IMG/VR virus record: IMGVR_UViG_3300027740_000003
Coordinates: 64,001 to 128,000 of that record
DNA: 64,000 bases
Origin: a virus
Taxonomy: Duplodnaviria; Caudoviricetes
Reading direction: 5' to 3' (one strand)
Made by a program: the position numbers and the translations under genes. Positions 1-64,000 of the stretch are shown here, piece by piece. How positions within the stretch are numbered: position 1 is the first letter of the stretch; every line of letters begins with the position of its first letter. Below the pieces are notes generated by a model. It searched no databases. It saw only the letters and a list, made by a program, of their open reading frames with translations, and had not been told where the DNA came from.

Positions 1-709
1 TATTCCCGGCAGAAATTCCTGCTCGATAAGCATCACCATTGACATTGCTTCTGCTTAACTGCTTGGTTTTAGAAGAAATTCTATTAACATATGCTGCAAC
101 ATCTTTGTCTCTATTATCAATAATAGCAAGGGCCGTAGTTGCATTGTCTAAAACAGCTTGTTGTTTTGCTTCAACGGCCGCTGCTTTAAGCCTTTGACAA
201 ATACTTGCAGTGCAACCAAGTTTAAAACTTGTTGCCCAGTTCTTTCCTTCTCCTCTGGCCAGATCTCCTGGATTATAAACCTTTGCAAGGTGTTCAATAG
301 TATCTCTAATTGAACAATAAAAAGCCCCACATAGAACAGCATCACTCTCTGTTCCAATTACTTCAAGGTGTTGAAGCCTTGCTCTCCTATAAGATCCAGG
401 TTTATATCCAAGGTTATCTGACGAAATCAACACACGACATCCGTTAATAACACAAATAGCATTAAGAAGAGCAATTTTCCATTGAGCAATCTTTTGCCCA
501 CTTTCTGGACCATTATTTTGTTTAATAACGTTATCCGTATTAATGCTATTTGCAGGATTATTTTCCACATCCACCAGTGAGACGCGATATTTGCTCATTA
601 GCATTTGAGCATGATGTGAGGCATTTGCTGCTTCGGCTTCTGTTCCAGCCCTTTCTGCCAAAAACAAAAGGTGTTTGATTTTATCAATAATAGAAGTCGT
701 GTCAGTCAT
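1..709 (-). CDS. DUF2786-type protein (partial, runs off the left edge; absent from the ORF track)
   Basis: Manual translation from ATG at 709: MTDTTSIIDKIKHLLFLAERAGTEAEAANASHHAQMLMSKY..., open to base 1, ending ...DAYRAGISAGN. The N-terminal 'DKIxxLLxLA...EAEA..A...A..LM.KY' pattern is typical of DUF2786. Confidence 0.75.
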   Translation of the reverse strand, partial: MTDTTSIIDKIKHLLFLAERAGTEAEAANASHHAQMLMSKYRVSLVDVENNPANSINTDNVIKQNNGPESGQKIAQWKIALLNAICVINGCRVLISSDNLGYKPGSYRRARLQHLEVIGTESDAVLCGAFYCSIRDTIEHLAKVYNPGDLARGEGKNWATSFKLGCTASICQRLKAAAVEAKQQAVLDNATTALAIIDNRDKDVAAYVNRISSKTKQLSRSNVNGDAYRAGISAGN

Positions 710-716
710 GAGATAC

Positions 717-744
717 AGTTTAACCACGGTGCGGGCCAGGTCAA
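717..744 (-). promoter_or_regulatory. sigma70-like promoter TTGACC-N16-TAAACT
   Basis: Read directly; the -10 box is 7 nt upstream of the ATG at 709, so the mRNA may be leaderless. Confidence 0.55.
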
Positions 745-749
745 GGGCG

Positions 750-1685
750 TCAGTTCATTTTTTTGTCGTTTTTAAAAATCCTATCAAGACCAAGTCTGTT
801 AATAACTTTTTGCAAATCATTATCGATACCAACAAAAGAAAACTTAGCTCCTTCGCCCAAGTAAGCTGTTTTTACATTTCGTTGTATGTCAATAATTTTT
901 GCAAGAGCTTTAAGCCAATCTTCTTGTGGACAAGCAATTCCTTGCGTAAAATCTAAAGTCGGAAATGACAATGTTTTATATTCTCTATATGACCATTCGT
1001 AAGATAGTGCAAAAGATAATATCAATTCGTTTGCTGGAACGATAATGTTAATTGGACCATTGTGATCCTTGGGCTGAAATGATCTTAAAAGACTTTGGGT
1101 CTTTACAAAAGGAAGACCATAATTCAACGCCATATTTTCTTCTTGTTGTAGACGTCTTACTAAATCAGAGTGGTATTCAAATATTCGCAATTGATCTTCT
1201 TGATCCTTTGCAAAATATGCATTAATTGCACCGGCTAATTCGTTTGCCCTTTCATAACCAATGCATACGCTGAAATTTCTAGATCCTTTTCGGAAGCCGG
1301 GAAATACCCAAGATTTATCAAACCCCTCAAAATAACATGGGCTCAAATAAAAACTTGTACCGGCCGTAATGCCAAACAGATCGTGTTCAATATTGTCTGC
1401 ACATTCGAAACTAATCTTTACATCATGGAAATTATCCCTAAGATATATTGTTCCTGCTCTGCCAGAAACCCTAATCACTGGTAGTCTAATACTTTTGCTG
1501 GTATGAGAACTAACCACTTCAATTTCATCGTCCTCTCCGGCCCAAGCTTTAGCAAAAGAAACCATTCCTGGAAAAGATTTCTCGGCCGCTCCTTTCCAAC
1601 ACATTTCTTCGCGGACTGGATTTTCTTGCACCCATTGTTCTAAATTCATTATTACTCGTCCTCTTCTTCGTAATCCTCGTGCCAA
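750..1685 (-). CDS. Hypothetical protein with a STAS-like C-terminal segment
   Basis: 311-aa ORF (true start probably MNLEQ). C-terminus FSFVGIDNDLQKVINRLGLDRIF resembles the end of STAS/anti-sigma-antagonist domains. Confidence 0.4.
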   Translation of the reverse strand: MARGLRRRGRVIMNLEQWVQENPVREEMCWKGAAEKSFPGMVSFAKAWAGEDDEIEVVSSHTSKSIRLPVIRVSGRAGTIYLRDNFHDVKISFECADNIEHDLFGITAGTSFYLSPCYFEGFDKSWVFPGFRKGSRNFSVCIGYERANELAGAINAYFAKDQEDQLRIFEYHSDLVRRLQQEENMALNYGLPFVKTQSLLRSFQPKDHNGPINIIVPANELILSFALSYEWSYREYKTLSFPTLDFTQGIACPQEDWLKALAKIIDIQRNVKTAYLGEGAKFSFVGIDNDLQKVINRLGLDRIFKNDKKMN

Positions 1686-1997
1686 ATGATCTTTATTTCT
1701 TTTGGAATAAAGTTCTTTTCTGAATACCAGGTCCTAACTTCCACTTTATAATTTAACGGTTCTTCTTCAAGATATGCAACAATTCGTTTGCCATGACAAC
1801 TGCGTTTAATTTCGTAATAAACAAATTCCATACCAAGGTCAGATAGGTCTAAAATCTTTTTTTTAATATGAATTAACTCGTCTTCAAAAGACACGCCTTT
1901 TAATTTATAAGTGTTGGCAATTTCTCTTGCTCGTTCTGCTGATGGCAATTTGGGCAGCTTTTCTTTTTTCCAAAAATTAAACATAGTTTATTCCTAA

Positions 1998-2348
1998 TTA
2001 TGGAGCTTTCATCTTTCCAACATCCCACACTCCCCATTCTTTTGGAGCAATGGTATAATAAACTCTCTTAACCCCCTTAGCCCGAATCAGGGCTTGACAA
2101 CGGGGACAAGGCTTGGCGCTGGCCCAGGTGCCGTCTCGCAACACCCTGGCAACATAAAGAGTACAACCAGTGTCAGCCTTTCTAAGACTCCTTGCCTCAG
2201 CATGGGCCGCGGGCTGTGGTTCTTTGGTCAGCGCATTGTTGGAACTAACAAGGGCCCCGTCACGCCTTTGAATAACAGAAGCAAGACGGTAGTTCCTCTT
2301 CTGGTCCCCTCCCGCAGCAATCCTTGCAGCAATCTCAAGCAGCCTCAT
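1998..2348 (-). CDS. Zn-dependent cytidine/dCMP deaminase-superfamily protein
   Basis: HAE motif (AAHAEARSL) and PCxxC motif (KPCPRCQ). Confidence 0.85.
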   Translation of the reverse strand: MRLLEIAARIAAGGDQKRNYRLASVIQRRDGALVSSNNALTKEPQPAAHAEARSLRKADTGCTLYVARVLRDGTWASAKPCPRCQALIRAKGVKRVYYTIAPKEWGVWDVGKMKAP

Positions 2349-2362
2349 AACTCCTCGCAGAC

Positions 2363-2390
2363 AACATAACTACGAAAGGCCGCCTGTCAA
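2363..2390 (-). promoter_or_regulatory. sigma70-like promoter TTGACA-N16-TATGTT
   Basis: Read directly, upstream of the deaminase ATG, which has a GAGGAG SD. Confidence 0.65.
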
Positions 2391-2754
2391 CCCTCGCCGT
2401 TTTAATATTTGGCAAATGTTTTTTGAATTTTAATTATGGCGTTAGGCCATATATTATTTATTCTATCAATCTCTTCAGCAATTACTTTTACTTCTCTAAG
2501 TTTCTGATATCCTTCCACAACTGCTTTAATCGGTACAGATGCTACCGGAATATCCCCCAAATAAGCATTAACATAAGCTACAACCTCAGTGTATCTTCTA
2601 GTATAAATTTCGTTCCAAACAATATTACCTTCGCTTTCGGTAAGCAATTTAAGTACAGCTATTGGCTTATTTTTTCCGGCAAGTTTATATGCTGAAGCAA
2701 GATTGTTCGCCTCGAACATATAAATCTTGCCATCAATATAAGTTGCCTCGAACA

Positions 2755-3744
2755 TCATTGATCTAATAGCCTTAACTCATCAAAGATAACATAATTTGTT
2801 CCAACACAAGTATAATTTATAGCAGACAAAACAATTTTATTAAACATAACAGTTTGTGTAAAAGAAATCTGTTGACAACCATCAGCAGAAAGCTCAATAA
2901 AATCATCCGTTAACAGGTTCTGCTCCCAATATTCTCCAATGCTTTCCGGAGTATAGAAAAAGTTTCTAATAGCTAAACTGTCATCATTATACAGATCAAA
3001 ACTTACAGAGGAAAAGTTGTAAAAAGAAGGCTCGGGAGAAGTAATCCTAGAAGCATCAAGAGCAAAACACAGCTCTATACTATCAGAAGACATGGTTTGA
3101 TTAAACAAATATTCTTTGTAATTATAGATCGTACCACAGGCCGATTCTGTTTCACCAATGGCAGAAAATTGAATTATTTCACCATCCGAATTACAGGAAA
3201 CAATTGGGTTGCTTCCTTCGTTGGTATTAAGAATCCATCCGTCCAAAGAACTCATATCATCAACAACAGTATATTGATTTGTATCAGTAGCAGAACCGGC
3301 TGTATTAATCAATCCGGCAGAACCAGCAATATAAATAGAACCAGCGGCGCCTGCATAATCAAAAGATACAGAGCCGGCTAATTCAGCAGAAAATTTCCCT
3401 CCTCCAACACCACCAGTAGATTTAACCAGATGAATGTCTTCATCAATATAAGACGAAGTGGTTCCAGAGCTTCCGCCATTAGGGACAGATGGAGAACCAG
3501 AATTTTCTACAACAACTGTTCCTCCAGTATAATTTGAACCACCATTGTCAATATTAACTGTTCCTGAGGAACCGCTCTGAGCTACATTATAAATAGCCTC
3601 ACCAGAAGACCCGGCATACGTTGCTTCTCCACCATTATCTGCTGTTCCACCATTATCAGAATGGCTGATAGTAGTTAGTCCTGTTCCGGAAATTTGTCCA
3701 CAAGATAAACATAAAACAAAAGCTGCAATATAACAATTTCTCAT
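2755..3744 (-). CDS. Putative lipoprotein with Gly/Ser-rich linker
   Basis: Short hydrophobic N-terminus ending in lipobox-like LCLSC; GGSS/AGSSG/AGSAG low-complexity region followed by a globular C-terminal domain. Confidence 0.55.
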   Translation of the reverse strand: MRNCYIAAFVLCLSCGQISGTGLTTISHSDNGGTADNGGEATYAGSSGEAIYNVAQSGSSGTVNIDNGGSNYTGGTVVVENSGSPSVPNGGSSGTTSSYIDEDIHLVKSTGGVGGGKFSAELAGSVSFDYAGAAGSIYIAGSAGLINTAGSATDTNQYTVVDDMSSLDGWILNTNEGSNPIVSCNSDGEIIQFSAIGETESACGTIYNYKEYLFNQTMSSDSIELCFALDASRITSPEPSFYNFSSVSFDLYNDDSLAIRNFFYTPESIGEYWEQNLLTDDFIELSADGCQQISFTQTVMFNKIVLSAINYTCVGTNYVIFDELRLLDQ

Positions 3745-4005
3745 TTTTATTTTCTCGCTGGTGAACTGCTTGGAGGTTTTGATATCCTAACAGGACTCAT
3801 TCGAATGAATTTAATTTCATATTTTGAACAATACTTCTTAAAATCAGTTTCGTTGGTTTCTGGAACATCAATATCCCAATCGAAAGTTTTATCTGATAAA
3901 GATGAATATCTGTTTTTGACAGTAGCATCAAATGCATAAACAACAGTTTGAATTTTCTCAGATAATGCTTTAACGTTATACTTTACCATTTAATTAAACC
4001 TTTCG

Positions 4006-4119
4006 GGCTAAGTGTAGGATTTGAACCTACGTCTCCAAGATCCCTCTTGGGCTTTTCCAGATGCTATTCTTCTATTTCCTGGCGCAATAAAATTGTAGCA
4101 CACCTAAGCTAACTTAGCC
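4006..4119 (-). ncRNA. tRNA-like RNA with ~50-nt insertion in the D-loop and aberrant anticodon loop
   Basis: Perfect acceptor stem GCTAAGT/ACTTAGC (plus G-1:C73), T arm GTAGG-TTCAAAT-CCTAC, D stem GCTT/AAGC enclosing a long insert, arm CCAAG-AGGGAT-CTTGG. Confidence 0.55.
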
Positions 4120-4830
4120 AAATATTATTCTTCGTAAGTAAGTTTATATTCTGTCTGTGGAGGAAACTCTTCAATCCAGTGATGTGGCTCAATGTCTTTA
4201 AGCTCATACGATTTGCTAGTTGTTGTATCAATAACAACTAGGTTGGTATTGCAGCCACCAAATTCAATACGCAGCCCTAGCTCGTCTGCTTTACAACAAA
4301 GCTCATCAAATTTTTTAAAGAACGGACTCTCTTCCAATAAGCGAAATGTAGGCATTTTATGTTCTCGTCCTTAGCTAACTTAACCAAGATTTAGAAATTT
4401 ATTTATTCGTTATTAGTTGTCGTGGCGTTCTTGGGCATTTTTGCTTTGGCAATAATTTTTGCAATTCCCACAATGCTTCTTTGGAACTGGTTGCTTCCGG
4501 CTATTTTTGGAATTAAAGAAATTGGATTGCTTCAGGCGGCTGGAATTAATTTGCTTTGTGGAATTCTTTTCAAGGACACCACGACAACTGCTCCCAAAAT
4601 AACAACCAACTTATCCATTTGTTTCTCCTTCTTTCATCCAACGGTCAGCACAACATAAGACCTATCGGCCCCGCGTCAAGGGCTTACCGCCTATAGAAGC
4701 ATCTTCTTTCACGGGATTTTGATTAGAATACACAATTAGGTTAAGAGGCCCGGCACTATGAACACATTTGTATTTTGCCGCAATGTAATTGTCGGTTTTC
4801 CACTTGCCAATAAAAATTATAGATTTAACT

Positions 4831-5142
4831 TTATTGTCCTCCACAAACCCTCTTCCAGCTTTTTAGAAAGCTATGTATGTTTAGTTTTCCAATTGGATTA
4901 GCAGAATGAACATCATATTCTGGTACTGGTCCATCAGGATATTTTTCTACCAACCATTTAAGAAAATCCATTGTTGTTTCGTTTTTACCAAGGTCATGAT
5001 CTAAATCCATAAACTCTGGCAAACCAAGAACATTAATAAAACTTTTAGCCTCTGCAATAGAAGTTGCCGGAAGAAATCCATCAGGAGCCTCCCGTTCTTT
5101 TACTTCAAAAGACTGATCGTCTAACCAAAGTTTCCAGGACAT
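4831..5142 (-). CDS. Cyclic-phosphate-processing receiver-like domain protein
   Basis: KLWLDD, LDHDLG and VHSANPIG motifs characteristic of this receiver-like family. Confidence 0.7.
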   Translation of the reverse strand: MSWKLWLDDQSFEVKEREAPDGFLPATSIAEAKSFINVLGLPEFMDLDHDLGKNETTMDFLKWLVEKYPDGPVPEYDVHSANPIGKLNIHSFLKSWKRVCGGQ

Positions 5143-6465
5143 ATGTTAAAACAATGTAAATAGAAATACAATACCACCAAAACAACCAAGCAACATTAAC
5201 ACGAATACAAAACAACCAACGCTTCCAACAATAGCATTAGTAATACATTGTGTGGTTGGATTTGTTCCTTCTAATTCTAAGGAATTAAAATACTTTAAAG
5301 CCCTGCTTGTGTCATCAAATTTAAACAGCCCGTAAAAAACAGACCTAAATTGATCTTTGTCTACACAAGGATTGTGTAGATCATACCAATCACAAATACC
5401 TTCTAAATCTTTTGCTTTAATCAAATCACGAGCAACTTCAATATCAAGGCTGGTTATTCTTGCCATTTGTTTTAATCCTTCTGTTCAAAAGAATTTTTCT
5501 AGCCAGCTGAAGAAGTTCTACTGGAATGTTGCTCCCAGCAATGTTGAACTCATATTTGGCTTCTTCAGCAAGTTCAACGACATTATAGCCGTCCAACCCA
5601 GAAGTATCTTCCATGAATTTTTTAATTCTATCTACTCTGTCCATCACTCTTTTCCATATTTAGATTAGATCCAAAAATCCACCATGCAAAAGACAATCCA
5701 AAACATATTGTCTGCGGGCTCCGGCAGTTTGTTTACGAAGATTTTCTCTTTCATCATCTGATAGAGAAGAAGTAGACTCCAAATGATCTAGGTATCCAGC
5801 CTTTTTTAAGCCTTCACGCATACTGTACCAATCAATTGGCACAGAACATTTCTTAGCAATATTTGCCAATGCGCCATACCAAGTTCCAGGCAATCCTAAA
5901 TTGGTCCAGGCGTCCAAAATGTCTTGATCTGATTGTTTTGCAATGTTCTTAAGCCAAGTAAGAACAATAATCTCGTCCGGAGCAAATGTATTCATTGCCA
6001 TAATTAATTTCCTTTCTTAAATAATCCATTTGGGTTCTTTTCCTAGAATCCACATTCCTTTGTCATCACAAATTTGAAGCCCAGAATTAAGTCTTTGCCA
6101 TATAATATCTTTGTCTGTTTTGAAACTCCAACCATTTGGAGCATTTCCCATCTCAGCATACCAGTTTTTGATGTAATTAGTAATTTCTTCAGAAGTTTTT
6201 GCGGGGCAAACACCACAATTCATCAAAGAACAGTTCCCACCAAATGGTTCTGTTGTAAACATTACATCATAAATATACCAACCCGAATGATTATTTCTAA
6301 CTACTTCTAGTTCAAAACTTCGTACAATAACATTAAAACCAGAACAGTCGTTAATTAAATCTCCCTTAGATAAATTCAGAGCCCATTGTAGAATGTCTCT
6401 CTGAGACTTTGGTACAGATTTTAGAAAAGCAAGCCTGTTATAATTGTGATATAACCTATGGGGTT

Positions 6466-6954
6466 TCATTTAATTTCTGTTTCGCAATTGATGTCAATAA
6501 ATTTTTGCGATAATTCTTCGGCCGCTTGTTTTGATATTTGATATCCAATAATCACTGGAAGTGAATTTAGATGTTTAACAGCTTCGGCCACTGTAATATC
6601 AACAAGTTCTCTAAGAAGTTTTGCTGTTTTTATTTTATCAACGAAAGATATTAGATAACAATTATAAAATTGTTCATTGTCATTTTCGAATGGCATTGCA
6701 TAGGCACTTGGCCCATTAAATATGTATGAATCATCATCGTCATTTGCTCGATCTAAAAATTCATCGTACCACATGGTTAAACTATAATCTGTCTCGTCGT
6801 TAATGATAGAATCGAAAACAATACCCTCATCATTCAAAGTATAATGACGTTGGCAAATATCTCCATCAATTTCGCCATCCTCAAAAATAACCTTCACCGA
6901 ATCTGCCGAAGCAATCTCGGTATAATTCTCACCTTTGAATACTAATACTTTCAT
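6466..6954 (-). CDS. Protein with C-terminal ribosomal bL12 (L7/L12) CTD-like domain
   Basis: DKIKTAKLLRELVDITVAEAVKHLNSLPVIIGYQISKQAAEELSQKFIDINCETEIK aligns by eye along the full bL12 CTD. Confidence 0.65.
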   Translation of the reverse strand: MKVLVFKGENYTEIASADSVKVIFEDGEIDGDICQRHYTLNDEGIVFDSIINDETDYSLTMWYDEFLDRANDDDDSYIFNGPSAYAMPFENDNEQFYNCYLISFVDKIKTAKLLRELVDITVAEAVKHLNSLPVIIGYQISKQAAEELSQKFIDINCETEIK

Positions 6955-8548
6955 TGCTTCTCCTATGAGTTTGGTGCAATTACGGTTTGAATTGCGGCCC
7001 CAGCAATCTTTGCCATTGTTTTAACAACATCTTCATCAGATTTGGCAAAAAAGAAATACCACTCGTTGTCTCTTACCTCAAATGCATAACAAATAACTTG
7101 TGAAGAATTACAGTTATTACAAAAGAAATAGAAATCCCAGTTGGCAATAAAACCCAAACTATTTATCATATCCTCCATTCCGCAACCTAGTTTGTTAGAA
7201 CAAACCGATCCATGACAAAATTGAGCCAATCCATTTTTGCTACCATTATCCTTGTGAAGGATATCACATAGCGAATCATATAGCTTTTCTGCTTTTAAAA
7301 AGCAGTAAAAAGCATCACTAACAGATCCTGTTTTTGGAAATACAAATTTCATTACTTTTATTCCTTTCCTGCTTCTACACAATCGGCTCTCATTTTACAA
7401 ATAATTCTGCCGTTCTTAACAGTTCCAAAACTTACGCCAGGAATCATACAAAGAGATTCAAGAAAACCAACTGTGTTGTCCAGCGAAAATGCTGGGCCAT
7501 AAACACACCACCTATTAAATAAATAAGTGTCGGCCATCTTGGCATCATAAACAACCGTTCCGTCTGAACAATTCTCTAGAAACTCTCTGATTGGTTTTAG
7601 ATTAATCACTAAAGGCTTCTCGCCATCATACCCATCAAGATGCCATTGGCCTTTTCCCCGGCCCAGAATAGCTTTGGTTAACATAATTTATTTTGACCAA
7701 CCTTCCCAGTTTTCCCTATCTTTTACAAGATAGTCTGTACAGGTTTTGCAAGCATTGTCGTTGTATGGCCGTTTTAGTTTACCACATATGAAACATATAG
7801 AATTTTCATATAGCTCAAAAACTTTGAAAGCCAAAACAAAAGAATAAGCAAAGAGAAAAATGGCCAGTATTAAAATTACTATAAGTAGTAGTAAATTTGC
7901 CATAAGTCCCATTACAGACCACATATTATTTTCCAACACTCCTTCTTTTTACACAAAACTCACAATTGCAGCATTCGCCATTACATTTAATGTTTCCACA
8001 TGTTTCACATGGTTCAGGATCCGGTTCACATAAATCACAGTAAACATCACATCCTTCTAGTTCTTTTTCAAGAACAGGATTAACACAAATATCTGCATTG
8101 CATTTAATGCACTTCATTCTTCCTCTTCAATAAATTCTCCGCAATCATCAATAACACCGTTATCAACAAGAAATTGCTTTAGAGAACCTCCAGTGCCAAA
8201 GTATTCCTCGGCTTTAATGCCAGTCTCAAGGCTGGCCAGCCAATATGCTCTGGCACGATTATATTCATTAGAAGAAGCATTGACTCTAAAAATATCTGTT
8301 AGTTTACTATAATCAGCGCACATTCTATCATAGATATCAGATAGATCTCTTCGGTCCTGTTGTCGCATAATGTCCTCCGGTGGTTCAGGCTCCAATGTAG
8401 CCACTCACTGGCCAGAGTCAAGGCTCCGCGTCAATTTTAGCATGAATGACGTGGGGCCAATCTAAAAACCCCCTCATTAAAGAAATCACGAATCTTTCTA
8501 GCATAATAGCCCTAGTTCTTAATCAGAATAAACTTCTACTTATAATTA

Positions 8549-9076
8549 TTAGGGCTTCATAGTTTTGGCCATATCAACCAGATCTAAAATCGCACTATAT
8601 TCTGGATTAATTAGATGCTGTATGGAGGCGTCAATATTAAAAATCATAATAATAGAAACAAGAACAGCTGCAATTGCAGGCAATATTCTACAGCAAACAA
8701 TCCAGGCATCATCATCATAATCTGGTTTTTTATACCATTTATTAATGGTACGATAGTACATATAAGTCAAAAGGAAAAACATTAAAGAAACAAAAATGTT
8801 TTTCATTGCTTTAACATACTGTTGTAAAATCAAAATGCGCCACACCTCGGGAGCAACTTTTTTAACAGTGTCCCCAACAACAGAAGCACTATCCCTAATA
8901 ATAGAGAATGTTTCTGATACTGTCTTGTCTGCTACTCCAGCAAATGTTGAAGCCGTTGCAACACTAGAAACAGGCGCTGGGGCAGCCACGGCACTGGCAG
9001 ATGTTGCTTGAGCAAATGCCATATTGGCACAGAAAAACATCGTTAAAATGGATCCTAGAAACATATTCTTCTTCAT
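8549..9076 (-). CDS. Secreted/membrane protein
   Basis: Signal-peptide-like N-terminus (…ANMAFA|Q), Ala/Ser-rich linker and two hydrophobic segments. Confidence 0.55.
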   Translation of the reverse strand: MKKNMFLGSILTMFFCANMAFAQATSASAVAAPAPVSSVATASTFAGVADKTVSETFSIIRDSASVVGDTVKKVAPEVWRILILQQYVKAMKNIFVSLMFFLLTYMYYRTINKWYKKPDYDDDAWIVCCRILPAIAAVLVSIIMIFNIDASIQHLINPEYSAILDLVDMAKTMKP

Positions 9077-10226
9077 TTTATTTTACTTTTAATCATGATC
9101 ATGATCATGATCATTGCAATTACAACTACGATTACCGAACTTAACTCTTAGCCAACACAAACATGGCGAAAGAAAAGTCAACGCAAACACAATCCACATT
9201 GGCGCATCATGAATTGGATTTCCACAACAGTGCATAATCAGACCCTTTCCTCTAAGGAAATTGAAGGAACAACTACCCACGGCCCACTATTAGATCCTTG
9301 ATGTTGGTTTCCCCACCGAATAAAATACTTGTCAGAATTATACATTTCCATTTTTTTAAGAAACGAACGGAATTCTTTTGAATCAACAGAAATTTTCGAC
9401 TCAAAAGAACGCCAATTTTCTTTTATATAACAGTGGCCAAAAGAATTTCTGGCCCATTCAATAATGTTTGGATAACAAACCGTCATCCAATTAAACTCAT
9501 CATAAATACTATTGTGGATAACAAGAACGACATTAGTTATCATTTGTTAATCCTTTAGTTCAATCGTTTGAATTGAATAATCCAAGTAATAACCTGTTAC
9601 TCTAGAGTGTCCGTCTGAATCAAATTCAGAAATTACCTGCTTTAAAATATTTATTGATATAGACCATTTGATATCATAGCTACGTTTGTTATTTGTATTT
9701 ACAACAATATCTGGAAAACTATTACTGTATTTCTTAACAGCAGAAATAATCCTCTCCAAGAATTCTTCTGCACTATTCAGTGTCTCAAAAGCAACTACGT
9801 TCCATTCCTGGTTAAATTCGTATCCATCATAATTTTCCGCCTTGACAATATATATCTTTTTCACCACGGATTGTTTTCCCATAGTTTTATGACCTCCTCT
9901 AAAGAATCACATTGCTTCGGCAATGGCCTGTCATCTTTAACCTCAGAACACTTAATGACACGTTCAAAATCTTTCGGATTTCTTGTGGCAAATTCTATTT
10001 CATACTTAGCTTTTTCATCACTACAACCGGCTAGTGTTGCTCCAATAAATTTTAACTCGAACCGATCTGGCATATCACACCAAGTTAGTTTATTGTTCCT
10101 ATCAAATACATAGGTAATAATAATTCTGCCACCGTTCAAGCTAGATACAAAATCAGGTTCCCAATTCTCTGTATCATCAATCTTTACATAACGAAAATCA
10201 CTGGCCATAGCTTGCCTTCACAGCCC

Positions 10227-10254
10227 ATCATAACCACCAGACCCGCAGTGTCAA
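10227..10254 (-). promoter_or_regulatory. sigma70-like promoter TTGACA-N16-TATGAT
   Basis: Read directly, upstream of ORF 9861-10208. Confidence 0.65.
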
Positions 10255-10507
10255 CCCGGCCCGATTTCCTCAATCAGCGTCTTTAGTGCTCTTAATTGCC
10301 TTTCTAAATTCGCTTGCTCTTCCTTGGCCAGAGGCAGCAACGCCAAGCTAGCAGCCTTTGTTGAGGTAAATTTTCCAACTTCAGTTTTGTCTGGCCCGTG
10401 TCCATCATACAATGTATAATTTCCATTCAGATGATTTAATAATGAAAATGTTTTAGAACCAACATTAACTATGCTGGTTTTGCAACCGCAATCGCAATAT
10501 GTCCACT

Positions 10508-11452
10508 TCATAAAGCATCTACTTTCTCGTTAAATCTACATTTGAAATCCATACAATATTTTTTGCAAATAGGATCTTCGTAAGAATCATGCTTTTCAAA
10601 CCAAGCATATCTTTCAGCTTCATTGTTAGAATTAAATTCACCAATAGGAGAACCACCTTCTCTAGCATAAACAGCACAAGGAAAATAATACTTACCAGCA
10701 ATCGTTATGTCATCTTTAACCAGATGACACTTGTGAGATAGCCCGAGACTAGAACCTCTCATATTTTTGCCAGCATTAAAATTGTCTACTCTAAATTTTA
10801 GAATAGGATGCTTAGACAAAATATCATCCGGAATATCTAGCTCCAGAACTTTATTATACTTTGTTGCAGTCATTAACCGAATATCATCAACTCCAAGATC
10901 AGAAACAAATTTAATAATATCCTGATAAAAACCTATATTATCATCGTTTAACACGACACCAACATTAGTATAAACTAACGAAGATATTTCTTTAATGTTA
11001 TTAACAACTGTATCGAAAACATTGTCTACTAATGTGAACTGTCGATTAAGTTGTTTTTTATGAACATCAAGAGATATAGAAAATAATTCTATTCCGGAAT
11101 CAACCAAAAAAGTATAGTATGAAAGCGGTTTAGATCCATTAGTTGAAATGCCTGCTCTCATACCGTGAGATTTAATCTCATTGATTATTTCTGGCAAATC
11201 TTTTCTTGTGGAAGGTTCTCCGCCAGTTAAATGAACATATTTGCACTGCTCCCAAGACAACAGTGTAATTATGTTTTTCGCCTGATTATAGGTGGGGTCT
11301 ATAGCAAGCTCCCCTTTTAGAGGATTGCAATATGGACATTTAAAATTACAATGCGAAGTAATTATCCATTCACAATATGAAATCCTGCCGGGAGCAATTG
11401 TTTTTGCCCGCTCTTCAATTACTTCTAGAAACCCTATGTCCTCAAGTTTCAT
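10508..11452 (-). CDS. Radical SAM enzyme
   Basis: CxxxCxxC motif (CNFKCPYC), TGGEP, STNG, SLD, extra C-terminal cysteines. Confidence 0.9.
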   Translation of the reverse strand: MKLEDIGFLEVIEERAKTIAPGRISYCEWIITSHCNFKCPYCNPLKGELAIDPTYNQAKNIITLLSWEQCKYVHLTGGEPSTRKDLPEIINEIKSHGMRAGISTNGSKPLSYYTFLVDSGIELFSISLDVHKKQLNRQFTLVDNVFDTVVNNIKEISSLVYTNVGVVLNDDNIGFYQDIIKFVSDLGVDDIRLMTATKYNKVLELDIPDDILSKHPILKFRVDNFNAGKNMRGSSLGLSHKCHLVKDDITIAGKYYFPCAVYAREGGSPIGEFNSNNEAERYAWFEKHDSYEDPICKKYCMDFKCRFNEKVDAL

Positions 11453-12671
11453 GTTAAAAATTTCTCAAATTAATACGTTTCTTTTGCCATTTATAACACC
11501 AACCATTTGGTTCGGTATTAGAATCCCAATTGCTACAATAAGTATAAGGCTCCCACTCTGCGATGTTGTCGCAACAACAACAAAGTTTTTTGAAAATAGG
11601 TAGTCTTTTTCCTCTTGTTAATTTAAACTTGAGCATTACTTAATTCCTTCAACATTTACCTCAGATATGCTACTGAATGTGGATTGCATCCATACAAAGG
11701 ATTTGCTCCAAAAATATTACCTCTGGGAACCTTTTTTGGTTCAGGGGCCTTCCAGCCGGCTGGCTTTAGAATGTTTCCATTGGATTTATCAATGAAACAA
11801 TATACGCAACGCTGAGAATCAACCTGAACTACCCTAATATACTTTAAACCAGGTTCAAGTTCAACCTTTGGAGGTTGAAGATTAGTATAGTGCTGCGCAA
11901 AATATGCCCTCCACATATCTTGCAAAAGATTAACCCAATTCTGTAGAGCAGTATCAAAGTCCATTATTTACATACCTCACAACATTTGTCATAAGATTCT
12001 AGACACTTTGTATTATCCATACCTTTGTCAAGGCAAGTTTCCATGTTGTTCCCACATTGGATTATGCATTCGCTTTTACAAGAGAAACAAAACATGGAAA
12101 CTACAAAAATTAGAATTAGCTTATTCATATTACTCCAGAATATATGTAATCTCTCTCTTGGTTTCTACTCTAGAAACCTTAATTGGTCCATGTTTTGTAT
12201 TACAGTCCTCAACAACACTCTCTGTAATAACAATTGCCCACTTGCCAAGCCTCATCTCAATTTTAAATTGAGCATTATCATACACTGAACACAAATCTTC
12301 AGCAAGACTAGTAATATCGTTTATGTCGAACATTGGATCTCCTCAAAAAACCTAACATCATAACCTTCCCAACTTTTGGGGATTCTATCCTCTAGATACG
12401 CCGGGCCATAAACTGAAATGTATTCCGACGAATCTCCCGGAAAAACAAATGTAATATACTTTGCCCCTTTTAACCAAGAAGATAACGACCTAATCAACTC
12501 ATCCCTGTTCTCAAGCTTCATATCTATACCTTTGCAACCTTTACGAACGTTGCCATTTCTTCAATTTTATTACACAATGCTTTTTGCGAAATGTTCTTTG
12601 GCAAATTCATTGCTAGTACAATTGCCTGTCTATTATCTTTGGTAAGCTGCTTTATGAAAGCTTTTCTTTCA

Positions 12672-13322
12672 TCAGGCAGCATTATCAAAAGATCGTGTAG
12701 CGTTTTTTGTAGCTCCATTGTAGAACCTAAAACAGTTTTCCGATTCTACCCAGTATACCAGCCCCATGGATTCCATTTTCTTCCAAACAGAAAAAGCTTC
12801 TTTTGTTATACAGGTAGAGCTCCTTAGTGCCAAACCTTTTTCTGCATAATGTTTTGCAGCTTCTTGATATAGTGCCAAAGCAATTCCTTTCCTTCTATAT
12901 TCTCGTTTTACGCTAATATAGGCAGGAAACGGATTGTCTACATGACACTTCCTAAAAGTGTCAAATTGATCTTCGTATCTATTTTTAACCAAAGCCTCTG
13001 TTTCTAGAAATAATTCATCAAAATTTTTATAAACAGGTTTAACATAATACCTATGATGGAGATTAATCAAATCATCTAATGTAAGATGAGATTTTATATC
13101 AATAGTGTCTCTTGAGCAACTAAGACAATGCCCACCAATCCTACAAATATAATCAAAAATTGATTTGTACCATTTGTTGTATTCAACAAGTGGAATGTTT
13201 TCCACTTTTAGATAGGCAGCTTCTTCACCATCAATAACAGCAGTTAGCTGATCTACAACCCATCCCCGATTCTCTGGATAAATATTCTCTTGCCAGATAA
13301 GTTCCACGACTAATTCCTCCAA
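12672..13322 (-). CDS. GNAT-family acetyltransferase
   Basis: Motif A: YISVKREYRRKGIALALY, followed by EAFSVWKKM. Confidence 0.75.
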   Translation of the reverse strand: MEELVVELIWQENIYPENRGWVVDQLTAVIDGEEAAYLKVENIPLVEYNKWYKSIFDYICRIGGHCLSCSRDTIDIKSHLTLDDLINLHHRYYVKPVYKNFDELFLETEALVKNRYEDQFDTFRKCHVDNPFPAYISVKREYRRKGIALALYQEAAKHYAEKGLALRSSTCITKEAFSVWKKMESMGLVYWVESENCFRFYNGATKNATRSFDNAA

Positions 13323-14650
13323 ACAATACTAGAAAAAATGATGGCAAAAATAATTCCAACAAATGGAGCTGCCGTAGTATAAATAGCAGCAACACAAAAT
13401 GCCACGGCTGCTAGAATAAATACAACAACAAACCGCCCGAGATAATTTAAACTAGACATAGAAAAACTCTCCATTTTTGTATTCAACAATTTCTTCATAA
13501 TCAATACCTTCTTCTTCGTCATCATCTTCTTCACACAAAAGAAAAGAAGGCATGGTCCCGTTTTCAATATCCGTTTCCCAATAATTATTCCAATGATCTG
13601 GAAAACCATTTAGTTTTTTAACATTATTTTCTATGTTTACAAATCTTTTAATAAGACCTTTGTGTTGTTGTGCCTTTTTAATACCTTTTAAATCTGACAG
13701 AACAAATTTAATGTATTTGATTATCGCCTGTGCTCTGTTTTCCACGGAATCAAAAATACAACAATCTTCTTCACTTCCTCCGACTGTTGCAATATAAATC
13801 ATTGGTGCCCCTTTGCTGAACTTGCCCAGCCCAAATCAACGTTAGATTATCGTCCCCTTATTCTACTATCCAACATGAGAATATTGGGAAAAGGGCAAAA
13901 AGTAATAATTTTGTTGCTCCCACTATTGTTGGAATTAAATGGGCAAAACTATTCCCGGCAATCATTCGATCAAAAACAATTACGGATTTGAAGAAACAAT
14001 TACCAACTATTTTTAAATTGGTTTATGAATCGTAAGAACAATAGGCACACCACCCTTAATGAAGGCATAGCTCTTAGCAATAAATCCTTCATATCGCCAT
14101 CGCCTAATAATCATTCTTGGAACTCTTTGTTTTGTCATAACAACTCCACATCAACTATACAGCACTACAGTATTTATAATACTCCCAAGTTAAACATACA
14201 ACTTTTTCATCAGAACCATTAATAATGGTATCAGTACCAATAAATCCACATTCAATTCCATCTCGTCCGTCTGTATATTTGAATTCTTCTCTATATGGTG
14301 AAAGCTCAATAGCAATAATTGGCTTCAAAAGCCCATCTAAAATATCACCTGCTATGAAGCCGGAAAGTTCTGTGTCCCTATTGTTCAAATTGGGTTCGAA
14401 AATAATCTTCATATCTTTTGGAAACTGTTGCAAAACATTTATTAATTCTTGAACGGTATGGGCAGTTCTATAAGACATGTGTTTCTCCTATTATTATTTT
14501 ATGGTTGTTCCAAATGCTACAAATAAAAAGCCGGGAAACCTTCCGAAAACAAAAACTGGATCGGTTTTTTGTTTACACTAGCGAGATGCCGTTGTAGGTG
14601 GATGGTCTACAACCATATTTGCTACCACAAATTAGGAAAGAATTTCCCCG

Positions 14651-14724
14651 AACAACACCTAGGATTTGAACCTTAGACCTTCTGGATCCGTTCCAGACGC
14701 TCTGCCTGGTTGAGCTAGTGTTGT
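14651..14724 (-). tRNA. tRNA-Pro(CGG)-like gene, non-canonical
   Basis: Acceptor ACAACAC/GTGTTGT, D stem GCTC/GAGC, arm TCTGG-AACGGAT-CCAGA (no U33), bulged T stem with TTCAAAT loop. Confidence 0.55.
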
Positions 14725-15260
14725 CATCCCATTGATCTTTTTCAGCCGGCAAGATCTATAGCCTATGGGAAAGACTAAGCTTCCAACTATTCAGTTGAAC
14801 TATATTGGTCATTGAATTCCTGAATAAATTCTTCTCTCTCTTCTCCTTCTAACCCCTCACATTCTTCTTCAAGAATCTTTTCATACAAAGGATGGGCTAA
14901 AGAAGAAATTTTCTCTTTAATCTCTTGCAAAGAATCTCCAACCCAAACAAAAGCCTGATCGTTCCCACCATGGGGCCAATCATCATCTCTTACATAAGCA
15001 TAAATTGCTTTATGTCCTTCTTCAAGAAGAGTTTTCAAATTGTCAAAACCACAAAGCCAAGATCCACATTGTATTGAGTAATATGGCTCTAGTGTTTTTT
15101 CAATCTTATTGAACGTACTACACTCGGCATCTTCATCATAATATGAGAAATCTTGTGAATCAATAATATAAGGAAGTTCCCTACATAGGCTTTTGCCGTC
15201 CTTAAACCAAGTGTCAATTCTAATTTCCATATTTCTTTCTTTTGACATTCACGGGTTTAG

Positions 15261-15333
15261 TAGCAGTGCTTGGCCTTGCACCAAGATCTCCTGGCCTTAA
15301 GACCAGTCGCTTTAACAAATAAGCTACACTGCT
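15261..15333 (-). tRNA. Degenerate tRNA-like gene, anticodon ambiguous (TAA or TTA)
   Basis: Acceptor AGCAGTG/CACTGCT, D stem GCTT/AAGC, arm CTGGT-CTTAAG-GCCAG (6-nt loop), T arm CTTGG-TGCAAGG-CCAAG. Confidence 0.5.
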
Positions 15334-15388
15334 ATAGTTTCGGCATTGAGGGCTAGTCTCCTAGCCCCCAATCCCATTGTGTTGTGAA

Positions 15389-15715
15389 TTACGCAGCCTT
15401 GAGCTTGGCAAGCTCTGCCTCCAACTTGGCAGCCTTCTCGGCAGCCTTGGCAGCCTTCTTCTCAGCAGCCTCAGCCTTCTTGGCAACCGACGCCGGAACG
15501 AAACTGGTAGGGACAATGCCCAGCTTTTGCTGGGTTTGGTAGCCCTCAATCAGCCCGTTGGCAAGCAGATAACTGACCACCTTGGCCCCGCCATCCTCCG
15601 CATCCGGAAGACCAAGAGCCGCTGCAACCGACTTACAGGTAGTCTTACCAACCTCACCACTAACAACCTCAGCCTTAACCGCCTCAACCAACACGTTCAG
15701 ATTAACATTTGTCAT
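15389..15715 (-). CDS. Small protein with Lys/Ala-rich C-terminal tail (paralog family, copy 1)
   Basis: ORF track gives 15389-15781, but a promoter -10 overlaps 15781, so the MTNVN start at 15715 is preferred. Tail KKAEAAEKKAAKAAEKAAK. Confidence 0.7.
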   Translation of the reverse strand: MTNVNLNVLVEAVKAEVVSGEVGKTTCKSVAAALGLPDAEDGGAKVVSYLLANGLIEGYQTQQKLGIVPTSFVPASVAKKAEAAEKKAAKAAEKAAKLEAELAKLKAA

Positions 15716-15780
15716 ATTGTACCTTCTCTTTCTTTTTTTTGTTGTTGTGTCGGCCTTAGTCAATCCGTCCGACACCATCA

Positions 15781-15809
15781 ATCATAAGGCTCGATAACTA
15801 CTTCGTCAA
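15781..15809 (-). promoter_or_regulatory. sigma70-like promoter TTGACG-N17-TATGAT
   Basis: Read directly. Confidence 0.6.
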
Positions 15810-16434
15810 CCCCCGGCCTCACTTTTCTTTTTCGGACCGCGGGCCGGCCAAACTACCATTGGCCACCTCTGAAAATGCCTCGGCCAATGCACAACATGCT
15901 GAATTAGAAATTTTTTCTGCAACTATACTCTCAGATCCAAACCAAAGATAATAATTATAATTATCATTGCCAACTTGGAAAACAAATACTTCCCTTTCCA
16001 TTGAATGCTTTATAAAAGGATCGGAAAACATAAAAAGATTATCTTCAAAAGAAGCTGATTTATCATTGATAATCCAGCTGTCAGCAAAATCGCCCAACGG
16101 CTCATCAGAATGTGTCATTTTTTGACAAAGCTTTTCAACTTCCAAAAAATAATCAAAAACAACCTTCAGTGCACTATCCGAATTTTTATTGATTAAATTA
16201 ATTTTCATTTTGTCCATTCCTCTTCTGGAGGCTGCTGATATCCCCAGCATCCTTCTGGCCTTGTATCATACATATCAGCAACGGTATGTAGCTCATATGA
16301 TAAACTATTGTTTTTGTATGGATTTATAATTTTAATCATGCCAATTAACATGATAGTAATCCTATCAGTAATAGCAAATCTAATATCTCTAAACTTCATC
16401 ATGACTGATCTGTATATGCACCAAATTTCAAAAA

Positions 16435-17193
16435 TCATTTAAATTCCTCCGGGCATGGAGCATAATGCTCTGTCAACCAAGCACACTTAATCCCTGTAGC
16501 AGCCTGAAACTGTCCTTCACAAGCCAACCTATGAGCTTGTTTCCTAAAACTTTCCTTCTCAGGAACTTTCCCAGCCAACTTGCAATTCTTCAAACCAACC
16601 TGAATATGATTTCCGTCCTTATCAACGCCATACACAGTAGTGTTGCTTCTATCAGGCCGATTATATCCTTTGGCATAAAACTTGCCAAAACTTTTCCAGT
16701 TTTTCACAATAATCTGGGTTCCAACTGGAATATGAACCCATTCAATCTTATCCCTCTTCTTTTCGAGATATCCTTTGCCACTGCAAGTAAAACACTCTCG
16801 AATGTCCATATGGTTTTTCGGGTTAATCCACTTGCCAGAACCATCGCATTTCTTGCAAGGCTCTCGGTCCTTGAGCTGAAATTTACAAGCGATATTAACC
16901 TCAAGAACCAAACCCTCAAAAAGATGATCTGGTTCCGGACTCTCGTGGTTATGTTTGTTAAGATTATAAATAGAATTAATAATGAATTCTTCAAGAGCTT
17001 TGTAGGCCTGAAGAATACCAGGATGGCCGGCAGCAACCTTCTCCCCTGCCTTTTGGAAGCCTCCGGCATGGCGGGTTGACCTGACTAGTGGGGCTGAGAA
17101 AAAACCCGTCTCCGTGTCAAATACGGCCGTATGCCAATCCGAATCAGAATAACCATTAATTTCCCAATGACACAACTCAATAAGCATAATCAA
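16435..17193 (-). CDS. Hypothetical protein with DnaJ-type CxxCxGxG zinc finger
   Basis: CKKCDGSG and CFTCSGKG motifs. Confidence 0.6.
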   Translation of the reverse strand: MIMLIELCHWEINGYSDSDWHTAVFDTETGFFSAPLVRSTRHAGGFQKAGEKVAAGHPGILQAYKALEEFIINSIYNLNKHNHESPEPDHLFEGLVLEVNIACKFQLKDREPCKKCDGSGKWINPKNHMDIRECFTCSGKGYLEKKRDKIEWVHIPVGTQIIVKNWKSFGKFYAKGYNRPDRSNTTVYGVDKDGNHIQVGLKNCKLAGKVPEKESFRKQAHRLACEGQFQAATGIKCAWLTEHYAPCPEEFK

Positions 17194-17210
17194 CTCCTCG
17201 ACTCAGGACC

Positions 17211-17238
17211 AACTTAACCACGCCTAGCGAGGCGTCAA
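17211..17238 (-). promoter_or_regulatory. sigma70-like promoter TTGACG-N16-TAAGTT
   Basis: Read directly; the region contains the inverted repeat ACGCCT/AGGCGT. The downstream gene has a GAGGAG SD. Confidence 0.6.
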
Positions 17239-18140
17239 GGCTTCCATCTAAAGTATTTGATACTCATCTAGATCAATTTTGATCTTCAGATCGTCTGGGA
17301 TTTCCTTTTCCGAAAAAACAGTGATAGGAATAATTTTGCAAAATTTGCCATAAACAATTTTATAAATTACTATATTGTCTAAATTAATTAGATTATCTTC
17401 ATTGAGAAGATTATATTGTTTTATATATTTAATAGAATCTTCTTTTGCTCCTTCCGGAGAATCTCCAAGTCCCCAGCAAACATCTTCAACAATACCTACA
17501 TAATCATTAATATCGTCATCGTTTATATCATCACCAGCAACTAAACATTGAACTTCGTATAAAGAAATTTCATTCATTTTATCTTCCTATCGTTCAACAA
17601 AACCCGAAGCATTACATCATAGAATTTACAATCTAAATCAAATTCTTTATCTGTTAAAAATCCTTCTGGATTATAATTGTATAATACACACGGCAAATCC
17701 CGACCTAATTCATCTTTTGGATAAGCTTCCAGGTCATAATTAAAGTTGCAGGAACAAGGGCTTCTTGGCACACAATCATCACAATAACCTTTGAACGTTC
17801 TGTAAAGAATATCACAAGGCATATAAATCCAAACAGCCAACTTGTCGCATTTACATTTAATCATTTGGTGTTTTCTTTACTATACACGCCTAATATTTCT
17901 CAATTTTTCGTAAACAAGATTGCTGATCTCATTAAGTTTCTTTTCATAGGGTGCCTTAGCTTCTTCTAGCTTTGCTCTAAGAACCTCATATTCTAAATAT
18001 AGCTCTTCTGGAATTTCATGTCCTCTAGGATCCAACTGGACAGACACTGGTTTATTATAGTCATTATAATAAAAAGAAATTGATACGTTTTTCATTTTTG
18101 AATTCCTTAGCAATCAAAACACAACTCGTCCCCAGATCTA

Positions 18141-18364
18141 GGGATAAAAATAGCAGAAGGCCATTAGCCAGCTTCAACTAGGTTTCCCTATCCACCGACA
18201 CAGGCTTTATAACAATTCAATTCTAAAACAAGCATCATAGAGTTTCCTCTCAACTTATTTCCATGAACTGTTAATCGACACTTCCATACCGAGGCTTGTC
18301 GCCAAACTGTTTTTGCTGAAACCACTCAGCTTCACTTCGTAGGTTTTTCAGCTCCTACTATCCC
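18141..18364 (-). ncRNA. Candidate structured ncRNA (~224 nt) downstream of the tRNA-Leu pair
   Basis: No ORF. Ends pair (GGGATAG/TTATCCC); internal hairpins GTAGG/CCTAC, GCTGAG/TTCAGC, AGAG-GAAA-CTCT, TAGG-GAAA-CCTA. Confidence 0.4.
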
Positions 18365-18378
18365 TTGGTTAAAAAGGA

Positions 18379-18466
18379 TGGGTCCCACATATAGGACTTG
18401 AACCTATACCTAGATTACTAGAAAGGCTTCTAAAGCCTTCGCGCCTGCCATTACGCCAATGTGGGA
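18379..18466 (-). tRNA. tRNA-Leu(TAG), CCA encoded
   Basis: Acceptor TCCCACA/TGTGGGA, arm AAGGC-TTTAGAA-GCCTT, long variable arm, T loop TTCAAGT, 3' CCA. Confidence 0.9.
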
Positions 18467-18481
18467 TTATATTCTTGCTAG

Positions 18482-18566
18482 TAGCTCCTTCCCGACTTGA
18501 ACGGGAAATACCTTCCGGTAAATAGGGCTTGAACCTATCGCGTTTGCCAAATTTCGCCAAGGAGCC
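18482..18566 (-). tRNA. tRNA-Leu(CAA)
   Basis: Acceptor GGCTCCT/AGGAGCT, arm ATAGG-TTCAAGC-CCTAT, long variable arm, T arm TCCCG-TTCAAGT-CGGGA. Confidence 0.9.
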
Positions 18567-18571
18567 AAACT

Positions 18572-18964
18572 TCATTTATTCATCTCTGTCCACTCTATAT
18601 ACGATTTCTTTACCTCCTCATCTTTGCATTCTAATTCTTTTTTAACTACTAGAAGTTGGTCAGCATAATCTGTCAGGCCTTCCACGGTAGTGCCAATCAC
18701 AGTATAATGCTCACCAGAGCTTCTGTCAACTAGAAAAACATGCCCGTCTAAAATATTAGCATAGTAGTTTTTAAAAGAATCTTTCGAAAAAGGATCAGAA
18801 GAAAAAACGCACATCCTCTCATTCTTAGTAAACCGTGGTATCTCCACGATCATCCAATGGTAATCGGAATATATTTTAATAGTTGCACCAATCTCTCCAA
18901 GAACATCACAAATTGCTTTTTGTGCCGAAAAATATTGGTCAATATTGTTGTCAAAATCAGTCAT
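18572..18964 (-). CDS. Hypothetical protein, tandem paralog A
   Basis: Starts MTDFDNNIDQYFSA, ends ECKDEEVKKSYIEW; same ends as 18974-19393. Confidence 0.75.
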   Translation of the reverse strand: MTDFDNNIDQYFSAQKAICDVLGEIGATIKIYSDYHWMIVEIPRFTKNERMCVFSSDPFSKDSFKNYYANILDGHVFLVDRSSGEHYTVIGTTVEGLTDYADQLLVVKKELECKDEEVKKSYIEWTEMNK

Positions 18965-18973
18965 GGCTTTTTC

Positions 18974-19393
18974 CTAAAGTTCAGAATTCATCATAGGAAA
19001 CTGGAGTCTTTCCATGAAACGTTCATTTCGCTCATCTTCACATTTTTCTCTCCACTCTATATATGACTTCTTTACTTCCTCATCTTTACATTCATGATCT
19101 TTTCTAAAAATCAAATGCTGTTGCTCATAACTTTCTGCACTAGAATCATAAAAAATATATACATTAACATAAATATCACTACTGTTGCTGTCAACACTTA
19201 ACACAACATAATCTAAATCAAATGGACCAGAAAATTCCACGGCTGGCGTATCAAAAAAGATACAAATATTATCATTAGAAGTCGTTCTTGGCGAATTTAT
19301 AATCATCCAATATTTGTTTCTATAATCTTTTGGATTGCCAATTTCTTTTTCAGCTGCAAAATATTGTTCAACGTTTTTGTCAAAATCAGTCAT
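18974..19393 (-). CDS. Hypothetical protein, tandem paralog B
   Basis: Starts MTDFDKNVEQYFAA, contains ECKDEEVKKSYIEW. Confidence 0.75.
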   Translation of the reverse strand: MTDFDKNVEQYFAAEKEIGNPKDYRNKYWMIINSPRTTSNDNICIFFDTPAVEFSGPFDLDYVVLSVDSNSSDIYVNVYIFYDSSAESYEQQHLIFRKDHECKDEEVKKSYIEWREKCEDERNERFMERLQFPMMNSEL

Positions 19394-19403
19394 GGTTTTT
19401 CTC

Positions 19404-20270
19404 CTACAGAATTATAGATCCTTCAGCGTCCCAGCGATGTCGAATTCTTCCATCAGGAAAATAAATCAAATTCCTCATCTGATCATTACTAGTAGGTTTA
19501 GGATCTAAACAATTATTTATACATACATTCTGCCCAAAAACATCATACACCCTGGCTCCGTGCGCTAGCTCCAACACAACCATACCATGGAACTCTAACC
19601 ACTTGTGAATCTCACGCAAGGCCCCACGTGATAATGTGTGCTCTTCAACCCACTTCGAAACATTAGCATTGCTTGAATTGTCTGGCTTCGATACCGGCAA
19701 TAATGTAAGCTGCTCAACATGGTTCTGTTTTGCAAAATCAATCATGCATTTGATCTGCTCCGGAGTATCAGTAAAGTCTTTGCAAAGAATACAGATAAGC
19801 CTTACACCAAAACCAATTCCGTGCAGTTTCTTAATGGTCGGAATAAGATCTGGATATTTTTTACCTCCAGTATAAATTTTACTATTGATATCTGGGGAAA
19901 TGCTAGCGATACTAATCGCTATAGTAGATAGCCCTTTGGCGTACCAGTCAACCAAAATATCATTACTAATTTTTCCTCTAGCAATGCTCAAACCATTAGT
20001 CTGAAGTTCAACAATAGGAACAGGGTATTCGTTTAGAACATCTAGGTATTTAGAAATCAGTTCTGGCCAAAGAGTAGGCTCTCCTTTACCAGTAAGCATT
20101 GCTGTGGTTGCCCCCGCTTGAACAGCTAGTTTACAAGCAATATCAAAGTTCCTCCAATTGGGTTCAATTGGCTTTACTTCTGCTTCTCCAGTCATTCTAG
20201 AGACACAAAACGGACACCTGGCATCACAAGCACCACTTCCCGTCACTATACTAAATGTTTGAATTTGCAT
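19404..20270 (-). CDS. Radical SAM enzyme
   Basis: CDARCPFC motif, TGKGEP, QTNG. Confidence 0.88.
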   Translation of the reverse strand: MQIQTFSIVTGSGACDARCPFCVSRMTGEAEVKPIEPNWRNFDIACKLAVQAGATTAMLTGKGEPTLWPELISKYLDVLNEYPVPIVELQTNGLSIARGKISNDILVDWYAKGLSTIAISIASISPDINSKIYTGGKKYPDLIPTIKKLHGIGFGVRLICILCKDFTDTPEQIKCMIDFAKQNHVEQLTLLPVSKPDNSSNANVSKWVEEHTLSRGALREIHKWLEFHGMVVLELAHGARVYDVFGQNVCINNCLDPKPTSNDQMRNLIYFPDGRIRHRWDAEGSIIL

Positions 20271-22026
20271 AACTAAACTCCCCTTAGGTCTACAACCACA
20301 TCATCTTGTTCAAGAAAATCCCTGTCCTCGTCAGAAAGAGCCATACGATTTTTAGATTCTAGTTGACTGGTAGCAATTTGAACAAATAGATTCCCTGAAC
20401 ATAGATTACCGTGTTGATAAGATCTTTTGAAAAGATCGTGTCTAACCTTTATAGGCAAATTAAAATTATTTTTTGCATCAACAACTTTGATTTCTCGATA
20501 TTTAATCATACATCACATCCCGTATCGTCAGCAATTGACGATCCTTCTGCATAATCGTCTTCATTAAGAGCCTCTGCATCGCTGATATAAGGAACGTCAG
20601 GGAAGTATACAATCGTTCCCCGGCCTAATGAATCTGTTTTGGCCCCCTTCAAAAGCTGACCAATATCATATACTTCAGAATCTGACTCTCCAGAGGCATC
20701 TATTGCCGTAAAAATAGTCTCAACTACCAAAGTTGCTACAATATTTCCCACATTATCGTCTATACAAACCCCTAGACATTCCTTTCCATACATCCCCCTG
20801 CCAGAATAACTCCTTGTTCCGTATCCAGCTTCTTCAATAGCTTCTTGCAGATTCATAACTTATTTTCCTTCATTGCTTCTTTTGTGGTATCCCAAATTCG
20901 TTCCACTGTTGTTTGTAATCTGTTGGCTTTTTCAACAGTTCCTTTAAAAGGACAATTGCCAGCACCATATAAAGCCCCCTCAATAACTTTTTTAAAATCC
21001 ATTATGTGTTTTCTTTTCGAAGCCTATATGCTATTAACACATGATGTAAGTTTCAAAAAACAATTGGTGATCAATTCCAAGTTCATCTGCTAACTTATCA
21101 GAGTTGGAACAGACGGCATTAATCCTTGCTTGGAAAACTTCCCGTCTTGTCTTCATCTGTTCTTCATATTGTTTACTCACAGCATCCCAAAACATATAAT
21201 CACTACCAACACCATCTACTTCAGTAAATTCATCCCCATCTTCCCAATATAGTTTAACTCCTTTATCAAAGGTCAGAACAATATCGATCTCTTCTCCCAA
21301 AATAAGTTTTCGGTATTCTTCTTTTAGAACGGAAATTCTATCAATAATATCTTTTGAAAAATTCTCTGTATTCATGATTTAATCTTCTCTCGAAATTAGT
21401 ACAAGAATATATGTTATTATATCAAGCTCCACCCAAACAATAGCGAACGTACAAACCAAATCCCACAATGTGTAGGTCATGTTTAATCAACTTTCTTAGT
21501 TAGCCCTGTAATTATTTTATTATCAATCTCTAAAATATATATTATGAATATATTCGAAGTGATCTTTTATTGCCCCCAACGAATTTCGGAGACTTTCATG
21601 TTTTTTATTGTTAAGTGTCTCTCCCATATTAACAACACGAATTTCCTTTCCCAAAAACTCTCATCAAGAGAATTTAAAAAAATCTTTTAAATATTGAACT
21701 GTCATTATTTGTTCCTTAATTTTTCATTAATCTTTTCAGCTGCGTCAAAAGCTTCATCTGCAAATTCTTCTGCCAGTTCTTCAACAAAAGGAAAGAACAT
21801 AGTTCTGTCATCATCGTTGCCTTCAAAGGTATTTTGAAATACTACGCCTAGTTCTTTTGAAACCGCATCGCAGATCTTTTTAATTTTAACCAATGGTGGT
21901 TTAAACGCATTGACTTCATTTATTGTCAAGCCGGCAGAATCAATACTTATATCCATATGAACTCCTGCTTATTTCTCTTTTCTTAATTTGAAAAACTTAT
22001 CATATATTAATGCTTTTCCGGTTTAG

Positions 22027-22102
22027 CATCCCAGGTAGGATTCGAACCTACATTATAGCCAAATTAGAAATTTGGTGCCATATCCAGTTAGGCGACTGGG
22101 AC
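22027..22102 (-). tRNA. tRNA-Arg(TCT)
   Basis: Acceptor GTCCCAG/CTGGGAT, arm CCAAA-TTTCTAA-TTTGG, T arm GTAGG-TTCGAAT-CCTAC. Confidence 0.9.
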
Positions 22103-23071
22103 ATATTATTAACATTATACCTGTTTATCCTTTAGTATAAATCCTCTTTTTTACACGCCGTTAGCAAGTAGCCAATTTGCCCACAATTCTGCAACCAAAC
22201 ACAGGGCTTCATTTTCAGAAGAACACTCCCACTCCTTGTAGGCCACATCCACACTTAAAACCAAAGGACATTCGCCGATGATCTTGTCATTCATCCATCG
22301 GGCATCATCCGGCGTGTAGTCAAAGTCTGCCAATGCGACGATCCATTTGTTTCCGCCGACCAAGAAAAGAAATGGAATTGCTTGGTCAGGTATAACACCT
22401 TCTCTCTCATAGACGATTTTCATGAACGTTATCCTTGCAATACATCGTCATCCAAGCTGTTCCAGAAGCTCAACCGAATGTTGTGCTCAGGCCTGCCTGT
22501 ATTCAAATTGCTTTCATTATTTGGTTTGACCCAACTGCCATACCTGGCTAGCAACGAAATCACATTGTTTTTCTGATTATACCCAATCTTGTTAGAGAAT
22601 TGTAGCCTAACCAATGCTTGGCTTCCCTCGTGCTTGTCCACAGACAAAACTTTGCCAACCATTCCTTTCTTAATGTGCAATGGCTGACATCCTTTTTTAA
22701 CTGTAAAATGCATTGTTCCCTCACACAAATAGAACGTACATTCCAATAGCCGCGGCAGCAACTCCTAACATAAGGATAATCCCACCAACAGCTACTGTAA
22801 TCATTAGTTCAAGCAACGTAAATCCGCGGCTATTATTCTTTGACATATTTTTACCTGTGTTCAATTGTCCAACTTCGCAATGCACAATAAGCAGGCTCTT
22901 TCTTGCCTCCCTTTGTACACTTCTTCATCATGTCAATGTACGCTTCTGCATCCTTCTTATCATCGTATCCAATGAAAGGATTTCCATCACACTTGACTAG
23001 ATATGTTTTACTTGCACCAATTGGCGTATCCAAAATTCCCATTGTTTTTCTCCTTGTTTAATAGACCTAAC

Positions 23072-23284
23072 TTAGATCATAGACCTAGACCTAGACCCAG
23101 ACCCAGACTTAGACCCAGACCCAGACCAAGAATTAGACCCAGAATCAGACCCAGAATTAGACCAAGACTTAGACCCAGACCCAGACCTAGACCCAGACTT
23201 AGACCCAGACCCAGACCAAGAATTAGACCCAGACCAAGACCAAGACCAAAACTTTAAATATTTATTTATTCTTGATTTTATCAT
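23072..23284 (-). CDS. Ser/Gly/Trp low-complexity repeat protein
   Basis: (SG/SW/SK/SR)n dipeptide repeat, coded by 6-nt-period GGGTCT/TGGTCT units; coupled by an ATGA overlap to 23281-23607. Confidence 0.6.
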   Translation of the reverse strand: MIKSRINKYLKFWSWSWSGSNSWSGSGSKSGSRSGSGSKSWSNSGSDSGSNSWSGSGSKSGSGSRSRSMI

Positions 23285-23607
23285 ACAATCCTCTTTACTG
23301 CAAAAAGAGACTCAATATGATCAATATTTACAAAAGCAAACTCAGTCGGAAGCCTTTGGTTATCTTTCCAATTTTTCTGATTCCATGGACCAGTTTCATA
23401 GACAATACTAGGGTCCATAATTTCAATAATAGAGCTATTAACTCCAATTAAAACCCCAGTATATGCATAATTTCCACAACTAACATATACTTCTTTGCCC
23501 AGAAGGTTAATATAACCATTATCAACATCCTGAATCTCTTCCACGTATTCGGTTACCTTCTCAACAACCTTCTCAACAACAACCGGCTTCTTTACTGACT
23601 TCTTCAT
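23281..23607 (-). CDS. Hypothetical protein, possible Sm-like/SH3 beta-barrel
   Basis: LLGKEVYV...YTGVLIGV...IEIMD...FVNIDHIES pattern resembles Sm-fold strands (inference). Confidence 0.4.
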   Translation of the reverse strand: MKKSVKKPVVVEKVVEKVTEYVEEIQDVDNGYINLLGKEVYVSCGNYAYTGVLIGVNSSIIEIMDPSIVYETGPWNQKNWKDNQRLPTEFAFVNIDHIESLFAVKRIV

Positions 23608-24411
23608 TTTTTAATTACCTACTTTCTTTAAATCACTTTCCTAAATATTTCACCATAGCTTTTGCAACTTCTTCTGCATGTTCTTTTGTAAGAATAATTG
23701 CTTGTCCTTTTACCCCGTCTTGGACTTGGAAAAGTTCCACTAAATCAAGGCCGTCTCGATCCTCCCCAATACTTACATAATCTCCGGTTTTGTCATTATA
23801 GACTTTGTATTCTACACATGTAGTGAACTCTGACATATTATCCTCATTTACAGAATGAATCCAGAAAGAACTACCTTCTGAATGTTTGCACAGAAGGGCT
23901 TGAGTTTATCTTCATCAGACAGTTTATACTGATCAAGAAGGCCAGTACAATCATCACCGCCATTTTTGGCAGTATATACTAGCCTCATTAGCCCAAGAGC
24001 GGCATCGCCATCAACATTATTGATGGCATGTCCAGCCGCTTCGTCAATAACTTTCTGGTTGTCTAGGTATACGTTCCAAGGAACCAGATACAAATCTGTG
24101 TCCTCAGGCACCTCTTCCCAAATGATTAGTAGATATGTGTCGTCCATTTACTTCTTTTCCTTTGGGGTCCGCTTGGGATAAATCACCCCCGGCGGGTTAT
24201 TGCTGAAACGAATCTCTTCCTGCTCCTGGCGGGTCAGAGGCGACGTCAAGTCATCATAAGGCACCAAACCGCTTCTGGCAACCCCCTCGCCCCCAAGACT
24301 CTCCACGTATCCATACTTAACCGCCATATTGTACTGGTCATCCTTAATCATTTTCTTTATTCCTTTCTATTACACAAATTAGAATCAACTTCTTTTCATT
24401 ACAAATGAATG

Positions 24412-24813
24412 TCATTTGAGAGGATAATCTTTAAACAAGGACATAAAATCAGGAGAAGGCCCTTCCCAAATAAAAGTATTAAAAACTCTAGAAAACTCAG
24501 CAGAATTGTACATAATACTTGAAAGTGTATTTGGGTACTTGTCTGGATTATATATCCAAGGAATTCCATTAGCAAGATTATCCACAATAGCTTTGGCTTC
24601 TTTTAAGCCAAGTCCAGTAAAAGTACGAATGACTTTAACGGCGTTAATGGACATAGGCCCGACACTAACTAGTTTATATAGTTTATGCTTGTTTTTAGAA
24701 TATCCCCAAGTATACTCCTTGGTCAACCCAAGACGCTTGCAGATACCTGCCAGGAAAGGAAGTTCAACCTTCCACTCAATACTATTTTCCGTTAGATTAA
24801 AATAAATCTTCAT
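24412..24813 (-). CDS. Protein with bL12 CTD-like motif
   Basis: [23 protein letters not shown] versus E. coli bL12 [23 protein letters not shown]. Confidence 0.75.
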   Translation of the reverse strand: [133 protein letters not shown]

Positions 24814-27550
24814 GTTATTTGTTTTTCCTTTATCCTGGGCACAACCCTAGTTCTATAGCAACTTCTCTTGTTCTATAAGTTCTTGCATCTATCGGCAGTT
24901 TCTTCAGAAAATCTATCGCAGCCTCCGTAGAAAACAGAGTAGCAAATACAACTCCATGCTCCCTGCCGGTTCCATCAAACGGAATGCCCCAATCCCCATG
25001 TACAGGATCTCCAGCTACAAATTCAATGGTATGCTTCATTTTAAATCCAGTTCTCTGGGTCCGCAGCGGCTTTGTTGACCTCCGCCTGAGATACCAGCTT
25101 AACCACCCTCTTGGCAGCACACAAGAGGGCGTGGAGAGCATTTTCCTGCCGTGTGGTGGTTTTAGAATACTTCTGCATAGTTAGAAGCCACTCGTGGCCC
25201 TCTGACCCAGGCACTGGCACAGCAATACATGTGCCATAAGAAAAAATCTTTTTACCATCTGTATGAATAGCACCAGATTTCGTTTGGTATGACTTGCCCT
25301 TCAAAAGTGCAGCAAAACAATCAACTGTGTTCTGTCTCATTTTATTTTCCTTCGATAAAAGACATAGTCTCAGGATCTCTTTGCTCTTTAGGAAGATTCA
25401 CTTGCGTACCAGCAAGCACAGCCTTTAGCATATTCAAAGAAGATTCACCGGCCCTCTTAACAAGATCATCCTGAAGTTTACAGTATTCTTCTTGGACTTT
25501 AAGAAGCCGATCGATCTCTTTAAGCATCATTCCAAAAATGTCTACAATCTCCCTGGCAGAAAGCTCTGTAGCAATATCTTGTGGACTCATCCAAGAATAT
25601 TGACGAGCCAAACGGTTCTTTTCGTGATAATTTTCATTGCGAGTTTGCATTATATGATCCTTCAAAAAAGAATTGCCCGTTTCAAGGACGTGGGAAACGG
25701 AGCAGAAAGGCACGGATGGTTATTTAAATTTAATGTCCTAGGATACCTTAACCAACGAACCCCTTTCCTAGCAAGCCCAACACACATCCGAAGATGTTCT
25801 TTTTCAGTATTCCTCCCGGGCCAGAAGGAACCCTCACCCATATTGCTATGGATTAAGTTTAATCACTACAGAAAACTTCCTCAACTGTTTGAGAGCATTT
25901 CATCGTGATTACTCGGTGGCTTGAGCCTCAGATTCTTTGGATTCAAAATCCACCCTGTGGTAGCACCAGCGCCATTAGTGTTGTTTGCCACCACAGCTCC
26001 AGTCTCCGGGATGACACAATCAACCACCACAGTGGCTCCATTCAATTCAGTCTTCGGCCCATGATACACACAAACATCGCCTTGAACAAACATGATTTAC
26101 CAACCTCTCTCTTCTCTGTTAGCACAACTATTACACCGACACCCTCGCATAATACCAATGCGAGTTAACACGTTCTTAGGTTTTTTCCACCCTGTCCCAA
26201 ACAACATCTTCCTTGCTTATGAAGGACAACTTTCCGTCATCATCATAAACATTAATCTCTAGGCAAGGTTCCGCCATAATAAAATCATTCAGGTTTACAA
26301 TATCCGCATACAAACGGATATCGGATTTAACAAGAATCCCTGATGCAATATACTTTACCATTTAAAATCCTTTCTTGGATGCCCCAAGAGCCATTCCCAT
26401 AAGCGATACCAAAAAAGCATCAATGTTTTTGTTGCTAATAGGTTTGGGATTGATTCCAACCTCTCGGCAGATCTTTAGAAAAACTTTTACTGACATAACT
26501 TTGTTGCCTCCGAAAATGTACCCCCACGCATGATAACCCACCATGCCCGGATATACACCCTCCACCCAAGCCAATTGATAAGAAATCTAGCGTTGGTTGC
26601 TAAATGCTTTATTCCTACCATGTTATTCTTTAATGTCCTTTGGTATTGGACCGGCCCCTAATGTATGTTCACATTTCTGATACATGCCCAATACCAACTT
26701 CTGAGCTGCCGTAGCATTAGGATCACCCTTAATGAAGCGAAGTTGATCCCACAACTCCTCTGTTCCTCCCATATAACTTCTTGCAGACTGCCCAATAGCA
26801 TTGACTATGGTGCTGTCCAACAAACTGTCCCTATTAGTATCATCGACAAGATTAGCCTCCGCAAAACGCCTTGCCGAAGCTCTTAGGCCACGAAACACTT
26901 TGCTTCCTTCACTAGGACAGTTCCATTGCCAATCCTTGTTGGTTTTGTCAATGGATGCAGATGAATTGCCCCAAAGAACCCCTTTTGAACCATAACTGTG
27001 ACAAAGCTCTGCCGAGATAAGATCCCACTTGCTTTCTGGATAATCAGGAAGGTAAATTCCCGCAGATTCAAGAGCGTTCTCAACACCCTGATCTCCAATA
27101 ATATTCAAATTAACCACCGAAACCTCCGCATGGAACCAATACTCGGCTTCTTTTCCACATGCGTCTACCATGTCACCAATACAGATGAACAGATAAACCC
27201 CATTGCTAACCTTCCGGGAATATACCCACCGGCCCGAACCACCATCCTCTAACACGTCCCAATTCTTATGATAAATGTTCATTTGTCCCAACTAACTGGC
27301 AAAACAGCATGACCTCTGTTGTAAATATGACCGGGTAAAATTGGCAACAGACCTCCAATAGGACTATTCCTATCACGCAAACCAGCAAGATATAACTTCT
27401 CATAATAGTCATCAGACACAACAAGAACAACAAGAAATCTTGCTCCCGTATCATCGGTTAAAGTCTTGCCAAGATCATCCTGGGTTAAAGTCAAATGCGC
27501 AGCCAACTTATTTATATTAGACTTTGCCATGTTGCGGCCCCCTCTCTTAC

Positions 27551-28003
27551 TTAATATCCCATTGCCCTCTCATGAGCACTTTCACGAGCATATCGATAAT
27601 CAGCCTCTTCCTTATGCCTCCATTGCTTTAGAACTTCTTTCTGCCTATCAGAAAGATGCTCTTCGTCAATCTCTGGAACCACCCGCTCTCCCTTACATTC
27701 ATAACACTGCACATCATATGTTCCAGAAATATAGTCTTCCCGGAAATCAGGATCATCCGAAAAATCCTCCGATGTCAAACCACAACAATCAACACCCGGA
27801 TCAACATGAGTTCCTTTTCCCTGACATGTGGAACATACCTCGTACTTGGCCGGAAACTCCATGACCTCGCCAGTTTCCTCATCATCCTCATCAAGAACAG
27901 GAAGAGAGATGGTCATGTTCTGCTTATCGAAAGCAGGCTTGTCCCGCTGTCCTGCCAACACTCGGGAGTCATTGAAGTAGTTAGAGTCTTCTAGAGAGTA
28001 CAT
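27551..28003 (-). CDS. Hypothetical protein with CxxCxGxG zinc finger
   Basis: CSTCQGKG and CYECKG motifs. Confidence 0.55.
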   Translation of the reverse strand: MYSLEDSNYFNDSRVLAGQRDKPAFDKQNMTISLPVLDEDDEETGEVMEFPAKYEVCSTCQGKGTHVDPGVDCCGLTSEDFSDDPDFREDYISGTYDVQCYECKGERVVPEIDEEHLSDRQKEVLKQWRHKEEADYRYARESAHERAMGY

Positions 28004-28794
28004 CGTTCATTCTTTCATGGAAGTTGGCAGGTTTACCTGTTTTACTAATCCTGCGAAAACCTGAAAAAGTCAGGATAGGTTCCGTTTTCTATGATTGTCA
28101 GAAATAGGAACAACAAAGATACAGATGGTTGCCTGTTCCTCTGAAGATATTAACCAACAAGTTCTCTTCATAAGGACATGTTTCCAACATGCTTCGCTAA
28201 ACCATCTTGGTTATGATGGCTAAGTTTTTAACTCACCTTTGCTTTGGGATACATTCCCAACACCACAGCCTTTGCTCCCTCATGGCCTTCGGCCCGGAAA
28301 CAAAAATCAACGGTATTGTCTTTGTTGGCACACCAATACAAAGCTCGGCCATGCCCCCAGTAAGTTCCATTTTTGTCGTACCCACCAGCATCCAAACGGA
28401 TGCGAGTTAGATACAACCTTTCACTAAACACTGCCTTGTCCTCCAAATGAATCGGAAACCTTCCTAAAGCAGCTCCCCGCTTTGGATCTCCACACCATCC
28501 CTTTGGATCGTTCTTGCAATAATCTGGTTGAGTCATTTAGCCGTTCTCCTCAATCTCAATTTCTTGTACATAAGGATTTACATTACATAGTTTCCACTCA
28601 TAATCCATGAGATTAATATCTTTCAAAACAATTTGATATGTCGTTTTTCTGAATTCAGGAAGGAATTTGTGGGCCTCTTCAGTGGTTTTGAAACCGTTTG
28701 AACAAATCTTATGTATTAGTATGTCTGCCCCAGAATACGCCATACCTCTTGCTTCAGCAACAACAATGTAAATTTTCATGTTTATTCTCCTTTG

Positions 28795-28876
28795 TGCGGT
28801 AAGTAGGATTTGAACCTACAGTGTCCGAAGACGCCGGAGCTACAATCCGGTGCACTACCAATTGTGCGTCTACCGC
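28795..28876 (-). tRNA. tRNA-Tyr(GTA)
   Basis: Acceptor GCGGTAG/TTACCGC, arm CCGGA-TTGTAGC-TCCGG, long variable arm, T arm GTAGG-TTCAAAT-CCTAC. Confidence 0.92.
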
Positions 28877-29294
28877 CTAAACTTTATTCTACCTCTTTTT
28901 CTGCCTCAAAATGGATTTACCCACGTATCATACTGCTTCTGCGTGATTCTTCCGTCTTTACACAAAAAATCCGTAAAATTATTCCAGGCCTCACACAACC
29001 AAACCTTGTCCCCTTTGGGAACACTCGGGAGCACATCCTCCCGAAACTCTGCCAATGCTTCTTTCTTGGTCATATCTGTACCTTCGATCTTCTTCTATAC
29101 CAATAGGATAACTTCGTAGCAGAAATAAAATATTTCTTGCCATTACATTTAAGTAAACACATTCCTGTTGCTTGGTTTATATCCAACAAACTATAGCTGT
29201 TGTAAAAATCAGGAATGATACTATAGTTCCATCCTATTTCTACTGGAGTAGGCCCTTGCTCAAGTGCATGATAGGCCATATTCCTCTTTCTTGG

Positions 29295-31454
29295 TCATTC
29301 TGGCCTCCAAATCTCCTCAAAACTACCTTTCAACTGACGCCGATATCGGCACAAAATCCTTTCCAGAACCCTGAATGCCATATCGTCCTCTTCCATTAGC
29401 CCGGTTGCCGCTAACCAATGCCCAATGCTTGCATCCGGCCGATTGAAGCCTTTATAATCCTTCTCCACAGCCCCATCACATACCGACACCATATATGACA
29501 AGGCATGTCTAAGCATCTGCTTTCGTGAAGCAGTCAATACAGGCTCCGGAACCCCAGAAACTTTCGCTGCCTCTCTACCAGCTATCGCTGAAAGCCTGCC
29601 AAGTGCATATTGCCTCTCAACCTCAGCCTCTGCATTGGCCATCCTTGCCGCAAGCTCTTCCGCAGTTTCTTCAACCAACTTGATGTCTTGCGCCAATGGC
29701 CTGGCCTTCGGATGACTGAACTTATAGGATGCCTCCAATGCTTTTTGATAAAGCTTCATTTTATACTCAATCAGATCGTTGACCCTCTTGTCCAAAGGAT
29801 GCGTGCTAGTCATCCTCATCACAAGAATATTATTGCTGGTCTGACCAATCCGATGCAATCGGTCTTCCGCCTGAATATTAAGGGCAGGAGTCCAGTCCAG
29901 ATCCACAAACAACACATTAGAAGCATGTGTAAGTGTGATTCCTACTCCGCCAGCTTGAATGGTTAGCCCAACTCCCTTCAACTTCCCAGCCTGAAATTCA
30001 GAAACAATATTAGTCCTTTCCTCTGCTTTGGTTTCCCCAGTGATAACCTTCCAATCTTCACGGGTAGCCAATGCAGCAATAGGAGCCTTGTGAGCACTGA
30101 AGACAACCAGAGGAACATCAGATTCCTCATAGCTCTCTACAATCTCCATCATCGCAGGAATCCTAGCTTCCGCCAACATTGCCCGGATCTTGGAGAACTC
30201 CTCAAAAGAAGGAAGAGAAGTGATCTCTAGCTTGTCAACTAGATCATCAATGTCTCCCTTTTCCTCAGCAGCATCATAAACCAAAGCGTTGATCTTGGCA
30301 TAAAGAACGTTATCAAGATTGTTAACCTCAATGGTCTTGTATGTCTTTGGAGGAAGGTCCGAAAGAACCTCGCTCTTCAAACGACGCAACATAACCCTCT
30401 TCATTCTCTCAGGGACCTCAGCAGATGGCATTCCAAACTTCCACCCGTACTTGTCTTTATACCCATCAAATAAAGACACGAACTTGTCCCATCCACCAAG
30501 AACACTCATGTTCCCCGCAGAAAGAACCCCGTACAGATCCGTGGGCCTGGTCATCAATGGAGTGCCAGTAAGGAACCATACAGCCTTGCACATACGAGAA
30601 AGCTTATTCACCTTCTCACTTCTGGCCGCCTTGTAGTTCTTTACCATATGTGCCTCATCTGCAATCAAATGAGTCTCTTTAAGCTGAGCTTTAGTCTCCT
30701 CGGGAATAGAATCAGAAGCCAACCAAGCGGGGAGAATATCATAGTTCACAATGATAACCTCACCCTTATCAGGCAGACGGAAATTGCCCCTGCCTTCCAA
30801 AATGGAAGCTTTGTACTCAGGCCTCCACATCTTGATCTCATTCCGCCAGTTGTACTTAACAACCGCTGGGCAGATCAGAATAACCCTTGCTCCTTCAGGC
30901 AAGGCAACAAGAGCCTGAATCGTCTTTCCTGTCCCTTGGTCGTCTGCCAACAAAGCATGATCTTTTAGAGCAAGGAACTCAACCCCGACCTTCTGAAAAT
31001 CATAGAGTTCAGATCCATCTACACGCTTCCTAGAAGCCCTTTCCAAAGCCTCCCGGCTCTCAGTCGTCCCTTCTTTAAGATTGCTCCGAAGGGCCTCAGG
31101 GACCGAAAGTTGTAGCTTGTCAGCAATCTCAATAACCCTGGGAAGGTCCCCAGGCTTGATAGAACAGGTCCAACACTTGCTCTGAAGATTCCACCTGGCA
31201 CCAGGCAATGACCGAAGCAACACAATTGCGTCTCTGTCATATGGCATCGAAATAACACCATCCTCAGAAAGCGTCTTCTCTTGCTTTGCCTCTGCTCCGG
31301 GAGGAGAGATTCCGAGCTTGGCCAGACACGCAGTTGAAGTGCAGCACTGCAACCAAGCATAACCATTTTTGTAGGCAAAACCTTCCCCGGCTCCCAGCTT
31401 AGTCTTGCAACTCTGACACTTGCCAGGATATCGATTAACCATTGCTGTCGCCAT
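29295..31454 (-). CDS. SNF2-family (HARP/SMARCAL1-like) helicase/annealing ATPase
   Basis: DDQGTGKT (Walker A), DEAH, LTGTP, QAEDRLHRIGQ; N-terminal Zn finger and WNxxxKCW HARP-like segment. Confidence 0.9.
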   Translation of the reverse strand: MATAMVNRYPGKCQSCKTKLGAGEGFAYKNGYAWLQCCTSTACLAKLGISPPGAEAKQEKTLSEDGVISMPYDRDAIVLLRSLPGARWNLQSKCWTCSIKPGDLPRVIEIADKLQLSVPEALRSNLKEGTTESREALERASRKRVDGSELYDFQKVGVEFLALKDHALLADDQGTGKTIQALVALPEGARVILICPAVVKYNWRNEIKMWRPEYKASILEGRGNFRLPDKGEVIIVNYDILPAWLASDSIPEETKAQLKETHLIADEAHMVKNYKAARSEKVNKLSRMCKAVWFLTGTPLMTRPTDLYGVLSAGNMSVLGGWDKFVSLFDGYKDKYGWKFGMPSAEVPERMKRVMLRRLKSEVLSDLPPKTYKTIEVNNLDNVLYAKINALVYDAAEEKGDIDDLVDKLEITSLPSFEEFSKIRAMLAEARIPAMMEIVESYEESDVPLVVFSAHKAPIAALATREDWKVITGETKAEERTNIVSEFQAGKLKGVGLTIQAGGVGITLTHASNVLFVDLDWTPALNIQAEDRLHRIGQTSNNILVMRMTSTHPLDKRVNDLIEYKMKLYQKALEASYKFSHPKARPLAQDIKLVEETAEELAARMANAEAEVERQYALGRLSAIAGREAAKVSGVPEPVLTASRKQMLRHALSYMVSVCDGAVEKDYKGFNRPDASIGHWLAATGLMEEDDMAFRVLERILCRYRRQLKGSFEEIWRPE

Positions 31455-33812
31455 TGCTCTTCACCTTACCTAATGAACTCTTTTTATTTCTCTAGAACCA
31501 GTTTATAACTCCATTGAAAATCAAGCTCCTCATTGTCCTCCCCAGGCCAATCAGGATCTCGATCCCACGCAACCATCACGGAAAGATTATTGTCCTCTAC
31601 AACAGCCACCCGGCCTTTTAAACAATAGTCCTTCCGATGCTGAACCCTATCGCCAACTTTAAAAGTTGTTGACTCTACAGATGAACCTAACATTATCACC
31701 TACTATCTGCCACTTGGCCATTTAGTCTTTTTTAACTGCCACAGCCCCACATTTTTTACAAATCCAATCCTTGTCAGAAGGATTGCCAACATCCGTGCAC
31801 CCTAGAGTCTCAATATAGTTCCCCTCTGAATCTATAACCTGATCCTCTTGTACACAACATGATACAATAAACAGCTTGTGCTCAGAACTGTTAGGACATA
31901 TTGTTTTCATTTTCACTCCGAATAATAACAGTCAAACCAAGGCCCGCTTCTCCTGGTCCGACGTTTTCCTTCTGCTTTTGTACACGTTCTCGAACTTGTC
32001 TCGGGATTCTTGCAATGACCTTGAGCCATTGCTAAAGTCTGGTTCCGAAACAAAATGTACGCTCTTCCACTGTTTTGGAATTTGCGCACAATTTTGTACG
32101 ACATTTTATTCCTCCCCTTCAAAAATGGCCCAGTTGTATCCTTCGGCTGGCATATACCAGATAAACAGGATCCCAAACATAAACACCAGTGCGGCTGGCG
32201 GCATCCACCACCACAAAGCCACAGCAACCATTCCCGCAATACTACTCAGAAGAATCGAATCCATATATCCCTTTCAAGATGGAGGATCATCAATTAACAT
32301 ATAATGATCTACATCACATGCCTCAGACCAAATACGCATTTCTAATTATGCTAAATGAGCTGAGTTTTTTTGTTAGCTACCTGGCGGGTTCTCAACCAAC
32401 ATGTAGTATTCTACATTTGGAACGATGAATCGAAGAGTCTTTTTCGGGCATGGCGGGCATGGAACCTCGATCTCATAAACGAAATAGAAACTATATTCGG
32501 AATCACCTAGATATGTTATTACAAGTCCAAAATAGATTTTCCCTCCAGAAGAAAATAGACACCTCTTCTCTGTTTCTCTATTCTTCTCTGTTTCTTCGGG
32601 AGGGTTATCTTCTACACTTTTCCATTGCATTTGTTTTATTCCTTCTTTACAAACTTCCATGAATCATTTCGTAAAATGAGCACATTCTACATCTTCATCT
32701 TCGTCTTCCCAAAAAGATATTTCACCAAGACTCCCCACGGAAAAATGATCCGCCTTCACTTTAACCAGATCATTCAGAGTATCTCCTTCCAACTTTACAA
32801 GAAATGTCTTCATATATCTTTTCTATTCTATTGTTTATATGCAAAAGGACACTTCTTGTGGCACCCTTCCCCACATTCACAATACCCTTCGGCAATGTCA
32901 ACACATTCCCAACCACTCTTCTCCGGAAATCCACACTGCCGGTGAGAACACATCCCGCTTTTCTCTCTTTCTCCACAAGCCATATTAGCCCTTCCTTGCC
33001 CCCTCACTGCCTCTCTGAGAGGCTTTTGCACCACCTAGGCCCCACTGGCCCAGCCAGACGAAAACCCCTCACAGCGGCTTCTGGAGCCGCTCCCGGAGCT
33101 GGTTCTCAAACAGCCGATGACATTTGGAAAGCCTGTTGTATTTGCCTATGTCTTTTCCGTGATATTCTTTGTATAGAGACATGTTCCCAAACTGGGAACA
33201 ATTTGTCTGATCAAGGTTGCTATTAGCATAGGTCTGGAAATGTGGACACTCCCGAGAACAATATTGCCCCCGGTCCCCACAGACAACTATGTCAACACTA
33301 TAGGTTAGTTTTATGTCTTCCATTTTAACTCATGATCTCGTCAATAAATGTACAGCTATAATAAGCATTGCTATACACCAAAATATAAACGCCACCGAGC
33401 CGCAATAATCATGCGAAAACAATGCTTGCCATTTGTATTGACGCTTCCTGTCGCCACTCTTTGCCAACTCCTCCGGACTTTCCAAAGGAACTACAGAAAT
33501 GTATCTTACCTTCTCTGGGTCAACAAGGTTGTTATTGGTATATGCGTCGGCAGCATCAAACGCCTCTTCCTCAGAGTCATATGGTCCTGCAACACTCTGA
33601 AAATCATCCGCCCCCGACCCGAAAAACACAATCACATGTTTAATGAATCCTGCCGATCCTCCTAAGGTTGGCTCTGCCATGTTCTTAACCTGTCCCGCCA
33701 TTTAACTGGCGCAAAAAAATTGGGGGCAACCGGTTTCCCTACGAAGCCCTCCACCACTTAACTAGATGCACCATTGCGCCTAGTAAAGTCTTTTTACCTA
33801 CATATAGGTTAG

Positions 33813-34149
33813 TGTAGGTGCCGGGAGTCGAACCCGGATCCGCGAACCAATGCAAGACACCATCATTCACAAGCTTAGGTTCATATCCTAGAACCAGGAT
33901 CCCACTCCCAGGGATTAGGTTTGCCCCTTATTGTCCTCGACCCGTTATATTGAGGCCCTTACGGGTTCAGTCCGTATGGTTTGCACCTTCCAAAATATCC
34001 AGACTTATCTCTTGGAAAATGTGACTTATGCCGCAGCAGCAGTCAGGTCTGCGTTATCGTTTGCAGTTGTTTACGACCCATTGATAAGTGGATAGGCGCC
34101 ACTTGCTTGCAGATGCCTCTTTCAGTCCCCGTCGAAACCAATCACCCAC
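33813..34149 (-). ncRNA. ssrA: tmRNA; tag peptide (A)ANDNADLTAAAA*
   Basis: Acceptor GTGGGTG/CACCTAC with G3-U70, 5' GGTTTCGACGGGG, T arm CCGGG-TTCGACT-CCCGG, resume codon GCA AAC GAT AAC... at 34064-34026 ending in TAA. Confidence 0.95.
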
Positions 34150-34185
34150 ATATACTCTAAGCTAAGTTATTCCGGGATGGAGGGA

Positions 34186-34213
34186 AGGATAACCCTCCCC
34201 TCCGTCCTGTCAA
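34186..34213 (-). promoter_or_regulatory. tmRNA promoter TTGACA-N16-TATCCT
   Basis: Read directly, ~36 nt upstream of the tmRNA 5' end. Confidence 0.65.
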
Positions 34214-34217
34214 GTGC

Positions 34218-34532
34218 TCAAGCCGCCTTGGTTGCCAGCTGGGCCTTCAGCTGATCCAGCTCCTTCTTAAGAGCTGCCTTGCTACCCTCCTTAGCAGCAC
34301 TCTTCGCAGCCGGGGTACCCTCAGGCACAATCCCCGAACCCTTCCGAGTCTCGTAGCCAACCACAGCACCACTCTTGATCAGATGCCCAACCACCAGAGC
34401 TCCAAAGTTATTGTCTCCCTCCTCCGAGAGCTCACAAAGCTCCGCAACCTTCTTGCAGCTAATACCATTAGCCACGTTCGTGTCAATACACTCCTGAACC
34501 TGCGCAACAACCTCATCCTTAACAAACGTCAT
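34218..34532 (-). CDS. Small protein with Lys/Ala-rich tail (paralog family, copy 2)
   Basis: Shares CKKVA / GYETRKGSGIVP / basic tail layout with 15389-15715. Confidence 0.7.
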   Translation of the reverse strand: MTFVKDEVVAQVQECIDTNVANGISCKKVAELCELSEEGDNNFGALVVGHLIKSGAVVGYETRKGSGIVPEGTPAAKSAAKEGSKAALKKELDQLKAQLATKAA

Positions 34533-35386
34533 AATATACCTCTTTCCTTGGTTTCCTCAGCTAACCATAAGCCTTGGCTTCGAGGAACAAGCTGTCCACT
34601 TGTTCCCCGCTTGTCAAGGTTTATTCTTCAAACCTCATGCCAATCACCACATTGAGCCTCACCCGAAGTCGGATGATACGGCCGAAGTTCACTTCTATTT
34701 GACACATAGACTTCGTGGTCCCCACCAACAGCAGAGTCCTCAAAACTGATATAACTTCCCTCACCACTGTTCTTCTCAAGAACCGAACATGTATAGTGGG
34801 ATCCTCGATGCCGCCTACTTAATGCACACATGTCAATATAATCCATATTAAACCTTCTTCCTTTAGTTGTTCCTGACTGTCTTACTGCCACCAAATCTTC
34901 AAACTCGGATTCGGCCCCGAAATCCAACAACACCTATACGCATACTTGCCATTGCTTGCTTGCGAAAGAAATTCCTCAACCTCTTTCTTGAATATATTTG
35001 AAACATTCCTCACTAAACAGTAGTACCTTCCTTTCGTAGAGGCCATATAAACAAAATAGTTTATTCTGTCAAGGACGGAAGTAAGTTGTGCCTCGTTTGA
35101 GTATTCTAGAGCTCGTTCTGCTGAAATCATTTCACTTTCCTTTTATGGCAAAAACCATCCTGCCACGGCTTAGTTTGCAATCGTCATCATCCACAAGATC
35201 AATGGATGGGCATTGCCCCGAAGTAAAATTGTTTGGATATGTTCCAGCCAACATATACGTTAAAAGGACTATAATGTGTGCAGCTTCTACACGGTCTAGT
35301 TCCACATAAGACACGTCTCCGTGAAGCTTAGATTTGCTTAACTTTGCCATGATCCTCCATAAATCAACCCTGGCTTCCAAGCCCAA

Positions 35387-35415
35387 AGGATAATCCCTTG
35401 GGCTTGGTTTGTCAA
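35387..35415 (-). promoter_or_regulatory. sigma70-like promoter TTGACA-N17-TATCCT
   Basis: Read directly. Confidence 0.55.
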
Positions 35416-38400
35416 GACTGATTGTCTTAACCCGTTTTTAGACGGGAACCGTTCCTATTGGATTTTCTTTAATGTTGTTCTTGATGGCTTTCCCGGTCCA
35501 TATAGGGCCAGTACAGGGTGGTTATACCCTCACCTCATCTTAACCTCTACATTTATGTCAAGTTAGTTGACTCTAGACAATCCACCAGTGGGAACCATTT
35601 CGCCCGGTTCTAAGGCTTCCACACACAAACCATTTATCCTAAAAACTTTTAAACTTTAGAGCTTCTACTTCGGAGGGCCTCTCGCAGACATATCTCTCTC
35701 CTTTTTAGGTGTTCTCGTCAGGACACAAAACGATCCTCAAAGAGTCAATCCCGCCGACAAAATCGGCGTACAGAAGAGGTTTCAGACCGGCTGGATACCA
35801 AATCTTAACTTCGATATCATTTGCCGGATTCTTGGCAAGCTCTTTGATAAGCTCAAGCTCTTTGATTAGTTGCTCCAATGTCATTGACTCGGAAACCTTT
35901 CTGCAATGTCTCCCCAACATCCCACACGCCAGATACCACGCCACCTTACCAACGTGGTTGCATACGGGTCCCCAGCATTCAAATACGTTGCACCAAAAAA
36001 CTCAGTGCATGTATCCTTAGGATGCGGCATGTACTCAACCCCATACGTGCCAAGACATTCATTCAATGCCTCGGCCCGAACCTCACTCAACCATGGCTCA
36101 TTGAAACAACTCAACCGCCACTTGTAAGTAAGTGGATACTTCTCCTCCAATAGAAGAAGCAATGAAGACTTATTTGCCTTCAGAATCTTCCGTAGCTCCA
36201 AAGCCTTTTCCTTGTCCACTCTCGGAATATTCATCAAGGTCTTGACTGATGGGAATCGTGTCTGAGCCATTTGTTTTTACACCCTACCAGTAGATTCCCC
36301 ATGCGTCGCCATCACTATTTGGTTCTACCACAAACCCGATTTCACGAAGTTTTTCAATTGTTATACTTGCAAGGCTTCTTTTGATGGCAATATATGATTG
36401 CCCAGCCTTTGCAGCCTCTACAATAAGCTCCTCAATATAAGGAAGATCTACTGCCAGAGTGGCCGCCTCTGTCATCCTCTTTGCTTCTTCTGCTGTGATC
36501 ATCTGTTATCTCCCAGATCGTAGTTTATCTTCTTAGCTAGATAGTCCTTGGCTTTAATGATTGCACCTTGCACATTTAGAGCAGAAACCCTAATGAGCCA
36601 GCCGTGGTTGTTCTTGGAGTTAAGCTTCGGGGTTTGTGGCCTGGAGACAATCTCCGTCTTGGTTGGACCAAAAACAGTACCAATTTCCCTCTTTATTTCT
36701 GGTACCCACCCATTAATATCAACTTCAACAAGATACACACTTTCAGACATCTAGCCCTCCCATCTGCTTTACCAGAATGTGATGCTTGCCAATCTTAATG
36801 TCCGGCTCAATCCCAAATTCCCGGCCAACTCCATCTTGAAACTCATCCCAACCAACCAAGGTTAGAATAAGCTCTCCCTCCCGGTCCCGCCGAGAATGAT
36901 AATACTCCCCACAACCCTGGCACTTTAACCCCCGCCGAGTCTGCCTTAGTATCCCATGACAAGCCGGACACTCCTCCCCTTCCATCCGGTCCTCAGAAGC
37001 ATCAAAGAGAAACTCCTCCTCAAATGCCTTTGCATATGCCTCAACCTCAGCCCGGGAAAACCATGCCCAGTGTACCCACGTTTCCCCAATCTCTCCATAA
37101 CGGCGCGTCCCTTGGGAAATTGGCTGCGGTCCGTGATTCACTGGATCAATGAGAAACCTTGGGAACCCAGCCCTCTCTAGCCAATCAAGAGTCCTCTTCT
37201 GTAAACTCCCGGCATATTCATATGAAGCAAGCCGCCTGGCTTCATCCTGCGCCGCTATATGCGCCTCCCTCTTGATATTCCGAATATCATTGTTCATTGT
37301 GGCTCCTACCTGACTTAATGGTCAGTTTTAAATGGATTAGAGAAAGCTTTAACTTGGTGGCCTGCTAGCCATTGCTTGAGACTCACACGTTTCCACTTTC
37401 GTGGGCAGGTTCTGTCAGTCTCTCTTTCTCTCTGCTTTTGATTGGCTTCTCCTGGCACGCCGCCATCCGCCAATAAGAACTTGTTGGATAATGCTTCCGC
37501 TTCTACGAGGTTTCCCTCTCCACTTCCACACCTTCTAAACCATACTTACCAAACACAGAACAGTCATAGGCTTTCTGGCTTAATAGCTCTCCAACAAAAC
37601 TACCTAATCAGGCAAGGCTGTTATTGTTCCTACACTCCTGATATAGTCTTTTATGACTTGCTTTTTAGCTCAAGCATAACTATCGGAAGTCCATCCAATG
37701 TGGAATACACAACGTCCACAATAGTGTAGATGTTTGTCCAAGTATTATGCTGGTCAGCCACTTTACCCTCAATAGATTCTCCAATCCGGGGGACCGACAC
37801 AACATATTTAGGCCAAATAATTGTATATTCGGCGGCTACATCTGTATAACCACCATCAACTGGTTTACAGTTGCCATTTTTAGACCACTGCGTAAAACAT
37901 TGCACTGGAATCATACTTAATACCTTTCTTTTTGTTCCCTACCTGGCAATTGAAACCAGGTTCTCCTATCATAAAGAGTAGGCACATAGAACCACAAGAG
38001 GGCCACCGGCCGGTAGCTTACTCATCATGCTCTAGGGAATACCATCCTTGCTTTTGCTTTTAAGCTACGTAGGATTCACCCACGGTGGGATATGAGCCCA
38101 CATCTTCCTTGGTTCTACCAAGGGACTTTAGCAAGGCTCCCTGAAGTTCCCATTTAATATTCTACATTATCAAATGGCCGGATTCAGGAGCCCCATTCTC
38201 AGGGTGATCCGGTGTAGTTTGTTTACTCTGGCACCTTGTCCAGAACCTCCACATATGTGGTCGAATACCATACCCCAGTATAGTCCACCGAAGGGAAATC
38301 TAACGGCATCATCTTACACGCAAGATTATCCACTGCCGACGCTTTTATATTTCCCAAATATTCGCCAATCCCAAGCTCTTTCGCTTTCTTGTTGGCGAGA

Positions 38401-39903
38401 TCACAATGGAGAATAGCGTCGTTTTCGGAATGATATGCTGCCACATTCCATTCCCGCCGAGAATCACCTTCTCCCGTTTCTCCCACAACTAACCAGACTT
38501 TCTTTGGCATTTTTATCCTTGAATGGGAGTCCCTTCGTCTGGCGCCTCTTCCCATGATTCATCTACTTCATACATGGTTCCCTCCTTATCCTCACTTCGG
38601 AACCCAAACCTTTTACAGTTTGGATTCCGCTTGTCAAGACAAGTACCAGCCTACCTACACGCAACCCAGGTTCCCCTGAGCTTCGACTCCAATCCTTGAT
38701 GCTTCTCCCGCAATGCCACCGGCCCAGGTTCCGGATTCGTCTCCGTGGGTGTCGCCTTATCTCCTCCACACCGCCGGTGTGGCTTCCCAGGATGACTGAA
38801 TGCCTCCTGCCCACACTTCCCACATCGACACTTCGTAAAAGATTGCTGATGTACCCGCTTCATTTCTTATGCCCTTTCTTGCCCCTTGAGAGGCTTTACA
38901 AATCGTTTTTAACTGCCCCTAGCAACCTAGGGGCTTGGTTGGCTCAAAGCCTTTAGCGCCGGGAAGAGATTCTTTGAATCCACTTGCAGGTTCCACACTC
39001 TCCCCCAGGATCCTGCACACCTAGCTTGGCACCACACTTGACGCAATATGTCAAAGCAGCATTTGCTTCTAGTTGCTTTTCTCCCAGATTTTGTGGCCAC
39101 TCAACCACAATGCCATTGAACAGTTTCTCAAATTTAATGGGCATCTTTACAGACACCCAAGATAAGAAATCATCCCAGGATCCACACCTGCGTCTGCCTG
39201 GCCAAAAGCTTCCACCTTGTCCCACCCAGTCAGATACAACACCTTCTCTGCCTCGGAAAGCTTGTCCGGCAAGAGACACTCAAATACCATCGTGTCCCCT
39301 TCATCCCAACTCTTCCCACAAATCCTCCCCAAATCACGAAACAAGGAAAACGGAATATCCATCTTCGCAGAGTGGAGAATCAATGTGGGCCTGCCCTTGA
39401 CAGATTGCCCTACTTTATAGGTCTTTCCCATTGTTTTTAGTCCTTTCAGGAGTTGTGCTTATCCCACGCTTCCTTAGTCATACCTCCTGGAATGTGCTCC
39501 AGGATTTCTTCCATGGTTAGCTGAGAAGGATCCCAATCCAAAAACTTCCTGGCCTGCTGAATCGCTTCCTCAACATCTTCAGCAAAAATCCTAACGCCCT
39601 TGCTTAGGGTTCCATCCCACATTTTGGTGGGATCATTGGGCACCGGGTCAAAATGGTAGGGTATCACAGATGAAATCTTGCCATCTTTGGCAATCTCAAC
39701 AATGTATGTGGGCATGGTCGTATTCTCCTTGGTAAAAGATTAGGACTGTGTGGAGGCACTCAGCCGTATAAAAGCTATACCTCTTTGCATTGCAATGCCC
39801 GCTGATTCACAAGTCCCCTTGCAAGGGAAAACCTGCTTATCATTAAGGTTATCATCTCCTAGGAGCGATAATAACCAAGCCTTGGATACACACAGTTTCC
39901 TAG

Positions 39904-39974
39904 TAGGGCATGACGGTATCGATCCGTCGTCGATCGGTTAAAAGCCGATAGCTCTACCTTTGAGCTAATGCCCC
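39904..39974 (-). tRNA. tRNA-Lys(TTT)
   Basis: Acceptor GGGGCAT/ATGCCCT, D stem GCTC/GAGC, arm ATCGG-CTTTTAA-CCGAT, T loop ATCGATA (A instead of T54). Confidence 0.85.
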
Positions 39975-39980
39975 AAATGT

Positions 39981-40418
39981 TTACTCAACCCAGAAATAAT
40001 AATTTCTTTCTTTCGCTGTTTTCCTCCTATGACAGTTTGCACACCTTACTTCACATTTCTCTATCTCTATCTTTAGAGCCGGAAATGTCTGATGGGCTAT
40101 TCCGTTGGCTATACTAAACTTCTTCTCTCCTCGAACATGATCAAACTCTAATACAACAGGGTCTGATTCGCCACAGTCTACACAAGGATGTAAAGCCAGA
40201 TGTTCCCAAACATACAACCGAACTTTATGTCTGGTGTCTTTGTTGTTTTTCTTAACCCTCTGTTTATACTTGGGGTCTTCTCGATACCTTCGGTTGTTGT
40301 CCTCGCGAACACAGACTTTACACCTTGTTTGCAAACCATCTTTCTTGGCTTTATTCTCTCCCCAATCTGAGAGAGGTTTTGTCTCACCACATTTATTGCA
40401 CTTTTTCACTTCCCGCAT
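39981..40418 (-). CDS. HNH endonuclease with N-terminal Zn ribbon
   Basis: CNKC...CKVC, then CVDCG...LEFDHV...CEVRCANCHRRKT. Confidence 0.85.
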   Translation of the reverse strand: MREVKKCNKCGETKPLSDWGENKAKKDGLQTRCKVCVREDNNRRYREDPKYKQRVKKNNKDTRHKVRLYVWEHLALHPCVDCGESDPVVLEFDHVRGEKKFSIANGIAHQTFPALKIEIEKCEVRCANCHRRKTAKERNYYFWVE

Positions 40419-41194
40419 TATTATATGCGGGACTATTAGTTATAGGTGAGATTAAAAGTCAGAGAATGGTTTAAATGCCTCGAAAGAAAGCATGAACTGC
40501 CTTCTTAAGTCTCTTCTTCCACCTTAACCCACATGCTCGGGTTATTCTCGTCCTCCTCACGAAAGACCTCGAAAGTAGTTATGGTGGATGAACCATAAAG
40601 CCGCTTCGCCTTAACTCCACCATTATACCTGCTTACACTTACGGCTTTCAGTTTCATTCGCTTTCCTTTTCAGGAACCCACAAAAGAATGCTCCTACCTT
40701 CCTCCCAAAGGAAGGAAGTACCATCAAGCTCGAAAAGCTCACCAAGATGATCCCCTAACCATGAAGGAATAACAATACTGCATTCCGTAAGGTTATCCAC
40801 AAGCTCATGGCCAGTGATGGCAGTCAGCCCCGAATCTCCCCAGGTATGCTCCTTGCTTATCACCTTCCCAAGAGAGATGATCTGCTCTTTGGTGAGAAAC
40901 TCAAGGCAGAACTCCTCTAGGGAGTAAAGTTTGATTAGCTCTGGCTCTTGCATGGTGCCTCGCTATGCTCTTCGCAAACCCCAGGACCACCAAGCCGCCA
41001 AGGCTTGGAAAAGTCAGCCATTTCCACAAGCTCCTTCATGCACTCTTCCAAAAATTTTGGAACCCTGCTTTCCAGCGGAAAAGCACAGATATCGGAATGA
41101 ACCGATTCTCCATCACTCTTCCGGATGTATTCGATTTCATATAAGAGGCGCATTGTTTCCCCTGCTTTTGGCCTTCAATGTTGGTTAAAAACCT

Positions 41195-41551
41195 CTAAGA
41201 GGCGCAGCTCCCAACCTTGCTCCGAAAGGAGCTCGCGATAATCCTTGCCATTAACAAGGAAGTTGTCCTCAAATGCCTGGAGTCCAGAATGTCCTTGGCT
41301 TCCTTCAAACCAAGGTTAAGACATTCACGAATGAGTTTGATGGCTTTGATGTATCTTCCTTGCTGCGGAGAATACAAGGATTGGTAGCCTACATTGCCAT
41401 CCTCCTCCGCAGCAAGAGGATGATAGACAAATTCGTAAATCATCAGTTTACGATTGGGAGAAGAAGGCCCAACAACAGCAAGAACTCGCAAAAGTTCGTC
41501 CTTCTCTGGTTCCGACAGAGACTCAACAAATTTTCTGAAGTTCATGATCAT
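41195..41551 (-). CDS. Protein with bL12 CTD-like motif
   Basis: [24 protein letters not shown]. Confidence 0.7.
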   Translation of the reverse strand: [118 protein letters not shown]

Positions 41552-42643
41552 CCCCTTTCAGGACAATGCCTCGATAGACACCCGTGGAGTGGCAACAACC
41601 CACATCCACCCAACAATATTGCCCTGGACCCTGACGGCAACTTGCCACCAACCAAGCCCACCATGGCCAAGCAGAATAACTGCCTCCCCATCCTCCGGAA
41701 GAGCATCATACTCAACCTCGGGAATCATTATCCTCTCACCCTTGGCTGTCCACGCTTCCGTTGCCATGTCTTGTTCTCCTTATCCAACCGGCGTCCCATC
41801 AATGGAAGAAAATTGTTCCAACTGTCCGGCTGGAACTACAAAAGTTCCAGGCTCAAAACTATACCTATCATTTTTGGGCCGGCTATTCACCTTTACGTAT
41901 TGCTCCTTTACCTCCTTAACCAAACCCATTTGCATGGCTCGGTGAATACAGGAGCATCGAATACAAGTTCTTTCGTACCTGATAGGTGCCTTCGGCCCAT
42001 CACAGTATGGTCCACAACACCTGCTAGTCAGAGCGAAGTCCAAAAGATTGTCCAAAAGAACAAATCTTCTCTTGGTCTTTTTGTCCATGTCTTGTTCTCC
42101 TTTTTGGTAGCCCCTTCCAGACTTGAACTGGAACACCATTGCTGGCGAGGGATTTTAAATCCCTTGTGTCTGCCTTTCCACCAAGAGGCCTTATTTCACA
42201 CATCCATAGATTCTATAGCCAGGTTTTTACCTGGCCTAGATCAAGGAATCGGAATAAAACAGTACAGCTATCCTCTAGCATCCCAGCAGAGAATGCATTC
42301 CCTAGATATCTCATATTATTCCCTCCCCAAAATCTACCTTGATTTCGAGGCCCAAACCAATGCTTGGACCCCGCTTATCAAGATAACCATGCCTACGGAC
42401 AGAAAGCCACTTCCACTTTAGGATTAATTCCAGGAATCAGAATAGCCAAGGCCATCCCAGTAGAATAGAATGTTCCCCCCGAACCAAACAATGCTTGGGA
42501 AATGCAGCTATTCACCACATTGCTTGCCCATTCCTCCGGATCCCTACCTGGATTGTTAGCCGCTAGGTTCTTCTCCTTGATAAGGTCAATCACAGCATCG
42601 TAGCGCTGTGGAAAATCACATAGCCCACGATAGTATTCGTCCC

Positions 42644-43102
42644 TCATGGCTCCTCTTCTTCTGCACAAGCACTGTTTTGCTTGTACTCATACCAACTTCC
42701 TAGAACTTGAAATCCTTCACAGCTGTACATTGATACAGCTGACATTAAATCACACTTGCCAGATGTATGCCCCAATCCGTAGAAATGCCCTACCTCATGG
42801 GCAAGCACCAACGCCCCGTCATACCGCAATGCCTCCGGCTGGGCTTCCGGATCAATCCATATCTCCCCTCGGGTAAGGTTCGCTTTCCCAAGTCCAGATC
42901 CGGAAAGCTCCTTTACACCTACCAATATGGACCCTTCCCCACACCCTTCCTCTGTCCCCCATATTGCTTCCGTTAACTCCAGTTCACAGTCCTGGATCTC
43001 AGCAGAAGGACAGAGGCGAATCTTCTCCCCTAAAGAGAAGGTTTCTACAGAAGCACCTGAACACCCTACAAGGAAGAGAGCCGCGAAGAGCTTAAAAGAC
43101 AT
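42644..43102 (-). CDS. Matrixin-like (metzincin) metalloprotease lipoprotein
   Basis: Lipobox LVGC; HExxHxxGxxH motif (HEVGHFYGLGH) followed by Met-turn DLMS. Confidence 0.8.
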   Translation of the reverse strand: MSFKLFAALFLVGCSGASVETFSLGEKIRLCPSAEIQDCELELTEAIWGTEEGCGEGSILVGVKELSGSGLGKANLTRGEIWIDPEAQPEALRYDGALVLAHEVGHFYGLGHTSGKCDLMSAVSMYSCEGFQVLGSWYEYKQNSACAEEEEP

Positions 43103-44918
43103 TCTTTTCCTTTATGACTCATCCTCTTCCGGACAAACATCGTCCAGATAATCGGTGATTGATTCCCCAGGCTTCCGGGCACGGGCCAATCCCCCATCCT
43201 TTGCTAACCCCTGCCGAGAAGCAAGATGATATCCAAAATGCTCCTCATCCCAAGGATCACACCCATACTGCTTATCCAACTGGTTTTCGTCAAACTCGCT
43301 CACTTGACTTTAACCACCTTTCCGCCCTTCAGCTCCACTTGTGCATACCAAGTATGTGCCGCGGGGAAATGTGGCCCCTCAACAGCGCAACTGCCATTCT
43401 CTGGGGGATCCCCAAAGGGACCAGGGTTATAGACCTCAACAACCTTGCCGGCTGCCACAGCTTCCTTCAGAGCCTTCTTGGTCTTGAAATTGATGCTCGT
43501 ATACATGGTTCTCCTTTTGGGGGAGTTTAACACCCCAAACTATACCACAAGCCCGTTTCTAGCTTGGGATTCTTTACCCCAGCTTGCTTGAGAAATTCAG
43601 CCATGCAATCCTTGTCCAGAAGGGTGTCCGGATTGTTGCCAAAACTCACTGGAGAAGCGCAAATCAAATCATGAACCTTATCCCAGTCCACGCCGATATA
43701 TTCACAGAATGCATAGGCAGGAACAATGTCCCTTGACTCAATCCGCGGAAAACTCTTCTTTTTGATTGCCATAAAACCCTCCAGAGTTGTGTTCTGATTT
43801 CAGGGGATAATCTCTTATCCCCCGCGTATCAAAGCACAAGCCGAATCTGCACCATGCTCAATCTTCTGGTTTGTGAGTTGTCCTGGACATAGCAACGGAA
43901 CATGCTTTCTGGACCAGACGATTCTTTTCTTGAGTAAAGTTCGGATGACCATTGCTATCAGGCAAGAAATAGCACCTATCCCCATTGTCAATGTAGAAAT
44001 TGACTCCGGTCAAGTCCTCAACCGCACTGACAATCTGTGAAGAATCACAAATCGTTTGATGGTTCATGCCCTGAAGCTTCTTTCTTGCTACCGAAAGATC
44101 ACAGTCCTCTAGTTCTGAGAGAACCTGTGTTGCTTTGGCATCTCCACATATAGTCCTCACAGCGAGAACCGCAAGACGTTTATTGAATGTCAACATAGCT
44201 CCTAACACTCCTTTATGTTCAGAAACCCAAATGGAGCCACGATAATCTGGGAGCGGCCTGGCGGGATATGTTTCCAGGTAAATGCCCATAAGAACCAACA
44301 AATAATCGTGGACCTATTCGGATTCCTGAACCTTTCCAGAAACCCTAGCGCCTACTCCTTAGCTACCCTCTTGCACCAATCATAGGCCTTGGCGAAGGCT
44401 TCTCCACTATCCGCATTGGATAGTGAAGATAGCTTACTCACATACATCACCACAATGGGATGTGTGTTCTTCTCTTCCGTATAGAACTCCGGATGTTCCT
44501 CCGACAACCAGGTAAGGAACTGTGAGAGACTATGCACAACCCCTGATAGGTTGCACGCATCCTGAACCAGGATTGCCTCTTTTGCCCAATGCTGAATGGT
44601 TTTGGCCATTTCCCTCCTTAACAGGCATATTTAAAACCACCTGAATATTGACGAAACCCGTCATATTCCCAATGATTTCCAGCATTGAGAACATCCACAA
44701 GAAGCCCGGCCTTCTGCTCTTCAGAGAAAGCTGATTCGTACTTGTTTCTAGCTTCCTCTCTGGAAGCTGCTTCACAATGAAGCGTTGCTGTCCTTTCGCA
44801 CCAAATGCCTAGTATTATGTACTTGGCCATTTTATGCTCCTCCAGATCTAAAAAGGAACTCCAATAGATATTGACTTCGGGTCCCCAAGCCCATACTTGA
44901 GAACCCGCCTGTCAAGGC

Positions 44919-45284
44919 CTATAGAACAATAATGTACCCAGCCTCGTCTAGCTCCTTTTCCAAGGCGTTAAAAGCCTCGGTTGTTAACCCTTTTGGAAGA
45001 CACAACTTGCCGGCTTCCACTTGATCCTTGGCTTCCTGAAGGAAGATCCCAAAAATATCTCGGATAGACTTTATGGCCTTGATTTTGTTCTGGGGCTTAT
45101 CTTTCTTTTCCTCTAGGGGAATGACGGTTTCGCCAGAATGTGCACCCGAAGCCTCAATCCTGGCTTTCGCTTCCCATTGATGAAGAACCCCATTGTTCCT
45201 AGCTATAGCAAACAACCAGATGAATGCCTGCTCTTGTTCCTCTTGAGTACAGTTCTCAAGAAACTCAAGACTTAACTTCAACAT
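44919..45284 (-). CDS. Protein with C-terminal bL12 CTD-like domain
   Basis: KIKAIKSIRDIFGIFLQEAKDQVEAG...ALEKELDEAGYIIVL. Confidence 0.75.
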   Translation of the reverse strand: MLKLSLEFLENCTQEEQEQAFIWLFAIARNNGVLHQWEAKARIEASGAHSGETVIPLEEKKDKPQNKIKAIKSIRDIFGIFLQEAKDQVEAGKLCLPKGLTTEAFNALEKELDEAGYIIVL

Positions 45285-45916
45285 TTTTCCTCCTGTTGAG
45301 TCCGGAGAATAGAACTAACGGACAGTTAAGCACCATGTGTCCAACCCTGTAAGCGGATTGGGATACTTAACCATCCGGTAGATTAACAGAGATTATGTGG
45401 TATTAGATTAGGCTCGATCTGCTAACCCCCACATAATCTCTTGGCCCTTCTCCCAGGTCTTAAACCTGTACCCCAGCTTATAGCCAGGCAGAGAAGGTTT
45501 TCTTCTAGGCTACTTCCTTCCGAAAAGGACTGCTCCACAACACACCGCCACAAACAGGCAGAGAAGATTGCTCCACTCTGCCCATTCCGGTGCATAGGTC
45601 CGCAAGCAGTAAGACGCCCCGAAGATAACCAACACCGTCAGACCAGCCTTGACCAGGAATCCCATGACATTGCCCTTTCTTGCCACCTAGGATGCCCTAG
45701 GAAGCGTTTTCGCTTCGTTTACGTATCCTAGAGCCTACCGGAACCAAAACGGCTCTCAGTGACTGCTAGGGGACAAGGATGCCCGAATGGGGAACCGACC
45801 CCCGATTATGCTACAGGGAACTGCCCCCCGATTATGCCATTAAAGCCTCCAAAAGCTTTTGCATTCGCATAATCACCAACCAGCCCTATGGAAGGCTTTT
45901 GGTATCAGGCGTTATT

Positions 45917-46342
45917 TTAGACCTCCCGGAATCTACAGTTCCAGAACCCCGGAGGATCTTCCATTCGGTCTGACATTCTCCAAATGGTGAATATCGAAAC
46001 CCCATGCACATTCCTCGAAGCACAAAGCTTCGGATCGGCATTGACCCGAACCACCTCTACCTTATACCCCTTAGCTTCCCCTACACGAATGTAAGGAGCC
46101 ATTTCCCACAGGGTCATGTTCGTGTTGTCAATGACAATGTTTGGATAACCTTCCACCAGTTCCAAGAACCGGCAGAAACAGGCATTGTGAGCCTGACTGA
46201 TCTTGTTGGGATCGAAGACGTATCTCCCATCCACCATGAAGAAATCGTCAGTGGAGACGATTGCTGCCGTGGGACAGTTGTTCTTTGCCCATGTACTTTT
46301 GCCAGACCCAGGAAGGCCTTGCATGATGATCAGCTTGTGCAT
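45917..46342 (-). CDS. P-loop kinase, polynucleotide-kinase/N4BP2-like (AAA_33 type)
   Basis: GLPGSGKST Walker A, STDDFF, VIDNTN, RNVHGV; start MHKLII at 46342 preferred over the track's TTG at 46405. Confidence 0.8.
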   Translation of the reverse strand: MHKLIIMQGLPGSGKSTWAKNNCPTAAIVSTDDFFMVDGRYVFDPNKISQAHNACFCRFLELVEGYPNIVIDNTNMTLWEMAPYIRVGEAKGYKVEVVRVNADPKLCASRNVHGVSIFTIWRMSDRMEDPPGFWNCRFREV

Positions 46343-46757
46343 ATACCCTCTTGGTTGAAAGATTGGCTTCGGGGTCAGATCCTCATATCTAACCCCGCTT
46401 GTCAAGCTTTCAGTCCTTATCCTCTCAACCCGTGCCCAGGTTTCTGAACCTTGATATCCTCAGCAGATATCACTTCACATCTTAACTCATGTCCACACCG
46501 ATGCTCCCGGCGGGGCAACATGAATACAGTATAAGTTCGGAAAAGCTTATTCAACTCCAGACCATAATCGAACCCCAGGGCATTTGCCTGCTTCTGGGCT
46601 TCTGCCCTGGCTTCGTGATAGTCTTTGAACATTGTTTCAGTCCTCCTGGTTCCTCCGCTGACTTTCTGGTTCCTCCGCTGACTTTTGCTCTCATCCGAGA
46701 TCTTCCCTCAGGTTATGAACCTACACCCCCATGACCAGGGTTAGGGAAGAAAAACTA

Positions 46758-47162
46758 CTAGGAAGATGCTGGGGGAGGCAGCCGGGGACAAGGAGGCACG
46801 GGTCCCTCCCAAACTAGAACAGGCCAAGCGTCCCGAAGGAAATCTTGGTCATCGATGGTATGCTGGACAGAGCAGGGCCGCGGCTTAATTTCCAATGGAT
46901 CATAGATCCACGGGTTGCCAGGGCAAATGCTTTCCACTAAGTTCTTTGCGTCTAGCAAACTCAGGTCAAGAAGAATCCTGACAATCTTGATGGCTGAGAT
47001 TTTCCCGGTAACACCTACACACTTATAGGTGATTTCCCCTGCCTTGGCTTTCTTTGCCTTCGCACTCGGAAGCAAACCACAAGCCCGGAGAACCCGTGGA
47101 AGAGCTTCGTCCGGCACTTCCACAGTCATGTCAAAGCCCTGCCGTGTAATACTTACCCTCAT
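46758..47162 (-). CDS. Protein with bL12 CTD-like motif; paralog of 24412-24813
   Basis: KISAIKIVRILLDLSLLDAKNLVES, then PWIYDP and VWEGP shared with 24412 (PWIYNP, IWEGP); likely start MRVSIT. Confidence 0.65.
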   Translation of the reverse strand: MRVSITRQGFDMTVEVPDEALPRVLRACGLLPSAKAKKAKAGEITYKCVGVTGKISAIKIVRILLDLSLLDAKNLVESICPGNPWIYDPLEIKPRPCSVQHTIDDQDFLRDAWPVLVWEGPVPPCPRLPPPASS

Positions 47163-48633
47163 TTTAGTTCCTTCCGGCCCAAGAGCCGATGTATGAGATT
47201 TCCCGGAGAAAAAGCAAATTCTCTCCTGGGTGAAATTCCTTAGTGGTGGCGGATAACTTCCAAGAAGGTTCCGCCGCGGAAGGCAACCCACCATGCATGT
47301 AGGTATGCCTCGAATCCAAATGCCTGAATGATTATCCAAGCATGACTGACCAAATGCCTGGTAGTGATTCTTCCAGCCATTGTGTTTCCCCCTTATTGGA
47401 ATGGGAACTGATTTCGGAACCCAAGGGACAACCTTAGGTTCCGCGTATCAAGACCTATTCTTTCGGGCTCTTTCGATGCGTCTACAAAGACGCATCCAAT
47501 GCCTAATTTTGGATCTGCTCCTCGGGGTAGGGATGTGGGCCGCCCTCCCCAGAAGACATTCTAGTTTGAAAATGTCTGATATGGTCATGGCCCCCTCCCG
47601 TCTCAGGAATACCAGAAATCTCCAGGTTCCCGCCCCCGGGCCATGAGAAATCTCTCGATACCGTCGGGGTCCTTACAGGCTTCTTGGTCTGCTTTTGCCT
47701 CCTCATAGGTGGCGAAACATCTCCACCCTATTCGGCATTGGTGCCGGATTGTGAACTTTGATAGGAACACACGCGGACCAATGCCACATTCCGAAAGAAC
47801 TACTTTTCGGTCTTTCTTATTCAGGCTCACAAACCAGTTCCACCAATAGAAAGACAGCCCTGTTGGCTGCTCTCCCTTTTGGATATGGCGGAACGCTTCT
47901 TGCAGGTCCCCATATCCCCCATTCCTTGATTGAACGGATTTGTGGGCACTTGCGGCACTGATAGGAGGTATTCGTACAGTGTTGCCATGTGGATGAAACC
48001 TCTTTGGTCTTTTCTCCCTGCCGTCGATTGGGGAGAATATCCACGGCCGATTCCCTGGTGTTGTTAACCCAGGCGGGATGACTGGACTGGCCCCAATAAC
48101 CAGATAGATTTATTCTATTCAGAAACCCGGACCGCATGAAGCTGATCTAGCCCAGGTTCATTATAAACCTGGAACCAGAATACACACGCCTGTTCTGGCG
48201 TATCTGCTTCGATTTCCCCCAGCTTTGCTTTTGGGCAAGATTCCCAGTTCCAGATTATGTACCGAGACATCTTTTCTTGCCTCCCGGCCCGGAGGCCGAA
48301 GTGTTGTTTTGTCCGAGGAATATTCAAATCCTGCCCAGAACAAAATAGCTCATAGAAAGAATTTGAAACCGGCTCGTAGGCCGGAGAAAATAGATCCGAA
48401 AGATAAAAGCCAGGGGCAGGTTTGCATCCATCCCTGGTATTCGGAGAATCATCTTCCCCTATTTATCTCTTTTCCACTATTGCGCAATAGCGGACAGGGC
48501 TTCGGTAAGAGCCCCGGCAATCTTTGGTAGCTTAACTTATATATCTATGTTCCAGCTACCTAGAAACATAGCATCATTCCAGGGATTGCTATACCCTGTG
48601 AAAATTAATGCCTTTATCCTCCCGAATATAGGC

Positions 48634-49099
48634 TTGACAAGAGGAGCAAGGTTTTTAACCCTTGCCTCTTGTTCGACGATTCTTGCCCCTTAGTTGTTAG
48701 CCTTGGAGCTTGGCCAGCTTCTTTTCCAAGGCCTTGATCTGCTTGACCCGGTCCTCCGGACTGAGGACCTTCCCGGTGTAGTCCTCCGCCACGATGCCCT
48801 TGCCCTGGGCCAGCTTGTATGGCCCTGCCCACCCGGCCTTGACAGCCAGGCCCACCAGATCCTCGCTGGTTTCCTCATTTTCACCCGGAAAGACCTTCCG
48901 GGCCACCGCAGCAGCCTTTGCGCAGTCCTTACCACTGCCCTTGATGCAATCCTCGATTGCCTGTCCCAGAGCCGCGCACACTTCACTCTTCAACGGATTC
49001 GACATTCTTTCAACTAACCTTTCCCGGGGAACCTTCCCCTTATCAAACCCATATTGCCATGAATATGAATTTGACAAGAGGAGCGAGCAAAACTCGCTC
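48634..49099. repeat. 14-nt direct repeat TTGACAAGAGGAGC (48634, 49071), each opening a hairpin, flanking gene 48697-49005
   Basis: Hairpins ACAAGAG..GCAAGG/CCTTGC..CTCTTGT (48637-48672) and GAGCGAG-CAAAA-CTCGCTC (49081-49099). Confidence 0.55.
48697..49005 (-). CDS. Small protein with basic tail (paralog family, copy 3)
   Basis: CAKAAAVA...YKLAQGKGIVA...IKALEKKLAKLQG; likely start MSNPLK. Confidence 0.6.
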   Translation of the reverse strand: MSNPLKSEVCAALGQAIEDCIKGSGKDCAKAAAVARKVFPGENEETSEDLVGLAVKAGWAGPYKLAQGKGIVAEDYTGKVLSPEDRVKQIKALEKKLAKLQG

Positions 49100-50674
49100 A
49101 CAAGAACTTCAGTAGGATTTAATCCTCGGTCGTGGTCATAGGGCTTGGCTGCAAATCAGCAGCCGGCGGGGATTGGGGAAGAGGCTCCTCCCCATAAATT
49201 CCGCACCTTTCACACGCCCACGTTCCCCATCCTGCCGGGGAACAATTTTGAACCACATGCCCACAACGTGGGCACCCAGTCTCTCTAGGATGATTCATAG
49301 TTTCTCCTTCGGGGAACCTTCCCCTTGCAATATACTTGTCCCGCAGGTTCAATAACCGATTTCTCTTTCCAGTTATTCCGGCCAGTCAGAACAAGTACAT
49401 TGCAAGAGGGGGAAGGCTTCTCAACCTTCCCCGTCCCGCATATTGTCTTTTCTTGGGAACCCGAAACCCTTTATCCTCACAGCTAAGTGCCTCAAATGCC
49501 AGGATATTGTTTCAGCCCTGGCGGAGGGCTTTTGCTTCCCAAACTCTGTCATTTAGGGGAGGGTTCAGAATCTCAAGGGTTCCCGGAAAGATTCAATCCT
49601 TTATCAGTCCCTTTCGAGATTGGCCGGCTTAGCGGGCCGGGCTAGGTGTCCGCAAATGGACACTAGGATCGAATCTTTCCATTTTTGCTGACCACACTTT
49701 GCCAGTGAGTTGCTTGGCGCTTCTCTGCCAATTTGGCAGACGATCCCTCTCCGGGGACCCCGTCATAAAAGCCACTTGATACGACCAGCTAGCAACAATC
49801 CCTCTCAGGACTGCCCTTCCCGGAAATCCCCACTAGGGGAATCTGCTAGCGGCCTTCGGCCGTATCCTCGCCCGGATATCCTATCCCGATGCATTCCCTA
49901 AGGTTTTGCACCCTATCCCTTCCCATTAGAAAGGGCTTTGACCACCCGGCCTTTGCTCCCTAATCCGCAAATGGAGAAGAGGCAACCGGGTTAGCTGTGG
50001 AGATAGGCTATCCGTAGACTCCCGAGAGAAAACTCCCTTCGGGATACTGTGCCAGGAATCACAATACGATTCCCATGTATCTTTCGGCCACGGACCCAAC
50101 ACTGGACGGCCATTTGGCCGATACTATTTGCCAGTGTGGTCAGCTAATCTCAGATCCCTTTCCTCCCCCTATCCGGATCAAGCCCGGCCTGAGAGTCCTA
50201 GGACCCACACTATCCCGCCATTTCCCTTACCATGGCGGGTCGGCTCACAGTGTCCACTACCCCGCGCCTTACGGCTTAGCTTCCCTTTAGGGTTTTCCCA
50301 TGGGTCGCTGTACTAGGGTCGCTTGGAAAACCTACATGGTTTCCAGCGGACACTTATCAGGATACACTGAACCTTGGCTCAGCATTCCTTAGTAACGCCT
50401 TAATTTAACCCGGCTAGCCTACACCCCTATTTTCCATATCGGAACCTGCCTCGAAAAGCGGGTCGGTTCTGCCTCCACCTTAGCATCGGTGGGGGAGGGG
50501 TTCGGATGGGCCCTGATTCTGAATCAGGGGTTCCGGGTTTTCCGCGGGGACTGTCCTATGCCCACCCTGTCGGGTGGCAGATACACCGTGGAAAGCTACT
50601 CTCTCTAGCCTGTAGCTTCGGCCGTTCATCCTCTCAGCCGGAGGACCCATCCCCGGTTTCCCGGGGGCTTTCTT

Positions 50675-50702
50675 AACTTAGCTACGCTTTCTTGATTGTC
50701 AA
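50675..50702 (-). promoter_or_regulatory. Tandem promoter P3: TTGACA-N16-TAAGTT
   Basis: Read directly. Confidence 0.7.
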
Positions 50703-50752
50703 GCCCCCTTTTTGGGGCCGCCGGTTGAGGGATTGTCCCTGCCGGCACTGAC

Positions 50753-50780
50753 AACCTAGGCCTCGCCGGCCCATTGTCAA
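50753..50780 (-). promoter_or_regulatory. Tandem promoter P2: TTGACA-N16-TAGGTT
   Basis: Read directly. Confidence 0.7.
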
Positions 50781-50848
50781 CCCCCGGCTATTTGCCAGGG
50801 CCCCGGAGTTCTCCGCTTCGGGCCGCCGGTTGTTTCGGCGACACCCAC

Positions 50849-50876
50849 AATCTAGGTCCCCTTTCCCCATTGTCAA
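50849..50876 (-). promoter_or_regulatory. Tandem promoter P1: TTGACA-N16-TAGATT
   Basis: Read directly. Confidence 0.7.
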
Positions 50877-51097
50877 CATTAAACCCGCTTTCCCTAAACT
50901 AACCCGGTTTTCCCGAGGTCCGCTGCCTCCCCCTGGCCTGGCCAGCGGCTGGGCTTTGCCCCCGGTTTGACGCGGTTTCCCCCTGGGGTTGGCCTGGGGA
51001 ATCAGCCCAGCCGAAACCCTCCCGTTATGCCTCTATACTACGCAAGAGCTAGGCAAGCTAACTATGCGATATCATTAGGTTTATTGAATGAATGAGC

Positions 51098-51252
51098 TAA
51101 GTAGTTGAAATGATTAAGGAAGTGGTAAGTAGTTGAAATGATTAAAGAAGAAAGAATGTAGTATGTTGAAATGATTAAAGAAGAAAGAATGTAGTATAGA
51201 AAGAAAAAGAAAGTAGTGATAATGTAAAAGAAAAAATAGAAATGGGATGATA
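51098..51252. repeat. C-free (+ strand) tract with direct repeats
   Basis: 155 nt with no C on +; perfect 33-nt tandem duplication 51132-51164/51165-51197; AAGTAGTTGAAATGATTAA at 51099 and 51127. Confidence 0.85.
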
Positions 51253-51346
51253 CTGGAAAAGGGTGATAGGTTTTGGGGGAGAATGGAGCGGGGCTGGAAA
51301 AGGGTCGTGGGGTATTTCCAGTGGGGCTGGCGCGGGGCCCCCAATA

Positions 51347-51407
51347 TTTGGTGTTATGGCAAGATAAATTTGGTGTTATGGATGGCAAATGTTCTTTGGT
51401 GTTATGG
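51347..51407. repeat. Three copies of the 13-mer TTTGGTGTTATGG
   Basis: Exact copies at 51347, 51369 and 51395. Confidence 0.85.
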
Positions 51408-51431
51408 CAGATGTTGATGTAGTATGGGTTA

Positions 51432-51716
51432 TTATTCTATCAGGTCTTTAATGATAGAGCAAGAAGGGCAGAGAATGGCCAAGAATTTTCTAAATGGCAT
51501 ATAGCCTGGGGAGATATAAAGGCAAGCTTTACCGAAGGTTAATTTTGCTGAGGTTGGGGAATTAATATCGCAGGTAGTTTTTCTATATTTACCATCTCCG
51601 ATATTAAGTTTAATGAGGACAGATTGACCAACAATGATGGGAGAATTACAGGAGGAGCATTTAAGTGGGAGAGAGTTCATTCTATGATATTTTTTATATT
51701 GTAGCAATCGGGGCAA
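51432..51716 (-). CDS. Split Zn-ribbon protein with IKDII tag
   Basis: CSSC...LCPSCSIIKDLIE*. Confidence 0.8.
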   Translation of the reverse strand: MPRLLQYKKYHRMNSLPLKCSSCNSPIIVGQSVLIKLNIGDGKYRKTTCDINSPTSAKLTFGKACLYISPGYMPFRKFLAILCPSCSIIKDLIE

Positions 51717-51967
51717 AGTAAGGGGAAGGCTCCAGATTTAGGGAGGTCAGATTCAATAAATATTTCGAACCAATAACCTTTCCATAGAATATAAGAATAC
51801 CACCAAGCTATACAGCTAGAAGATACAAATTTACAAGAGGAGCATTGGTACATTATTATATGTGTATTACAGGCAGAGCATTTATAATAAGATTGAGAAT
51901 CACAGGATTGAGCCTCAATGAAGATGAAGTGATGATCTTTCTTAGCATTATCTGGGAGGGGGATCAT
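51677..51967 (-). CDS. Cys-rich Zn-ribbon protein with IKDII tag
   Basis: CSAC, CSSC...LCPDCYNIKNIIE*. Confidence 0.8.
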   Translation of the reverse strand: MIPLPDNAKKDHHFIFIEAQSCDSQSYYKCSACNTHIIMYQCSSCKFVSSSCIAWWYSYILWKGYWFEIFIESDLPKSGAFPLLCPDCYNIKNIIE

Positions 51968-52015
51968 TGATTTGGTACCAAGGGAGAAAGCGTGGCAATA
52001 TATTAAAAATAATAA

Positions 52016-52231
52016 CTACGTTATTATATTTTTAATGTTAAAACAATCTTGACAGAGGAAGCTATTAAGAATAAAGTTTTTTGGATCAACTATTTCGTAG
52101 GGGCCGATGAATAATTTATTATTCATAAATTTAATTTTGACATAAGAAAATCTGAAAGAGAGGGTATCATGACAGAAGAAGGAATCATTATTCTTTATAG
52201 GGGAGAGGCAAGATGAGCAGAGATAATTCAT
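52016..52231 (-). CDS. Split Zn-ribbon protein with IKDII tag
   Basis: MNYLCSSC...LCQDCFNIKNIIT*. Confidence 0.8.
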   Translation of the reverse strand: MNYLCSSCLSPIKNNDSFFCHDTLSFRFSYVKIKFMNNKLFIGPYEIVDPKNFILNSFLCQDCFNIKNIIT

Positions 52232-52540
52232 TGAATGATATCTTTAATTATCAAGTTGGTTAAAATTTCATCTACGAAGTCTTTATAATCTGGGCAGAGG
52301 GCAATAATTAGTGGATGATATTTAGCCTGATATATTGCTAATTTTTGAAGTTCTTCTGATAGAAAAAGGGTCTTGTTTAACAGCTGCTAATTTTATTTCT
52401 TTTGAAGGATTGTGTATATATTGAATATTATATCCATCTTGTTTAACTGCTTTTAAACAATCAGATTCATTTTCCGGATCGAAGCCTAATGTTTTATTTA
52501 TTAATTGTTTTAATTGTTTTAATTGTTTAATATTATTCAT
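52228..52540 (-). pseudogene. Frameshifted 22-aa-repeat (DUF4116-like) protein with IKDII tag
   Basis: Frame 1 MNNIKQL...LGFDPENESDCL...QDPFSI; another frame continues SEELQKLAIYQAKYHPLIIALCPDYKDFVDEILTNLIIKDIIQ* (stop at 52228). Confidence 0.75.
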
Positions 52541-52942
52541 ATTATGATATCTCTAATCAAGCATTCGGAGCAGGAGAGCTGGGAAAGTTGATCGACAGTC
52601 TTCCAAGAGCAAGCTGGACAATAGTAATAGAAGCCATTAGGACTAAATTCTGAAGGATCATCGAAAACAAGGCACAAGACATTACAATTGGAGCATTTAT
52701 AAAGTGATATGTTTTGATATTCTTCAAACAGGAAGAAATCATGATCTTTGACAGCATTTTAAAGGTACAATAAGGCAGGCGTCGGGATATCCTTTTGTAG
52801 TACGGTCGTAAAAAAGGTTATTATTTTTATTTTTAATTTTTTGCCAACCACAAAATCTGGAATTTGGTGGTTTATATCTAAAGACGAAGAAGTAATTAGA
52901 AGATATAGGGGAGAGGCAAGAGGAGCAAGAGTAATTAATCAT
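52537..52942 (-). pseudogene. Fused/frameshifted pair of Zn-ribbon genes
   Basis: 52739-52942 starts MINYSCSSC but lacks the tag; an overlapping ATG-less frame reads NAVKDHDFFLFEE...YKCSNC...CPAC...LSCSECLIRDIII* (stop at 52537), similar to 51677-51967. Confidence 0.6.
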
Positions 52943-53169
52943 TGAATAATATCCTTAATTAGGTAGCAATCTGAGCAAAGGATGGTAGAGATTTCATATT
53001 TTTGGAAGGGGAGCAATATAAAAGAACCTGTATTTTGATAATAAAATTTTCCATTTTTAACACCTATTTTTTGCCAACCCTGGCAAAATTTATTACGGAT
53101 TAGGGAGTCATTTCTAAATATGTAGAAAATGTTAGGATTAATTTTTAAAAAGCAGGATGAGCAGATCAT
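52939..53169 (-). CDS. Split Zn-ribbon protein with IKDII tag
   Basis: MICSSC...LCSDCYLIKDIIQ*. Confidence 0.8.
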   Translation of the reverse strand: MICSSCFLKINPNIFYIFRNDSLIRNKFCQGWQKIGVKNGKFYYQNTGSFILLPFQKYEISTILCSDCYLIKDIIQ

Positions 53170-53537
53170 TGGATTATATCTTTAATCACCATTTCTGTTT
53201 TAGACAAGCATTTGAAATTGTTTAAACATTCTAACAGATTATATGTTAATCTGTATAATTCATTAAATTTAATTTCGTTTTGGACAAAAAAATGTTCATC
53301 ATGATGATAGTTTAAAAAGACAGAAATATTTTTATTAGAATGATAATAGAAAGTAATTCCAATTAAGCAATTTTCTGATTCGGAGAAGATAAATGGTTTG
53401 GAGAAGAAGGAGGAATCATTTTCAATGAAGTCATTTAGTGAGAGGGAGAATTCATAAGGTTCCAGGGCTAAATTTATCTGATGGATAATTTTTTGTATAC
53501 TAGAAGGTTTTGTTAAATTAGGTTTAAGATATTTCAT
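53166..53537 (-). CDS. Hypothetical protein with IKDII tag (non-Zn, non-repeat)
   Basis: Ends LSKTEMVIKDIIQ*. Confidence 0.75.
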   Translation of the reverse strand: MKYLKPNLTKPSSIQKIIHQINLALEPYEFSLSLNDFIENDSSFFSKPFIFSESENCLIGITFYYHSNKNISVFLNYHHDEHFFVQNEIKFNELYRLTYNLLECLNNFKCLSKTEMVIKDIIQ

Positions 53538-53728
53538 TGGATAATATCTTTAATCATGAGGCAATTAGGACATAGGAAGGTTCTATTTTCTAGAAGTTGT
53601 TTACAATGGGTGAATATTTTTGTCCAAGAAATATTAATTATCTCCTTTGAATAAACAGCAATAGAAACCCAATTATCGGCCAAATCAAGAGATATTTGAT
53701 CATGGCAAGAAGAGCAAGTTAAAATCAT
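53534..53728 (-). CDS. Split Zn-ribbon protein with IKDII tag; close paralog of 56400-56621
   Basis: MILTCSSC...LLENRTFLCPNCLMIKDIIQ*. Confidence 0.8.
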   Translation of the reverse strand: MILTCSSCHDQISLDLADNWVSIAVYSKEIINISWTKIFTHCKQLLENRTFLCPNCLMIKDIIQ

Positions 53729-53922
53729 TTAATTATATTTCTTATGACAAAGCATTCTGGGCACAAGAATTTAATATATGGTCGTGCAGAGTGGTTTTTA
53801 AAAGAAGCTGAATCGAAAAAGCTTTCTGTCATTTCAAAGAAACTAGAAGAGTAATGGTTATTACAAAAGAACCAGCTAGTATTTTTATTATTTTCTATTT
53901 TGTGGCAAGATGAGCAGATCAT
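53725..53922 (-). CDS. Split Zn-ribbon protein with IKDII tag
   Basis: MICSSC...LCPECFVIRNIIK*. Confidence 0.8.
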   Translation of the reverse strand: MICSSCHKIENNKNTSWFFCNNHYSSSFFEMTESFFDSASFKNHSARPYIKFLCPECFVIRNIIK

Positions 53923-54053
53923 TCTATTATGTCCTTAATTATGTAGCAATCTGGACAAAGAGCAACAACACTGTCAAAAATATCACTAGCTGCATGGAAT
54001 CTTTCATTGCCCAAATTGGATCTTTTGCATGAGTCGCATATTTCTTTTTTTAT
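53919..54053 (-). CDS. Unannotated 44-aa Zn-ribbon mini-protein with IKDII tag, ATA at the start position
   Basis: IKKEICDSCKRSNLGNERFHAASDIFDSVVALCPDCYIIKDIIE*; overlaps its neighbours by ATAA upstream and ATGA downstream. Confidence 0.6.
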   Translation of the reverse strand: MKKEICDSCKRSNLGNERFHAASDIFDSVVALCPDCYIIKDIIE

Positions 54054-54373
54054 TCTATTATATCTTTAATTATAAGATTGGTCATAATTTCATCTGCAAA
54101 GTCTTCATAATCCGGGCATAACATTATTACTTTAATATCATATTTAGATTGTTTTATTGCTAATTTTTGAAGTTCCTCTGAAGGGTTTTTAATATATCTA
54201 ATAGAATATGCATATTGTTTAACCGCTAATAATTGCATTTCTTCTGAGGGGTTCTTTATAAATTGAACAGACCATCCATTTTCTTTTACAGCTTTTAAAC
54301 ACTCTGATTCATTTTCCGGATCAAAACCCAAATTTTTAGCAATTAACTTATTTAATTGTTTTTTATTATTCAT
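54050..54373 (-). CDS. 22-aa helical-repeat (DUF4116-like) protein, 1 full repeat plus caps, IKDII tag
   Basis: LGFDPENESECLKAVK...KNPSEE...LCPDYEDFADEIMTNLIIKDIIE*. Confidence 0.8.
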   Translation of the reverse strand: MNNKKQLNKLIAKNLGFDPENESECLKAVKENGWSVQFIKNPSEEMQLLAVKQYAYSIRYIKNPSEELQKLAIKQSKYDIKVIMLCPDYEDFADEIMTNLIIKDIIE

Positions 54374-55689
54374 TCTATGATATCTTTAATAACGAGGTTG
54401 TCAAGGATTTGGGAGACAAAGTAATCAGGAAGGTTGCGCAAGTCAAGGGAGGAGATAAATTTAATATCGAATTTAGAATTATATATAGCCAATTGTTTAA
54501 TATCGGGTCCCGGGTTTTTTATAAATCTAATGCTTTTATAATTTATTTCTATGGCAATTTTCTGAATTTGTTTAGAAGGTTTGGAGATATATTTGATAAC
54601 ATCAGGATCTTGGGACACGGCTAATTTCTGAATTTGTTTAGAAGGTTTAGGAACACGTTTGATAAGATCAGAATCTTTGGATATAGCAATTTCCTGAACA
54701 AGTTCTGATGGGTTTTTAATATGAATTAAAGCATTTGGATTTGAATTAACGGCAATAATGTTTAAATCTTCTGTTTGGTCATTTAAATATTCTATAAACT
54801 CGCCGTCTTGTTTTAGCGCAAGTTTCCACAATTTTTTTGAAAGAGTTATATTTTCATTTGACAGTAAAGTTTCGATAGCGGCTGAATTTTCAGATTTCAC
54901 CACCATTTCTTTAATAATTTCGGAAGGATCATTAATATGATTAATAGCTTCTGGTTTAGATTTTACTGCGAGTTGTTTAAAACTTTCGGAAGGATTTTCT
55001 ATAAATTCAACAAGTTCTCCATTTTTAGAAAGAGCCAGGGTAATAATTTTATCAGAAGGATTTTTAATAAAAAAGATATTATATGGAAATTTTTTAACTG
55101 CCAGTTCTTGAATTTCCTTGGATGGATTTTTGATATATTGGAACATCTCTGGATTTAAAGAGATGGCATATTTTTGTAATTTTCTAGAAGGTTTTTTAAT
55201 AAATCTTATTGAATAAGGATCATTTTTAATTGCCAACATTTTTAATTTTTCAGATGGTTTTTTTATCTGTTGTATAGACAAGCCATCAGATGAAACCGCG
55301 ATAAGTTTTTGTTCTTCTGTTGGTTTTATAATATATGGCAATATATATAAAGGATCTATTTTCAGCATAGCATTGACAACATTTACTGATGGATTTTTAA
55401 TTACATGATAATTGTATGATTTTAAAATATTATTATTTATTGCATAAATTTGTGCTTTTTCTGCAAATCTATTCAATAGTGCATTCAGTTGTGTAGGTGT
55501 GTCTGAAAACGCTCTTGCTTCTTCGACGTGTTTTAAATATTCTATTTGTAATCTTATTGAAGGATTTTTGATATATTTTATATTATTTATATCGTCCTGC
55601 AAGTGTATATTGGTTAGATTATCTATCCACTGAATTGAATTTGGGTTATGTTTTAGAGCAATGGTTTGTAATTTTTCTAGAGGTTTCAT
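54370..55689 (-). CDS. 22-aa helical-repeat (DUF4116-like) protein, about 14 repeats, IKDII tag
   Basis: Repeats of type KNPSxExQxLAVxxxxxxIxYI; ends ILDNLVIKDIIE*. Confidence 0.85.
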   Translation of the reverse strand: MKPLEKLQTIALKHNPNSIQWIDNLTNIHLQDDINNIKYIKNPSIRLQIEYLKHVEEARAFSDTPTQLNALLNRFAEKAQIYAINNNILKSYNYHVIKNPSVNVVNAMLKIDPLYILPYIIKPTEEQKLIAVSSDGLSIQQIKKPSEKLKMLAIKNDPYSIRFIKKPSRKLQKYAISLNPEMFQYIKNPSKEIQELAVKKFPYNIFFIKNPSDKIITLALSKNGELVEFIENPSESFKQLAVKSKPEAINHINDPSEIIKEMVVKSENSAAIETLLSNENITLSKKLWKLALKQDGEFIEYLNDQTEDLNIIAVNSNPNALIHIKNPSELVQEIAISKDSDLIKRVPKPSKQIQKLAVSQDPDVIKYISKPSKQIQKIAIEINYKSIRFIKNPGPDIKQLAIYNSKFDIKFISSLDLRNLPDYFVSQILDNLVIKDIIE

Positions 55690-55760
55690 GAAATATGAGC
55701 AAGGAAACCCCCAGCCTTGTGCCAGAGGTTATTGACTGTATTATGTTTCTTATAGAAAAT

Positions 55761-55979
55761 TTACTCTATAATATCTTTAATAATGAAACAATCATGGCAC
55801 ATAATTGAGAAACTGTCTTCTCCGCCGCATTCTTGGATACAGGCTTGGATAGGGATATCACATTTAGAATATTGAGATAGTTTAGATTGTAGGGAAAGCA
55901 AAGAGGCCCAACCGTCCTGGGATTCATAGCGCCAAGACAATTCATTATTATATTCGGCATTACAGGACAAGCATTTCAT
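55761..55979 (-). CDS. Split Zn-ribbon protein with IKDII tag
   Basis: MKCLSC...MCHDCFIIKDIIE*. Confidence 0.8.
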   Translation of the reverse strand: MKCLSCNAEYNNELSWRYESQDGWASLLSLQSKLSQYSKCDIPIQACIQECGGEDSFSIMCHDCFIIKDIIE

Positions 55980-56167
55980 TCAACATCTTTTATATTATGG
56001 CAAGAAGGGCACATTAAAGGGATAGAATCAAGAATACGTGGAAGTGCGGTAGGGGAGACCCAAGGGATAAGAGGTTTAAGGGAAGATATTCTAATCCATT
56101 CAGATTTGAAAAAAGCAAACCATTTTTTATCCAGAGGCGATTCAGAGTTGCAGAATTTACATTTCAT
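55976..56167 (-). CDS. Split Zn-ribbon protein with variant tag
   Basis: MKCKFC...MCPSCHNIKDVE*. Confidence 0.75.
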   Translation of the reverse strand: MKCKFCNSESPLDKKWFAFFKSEWIRISSLKPLIPWVSPTALPRILDSIPLMCPSCHNIKDVE

Positions 56168-56403
56168 TCAATTATGTCTTTTAAATGCCAGCAATCTTGG
56201 CAAAGAATGGTAGAAAGTTGATATTTATTGAATAAATTTTTAGTATTTTTGTTATGAATATTAACATAATTAAAGCTGGTTTGATATATTTCATTATCAT
56301 TTAATTCAAAAAAGCAATATATTTTACCTCCAGGGGCTCCACAATCTGCATAAAAAGATTTAAGATTTTGGGCAAAACAGGAAGAGCAGATATAATTAAT
56401 CAT
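56164..56403 (-). CDS. Split Zn-ribbon protein with IKDII tag
   Basis: MINYICSSC...LCQDCWHLKDIIE*. Confidence 0.8.
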   Translation of the reverse strand: MINYICSSCFAQNLKSFYADCGAPGGKIYCFFELNDNEIYQTSFNYVNIHNKNTKNLFNKYQLSTILCQDCWHLKDIIE

Positions 56404-56621
56404 TGTATTATATCTTTAATTATTAAACATTTGGGACAAAGGATGGTTCTGTTTTCTAGCAAAGCTTTATAATTTTCAAATGTTAATGTATAAAGAATAT
56501 CGATTAATTGAACCTCTGTTTCGAAACGAGAAAGAGACACCCATCCTTCTGCCAATGACACCCATTCTTCTACCAATTCAGCAGATATCCTATCACGACA
56601 AGAAGAGCAAGTTAAAATCAT
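56400..56621 (-). CDS. Split Zn-ribbon protein with IKDII tag
   Basis: MILTCSSC...LLENRTILCPKCLIIKDIIQ*. Confidence 0.8.
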   Translation of the reverse strand: MILTCSSCRDRISAELVEEWVSLAEGWVSLSRFETEVQLIDILYTLTFENYKALLENRTILCPKCLIIKDIIQ

Positions 56622-57283
56622 TCAATAATATCTTTTATAATTAAATTGTTATATATTTCTTCAGCAAAATCTTTTGCAAAATCTTTATAGTCGGGACATA
56701 ATAATATTATGTTTATATCATATCCAGACTGTTCTATTGCAGCTTTTTGAACTTCCTTACAAGGATTTTTTATATATTCAATAGAAGGCGGATTTTGTTT
56801 AACTGCTTCTAATTGTAATTTTTCTGAAGGATTTTTTATATATTCAATAGAAAATGCATTTTGTTTAATAGCTTCTAATTGCACTTCCTTAGAAGGATTT
56901 TTTATATATTCAATAGAAAATGCATTTTGTTTAACTGCTTCTAATTTTACTTTCTTACAAGGATTTTTTATATATCGAATAGAATGCCCAAATTCTTTTA
57001 CAGCTTCTAATTGAACCTCTTCGGAAGGATCTTTTATATATTGAATAGAATTTCCGCTTTGTTTAACTGCTTCTAATTTTACTTCCTTAGAAGGTTTTTT
57101 TATATGCATAATTGAATGCCCATCTTGTTTAACAGCTTCTAATTGAACTTCTTTAGAAGGGTTATTTATATGTCGAATATTAAATCCTTTTTGTTTAACC
57201 GTTTTTAAACAATCAGATTCATTTTTTGGATCAAATCCCAAATGTTTATCAATTAATTTATTTAATTCTTTTTCATAGTTCAT
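56618..57283 (-). CDS. 22-aa helical-repeat (DUF4116-like) protein, 6 full repeats plus caps, IKDII tag
   Basis: LGFDPKNESDCLK...(NPSKEVQLEAVKQ)n...LCPDYKDFAKDFAEEIYNNLIIKDIIE*. Confidence 0.85.
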   Translation of the reverse strand: MNYEKELNKLIDKHLGFDPKNESDCLKTVKQKGFNIRHINNPSKEVQLEAVKQDGHSIMHIKKPSKEVKLEAVKQSGNSIQYIKDPSEEVQLEAVKEFGHSIRYIKNPCKKVKLEAVKQNAFSIEYIKNPSKEVQLEAIKQNAFSIEYIKNPSEKLQLEAVKQNPPSIEYIKNPCKEVQKAAIEQSGYDINIILLCPDYKDFAKDFAEEIYNNLIIKDIIE

Positions 57284-57492
57284 TGAATGATATCCTTAAT
57301 CATTTTACAAGTTTCGCACATAAAACTATTACTATTTGTTTTAAATAGTATTGTACTTATAGTTTCTCCCAAATTTGTATCATAGTGTTTTAATTTAATA
57401 TGATATTCCTGTTCGGCAGGAGAAATTATTATATACCACTCTTTATTATAGAAAACAAATTTTTTACAAGAGGAACAGATCATTTCCACCAC
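57280..57492 (-). CDS. Split Zn-ribbon protein with IKDII tag
   Basis: MVEMICSSC...MCETCKMIKDIIQ*. Confidence 0.8.
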   Translation of the reverse strand: MVEMICSSCKKFVFYNKEWYIIISPAEQEYHIKLKHYDTNLGETISTILFKTNSNSFMCETCKMIKDIIQ

Positions 57493-57743
57493 ATATAATC
57501 ACAATCAGCCCAACGAATTTCATAATGATATTTAGACCAGAATAAACCTTTAAAAGGTTTTGACACTTGAAACCCTACATCTTCCAACTTAAGAATTACT
57601 TTTTTACTCAATGTTGGAACATTAATATAACTCATTGATTGATATGCCGCCTTTCTGCATTTTTTCGAAATAATTCTGTATTCTTCCATTTCTTCTTTAT
57701 TTAAACGCCTCATTAGTTCTAAACACTCTTTTTGTTCAGGCAT
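57480..57743 (-). CDS. Hypothetical protein (no tag)
   Basis: 87-aa ORF linking the radical SAM to the tagged array by overlaps. Confidence 0.6.
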   Translation of the reverse strand: MPEQKECLELMRRLNKEEMEEYRIISKKCRKAAYQSMSYINVPTLSKKVILKLEDVGFQVSKPFKGLFWSKYHYEIRWADCDYMWWK

Positions 57744-58566
57744 TATATAATTCCTTTGTTGAAAATGAACTAGGATATACTTTCATTGTTTCTAAATCTA
57801 GGTATTTGCTTAGAATTTCGGGTTCATACATAGATACATTAAATCTTCCATCTTGCAAATATGGATAGAAGTTGGCTCCAAAAGCGATATCAGCTGGAGA
57901 ACCGACAATAGATTGTTTTAGATATTCCCAATCTATTTGTGCTTCTTTACATCTCCCCTGGGCAGAAAGAGGCAGAAGTACAAAGTATTTAATTCTATCA
58001 TGATATTCTTTGTATATAGAAGAAAATGTATCTATAGATGATTTGTCAGATATGATACAATGTAGGTTAGTGAAGATATTTTCTGCCAAGAAGGCTTCTG
58101 TGGCAGATCTCCAGAATTGTTCTAGATGAGGATGGGTTGATACAGCAACTCCTCCACAAAGCTCTTTGGTAGCCTTGAGAAGGGTTTCTGAGATATGCAT
58201 TCCGTTGGTTGTGTAGTTAGGGGTGATTCCTAGGCTCAGGCTGGCTTCTAAGACCTTTATGAAGTCAGGATGGGAAGTAGGCTCGCCTCCTCCAAAAGCG
58301 ATTTGAAAAGGCTTCTGGTTTTGAGAAAGAGGGGAGAAGAATTTGAGGAATTTATCCACAATATTTCTATCATGGGATTTAGGAACAGAAGACTGATAGC
58401 AGTAGGAGCATTTCCCCATACAATGCGAAGTAATTTTCACATCATAGAACTCTGGATATTCCAACTCATTAATCTCTTCATTTGGATTTAAGGCAAAGCG
58501 GAGGGTAGTTCCGTCTGACAGGTGAAAAGCTTTGTAATTAGATTCTGGGAATATTCTAATTTTCAT
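57736..58566 (-). CDS. Radical SAM enzyme
   Basis: CMGKCSYC, AFGGGEP, YTTNG. Confidence 0.9.
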   Translation of the reverse strand: MKIRIFPESNYKAFHLSDGTTLRFALNPNEEINELEYPEFYDVKITSHCMGKCSYCYQSSVPKSHDRNIVDKFLKFFSPLSQNQKPFQIAFGGGEPTSHPDFIKVLEASLSLGITPNYTTNGMHISETLLKATKELCGGVAVSTHPHLEQFWRSATEAFLAENIFTNLHCIISDKSSIDTFSSIYKEYHDRIKYFVLLPLSAQGRCKEAQIDWEYLKQSIVGSPADIAFGANFYPYLQDGRFNVSMYEPEILSKYLDLETMKVYPSSFSTKELYNA

Positions 58567-58607
58567 TCTAATATATCCTTATTTTTGATGGAGGATAGTT
58601 GTATACA

Positions 58608-59063
58608 TTAACATCTGTGTTCTACAGCTTCGGTAGAGTACAGGAATTTAATTGCCAGTTTGGCTAATTTTTTGTATTTTGGATCTTTTACAGTTATTTC
58701 CAATTCCGTATCACCTTCATAATATTCTTTAATTTCTTCCAACCAGCCCGGCGCTTCTATTTTGCCAGACTCAACATCTTCCAAAAGTTTAGAAATTTTA
58801 TCCTCGTCGGGGTCTCCATTGGGAGAAAGGTAAGTGTCATCCATACCATTATAAATGGCATCTACAGCCATATCCCAAACCAAATCTGTATTGCTAACAA
58901 TTTTTACATTAAAAATTTCATCGCAAGTATTTCCCGTTCCCATCAAAGTAAGCATTTCGTTAATTAGGGCTTTAAATGGTTTGATGGAACCCTCTGATTT
59001 AGTGTATATAGTAGTAGAAGAGTTTGTGATTAAACTTGTTATGGAATGTAGTTTGATTTTCAT
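58608..59063 (-). CDS. 'SITSxITNSST' family protein, copy 4
   Basis: MKIKLHSITSLITNSSTTIYT...KYKKLAKLAIKFLYST. Confidence 0.8.
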   Translation of the reverse strand: MKIKLHSITSLITNSSTTIYTKSEGSIKPFKALINEMLTLMGTGNTCDEIFNVKIVSNTDLVWDMAVDAIYNGMDDTYLSPNGDPDEDKISKLLEDVESGKIEAPGWLEEIKEYYEGDTELEITVKDPKYKKLAKLAIKFLYSTEAVEHRC

Positions 59064-59075
59064 TGTATTTTCTTT

Positions 59076-59501
59076 TTAGCTGTAGGTGGCTTCTTGATAG
59101 GTTGAATATAGAAACTCTTGCATTTGTTTTGCAAGTTTTTTATATTTTTCATCTTTTGGAATGATATGAAGATAGGTAGACGGAGCCTCATCTGCCGTAC
59201 CTTTTTCTATTTTTTTAAACCAGGTGGGCTTATCAATTTCTCCAGCTAACACAGAATCATAAAGCTTCCTTACATCTTCTTCAGTTAATTTTTTTGGAGC
59301 GGATTTGTAATACTCTTCTGGATATTCCGACAAAACTACCGTTTTAAACACATCGTCAAATTTGTATGGTAGGTTAAATGTTTCAAATATTTCATTTACC
59401 AAATTTCTTGCAGATTCTTCAGAATTTTCTGAATAAGTAAATATGGTAGTTGAAGAATTGGTTATTATTGAGGTTATTGAGTGTAGTTTCATATTATCCA
59501 T
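59076..59501 (-). CDS. 'SITSxITNSST' family protein, copy 3
   Basis: MKLHSITSIITNSSTTIFT...KYKKLAKQMQEFLYST. Confidence 0.8.
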   Translation of the reverse strand: MDNMKLHSITSIITNSSTTIFTYSENSEESARNLVNEIFETFNLPYKFDDVFKTVVLSEYPEEYYKSAPKKLTEEDVRKLYDSVLAGEIDKPTWFKKIEKGTADEAPSTYLHIIPKDEKYKKLAKQMQEFLYSTYQEATYS

Positions 59502-59946
59502 CCCTGAATGCTTCGTGAGAGGTTGAGTACAAGAACTTTTTAATCAGATTTGCCATATTAGCATATTCTGGCTTCTTTGGAACAAGATAAAGTGTTGTTG
59601 GATACGAATATCCATTCTCAGAATTTTCTGATTTGGCTTCAGCTTCTTCGAACCAAGTAGGTTTAGGCAAAATTCCCGCCATAACATCTTCATACAAAGA
59701 TCCTATATCAGAATTTTCATCAATTCCTTCCACCGTATTATTCTCCAAGTATTCATAATACAAATGTGAATCTCTGAAAAGAAGAACTGTAGTGAAGAAA
59801 TCATCAAAAGTTTTCCCTTCTACTCCAAGTGTTTTCAAAATTTCATTTATCATATTCTTAGCAGCTTCTCCAGAGGCATCAGAATAAGTATATATAACCG
59901 TTGAGCTATTTGTTATTATTGAGGTTATTGAATGTAGTTTTATCAT
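59494..59946 (-). CDS. 'SITSxITNSST' family protein, copy 2
   Basis: MIKLHSITSIITNSSTVIYT...EYANMANLIKKFLYST. Confidence 0.8.
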   Translation of the reverse strand: MIKLHSITSIITNSSTVIYTYSDASGEAAKNMINEILKTLGVEGKTFDDFFTTVLLFRDSHLYYEYLENNTVEGIDENSDIGSLYEDVMAGILPKPTWFEEAEAKSENSENGYSYPTTLYLVPKKPEYANMANLIKKFLYSTSHEAFRDG

Positions 59947-60380
59947 CAGTTTTCTCCTTCCTCATAAGAGGCAGAATATAGAAACAATTCTATTGTTTCG
60001 GCCAGCTTATCATATTTTGGGTCTTTTGTAGAAATGAACAAATTAGTTGATCCGGAGTCGTTTTGTTCGACATAATTAAACCATGTAGGTTTTGGCGTTT
60101 TTCCTGTTTTTACATCGTAGTATAATTTATCAAAATTAGTATTTTCATCAACTCCTTCTATAGGATGATAGCCCGCATAATCAGAATATCTCCAAGAGGA
60201 ACTGCTTAATAGAACCACTTGAAAAACATCATCGAATTTTAAAGGAATATTAAACGAGACAAACAGTTCTTCCACCATTTTTCTAAAAGCCTCCTCACAG
60301 TTTTCTGATTTGGTATAAATGGTAGTTGAGCTGTTGGTAATTAATGATGTTATCGAATGCACTGGTATTTCAATTAACAT
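59946..60380 (-). CDS. 'SITSxITNSST' family protein, copy 1
   Basis: PVHSITSLITNSSTTIYT...KYDKLAETIELFLYSA. Confidence 0.8.
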   Translation of the reverse strand: MLIEIPVHSITSLITNSSTTIYTKSENCEEAFRKMVEELFVSFNIPLKFDDVFQVVLLSSSSWRYSDYAGYHPIEGVDENTNFDKLYYDVKTGKTPKPTWFNYVEQNDSGSTNLFISTKDPKYDKLAETIELFLYSASYEEGEN

Positions 60381-60400
60381 GCGTGGCCTCCAATCTGTCC

Positions 60401-60464
60401 AACGTAATCATCCGGCCCAGGGATGTCAAGTAGAGTTGACACACCGCAGGAAAGTGAGTATGTT
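60401..60464. promoter_or_regulatory. Back-to-back divergent promoters
   Basis: Minus: TTGACA(60429-60424)-N17-TACGTT. Plus: TTGACA(60436-60441)-N17-TATGTT. Located exactly at the strand switch. Confidence 0.75.
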
Positions 60465-60496
60465 CATGGACATGGAGAACATCCAGGAGCAATAAA

Positions 60497-60745
60497 ATGA
60501 ATAAAGTATATGTTGTAATAAAAGATGAAGTTGTAGAGAAGGTTGAATTTGAAAGAAGTGTAGCTCTAGAGCTGGCAAAACAGTTAGCGGGCGTAGAGGC
60601 AGGCATTTCTTTAGCGGACGTCTCAGTATGGGAGGCAGAAGCGGGCGGAAAGCCAACCATGATCTATAGTGTGTCATGGGAGGCAACCGGACCGTTGGAA
60701 CCCCTGATATTCGTTGGAAGCCCAAGCATATCTCCTCAATCATAA
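60497..60745 (+). CDS. Hypothetical protein, first gene of the rightward operon
   Basis: AGGAG SD, ATG at 60497. Confidence 0.65.
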   Translation: MNKVYVVIKDEVVEKVEFERSVALELAKQLAGVEAGISLADVSVWEAEAGGKPTMIYSVSWEATGPLEPLIFVGSPSISPQS

Positions 60746-60753
60746 AGAATAAA

Positions 60754-61089
60754 ATGAAACATATTTTTAATTTTTTAATTTGGTTTATGCAAAACAGCCC
60801 AGATACAAGTGAATTTATTAAGAAAAAACGATTAGTACAAAAATCTATAATAAAACTAATACGAACAGACGGTTCTCTTATTGAAGATATTGAAAATTTA
60901 GAGTTGCAATTAATAGCGGTTAAACAAAACATATATTCTATTCAATATATAAAAGATCCTTCCGAAGAAGCGCAATTAGAAGCAGTTAAAAATTATCCGC
61001 CCATATTAGATTATATAGAAGATTTTATAAATGGTAAAATTTGTGAAAAAATAAAAGACATGTTGGTTATAAAGGATTTAATTCAATAA
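60754..61089 (+). CDS. Short 22-aa-repeat protein with IKDII tag
   Basis: LQLIAVKQNIYSIQYIKDPSEEAQLEAVKN; ends MLVIKDLIQ*; likely start MKHIF at 60754. Confidence 0.75.
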   Translation: MKHIFNFLIWFMQNSPDTSEFIKKKRLVQKSIIKLIRTDGSLIEDIENLELQLIAVKQNIYSIQYIKDPSEEAQLEAVKNYPPILDYIEDFINGKICEKIKDMLVIKDLIQ

Positions 61090-61150
61090 AGAACTTCAGT
61101 TATTAACAAAGAGGCATGATCAAAATCAGGATTAGTAATGGGTCTAATTC

Positions 61151-61834
61151 TTGCTGTGTTATGGGGCCATTGCTATAAAGCGGTTGACAGAAGGCCTGGC
61201 GAAGGTTAGGTTTGAGGGCATGATGGATTTGGAAAATAATACAGGAAGTCGCTTGTTTTTGACAAGCGATCTTCATTTTGACCATACGAACATAATTAAA
61301 TATTGCGACAGGCCTTTTCCAACTGTTAAAGACATGAATGGCGCACTAATAAACAATTGGAACAGAGTGGTTGGCTCAAGTGATATCGTCTGGGTTCTCG
61401 GAGATTTTTCTTTATCTAAAGATACGATATTTATTTCTAGAACTTTGGAAAATCTTAATGGACAAAAGAATCTTATTATTGGAAACCATGATAGTAAAGT
61501 GTGCACTAATTCTCAACACTGGAATTCTGTTCATGAACTACATAACATCTGTGTAGGCAAACAAACGTTAGTGATGTGTCATTATGCTATGAAGGTATGG
61601 TATCGAAGTCATCATGGGTCGTGGCTAACGTTTGGTCATTCTCACGGTAGCTTGCCAGAAGATAATTCGTTATCTTTCGATATTGGTGTTGATGTTTGGA
61701 ATTATACCCCTGTGTCATTTGAGCAGATAAAAAGAAAAATAGAAGATAAAAAGAATGCTATTTTAGTTGGAGAAAAAGGAAATGTAAATATTAGAAACAT
61801 TAATCAGAATAATAATAAGAAGTATTGGATATGA
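61151..61834 (+). CDS. Calcineurin-like metallophosphoesterase
   Basis: SDLHFDH, LGD, GNHD, CHY, GHSH motifs. Confidence 0.88.
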   Translation: MLCYGAIAIKRLTEGLAKVRFEGMMDLENNTGSRLFLTSDLHFDHTNIIKYCDRPFPTVKDMNGALINNWNRVVGSSDIVWVLGDFSLSKDTIFISRTLENLNGQKNLIIGNHDSKVCTNSQHWNSVHELHNICVGKQTLVMCHYAMKVWYRSHHGSWLTFGHSHGSLPEDNSLSFDIGVDVWNYTPVSFEQIKRKIEDKKNAILVGEKGNVNIRNINQNNNKKYWI

Positions 61835-62041
61835 CTAAAGGTATATGTTGTTCGTCTTGTGGTAAAATTTCAAATGATTATCATGGGATGGGCAAGAACC
61901 AACATCTGGGACAAATCAATAATTTATTCACTTGATATGGAATATTATCGAAATATTCCTGAACCATTTGAAGATTATGGATATCGTGAATGTGATTTCT
62001 TTTGTCCAGATTGTATTATTATTAGAGACATAATAAAATAA
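61831..62041 (+). pseudogene. Frameshifted split Zn-ribbon gene with IKDII tag
   Basis: ATG at 61831 (ATGA overlap) gives MTKGICCSSCGKISNDYH...stop; the adjacent frame continues GWARTNIW...FFCPDCIIIRDIIK*. Confidence 0.65.
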
Positions 62042-62114
62042 AGCTCGCGTTGTTGAAATAAAGAAAACTGCCAAAAAAAGTCGAGAAACAACAAAGCTCA
62101 TAGAAACAGTTTCT

Positions 62115-62561
62115 ATGAGTCATAAATGGCAACTGAATGGTATTAAGTTTAATTTTTGTGTAAAATGTGGGTGTAAAAAAACTTACGCTGGTAGATGGCA
62201 CCGATGCATGTCCAAAACAGCTTATGGAAAGAAACTTCAACACAAGTTAGAAATAATTATAGATGGTCGTCTAACTTGGATGCCAGCATATTGCAAATGT
62301 AAAGTATGTCAACTAGAAGAAAACTCTAGACATTCAAATATTATGTGGTCAACAGACGATACTGGAATAGCATATGTTCCATATAAACTAATTAAAAATA
62401 ATAATGGAACTACGTTGGGAAAACATTGTAAATGGTGGAATTGGCAACAAGATCCTGTTAGTAAAGAGTGGGGTAAAGTTCCTATTCCCGGATTGGCTTT
62501 CTGGCCGGTCTTCTGCCTCTTGACAGAAGACGAGGCAATGATTAAAGATCTCATCCTATGA
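62115..62561 (+). CDS. Cys/His/Trp-rich protein with IKDII tag
   Basis: CVKCGC, CKCKVC; ends LTEDEAMIKDLIL*. Confidence 0.75.
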   Translation: MSHKWQLNGIKFNFCVKCGCKKTYAGRWHRCMSKTAYGKKLQHKLEIIIDGRLTWMPAYCKCKVCQLEENSRHSNIMWSTDDTGIAYVPYKLIKNNNGTTLGKHCKWWNWQQDPVSKEWGKVPIPGLAFWPVFCLLTEDEAMIKDLIL

Positions 62562-62875
62562 AACCATACACGGATCGCGAAGAAGCAAAAACTAATTTGT
62601 TGTATCAGTTTATAAATGATAATGAAACAATTAAACCAATGAAAAGTTTTATTTGTTGTCTTGGAAGTGAATATGATAATTTTGACTTTGATTTATATGA
62701 TATGGCACACGAATTAGTAAAAGAAGGAAAACTTGTTTCAGTTAAAATTTATATTCCAGATTCATATCAATTAAATGAAACTCGTGGAGAAAAAGATTTA
62801 ATAGAATGGATTCTTCCTCCCGGTTCTAAAGTCTTATCCGAGGATGAATTAATAATTAGAGATATAATTGAATAA
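62558..62875 (+). CDS. Hypothetical protein with IKDII tag
   Basis: Ends LSEDELIIRDIIE*. Confidence 0.75.
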   Translation: MKPYTDREEAKTNLLYQFINDNETIKPMKSFICCLGSEYDNFDFDLYDMAHELVKEGKLVSVKIYIPDSYQLNETRGEKDLIEWILPPGSKVLSEDELIIRDIIE

Positions 62876-62886
62876 TAAGGACATTA

Positions 62887-63153
62887 ATGAAAAACAAAAC
62901 CAATGCATTTGATTCCTTGGAAAAGTTAATTGACAAATGGAAAAGGGATAACAAACTAGAATCAACGGAAGATATTTCTAAAGTTGTAGAAAGTCTTTTG
63001 GTATATTCTGTTGTTTTAGTTGCAAGATCTAACAATGATGATTTTGAGATTGAGGGAGATGTATCTGGCGGACCAAACGAAGATACGTACCGATTTAATT
63101 TTACTGTAAAAAAAGAAGAAAAAAGAATTCCTGAGCCACAAGATATCAATTAA
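62887..63153 (+). CDS. Hypothetical protein (no tag)
   Basis: 88-aa ORF in the rightward operon. Confidence 0.6.
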   Translation: MKNKTNAFDSLEKLIDKWKRDNKLESTEDISKVVESLLVYSVVLVARSNNDDFEIEGDVSGGPNEDTYRFNFTVKKEEKRIPEPQDIN

Positions 63154-63155
63154 TA

Positions 63156-63947
63156 ATGTCTAAATCAAAAGAAAAACAACTAAAAAAATTAATTGTGGAG
63201 AAATTGGGTTTTGATCCAGAAGATGAATCTAATTATTTAGAAGCATGTAAAAAACATGGATTTCGTATTAGGTTTATAAAGAACCCTTCTAAAGAAGTAC
63301 AATTAGAAGCAGTTAAACAAAATGGAAATTCTATTCAATATATAAATAACCCTTCTAAAGAAATAAAACTAGCAGCTGTTAAAGAAAATGCATATTCTAT
63401 TCAATATATAAAGAACCCTTCTAAAGAAGTTCAATTAGAAGCTGTTAAAGAAAATGGAAATTCTATTCAATATATAAAGAACCCTTCTAAAGAAATAAAA
63501 TTAGAAGCAGTTAAACAAAACGGAGGATCTATATGTTATATAAAAAATCCTACTAAAGAAATTAAATTAGCATCAGTTAAACAACATGGAAATAATATTA
63601 GATATATAGAATGTCCTTCAGAAGAACTTCAGATAGAAGCAGTTAAACAAAACGGATTTTATATTGAACATATAAATTGTCCTTCAGAAAAAATACAGAC
63701 GGAAGCTGTTAAACAAAATGCATTTTCTATTGAATATATAAAAAATCCTTCAGAAGAAGTACAATTAGCAGCTGTTAAACAAGATCCATCTTCTATTCGA
63801 TTGATAAAGAACCCTTCAGAAGAAATTCAAAAGGCTGCAATAGAAGCTTCTGGATATGATGTAAAAATAATAATATTATGTTCTGATCGAGGAAAATTTG
63901 CAGAAGAAATATATAATAATTTAATTATCAAGGATATTATTGAATGA
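63156..63947 (+). CDS. 22-aa helical-repeat (DUF4116-like) protein, 8 full repeats plus caps, IKDII tag
   Basis: LGFDPEDESNYLEACK...(KNPSKEVQLEAVKQNGNSIQYI)n...FAEEIYNNLIIKDIIE*. Confidence 0.85.
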   Translation: MSKSKEKQLKKLIVEKLGFDPEDESNYLEACKKHGFRIRFIKNPSKEVQLEAVKQNGNSIQYINNPSKEIKLAAVKENAYSIQYIKNPSKEVQLEAVKENGNSIQYIKNPSKEIKLEAVKQNGGSICYIKNPTKEIKLASVKQHGNNIRYIECPSEELQIEAVKQNGFYIEHINCPSEKIQTEAVKQNAFSIEYIKNPSEEVQLAAVKQDPSSIRLIKNPSEEIQKAAIEASGYDVKIIILCSDRGKFAEEIYNNLIIKDIIE

Positions 63948-64000
63948 AATTAGATTATAACAAATGTTTAATAAATGTTAAAGCTTTTCTCCCAGACGAC

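Follow-up and report, generated by a model that had tools for sequence, protein, structure and literature searches.

Short constant peptides at the ends of otherwise diverse proteins are known from several systems. In phage T4, IPI-III and Alt are polymorphic, fast-evolving small accessory proteins encoded in arrays, and a short conserved terminal peptide, the capsid targeting sequence (CTS), is their sole common part (PMC3012670). The bacterial microcompartment (BMC) encapsulation peptides of PduD (...LLRQIIED...) and PduP (...LIRTILSE...) follow the pattern h-h-[KR]-x-I-I-E (PMC5405515), and the XB peptide of SspB reads RGGRPALRVVK-COOH (PMC3983244). The clamp-binding tails of T4 gp43, gp33 and gp55 plug into a ring. 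As for the poxvirus ankyrin proteins, their constant part is PRANC, a three-helix F-box-like module that binds eukaryotic Skp1.

Here, we describe a C-terminal tag of the IKDIIE type, for which we found no published description, carried by about one-sixth of the genes of an uncultured 435-kb phage, drawn from dozens of unrelated small-protein families. It came to light in a stretch of 64,000 nucleotides of that genome, hereafter the window (IMGVR_UViG_3300027740_000003:64001-128000). The regular expression proposed in the initial annotation matches 22 stop-to-stop ORFs of the window, on both strands and all within 51432-63947, and an IRDIII variant at 52537-52677 brings the number to 23. The claim of at least 23 tagged ORFs thus stands, all of these ORFs, ending in I-[KR]-[DN]-[IL]-I-x-stop or a variant of it, lying right of 51.4 kb. 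Among the remaining ORFs of at least 30 aa left of 51 kb there was no match, in agreement with the absence reported there.

The minus-strand array contains Cys4 zinc-ribbon ORFs at 52016-52231 (71 aa, ending in NIKNIIT), 52939-53169 (76 aa, LIKDIIQ), 53534-53728 (64 aa, MIKDIIQ) and 53725-53922 (65 aa, VIRNIIK), together with Cys4 ORFs at 55976-56167 (63 aa, with the shortened variant NIKDVE), 56164-56403 (79 aa, HLKDIIE), 56400-56621 (73 aa, IIKDIIQ, a paralogue of the ORF at 53534-53728) and 57280-57492 (70 aa, MIKDIIQ). Its last gene is a Cys-rich ORF (51432-51716, 94 aa, IIKDLIE), preceded by a member of the His/Cys zinc-finger family (cluster 1; 51677-51967, 96 aa, NIKNIIE); another Cys-rich ORF is found at 55761-55979 (72 aa, FIIKDIIE), and an orphan ORF without a zinc motif at 53166-53537 (123 aa, SKTEMVIKDIIQ). 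DUF4116 repeat proteins are encoded at 54050-54373 (107 aa, NLIIKDIIE), 54370-55689 (439 aa, NLVIKDIIE, the largest carrier) and 56618-57283 (221 aa, NLIIKDIIE). The three hidden or frameshifted copies announced in the initial annotation are also present on this strand. One belongs to a broken DUF4116 gene (52228-52540), whose N-terminal part lies at 52322-52540 and whose C-terminal part, at 52228-52386 in another frame, is tagged IIKDIIQ. The second is a Cys4 mini-ORF of approximately 40 aa (53919-54041, in the frame 53919-54065; IIKDIIE) with ATA in place of the ATG of its paralogues, and the third is the short Cys4 ORF at 52537-52677 (46 aa, LIRDIII). On the plus strand, the first tagged gene is a DUF4116-like ORF (60676-61089, 137 aa, MLVIKDLIQ), followed by an ORF with a CPDC knuckle (61859-62041, 60 aa, IIRDIIK), a Cys-rich ORF (62115-62561, 148 aa, LTEDEAMIKDLIL) whose homologue in a 459-kb phage ends in IEDIIV, an ORF (62558-62875, 105 aa, LSEDELIIRDIIE) with a paralogue elsewhere in the genome that is fused to an HTH domain, and a DUF4116 protein with nine 22-aa repeats (63156-63947, 263 aa, NLIIKDIIE).

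The tag had been thought to be restricted to the 51-64 kb locus and to comprise six residues; instead, there are approximately 122 copies genome-wide, and the consensus spans approximately 13 residues, L-[ST]-x-[DE]-E-[LM]-[MI]-I-K-D-I-I-E-COOH, with no aromatic residue. In the genome-wide comparison with shuffled C-termini that had been proposed, the strict motif I[KR][DN]II[EQ] was found 90 times at the C-terminus and never internally over 140,507 residues, and it never arose when the last 30 residues were shuffled 200 times. As composition predicts 0.0006 C-terminal occurrences, a chance origin is excluded. When all ORFs from four phage records and 38 contigs are pooled, I[KRE][DEN]I[IV] occurs 289 times, and in 264 of these cases a single residue separates it from the stop codon; C-terminal extensions beyond the tag are nearly absent (1 in approximately 300).

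As read from the sequence, the tag would form a short, self-stabilised, capped amphipathic helix, with a capping box (S/T at -12, E at -9), a hydrophobic staple (L at -13, L/M at -8) and i/i+4 salt bridges. Ile occupies positions -6, -3 and -2 in 117, 113 and 121 of the 122 copies, with nearly no Leu or Val. Given that the bodies fall into 72 BLAST clusters, this invariance appears to exceed structural need. Codons vary synonymously (ATA/ATT/ATC for Ile, AAA/AAG for Lys, GAT/GAC for Asp), the third positions like the background, while the first and second are near-invariant, and no conserved base was seen 3' of the stop codon of the tag. Selection is therefore on the peptide itself and on where exactly it ends, as the initial annotation had argued from codon usage. 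In 76 homologous pairs, identity rises from 40% in the body to 64% at positions -13 to -8 and 84% over the last seven residues.

The bodies are highly diverse: those of 117 carriers form 72 BLAST clusters, and a wider set of 305 carriers forms 167. They include DUF4116 solenoids, His/Cys3 and Cys4 zinc fingers, one HTH protein and many orphans. Pfam detects DUF4116 (PF13475) in five window proteins, with scores of 46.8 and 81.4 bits for a cut-off of 24.9, and five to six carriers of the window have such bodies; in the whole genome, a repeat HMM finds two to ten repeats in 17 ORFs. Every intact DUF4116 protein of the 435-kb phage has the tag. However, of the 120 best DUF4116 homologues drawn from a collection of 5.8 billion proteins, only five have tagged tails and 115 end otherwise, indicating that the tag is not intrinsic to the family but was added in this phage clade. 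The proposal of a portable module joined to unrelated scaffolds is thus upheld.

A related 459-kb phage, which has 244 genes in common with the 435-kb phage and a major capsid protein 82.5% identical, harbours approximately 100 carriers, and tag arrays are found on 38 metagenome contigs. In addition, an unrelated 37-kb myovirus, which encodes a terminase, portal and sheath of its own, has two carriers, 44% identical to each other and with the same LMIKDIIE end. Its overlap with the 435-kb phage is limited to tail-fibre segments (64-67% identity), RuvC and a small number of lysis or accessory genes. As this small phage keeps two carriers and little else in common with the huge one, the partner of the tag, if any, is probably not phage-specific. 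Its carriers could have come in with the adjoining lysis genes.

The motif, its position rule, selection at the peptide level, grafting onto unrelated bodies and distribution in the clade are established. To account for them, we tentatively favour the idea, to which we give somewhat less than an even chance, that the tag is a portable docking helix with one common partner for all carriers, probably encoded by the host. The tag would have spread by duplication and fusion onto unrelated small accessory proteins in one clade of huge phages. The invariant Ile/Met face at the exact free C-terminus might dock every carrier onto a single common receptor, and the variable bodies, i.e. zinc fingers, DUF4116 solenoids, HTH and orphan folds, would provide different specificities. 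Docking in trans and the identity of the docked partner are what we infer here, a host-encoded receptor appearing likelier than a phage-encoded one. That over 100 ligands should compete for one site is difficult to understand, except for a receptor that is an enzyme or a machine. For none of the hubs put forward in the initial annotation could a link to the tag be established; the phages encode ClpP but no ClpX-type ATPase, and genes for ClpX, PDZ, BMC-shell and encapsulin proteins were found in neither huge phage.

The constant docking peptide of the initial annotation is portable, but members of the His/Cys3 zinc-finger family do not have it as a free appendage. The AF2 model of this family places the helix at residues 87-96, beginning with the invariant Cys87, the fourth zinc ligand, and includes it in the domain with high confidence (pLDDT 84-89). 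No low-confidence linker precedes the tag in this model, unlike in classical docking tails, whose linker is flexible. More generally, what immediately precedes the tag is either a zinc ligand (-9/-12 or -11) or an N-cap. As the helix starts at a zinc ligand in this family, a purely structural role is a serious alternative, although in our view a rather unlikely one. The helix would then be the core of a fast-evolving superfamily of mini-domains (a zinc knuckle or N-capped turn plus the C-terminal helix) with no common partner, the bodies having diverged past recognition under diversifying selection and the DUF4116 and HTH carriers being fusions with mini-domain remnants. Several observations fit this idea. 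Across 119 paralogues, near-invariance is limited to the columns of His10, Cys36, Cys39, Cys87, Ile92 and Ile96, and an 'LCPDW' piece of DUF4116 carriers resembles the 'LCPDC' knuckle of Cys4 carriers. The tags of the 459-kb phage vary at positions -5, -4 and -1 (RE, KN, MG and others; final E or K) and are fixed at II..II alone, as would be expected if this face were structural and buried. Nevertheless, I, L, V and M normally interchange when buried, whereas Ile is kept here at 93-99% across dissimilar bodies, and cysteine is lacking near the tag in many carriers (LTEDELMIKDIIE type). The end position itself might be kept by the start of the next gene, through a ribosome-binding site and an ATGA stop-start overlap. 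Indeed, the AAG-GAT codons of the tag Lys-Asp pair also serve the next gene as its ribosome-binding site and are under selection at the nucleotide level as well: AAG makes up 53% of Lys codons in tags with a nearby downstream start and 11% in carrier bodies, AAGGA lies 13-14 nt upstream of the overlapping ATG, which is the peak position of SD-like motifs in this phage, and the stop codon is TGA in 77 of 122 copies. This second role explains the Lys-Asp conservation in part. However, the tag is perfect in approximately 25 carriers that have no gene close downstream, untagged genes of the same operons are coupled without it, and a purely structural helix should tolerate the C-terminal extensions that are so rarely seen.

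Other explanations appear improbable. By analogy with SspB and its C-terminal XB peptide in bacteria, and with the ANK/PRANC adaptors of poxviruses, the tag might tether a library of adaptors to a host ClpX/ClpA-type unfoldase working with the phage ClpP, the variable bodies bringing host targets to the protease, or it might be a timed degron. Each of the two huge phages has a gene for a full-length ClpP of the cellular type (205 aa, matching the Pfam model from end to end with 180 and 204 bits), which lies outside a head module that has its own protease domain, and the phage encodes a tmRNA. The extreme C-terminal position is the rule for ssrA-type degrons and the XB peptide, and repeat or zinc-finger bodies with a constant tail have the architecture of substrate adaptors. 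Nevertheless, a ClpX/ClpA-type ATPase (AAA_2) is absent from all three phage genomes, the 37-kb myovirus lacks ClpP, the tag is unlike both LAA and LRVVK, and a stable capped helix abutting a zinc site would be a poor pore-engaging degron; the link is drawn from gene presence. To a loading function we assign a slightly lower probability still. Carriers would be sent into a protein shell, either the procapsid core, for injection with the DNA as in a C-terminal analogue of the T4 CTS, or a host or viral compartment, as encapsulation peptides do. The T4 CTS follows the same logic of a constant peptide on diverse bodies, and the LLRQIIE segment of the PduD tag (MEINEKLLRQIIEDVLRDMK) fits the last seven residues as h-h-[KR]-x-I-I-E (PMC5405515). 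Moreover, the I-I-E end of the tag resembles the I-x-E end left by T4-type prohead proteases. Yet the head genes of the 37-kb myovirus are unrelated, BMC shell and encapsulin genes are absent from the phages, more than 100 cargo species far exceed known cases, and encapsulation peptides require a linker rather than an exact terminus. Finally, identical helices might bundle into mixed oligomers or a condensate without a separate receptor. Sequence inspection places hydrophobic residues at a, d, e and g-like positions, and self-association would explain the two carriers of the 37-kb myovirus without a phage hub, but 10-12 residues are short for a stable bundle and the polar positions hold no specificity code; this is the least probable of the options.

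The docking helix that we favour has features in common with each of the systems described above. Similar to the T4 CTS, which acts as an address and not as part of a fold, the tag is a terminal peptide conserved among small phage proteins that are diverse in other respects. However, the CTS is N-terminal, cleaved by the prohead protease and limited to a handful of proteins, whereas the tag is at the exact C-terminus of approximately 120 proteins and has no cleavage site. The protease that cuts off a CTS is of the S77 type and recognises (L/I)-x-E; PF03420 gave no match in the phages, but its positive control was silent as well. BMC encapsulation peptides (PduD, PduP, EutC) are likewise short amphipathic terminal helices (h-h-x-x-h-h) grafted on unrelated proteins, and they route cargo to one shell protein. 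Those peptides are mostly N-terminal, need no free terminus, have a flexible, poorly conserved linker and are encoded beside shell genes; the tag follows its zinc ligand or N-cap with no linker, and BMC shell genes (PF00936) were not detected in three phage genomes, in contrast with the positive control. The extreme C-terminal position is reminiscent of the SspB XB and ssrA degrons, with which one machine, ClpXP, serves many clients, and the huge phages carry their own ClpP and a tmRNA. Unlike XB (LRVVK) or ssrA (LAA), the consensus is IKDIIE, the helix is predicted to be structured and the phages have no ClpX gene; the tmRNA tag of the 435-kb phage ends in AAAA. As with the T4 clamp-binding tails, unrelated proteins bear one hydrophobic/acidic end peptide. 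Nevertheless, those tails have aromatic residues and belong to replication or transcription proteins, whereas the tag has none and its carriers are orphans, none of them a DNA enzyme; Pfam scans of the carriers found no replication domain. The same scans identified no F-box family, and the tag is a single helix of 12-13 residues in a phage of a bacterial host, unlike PRANC. With the poxvirus ankyrin/PRANC and giant-virus repeat families, it shares a massive paralogue expansion around a constant C-terminal module, a likeness that fits the DUF4116 carriers especially.

The IMG/VR phage record from which the window is taken as bases 64001-128000 (435,004 bp, 35% G+C) was judged complete, with recognisable terminase, portal and major head protein genes of a tailed phage, and the runs containing its DNA are soil metagenomes. 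The right end of the window, which forms the tag locus, has a G+C content of 29-35%, compared with 42-51% immediately to its left. The C-terminal pattern described in the initial annotation ends 22 stop-to-stop ORFs of the window, all within 51432-63947 and on both strands, and no other ORF of at least 30 aa matches it left of 51 kb. The original count of 23 is obtained by adding a short variant ending in IRDIII (52537-52677). The latter is one of three copies that had been described as hidden, all of which proved real; the others are a broken DUF4116 gene with an out-of-frame internal deletion (52228-52540) and a 40-aa Cys4 mini-ORF in which ATA replaces the ATG of its paralogues (53919-54041). 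Five or six of the carriers in the window, i.e. the ORFs ending in the tag, are DUF4116 repeat proteins according to Pfam and about 12 are Cys4 or His/Cys zinc-binding mini-proteins, while the remainder have no family match.

Over the whole genome, the pattern [ILVM][KR][DN][ILVM][ILVM]x-stop terminates 122 ORFs, and with a greedy gene choice carriers make up 107 of 751 genes. The attachment of the peptide to the free C-terminus, first noticed in the window, holds for the whole genome: the strict hexapeptide I[KR][DN]II[EQ] is found 90 times at the C-terminus and never internally in 140,507 residues, against 0.0006 C-terminal cases expected from composition and none in 200 shuffles of the last 30 residues. 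In the pooled ORFs of 38 contigs and four phage records, the pentapeptide I[KRE][DEN]I[IV] occurs 289 times; 264 copies are separated from the stop by exactly one residue, three directly abut it and 22 are located elsewhere. The position rule is thus as strict as the sequence rule.

The consensus of the tag spans about 13 residues, L (63%) - T/S - x - D/E - E - L/M - M/I, followed by the core I (96%) - K (89%) - D (89%) - I (93%) - I (99%) - E (76%). Judging from this sequence, the tag would form a helix N-capped by S/T at -12 with E at -9 (counting back from the last residue before the stop), held by a hydrophobic staple between L-13 and L/M-8 and by i/i+4 salt bridges, and M/I-7, I-6, I-3 and I-2 would line a single face. 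The AlphaFold2 model of one carrier has a helix at this position. In Cys4 carriers the second CPxC knuckle falls at -12/-9 of the tag, and in the His/Cys3 family the fourth ligand is at -11. The only near-invariant columns among 119 His/Cys3 paralogues are His10, Cys36, Cys39, Cys87, Ile92 and Ile96, and in the model helix 87-96 begins at Cys87 with a pLDDT of 84-89, the variable middle being below 50. According to this model, the tag of His/Cys3 carriers belongs to a zinc-stabilised mini-fold, with no linker. A structure search of the PDB and the ESM Atlas with a His/Cys3 carrier gave no significant match, an ESM Atlas feature search with a 105-aa carrier yielded weak leads only, and a four-copy complex prediction for a His/Cys3 carrier scored 0.00, with the partner's fold uncertain, a score that counts neither for nor against an interaction.

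To compare the bodies of the carriers, the last 14 residues were cut off before BLAST. The 117 carriers of this genome then fell into 72 clusters, and 305 carriers from all sources into 167; many singleton clusters are surely remote paralogues. At least one graft of the tag is nevertheless certain, since all intact DUF4116 proteins of this phage are tagged whereas the tail is present in only five of their 120 nearest homologues in a 5.8-billion-protein collection. One carrier family occurs on its own (window 62558-62875) and also as a fusion with an XRE-type HTH domain. Between this genome and the other sources, 76 homologous pairs are 40% identical in the body, 64% at -13 to -8 and 84% over the last seven residues. 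Several DUF4116 genes consist of two pieces, an N-terminal ORF that lacks the tag and a C-terminal part that has it but is read in a different frame (window 52228-52540; genome 150169-150707, 151965-152340 and 175290-176140); pseudogene formation, assembly errors or programmed frameshifting could each account for them.

The proposal that selection acts on the peptide was borne out by the three-base periodicity of tag conservation, which points to the protein level. The codons for Ile (ATA/ATT/ATC), Lys (AAA/AAG) and Asp (GAT/GAC) are used in near-background proportions, codon positions 1 and 2 are almost invariant and no base downstream of the stop is conserved. In addition, the Lys codon of the tag is AAG in 53% of the copies with a downstream start at -12 to +25 nt and in 26% of the others, and AAG accounts for only 11% of Lys codons in carrier bodies. 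The stop is TGA in 77 of 122 copies, and GAA-TGA endings are frequent. AAG-GAT combined with such an ending places AAGGA 13-14 nt ahead of the overlapping ATG, precisely where the SD-like motifs of this phage peak. The AAG bias and this spacing indicate that the tag also supplies the next gene with its ribosome-binding site and a stop-start overlap. This role cannot account for the tag, because about 25 carriers keep it intact with no nearby downstream gene, AAA is the Lys codon in half of the copies, and the SD zone does not reach the conserved L-T-x-D-E. Perfect tags with no downstream gene, together with the periodicity and the unconserved bases after the stop, also rule out an RNA- or DNA-level element as the main cause. 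A -10-like TATAAT within GAT-ATA-AT is too near the next ATG to serve the next gene.

Relatives were sought by a pattern scan of IMG/VR followed by counts on whole records. The scan of related large phages proposed in the initial annotation revealed a 458,729-bp phage (hereafter the 459-kb phage) in which about 100 carriers were counted. The two phages have 244 genes in common in syntenic order, and their major head proteins are 82.5% identical. The tags of this relative drift at their polar positions (RE 21, KD 14, KE 7, KN 5, MG 4 and others; last residue E 43, K 22), and II..II is invariant. Seven carriers are found on a 28.7-kb fragment, and tag arrays are present on 38 metagenome contigs, of which those tested belong to the same clade. 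M-IKDIIE-stop has only five chance-like matches in 185,579 species genomes, where tagged frames, if present at all, lie in ORFs of 26-29 aa; we therefore rejected a cellular origin of the tag. The His/Cys3 profile finds only six proteins in a large protein collection. Taken together, the pattern scans and profile counts indicate that the tag system is clade-restricted and rare. An informative exception is the complete genome of a 36.9-kb myovirus found in the same series of samples. This virus has a terminase, portal, sheath and baseplate of its own, and encodes two DUF4116-type carriers with 44% mutual identity, both ending in LMIKDIIE. It has in common with the huge phage only tail-fibre segments (64-67% identity), RuvC, a glucosaminidase, a matrixin-like lipoprotein and one 223-aa protein. 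On a metagenome contig unrelated to the phage clade (LSQX01249443.1, 3276-4442; L070), a 388-aa polysaccharide pyruvyl transferase ends in ...FDKMIKDIIE, which may be chance or a transferred tail.

As for a partner of the tag, the presence/absence comparison across relatives drew only on one complete relative and a set of short contigs. A receptor role of DUF4116 is excluded by the 459-kb phage, which has its approximately 100 carriers yet lacks DUF4116 repeats. The sole unknown common to the three complete tag-bearing genomes, both huge phages and the myovirus, is the 223-aa protein (genome 130347-131018; L087:2347-3018). We rejected it as a tag-specific hub: its family comprises 1,822 clusters in a 1.84-billion-protein library, far wider than the tag, its gene lies within a lysis cassette, and its AlphaFold2 model, of very low confidence at residues 139-188, gives weak matches to C-type-lectin/FGE-like folds (Z 4-4.8), among them the diversity-generating retroelement targets TvpA, Mtd and TaqVP. 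A Foldseek search with it gave no match. The two huge phages each have genes for a full-length ClpP of cellular type (genome 410663-411280) followed by a DksA/TraR zinc-finger protein (411285-411719), at least two classic AAA proteins, an FtsK/SpoIIIE-like ATPase without membrane and gamma domains (406218-407219) and an IF-1 homologue (128495-128719). ClpX/ClpA-type ATPase, PDZ domain, BMC shell and encapsulin genes were looked for in both and not found, and a search for S77 protease genes in the phages gave no match, its control being silent as well. An AAA+ gene directly before two carriers (genome 19975-21330) lacks an orthologue in the 459-kb phage. The phages themselves offer no obvious hub, which, together with the carriers of the small myovirus, tilts the odds towards a host-encoded reader.

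Other genes accompany the array. Four untagged paralogues of 141-151 aa are arranged in tandem between the tagged arrays (window 58608-60380, minus strand); each starts with ...HSITS(L/I)ITNSST..., and none has a match in Pfam or PHROG or a homologue in the 459-kb phage. A 276-aa radical-SAM enzyme inside the array (57736-58566, minus strand) has CxxxCxxC and no SPASM domain; its 495-aa homologue in the 459-kb phage has the tag-like end ...IIKEIV. A 227-aa ORF (61151-61834, plus strand) with the metallophosphoesterase-like motifs DLHFDH, GDFS, GNHD and GHSHG has a 44% identical homologue in the 459-kb phage and matches no Pfam family at E<=0.01. A 33-bp tandem repeat of 2.2 copies (51128-51197) coincides with the abrupt change in G+C from 48% to 30% where the minus-strand array ends. 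Elsewhere, the window harbours a tmRNA (33810-34149; tag peptide ANDNADLTAAAA), eight tRNA genes (14650-42190), one with an odd two-base anticodon call (15260-15333), and a gene for a 152-aa lipoprotein-like matrixin/M10 zinc metallopeptidase (42644-43102, minus strand), 33% identical to its counterpart in the unrelated small myovirus.

The most economical reading is that the tag is a portable C-terminal helix serving as a common docking or address module for a putative receptor, which we regard as having slightly less than an even chance of being right. A little more tentatively, it is tempting to speculate that a clade of huge phages has an address system spanning the proteome, in which the same C-terminal helix directs over 100 accessory proteins of each genome, roughly one sixth of the genes, to one machine of the host or the virus. 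Their variable bodies, zinc fingers and solenoids, would then represent a diversifying library of target binders, and the system might be a bacterial-virus counterpart of ANK/PRANC adaptors or a C-terminal code for loading a capsid or compartment.

The main rival, a structural mini-domain that has no partner and is maintained as a coupling cassette, appears rather unlikely. The linker-free position of the tag in the predicted His/Cys3 mini-fold and the drift of its polar positions around a constant II..II would suit it; on the other hand, Leu and Val almost never replace Ile across unrelated bodies, and C-terminal extensions are nearly absent. Narrower versions of the docking reading are less probable: a Clp-coupled adaptor or degron is improbable, despite the phage ClpP, a loading signal for a capsid or compartment slightly more so, and a self-association helix very improbable.

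Should the tag prove to be an address label, a single peptide would open the function of about 120 orphan genes together, and one pull-down or localisation would place one sixth of a huge-phage proteome. It would also provide a ready-made handle to direct foreign proteins to the same destination, and phages, like poxviruses and giant viruses, would make adaptor libraries from a constant docking module and variable binders. The structural reading would still be of value. On that reading, each genome contains more than 100 copies of an expanded mini-domain superfamily, in which the same terminal codons specify a helix and also provide a ribosome-binding site and a stop-start overlap, an unusual gene-cassette design in phages.

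Our literature search found no paper describing the motif in this sense. Since each of the closest known systems has at least one defining feature that the tag does not share, we assign it to none of them. The T4 capsid targeting sequence is borne by diverse defence proteins that have only this targeting peptide in common (PMC3012670), and the principle of a constant terminal peptide on diverse proteins is shared with the tag. The encapsulation peptide of the microcompartment protein PduD, ...LLRQIIED..., fits the tag pattern h-h-[KR]-x-I-I-E (PMC5405515). Other close principles are those of the XB tail of SspB (PMC3983244) and of the poxvirus ANK/PRANC families.

What the first reader, a model, noticed from the sequence alone, without database searches (positions are those of the whole stretch)
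51432..62041. Split zinc-ribbon mini-proteins presenting hypervariable inserts on a fixed Zn-knuckle plus tag scaffold
Seen: about 14 proteins of 44-96 aa have an N-terminal CxxC (usually CSSC within the first ~10 aa) and a C-terminal [LM/F]-C-x-x-C. In 13 of them the last Cys is followed by exactly two residues and then the tag (e.g. CPDCYIIKDIIE, CETCKMIKDIIQ). The sequence between the CxxC pairs ranges from 23 aa (53919) to 59 aa (51432) and is mostly unalignable, although near-twins exist (53534/56400; 52739/52939 share FCxGWQKI). Inference: the two CxxC pairs close one Zn site that clamps the termini and displays a variable domain next to the tag, like a library of target-binding modules (e.g. 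anti-defence proteins or substrate adaptors).
Basis: partly seen in the sequence, partly recalled or inferred. Interest (0 to 1): 0.8.

Follow-up and report, generated by a model that had tools for sequence, protein, structure and literature searches.

The report
Zinc-clamped mini-proteins with shared tail
A 435-kb soil phage carries a tandem array of about 14 tiny proteins that keep four cysteines and a shared 13-residue tail fixed while their middles differ, which looks like an undescribed family of metal-clamped mini-domains whose function has not been tested.

Summary
Window 51432-62041 holds 14 small genes: 12 intact, one without a canonical start, and one with a 1-nt frameshift. All have an N-terminal CxxC and a C-terminal CxxC-x-x-I-K-D-I-I-E.

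The four Cys are invariant in 28 aligned members from three related phages. More arrays occur in 18 metagenome contigs and 2 viral contigs.

The C-terminal knuckle is not a separate part. It is a Cys variant of a 13-residue terminal module, L-[ST]-x-D-E-h-h-IKDIIE, that ends about 120 proteins of this genome. Cys in that tail co-occurs with an upstream CxxC (16/17 and 18/18, against 12/83 for tails without Cys). This supports one shared metal site, which is inferred and not shown.

The middles fall into at least 22 groups. Profile comparison of middles alone detects only 3 of 231 group pairs. Yet each group is conserved between phages (middle dN/dS about 0.4), and the genome has no reverse transcriptase. 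This is old paralog divergence with gene birth and death, not hypermutation.

No Pfam, PHROG or PDB family fits. Function is unknown. The "binder library" reading remains untested.

Other first-stage notes of this scan flagged the same tail elsewhere in this genome. On other DNA the scan only found different shared tails.

The parts
51432..51680 (-). Mini-protein, 82 aa, CSSC at residue 8, 59-aa middle, LCPSC-SI-IKDLIE
   Evidence: AlphaFold model at pLDDT 72.5 is beta-rich with a terminal helix at 72-81. The middle weakly resembles SH3/Tudor/Veg barrels.
51677..51967 (-). 96-aa fusion: sister-family (H...CxxC) N-terminus joined to a mini-protein body (CSSC...LCPDC-YN-IKNIIE)
   Evidence: The body matches L005:9786-9965 and the N-terminus matches the AVKDH family.
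52016..52231 (-). Mini-protein, 71 aa
52537..52758 (-). Remnant of the sister family (KDHDF...CSNC...LSCSEC-LIRDIII) with no start codon. It overlaps a frame that begins MISSC.
   Evidence: Three-frame reading. Intact relatives are in L005 and L008.
52739..52942 (-). Mini-protein with an intact N-terminal CSSC and FCGWQKI, but a decayed C-terminal knuckle and tail
   Evidence: HMM match covers positions 1-50 only.
52939..53169 (-). Mini-protein, 76 aa (GWQ subfamily)
   Evidence: Ortholog L005:6994-7224 is 51% identical with dN/dS 0.23.
53534..53728 (-). Mini-protein, 64 aa, twin of 56400
   Evidence: Its orthologs L005:7221 and L008:8399 are the only pair with middle dN/dS above 1.
53725..53922 (-). 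Mini-protein, 65 aa
53919..54041 (-). Shortest member (23-aa middle). ATA stands where ATG is expected, so it may be decayed.
55761..55979 (-). Mini-protein, 72 aa
55976..56167 (-). Mini-protein, 63 aa, with a shortened tail (IKDVE). It is the most conserved subfamily.
   Evidence: L005/L008 orthologs are 97% identical with dN/dS 0.09, and their tail is also degenerate.
56164..56403 (-). Mini-protein, 79 aa
56400..56621 (-). Mini-protein, 73 aa, twin of 53534
   Evidence: The AlphaFold model is poor (pLDDT 59).
57280..57483 (-). Mini-protein, 67 aa, first of the array after the radical SAM operon
61825..62041 (+). Mini-protein split by one extra G (CATGGGATGG). It follows a phosphoesterase gene.
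   Evidence: Intact orthologs are L005:559-753 and L008:557-751. Phosphoesterase is phrog_547.
57736..58566 (-). Context: radical SAM enzyme (276 aa, core domain only) upstream of the array. The synteny is conserved in close relatives.
54050..55689 (-). Context: two DUF4116-repeat genes with the same tail, interspersed in the array
   Evidence: DUF4116 genes also sit beside mini-protein arrays in L005, L008, L010, L011 and L018.

Best explanation
These genes are a tandemly amplified, phage-specific family of small four-cysteine metal-binding proteins, most likely binding zinc.

The N-terminal CxxC forms a knuckle. The C-terminal CxxC occupies the N-cap positions (-12 and -9) of a 12-13-residue amphipathic terminal helix. 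The same helix ends about 120 proteins of this 435-kb phage. One metal ion would tie that helix to the N-terminus and close the 38-68-residue middle into a small domain. This arrangement is inferred, not shown.

The middles are subfamily-specific domains. They diverged long ago and are now kept by purifying selection. The array turns over by duplication, fusion, frameshift and decay.

The most likely role, as inference only, is a set of accessory proteins that each bind a different target. They would share one terminal handle that is read by a common, unidentified partner.
For: Shown:
- 14 members lie in the window and more elsewhere in the genome.
- The four Cys are invariant in 28 sequences from three phages.
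- Arrays of the same architecture, CxxC(GK)...(P)xGW...CxxC-xx-IKDIIE, occur in 18 metagenome contigs and 2 viral contigs.
- The tail consensus L-[STC]-x-D-[EC]-h-h-I-K-D-I-I-E is found in 123 ORFs with mixed codons.
- The tail core is terminal 109 times and internal 4 times.
- Tail Cys co-occur with an upstream CxxC: 16/17 and 18/18, against 12/83 without tail Cys.
- The AlphaFold model of 51432 (pLDDT 72.5) has a helix starting right after Cys71.
- Only sub-threshold Pfam matches appear, and all are to zinc ribbons or treble clefs.
- Orthologs are conserved, with middle dN/dS 0.38 and 0.43 and ends 0.07-0.22.
- There are at least 22 middle groups, with 3 of 231 pairs detectable and 0 of 231 in reversed controls.
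- Decayed and fused copies are present.
- The sister H...CxxC...C(-11) arrays occur in this phage and in a 458.7-kb phage.
Against: - No coordinates were available, so the Cys-Cys geometry was not measured.
- The second AlphaFold model (56400) is poor (pLDDT 59).
- No Zn-ribbon family reaches its cut-off. The ClpX zinc-domain model does not match.
- Fold matches of the middle are weak (Z at most 5.1, TM at most 0.6).
- The metal could be iron (rubredoxin-like).
- The best-conserved subfamily (55976) has a degenerate tail, so the tail is not needed by every member.
- No partner, target or expression data exist. No RNA run holds the region.
- pI ranges from 4.2 to 9.5, which says nothing specific.
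Confidence: 0.55

Rival explanations
1. The mini-proteins are precursor peptides (RiPP-like) of the adjacent radical SAM enzyme. The conserved Cys and tail would act as recognition or crosslink sites, and the variable middle as the core.
For: A radical SAM gene lies directly upstream. The order paralogs - radical SAM - 85-87-aa gene - mini-proteins is conserved in L005, L006, L007 and L008. The peptides are Cys-rich and small.
Against: The enzyme is 276 aa with only the core domain. No SPASM or twitch domain and no specific maturase family was found. The same tail ends proteins of 100-440 aa such as DUF4116 repeats. On the plus strand, and in L024, a mini-protein follows a phosphoesterase gene instead. 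Arrays in L010, L011 and L019 show no radical SAM gene within the contig. The middles look like folded domains under purifying selection.
Confidence: 0.07
2. The conserved ends are a DNA-level feature. They would be junction sequences kept for translational coupling (ATGA overlaps, an SD-like AAGGA) or for recombination between cassettes, with the amino-acid motif as a by-product.
For: 70 of 123 tail genes end in ATGA overlapping the next start. AAG is used for the tail Lys in about 50% of cases, against 26% genome-wide. Fusions and deletions at junctions exist.
Against: All tail codons vary synonymously. Synonymous sites in the ends are saturated between orthologs while dN stays low. AAG use is not linked to ATGA coupling (p = 0.44). 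Junction DNA repeats are only 60-86% identical. The tail also ends genes followed by TAA and intergenic DNA.
Confidence: 0.03
3. The family is an ordinary, fast-drifting set of paralogs with a single conserved function, for example small nucleic-acid-binding regulators or Fe(Cys)4 electron carriers for the phage's radical SAM enzymes. Under this reading the divergence of the middles has no functional meaning.
For: A weak shared core (aromatic/(G)W motif, hydrophobic pattern before the last knuckle) runs through members from distant phages. dN/dS is below 1. CPxC knuckles also fit rubredoxins. At least three radical SAM genes lie in the window.
Against: Ten to 15 intact, very different copies are kept side by side in each of three related phages, and each copy is conserved with its ortholog. 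Charge varies from -6 to +7. No rubredoxin or regulator family matches at cut-off.
Confidence: 0.25

Closest known systems
Treble-clef / zinc-ribbon mini-domains (for example the ClpX N-terminal C4 zinc-binding domain, Pfam PF06689; archaeal small zinc-finger mu-proteins such as the HVO_2753 type)
   Same: Both have two CxxC knuckles. In the AlphaFold model the second knuckle sits at the N-terminus of a helix. Both are small. Sub-threshold Pfam matches go only to such families. My recollection that the ClpX domain ends in a similar Cys-helix motif is a lead from memory.
   Different: No family reaches its cut-off. PF06689 does not match any member. The spacer is 23-68 aa and holds its own small domain. 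The helix is a tail shared with about 120 otherwise unrelated proteins.
PhnA/YjdM-type proteins (zinc ribbon plus small SH3-like barrel) and Veg / Tudor-like barrels
   Same: The model of 51432 shows a small beta-barrel flanked by Cys knuckles. Weak matches go to Veg, a phage ProQ-C-like domain, Tudor, Sm and PhnA-like entries. Two members give weak Zn_Ribbon_YjdM hits.
   Different: Scores are in the range of common arrangements (Z at most 5.1). In the mini-proteins the knuckles sit on both sides of the barrel, not in a separate N-terminal ribbon. Other members may not share this fold.
Multigene families of large viruses with a variable body and a conserved terminal docking motif (for example poxvirus ankyrin proteins with a C-terminal PRANC/F-box-like motif), and acidic C-terminal docking tails of T4 and T7 replication proteins. 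These comparisons rest on my own knowledge.
   Same: Many paralogs with different bodies share one short C-terminal element that sits strictly at the chain end (109 terminal against 4 internal). The tail is acidic and hydrophobic.
   Different: There is no sequence relation. The host is bacterial. The tail is 13 residues, and in these subfamilies it is metal-tethered. No reader is known. Earlier notes of this scan on other shared tails were later priced low for the single-reader reading.
Diversity-generating retroelement targets and other display scaffolds
   Same: Constant framework with variable segment.
   Different: The genome has no reverse transcriptase. The variation lies between old paralogs, not between alleles. 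Orthologs are under purifying selection.

Membership tests
Zinc-ribbon / treble-clef C4 metal-binding domains (structural class) | Four metal ligands in two CxxC-type knuckles, conserved across the family | tested here: met
   The four Cys are invariant in 28 sequences. They are also present in members from distant contigs.
Zinc-ribbon / treble-clef C4 metal-binding domains (structural class) | The two knuckles come together in space; in treble clefs the second lies at a helix N-terminus | tested here: inconclusive
   DSSP of the model shows short bridges at residues 7 and 14, a strand at 67-70 and a helix from residue 72. No coordinates were available. The second model is poor. Co-occurrence of tail Cys with an upstream CxxC gives indirect support.
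Zinc-ribbon / treble-clef C4 metal-binding domains (structural class) | Bound Zn (or Fe) at 1:1 | not testable with these tools
   Needs ICP-MS or a PAR assay on purified protein.
Any curated Zn-ribbon family in Pfam, PHROGs or PDB | Profile match at or above the family cut-off | tested here: not met
   Pfam best E-values are 0.002-0.1, all below gathering scores. PHROGs give none. The PDB profile search gives none.
ClpX N-terminal zinc-binding domain (PF06689) | Match to the family HMM | tested here: not met
   Six-frame search of the genome at E up to 10 gave only an unrelated 13-residue match at 320.5 kb.
RiPP precursor with radical SAM maturase | Maturase with a SPASM/twitch or peptide-recognition domain; a short precursor with a leader or follower used only by precursors | tested here: not met
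   The enzyme has only the radical SAM core in 276 aa. The tail also ends 100-440-aa proteins.
Diversity-generating retroelement target | Reverse transcriptase and template repeat in the genome | tested here: not met
   No RVT_1 match in the 435-kb genome.

The most novel reading that the evidence does not exclude
The 13-residue tail is an address tag read by one machine of the phage or its host, for packaging and ejection, timed proteolysis or another sorting step. About a fifth of the phage's genes would use it.

The Cys-bearing subfamilies (C4 mini-proteins here, H-CxxC-C arrays here and in a 458.7-kb phage) would use a metal ion to hold that tag in a fixed pose on tiny, diversified binding domains. 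Under this reading the array is a natural library of addressable effector modules.
Probability: 0.2. Interest if true: 0.85.

Novelty: new variant of a known kind. Interest (0 to 1): 0.55.

Why it matters
Huge phages carry hundreds of small genes of unknown role. This array has an unusually clear design rule: a probable metal clamp built into the N-cap of a terminal helix that about 120 proteins share.

If the clamp and a common reader of the tail are confirmed, the family would give three things:
- a handle for finding what huge phages do with their accessory proteins;
- a compact natural scaffold (60-80 aa) that tolerates very different inserts;

If not, it is still a new family of small Cys4 proteins. 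It is well defined by more than 60 sequences and absent from the curated libraries searched.

Tried and rejected
- Megablast of the region against 50,697 phage records gave no match.
- A word-indexed protein search with one member found only itself. With the 28-sequence profile it found 6 proteins.
- The DUF4116 neighbour found no relatives in viral contigs.
- The family HMM did not match the 458.7-kb tag-bearing phage or two other records.
- Foldseek against the PDB gave nothing at E up to 0.001. VIA-align, AFDB and Atlas gave only weak SH3-like barrels.
- The language-model look-alike search gave scores of at most 0.84, which are leads only.
- The recalled resemblance to the ClpX zinc domain was rejected by the HMM.
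- Shine-Dalgarno dual coding by the tail was rejected.
- Long identical junction repeats that could drive gene conversion were not found.
- Stop-codon reassignment as a cause of the ORF-poor 24-51 kb region was not supported.
- A phage-encoded reader of C-terminal peptides was sought. ClpP is present, but there is no ClpX-type AAA_2 and no S41 tail-specific protease. The degron idea therefore has no specific support.
- The literature search found no paper on this tail or family.
- The promoter scan was uninformative in AT-rich DNA.
- Complex prediction was not used, because no specific partner could be named.
Full report
CONTEXT

The window is bases 64001-128000 of a single 435,004-bp virus record that CheckV rates complete. 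The only sequencing runs that hold it come from one soil metagenome study.

The window carries a tmRNA, nine tRNAs, an SNF2 helicase and three radical SAM genes. No phage record shares the DNA of the region. The helicase is at most about 30% identical to known phage helicases. GC drops from about 48% to about 30% at 51 kb, where the array begins.

THE OBSERVATION

I found 12 uninterrupted members on the minus strand between 51432 and 57483 (one of these, 53919, has ATA where ATG is expected), and one on the plus strand that is split by a single extra G. Two decayed relatives, 52739 and 52537/52557, are also present.

- The first CxxC, usually CSSC, lies within the first 8 residues in 10 of the 12.
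- The last CxxC is followed by exactly two residues and then [IL][KR][DN]II-x-stop.
- The spacer is 23-59 aa.
- Most genes overlap the next one by ATGA.

Chance is not an issue. Only 2 of 885 untagged ORFs of similar length in the genome have CxxC near both ends.

THE TAIL IS BIGGER THAN REPORTED AND IS SHARED GENOME-WIDE

A scan of all frames finds 123 ORFs ending in the tail. The extended consensus is L-[STC]-x-D-[EC]-[LM]-[MI]-I-K-D-I-I-E.

- Every position uses mixed synonymous codons, close to the genome's usage.
- Between orthologs the synonymous sites of the ends are saturated while dN is 0.06-0.22. Selection therefore acts on the peptide.
- The core I[KR][DN]II is terminal 109 times and internal 4 times.
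- The pattern [ST]-x-x-E followed by an amphipathic stretch reads as a capped helix.
- In the mini-proteins, LCPDC-xx-IKDIIE aligns residue for residue with LTEDE-LM-IKDIIE. The two Cys replace the cap residues at -12 and -9.

EVIDENCE THAT THE TWO CYS PAIRS ACT TOGETHER

1. The four Cys are the only invariant columns in an alignment of 28 members from this phage and two relatives.

2. Co-occurrence among the 123 tailed ORFs:

| Tail type | With upstream CxxC | Fisher p vs no tail Cys |
|---|---|---|
| Cys at -12 and -9 | 16 of 17 | 3e-10 |
| Single Cys at -11 | 18 of 18 (almost always with an H-x-F motif too) | 2e-12 |
| No Cys in the tail | 12 of 83 | - |

3. The 458.7-kb phage IMGVR_UViG_3300028920_000022 has a tandem array of about 20 genes of the H...CxxC...C(-11) type. 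Different ligand sets always include the N-terminus of the tail helix.

4. The AlphaFold model of 51432 (pLDDT 72.5) has short bridges at residues 7 and 14 around the first pair, two beta hairpins, a strand at 67-70 and a helix from residue 72 to the end. This puts Cys71 and Cys74 at the helix start, as in treble-clef fingers.

I could not obtain coordinates, so the geometry remains inferred. The second model (56400) is poor.

THE MIDDLES

Forty intact members from the window, L005 and L008 fall into at least 22 groups at 35% identity of the middle.

Profile-profile comparison of middles alone gives probability of 80 or more for 3 of 231 group pairs, and for none of 231 with reversed controls. 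"Mostly unalignable" is therefore correct.

A faint common core does exist. An aromatic or (G)W motif lies 10-25 residues after the first knuckle. In several groups an LSxxE-h-x-[ST]-h-L stretch precedes the last knuckle. Both are also seen in arrays from unrelated metagenomes, where the first knuckle is CxxCGK. Middles are aromatic-rich (16.5% against 9.3% genome-wide), and net charge ranges from -6 to +7.

NOT HYPERVARIABLE

A profile search of 1.84 billion representative proteins found seven relatives outside the genome. Their contigs are syntenic:
- L005, 13.3 kb;
- L008, 16.3 kb of a 19.9-kb contig;
- L006 and L007.

The shared gene order is paralogs with a SITS motif, radical SAM, an 85-87-aa gene, then mini-proteins interspersed with DUF4116 genes.

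| Comparison | Identity | Middle dN/dS | Ends dN/dS |
|---|---|---|---|
| Window vs L005 orthologs | 51-74% | 0.38 pooled (dS near saturation) | 0.07-0.13 |
| L005 vs L008 (closer pair) | - | 0.43 pooled over 633 codons (range 0.08-1.86) | 0.22 |

Only the 53534-type pair exceeds 1, and that estimate rests on 46 codons. The genome has no reverse transcriptase.

Gene content and order differ between the three phages. The window holds a fusion (51677), a copy without its tail (52739), a copy without start and first Cys (52557/52537), and a frameshifted copy (61825), all. This is birth-and-death evolution of old paralogs.

WHAT IT IS NOT

- No Pfam, PHROG, NCBIfam or PDB family matches at cut-off. 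The weak Pfam hits all go to zinc ribbons and treble clefs.
- My recollection that the ClpX zinc domain ends similarly was tested and not met.
- The radical SAM neighbour has only the core domain. More distant arrays show no such gene nearby. The RiPP reading is therefore weak.
- The DNA-level reading is contradicted by the codon data, by AAG use being unlinked to coupling, and by junction repeats of only 60-86% identity.

FOLD OF THE MIDDLE

For 51432 the searches give only weak matches to small SH3-like barrels: Veg, Tudor, Sm, a phage ProQ-C-like domain and a TraI translocation-signal domain. Scores are Z at most 5.1 and TM at most 0.60. This suggests a small barrel closed by the clamp in this member, and nothing more.

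FUNCTION

Nothing in the data names a target or a reader of the tail. The phage encodes a true ClpP homolog (180 bits) next to a DksA-like gene. It has no ClpX-type ATPase and no tail-specific protease.

The 55976 subfamily is the most conserved of all, yet it has a degenerate tail in all three phages. The tail is therefore dispensable for at least one member.

I commit to the following reading. These are metal-clamped mini-domains with subfamily-specific surfaces, made as accessory proteins. Most of them carry a common terminal handle.
- Structural part: about 0.55-0.65.
- Shared-reader part: about 0.2-0.3.

COMPARISON AND NOVELTY

Small Cys4 fingers and multigene families with conserved terminal motifs are both known. 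New here is the combination:
- a finger whose second knuckle is written into the cap of a tail shared by a fifth of a huge phage's genes;
- inserts of 23-68 residues;
- sister families that use other ligand sets.

I found no paper on it.

Other first-stage notes of this scan flagged the tail in other windows of this genome. On other DNA the scan saw only different shared tails, and later checks priced their single-reader readings low.

Noticed in passing
window 24000-51000: This 27-kb stretch has 42-52% GC, against about 30% in the array. Only about 4,100 aa lie in ORFs of 150 aa or more. No single stop-codon reassignment restores long frames on one strand. It holds the tmRNA (33810-34149) and several tRNAs.
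   Followed up: partly
window 15260-15333: ARAGORN calls a tRNA with an unreadable two-base anticodon, while Rfam scores it as a tRNA.
   Followed up: no
L009 (G000:C1:409193-412744): A true ClpP homolog (205 aa, 180 bits to PF00574) lies directly downstream of a DksA/TraR-type C4 zinc-finger gene and next to three Cys-rich small genes. The genome has no ClpX-type ATPase.
   Followed up: partly
window 52228-52540: A DUF4116-repeat gene is split by an out-of-frame deletion inside a repeat, so the tail is in another frame. Together with 61825 and 52557, this makes three broken genes within 10 kb. They are either real decay or assembly errors.
   Followed up: partly
window 57480-60380; L005:3036-5376; L008:2623-5621: The block of three or four paralogs with an N-terminal HSITSxITNSST motif, a radical SAM gene and an 85-87-aa gene is conserved in all close relatives. 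It evolves slowly (dN/dS 0.03-0.13 for the paralogs).
   Followed up: partly
L012, L013, L016, L023, L027, L028, L029: Unrelated phage contigs (for example one of 94 kb) carry a single gene with a membrane segment, DxDGDG loops and a C-terminal CEHVW...ECLKCGK-IKDIIE. The Cys-knuckle plus tail therefore also exists outside huge phages and outside arrays.
   Followed up: no
L003 (IMGVR_UViG_3300028920_000022, 458.7 kb): A tandem array of about 20 small genes (about 35 tailed frames in 9.6 kb) has G-H-x-[LF]...CxxCG...[ST]-C-x-[DE]-h-h-h-[KR]-[DE]-I-I-E. The tail is more degenerate than in this genome.
   Followed up: partly
whole genome G000: The Lys codon of the tail is AAG in about half of the genes, against 26% genome-wide. 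This is not linked to ATGA coupling with the next gene. The bias is unexplained.
   Followed up: yes
window 54050-54373, 56618-57283, 63156-63947 and L010/L011: DUF4116 proteins end in a conserved cap, h-h-LCPD[YW]-x-[DE]-F-...-N-h-h-IKDIIE. The LCPD stretch echoes the mini-proteins' LCPDC but lies about 20 residues upstream of the tail. In L010 and L011 the cap ends CKDIIE.
   Followed up: no

What the first reader, a model, noticed from the sequence alone, without database searches (positions are those of the whole stretch)
57736..60380. Radical SAM enzyme with four tandem 'SITSxITNSST' paralogs heading the tagged operon
Seen: four adjacent 141-151 aa paralogs share the N-terminal HSITS[LI]ITNSST[TV]I[YF]T, an internal G.(I/T).KP.W-like motif and the C-terminal Y.x.[LM]A.....FLYS. 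They are followed directly by a CxxxCxxC radical SAM, and all lie downstream of the leftward promoter at 60401-60429, upstream of the tagged Zn and repeat genes. They do not carry the tag. I recall (T/S)NSS-motif proteins of unknown function in phage and bacterial genomes near radical SAM genes, but cannot verify this. Inference: the invariant Ser/Thr/Asn-rich segment is a catalytic or ligand-binding loop, or a substrate for radical-SAM modification. The paralogs may form a hetero-oligomer, which is also a candidate hub for the IKDII tag.
Basis: partly seen in the sequence, partly recalled or inferred. Interest (0 to 1): 0.7.

Follow-up and report, generated by a model that had tools for sequence, protein, structure and literature searches.

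The report
Phage radical SAM enzyme with partner proteins
Four neighbouring small genes and the radical SAM enzyme gene after them form a two-part module that is unannotated, found only in phages, and widespread in large uncultured ones; the enzyme most likely grips a conserved N-terminal hairpin of each small protein and modifies it.

Summary
Four tandem paralogs of 141-151 aa (38-46% identical) carry HSITS[LI]ITNSST and sit directly upstream of a 276-aa single-cluster radical SAM (rSAM) gene on the minus strand.

- **Family.** The paralogs match no Pfam, PHROG or NCBIfam family and no solved fold. They belong to a superfamily of 2,778 clusters (at 50% identity). It is defined only by an N-terminal module of about 45 aa: [H/Q]S-x-x-D-x-ITNSS-[TS]-x-φ-[FY] followed by a helix.
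- **Linkage.** 29 of 31 non-redundant loci found through the small proteins have an orthologous rSAM on the same strand. Conversely, 79 of 80 loci found through the rSAM have at least one module protein. No other gene is conserved nearby. 80 bacterial and archaeal loci with generic rSAMs have none.
- **Binding.** A predicted complex scores 0.81 against 0.02 for the best control. It pairs the module with the enzyme's own N-terminal β-sheet and the SAM face of the barrel. A natural double change fits that register: enzyme K20→T, with module D→S in every paralog.
- **Reading.** The small proteins are cognate partners and probably substrates. The chemistry is unknown.
- **IKDIIE tag.** It is specific to this phage lineage and is not linked to the module in general.

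I found no paper describing this module.

The parts
59946..60380 (-). Paralog 1 (144 aa, P0001); N-terminal module with HSITSLITNSST at 60324-60359
   Evidence: ORF; alignment; family profile E 2e-52; motif coordinates checked
59494..59946 (-). Paralog 2 (150 aa, P0003); HSITSIITNSST at 59899-59934; ends ...FLYSTSHEAFRDG, with a C-terminal Gly
   Evidence: (E 8e-59)
59076..59501 (-). Paralog 3 (141 aa from the first ATG; the database calls a 138-aa form, P0005); HSITSIITNSST at 59448-59483
   Evidence: (E 5e-53)
58608..59063 (-). Paralog 4 (151 aa, P0004); HSITSLITNSST at 59013-59048; the most divergent of the four, with its own ortholog (P0026) in relatives
   Evidence: (E 5e-50)
57736..58566 (-). 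Radical SAM enzyme of 276 aa. It has one [4Fe-4S] site (C49, C53, C56; nt 58399-58422), a GGGEP SAM motif, a family-specific N-terminal three-stranded sheet (residues 2-25) and no auxiliary-cluster cysteines.
   Evidence: PF04055 E 5.6e-10; alignment A3 of 26 orthologs at 46-63% identity; AF2 model with pLDDT 91.6; Foldseek best hits SuiB and SkfB
57480..57743 (-). 87-aa ORF that overlaps the rSAM stop codon by 8 nt. It is conserved only in the close relative L122 (85 aa) and is probably not part of the core module.
   Evidence: (no homolog in the other loci)
60387..60429 (-). Promoter-like TTGACA-17-TACGTT (60401-60429) and GGAGG ribosome-binding site (60387-60391) ahead of paralog 1
   Evidence: sequence; not listed by the consensus scan, so unverified

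Best explanation
The five genes form a self-contained, phage-specific two-component module: one single-cluster radical SAM enzyme plus several copies of its cognate small proteins. Every small protein starts with the same module of about 45 residues: β-strand, [H/Q]S, a β-hairpin with invariant ITNSS at its tip, then a helix. What follows the module varies. Inferred mechanism: the enzyme's own N-terminal β-sheet docks the module by antiparallel strand pairing (enzyme residues 20-25 against small-protein residues 7-12). This places the ITNSS hairpin on the SAM and cluster face of the barrel. The 5'-deoxyadenosyl radical then abstracts a hydrogen from a residue in or next to TNSS and installs a post-translational change. 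With only one cluster, a redox-neutral outcome is the most economical guess, for example epimerisation, rearrangement, or a radical or adduct on the protein. The four window paralogs are old, separately maintained substrates of the one enzyme. What is shown: the gene linkage, the conservation pattern and the phage restriction. What is predicted: binding and its register. What is inferred: the substrate role and the chemistry.
For: (1) Linkage. 29 of 31 non-redundant loci found through the small protein have an orthologous rSAM on the same strand, usually directly downstream (E 1e-74 to 1e-120). One exception has the rSAM elsewhere in the same complete genome; the other two are fragments 22% and 60% complete. 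In the reverse direction, 79 of 80 rSAM-centred loci have 1-6 module proteins on the same strand. No other gene family is shared by more than 6 of the 31 loci. As a negative control, 80 prokaryotic loci with generic rSAMs contain no module hits.
(2) Conservation. In 200 unique module proteins, N, S and S are 100% conserved, T 98%, I 92%, D 92% and the S after H/Q 97%. The rest of these 50-320 aa proteins diverges. In the 150 best of 2,778 clusters the module always starts within the first 29 residues.
(3) Predicted complex (rSAM alignment, 4Fe-4S, SAM and paralog alignment). The score is 0.81 and the best of 3 controls is 0.02. That mark was reached by 58 of 80 solved complexes and 2 of 110 mismatched pairs. 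The runs agree in at least 91% of contacts and the partner's pLDDT is at least 81. These counts hold only roughly, because my own alignments were used and small molecules rode along. The interface is paralog residues 6-27, 31-42 and 134-139. On the enzyme side it is residues 12-28 plus the invariant barrel-top residues: 88-92 (GGE), 115-119 (PNYTT), 138-141, 165-169, 193-198, 222-234, 242-253 and 266-268.
(4) Natural double change in the predicted register (24:8, 23:9, 22:10, 21:11, so 20:12). Enzyme position 20 is K in 61 and R in 2 of the 67 sequences that have a residue there. Module position 12 is D in 92%. Only the window lineage has T20, and all 7 of its module proteins have S. Their nearest relatives in two separate clades keep D. 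The chains' alignments were not paired, so this did not feed the prediction.
(5) The conserved hairpin is the only low-confidence part of the monomer model (pLDDT below 50 at residues 10-23, against above 90 elsewhere). That is what a segment ordered only on binding would look like.
(6) The enzyme's nearest solved folds are peptide-modifying rSAMs: SuiB (E 2e-12, TM 0.66-0.70), SkfB and EpeE.
Against: There is no experimental evidence for binding or modification. A predicted interface cannot tell a substrate from a tightly bound lid or subunit. The enzyme lacks the auxiliary clusters and the full RRE domain of the RiPP maturases it resembles. The only extra near-invariant cysteine, C137, is Ser in 2 of 26 orthologs, which weakens a Cys-donor epimerase mechanism. 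The targets are partly folded proteins (pLDDT above 90 outside the hairpin), which is unusual for rSAM peptide chemistry. The K20/D12 covariation is essentially one lineage event, although it recurs across the paralogs.
Confidence: 0.58

Rival explanations
1. The small proteins are not substrates. They are accessory or specificity subunits that cap the rSAM barrel. The invariant D/T/N/S/S side chains complete the active site or bind a small-molecule or nucleic-acid substrate, for example a nucleotide phosphate. Different paralogs would then give the one enzyme different specificities.
For: The same linkage and predicted interface apply. A polar Ser/Thr/Asn loop suits ligand binding. Viperin-like nucleotide-modifying enzymes are also among the enzyme's structural neighbours (E about 1e-7). 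Absolute conservation of five consecutive residues is more than a single hydrogen-abstraction site would need.
Against: One to six divergent paralogs per enzyme, with unrelated C-terminal parts of 50-320 aa, look like payloads rather than lids. No nucleotide- or DNA-metabolism gene is consistently linked. The hairpin is disordered in the monomer model, as expected for an inserted substrate loop.
Confidence: 0.25
2. The rSAM acts like a glycyl-radical activase. It leaves a stable protein radical on the small proteins, which then serve as radical cofactors, in the manner of GrcA/YfiD with PFL-AE.
For: The enzyme is small and has a single cluster, as PFL-AE does. Source annotations call family members 'organic radical activating enzyme'. 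PFL-AE is a structural hit (E 2.5e-6). A hairpin tip entering the barrel mirrors the PFL glycine loop (established knowledge of PDB entry 3CB8).
Against: The shared module has no conserved glycine. A radical on Ser, Thr or Asn would not be stabilised as a glycyl radical is. The NrdG2 model scores 19 bits against a cut-off of 131. No glycyl-radical enzyme partner is encoded nearby.
Confidence: 0.07
3. The paralogs are independent phage proteins, for example small enzymes or anti-defence factors with an HS/D/TNSS active site. They are merely co-transcribed with the rSAM, or they act as the docking hub for the IKDIIE-tagged proteins.
For: They lie in one tightly packed operon with tagged genes. 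An H, S, D combination could in principle form a catalytic centre.
Against: The linkage to one orthologous rSAM is near-obligate, same-strand and adjacent across more than 100 diverse phage contigs, and nothing else is conserved. H is Q in 27% of members. The tag is confined to the window's lineage: 35 of the 39 tags seen are in the window or L122.
Confidence: 0.05

Closest known systems
RiPP radical SAM maturases with their precursor gene arrays (SuiB/SuiA, SkfB/SkfA, PqqE/PqqD/PqqA)
   Same: One rSAM gene is adjacent to one or several genes for its ribosomally made substrates. The substrates share a conserved N-terminal recognition part. Binding is predicted to occur by β-strand addition to a small N-terminal sheet of the enzyme, as with RRE domains. 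These are the best structural matches (SuiB E 2e-12, SkfB 1e-10).
   Different: There are no SPASM or twitch auxiliary-cluster cysteines and no winged-helix part of an RRE. The partners are 50-320 aa proteins with a confidently folded domain rather than short peptides. The conserved part itself, rather than a variable core, is predicted to enter the active site. The module is found only in phages.
Pyruvate formate-lyase activating enzyme with PFL or GrcA (YfiD)
   Same: A small single-cluster rSAM acts on a loop at the tip of a β-finger of a folded protein. GrcA is a standalone substrate of about 127 aa.
   Different: There is no glycine radical motif in the module. Curated activase models are far below cut-off. 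The fold match is weaker (E 2.5e-6 over 180 columns).
Radical SAM peptide epimerases (EpeE/YydG; PoyD on proteusin precursors with a folded NHLP leader)
   Same: The chemistry is redox-neutral hydrogen abstraction and return, which suits an enzyme without electron-accepting auxiliary clusters. Proteusin precursors also carry a large conserved N-terminal domain. EpeE is a structural hit (E 2.5e-7).
   Different: The candidate hydrogen-donor Cys137 is not invariant: it is Ser in L016 and L026. EpeE has an additional cluster. No epimerisation has been shown here.
Anaerobic sulfatase-maturing enzyme (anSME) acting on Ser or Cys of sulfatases
   Same: An rSAM modifies a serine in a conserved motif of a full-size protein. 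anSME is a structural hit (E about 3e-6).
   Different: The motif is not (C/S)xPxR, and the two auxiliary clusters needed for that oxidation are absent.

Membership tests
Radical SAM superfamily (PF04055) | CxxxCxxC motif that ligates the [4Fe-4S] cluster | tested here: met
   C49, C53 and C56 are invariant in 26 orthologs; CMGKCSYC lies at 58399-58422
Radical SAM superfamily (PF04055) | Pfam score above the gathering cut-off; GGE SAM-binding motif; partial TIM-barrel fold | tested here: met
   40.1 bits against a cut-off of 29.5; the GGGEP stretch (residues 92-96) has G92 and G94 invariant and G93, E95 and P96 nearly invariant; AF2 pLDDT 91.6 with six β/α units; 148 PDB matches at E<=1e-3; the 50 best listed are all rSAM enzymes
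SPASM/twitch RiPP maturases (SuiB, SkfB, PqqE, anSME) | C-terminal cysteine motif for one or two auxiliary [4Fe-4S] clusters | tested here: not met
   Beyond the three cluster cysteines, only C137 is conserved (24 of 26); there are no C-terminal cysteines
SPASM/twitch RiPP maturases (SuiB, SkfB, PqqE, anSME) | Score above the curated NCBIfam cut-offs | tested here: not met
   The best scores are 25-39 bits against cut-offs of 265-650, and they cover only residues about 36-172
Glycyl-radical enzyme activases (PFL-AE, NrdG) | Curated model score, and a glycine radical motif in the partner protein | tested here: not met
   NrdG2 scores 19.1 bits against 131; there is no conserved Gly in the shared module of 200 proteins
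Viperin / pVip | Full-length match above cut-off | tested here: not met
   NF038283 scores 43.3 bits against 180; the PADLOC pVip models match only residues 44-144
Radical SAM peptide epimerases (EpeE/YydG, PoyD) | Essential cysteine hydrogen-atom donor next to the active site | tested here: inconclusive
   C137 lies beside interface residues 138-141 but is Ser in 2 of 26 orthologs
RiPP precursor peptides | Gene(s) beside the maturase, often in several copies | tested here: met
   1-6 copies on the same strand in 79 of 80 loci
RiPP precursor peptides | Short peptide with a conserved leader and a variable, unstructured core | tested here: inconclusive
   The N-terminal part is conserved, but the proteins are 50-320 aa and have a confidently folded domain. 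Cleavage and the modification site are unknown.
Any described protein family for the small proteins (Pfam, PHROGs, NCBIfam, PADLOC, PDB) | Significant sequence or fold match | tested here: not met
   No significant hits; best PDB sequence match E 0.17. By fold, Foldseek's best is E 0.46 and VIA-align's best Z is 5.4, which are inconclusive rather than negative. Atlas neighbours are viral hypothetical proteins only.

The most novel reading that the evidence does not exclude
This is a previously unrecognised class of radical-SAM-installed modification on folded phage proteins. A single-cluster enzyme recognises a universal N-terminal 'ITNSS' hairpin module and converts a residue in it into a new protein-derived functional group. 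That would activate a varied set of small effector proteins which large phages deploy during infection.
Probability: 0.4. Interest if true: 0.85.

Novelty: new variant of a known kind. Interest (0 to 1): 0.72.

Why it matters
Radical SAM enzymes that act on proteins have repeatedly revealed new chemistry, such as glycyl radicals, formylglycine, thioether and ether cross-links, and D-amino acids. This enzyme-partner pair is very large: 2,238 rSAM clusters at 90% identity scored E<=1e-5 (an upper bound, since generic rSAMs may be counted) and 2,778 module clusters at 50% identity. It is restricted to phages, has no name in any family library, and no paper describing it was found. The partner motif, the predicted docking register and a natural compensatory pair give concrete residues to mutate. 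The question 'what does this enzyme do to these proteins?' is therefore directly testable by co-expression and mass spectrometry. It would also assign a role to thousands of 'hypothetical' genes in jumbo-phage genomes.

Tried and rejected
- **Family searches for the small proteins.** Pfam, PHROGs, NCBIfam and PADLOC gave no significant hit, including for ten long members.
- **Structure searches for the small proteins.** The PDB profile search gave a best E of 0.17. Foldseek against PDB gave a best E of 0.46, to nucleoside diphosphate kinases at TM about 0.2. VIA-align wide gave a best Z of 5.4, to generic α/β sandwiches. ESM Atlas by shape and by features returned only viral hypothetical clusters. 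These weak results do not show that the fold is new.
- **Deposited phage genomes (INPHARED).** There was no paralog match. The rSAM matched only at 30% identity, in Vibrio phage D479. DNA-level hits fell only on the DUF4116 repeats.
- **Species-representative bacterial and archaeal genomes.** Only the generic rSAM core matched. The best hit was 36% identity over residues 1-176, on an 8-kb contig of a Vampirovibrio metagenome-assembled genome.
- **Thymidine-hypermodification rSAM (PMC8989533) as an explanation.** I rejected this because no kinase or transferase partner is linked and the INPHARED collection of deposited phage genomes holds no close homolog of this rSAM.
- **Flavodoxin-like phosphate loop.** I rejected this because no flavodoxin fold appears among the matches.
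- **Literature.** Four searches found nothing describing the module.
- **Stop-codon recoding** as the reason for the ORF-poor 24-52 kb region. No reassignment opens long frames.
- **Group I intron** in the split rSAM genes of L011, L013 and L087. Rfam found none.
Full report
**What is there**

The window is bases 64001-128000 of a 435,004-bp virus record that CheckV rates as complete. It is a jumbo phage carrying tRNA genes and a tmRNA.

On the minus strand, a divergent intergenic region ends at about 60380. After it come four tightly packed genes of 144, 150, 141 and 151 aa. A 276-aa radical SAM (rSAM) gene follows, then an 87-aa ORF that overlaps the rSAM stop. Next comes a run of Zn-ribbon and DUF4116-repeat genes that end in IKDIIE-like tags.

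The four proteins are 38-46% identical, with 31 invariant columns. These include HSITS.ITNSST near the N-terminus, the G..KP.W motif and the Y...A.....FLYS stretch.

The rSAM has C49-x3-C53-x2-C56 and passes Pfam's cut-off. Only the promoter is uncertain: the -35 box is perfect, but the -10 box matches 3 of 6 and is not picked up by the scan.

**The small proteins belong to no described family**

- Pfam, PHROGs, NCBIfam and PADLOC give no significant hit.
- A profile search of the PDB gives nothing better than E 0.17.
- An AlphaFold model built on 43 homologs is confident overall (pLDDT 82, pTM 0.74) and shows an α/β sandwich.
- The most conserved stretch, residues 10-23, is the one internal part with pLDDT below 50; the only other is the C-terminal tail, residues 137-144.
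- Foldseek, VIA-align and the ESM Atlas give only weak generic matches or viral hypothetical clusters.
- A profile search found 608 relatives, all unnamed and metagenomic or viral.

**A two-gene module**

I fetched 30 viral loci through the small protein, plus loci from exact-protein look-ups.

- In 29 of 31 non-redundant loci, an rSAM orthologous to the window's (E 1e-74 to 1e-120) lies on the same strand, usually directly downstream.
- One of the exceptions has the rSAM elsewhere in the same complete genome. The other two are fragments.
- Clustering all ORFs of these loci shows that only two families are shared: the small proteins (87 members in 31 loci) and the rSAM (29 loci). The next family occurs in 6 loci.
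- In the reverse direction, 79 of 80 loci fetched through the rSAM carry one to six module proteins, all on the rSAM's strand and mostly immediately upstream.
- As a control, the best 80 matches to the rSAM profile in the species-representative collection of prokaryotic genomes (185,579 species) are only generic rSAM cores, and none has a module protein nearby.
- The deposited phage collection has no paralog match. It has only a 30%-identical rSAM, in Vibrio phage D479.

**What defines the partners**

Many neighbours of the rSAM match the family profile only over their first 40 residues or so.

In 200 unique proteins the core reads [H 68% / Q 27%]-S 97%-x-x-D 92%-x-I 92%-T 98%-N 100%-S 100%-S 100%-[T/S]-[E/V/T]-φ-[F/Y], followed by a helix. 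Lengths run from 50 to 320 aa and the C-terminal parts differ.

A profile of this module alone finds 2,778 clusters (at 50% identity) among 1.84 billion representatives. In the 150 best, the module always begins within the first 29 residues.

The rSAM is far better conserved, at 46-63% identity with 55 invariant residues. It has a family-specific N-terminal three-stranded sheet and no cysteines for auxiliary clusters.

**Do they touch?**

I predicted a complex from the rSAM alignment, a 4Fe-4S cluster, SAM and the paralog alignment.

- The score was 0.81, against 0.02 for the best of 3 controls.
- That mark was reached by 58 of 80 solved complexes and by 2 of 110 mismatched pairs.
- The runs agree in at least 91% of contacts, and the partner's pLDDT is at least 81.
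- The tool notes that these counts hold only roughly here, because my own alignments were used and small molecules rode along.

On the paralog, the interface covers the shared module (residues 6-27 and helix 31-42) plus the FLYS tail. That module is the only part conserved across the whole superfamily.

On the enzyme, the interface covers the N-terminal sheet (residues 12-28) and the invariant residues at the top of each barrel strand. These are the GGE region, PNYTT, GGVA, NLH, YFVLL, AFGANF, YEPE and SSF.

The lowest-error pairs (24:8, 23:9, 22:10, 21:11) define an antiparallel ladder, which places enzyme residue 20 opposite module residue 12.

**A natural test of that register**

- Enzyme position 20 is Lys in 61 and Arg in 2 of the 67 orthologs that have a residue at that position (71 in all).
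- Module position 12 is Asp in 92% of proteins.
- Only the window's lineage (the window and its syntenic relative L122) has Thr at position 20.
- All seven module proteins of that lineage have Ser at position 12.
- In the tree, paralog 4 and paralogs 1-3 fall in different clades, and the nearest outside members of both clades keep Asp.
- The Asp-to-Ser change therefore arose more than once, or spread by gene conversion, within one genome lineage, together with the change in the enzyme.

The chains' alignments were unpaired, so this covariation did not inform the prediction. It amounts to one lineage-level event, so it supports the register without proving it.

**Interpretation**

The linkage, the conservation pattern and the predicted geometry make direct partnership very likely. 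I put it at about 0.85. The substrate role is the better of two readings, for three reasons:

- There are several divergent paralogs per enzyme.
- They share a module that is disordered on its own.
- The enzyme's nearest solved folds are peptide-modifying rSAMs: SuiB at E 2e-12, then SkfB and EpeE.

A 'lid or specificity subunit' role is the main rival. The chemistry is open. The absence of auxiliary clusters points to redox-neutral outcomes. The one extra cysteine, C137, is not invariant, which weakens a simple Cys-donor epimerase model. There is no conserved glycine, so this is not a classical glycyl-radical system.

**The tag**

IKDIIE-type C-termini occur 17 times in the window and 18 times in L122. 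In L122 a tagged DUF4116 gene sits between the paralogs and the rSAM. Only 4 tags occur in about 1.5 Mb of all the other loci fetched, prokaryotic control loci included. The tag system is therefore a feature of this lineage. It sits beside the module but is not coupled to it.

**Novelty**

I found no paper describing the module. I classify it as a new variant of a known kind: an rSAM enzyme with ribosomally made partners. It stands out for its size, its restriction to phages and its unusual full-protein partners.

Noticed in passing
Superfamily members in loci L001-L121; window 59494-59946: 53% of 200 unique module proteins end in a C-terminal glycine (LG 51, DG 29, NG 10). The tails are conserved within subfamilies, for example ...FLYSTxHEATRDG or ...DNSIPYx13RYHLG. 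In the window only paralog 2 ends this way (...AFRDG). This could mark a second processing or modification site.
   Followed up: partly
window 51432-63947 and L122:98-11117: IKDIIE-like C-terminal tags appear on Zn-ribbon and DUF4116-repeat proteins: 17 in the window and 18 in the syntenic relative. They are almost absent from the other loci fetched. In L122 a tagged DUF4116 gene has been inserted between the paralog array and the rSAM.
   Followed up: partly
L011:8296-10561, L013:10931-12346, L087, L119: In four loci the rSAM ortholog matches only from about residue 56 onward. In L011 and L013 a separate upstream ORF also matches the rSAM (E about 1e-20). The gene appears to be split just after the CxxxCxxC motif, by 150-900 bp. 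Rfam finds no group I or II intron in L011, L013 or L087 (L119 was not scanned).
   Followed up: partly
window 14650-42190: This is a tRNA and tmRNA island on the minus strand. It has eight tRNAs (Pro, two Leu, Arg, Tyr, Lys, another Leu and one with an odd anticodon loop) and a tmRNA at 33812-34149 with the tag ANDNADLTAAAA.
   Followed up: no
window 24000-52000: G+C rises to 0.42-0.52, against 0.29-0.39 on either side, and the region has few long ORFs. Reading TAG, TGA or TAA as sense does not open long frames.
   Followed up: partly
L099-L118 (IMG/VR sample 3300045988 group): In ten related loci the module has Q in place of H (QS..D) and the rSAM has Leu in place of Gly at window position 19, next to the docking strand. 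This is a second possible co-variation, but it comes from a single clade.
   Followed up: no
window 57480-57743; L122:5364-5621; L001:9798-10049: A small ORF of 83-87 aa follows the rSAM and overlaps or abuts its stop codon in the window, in L122 and in UFOVP276 (L001). Sequence similarity is detectable only between the window and L122.
   Followed up: partly
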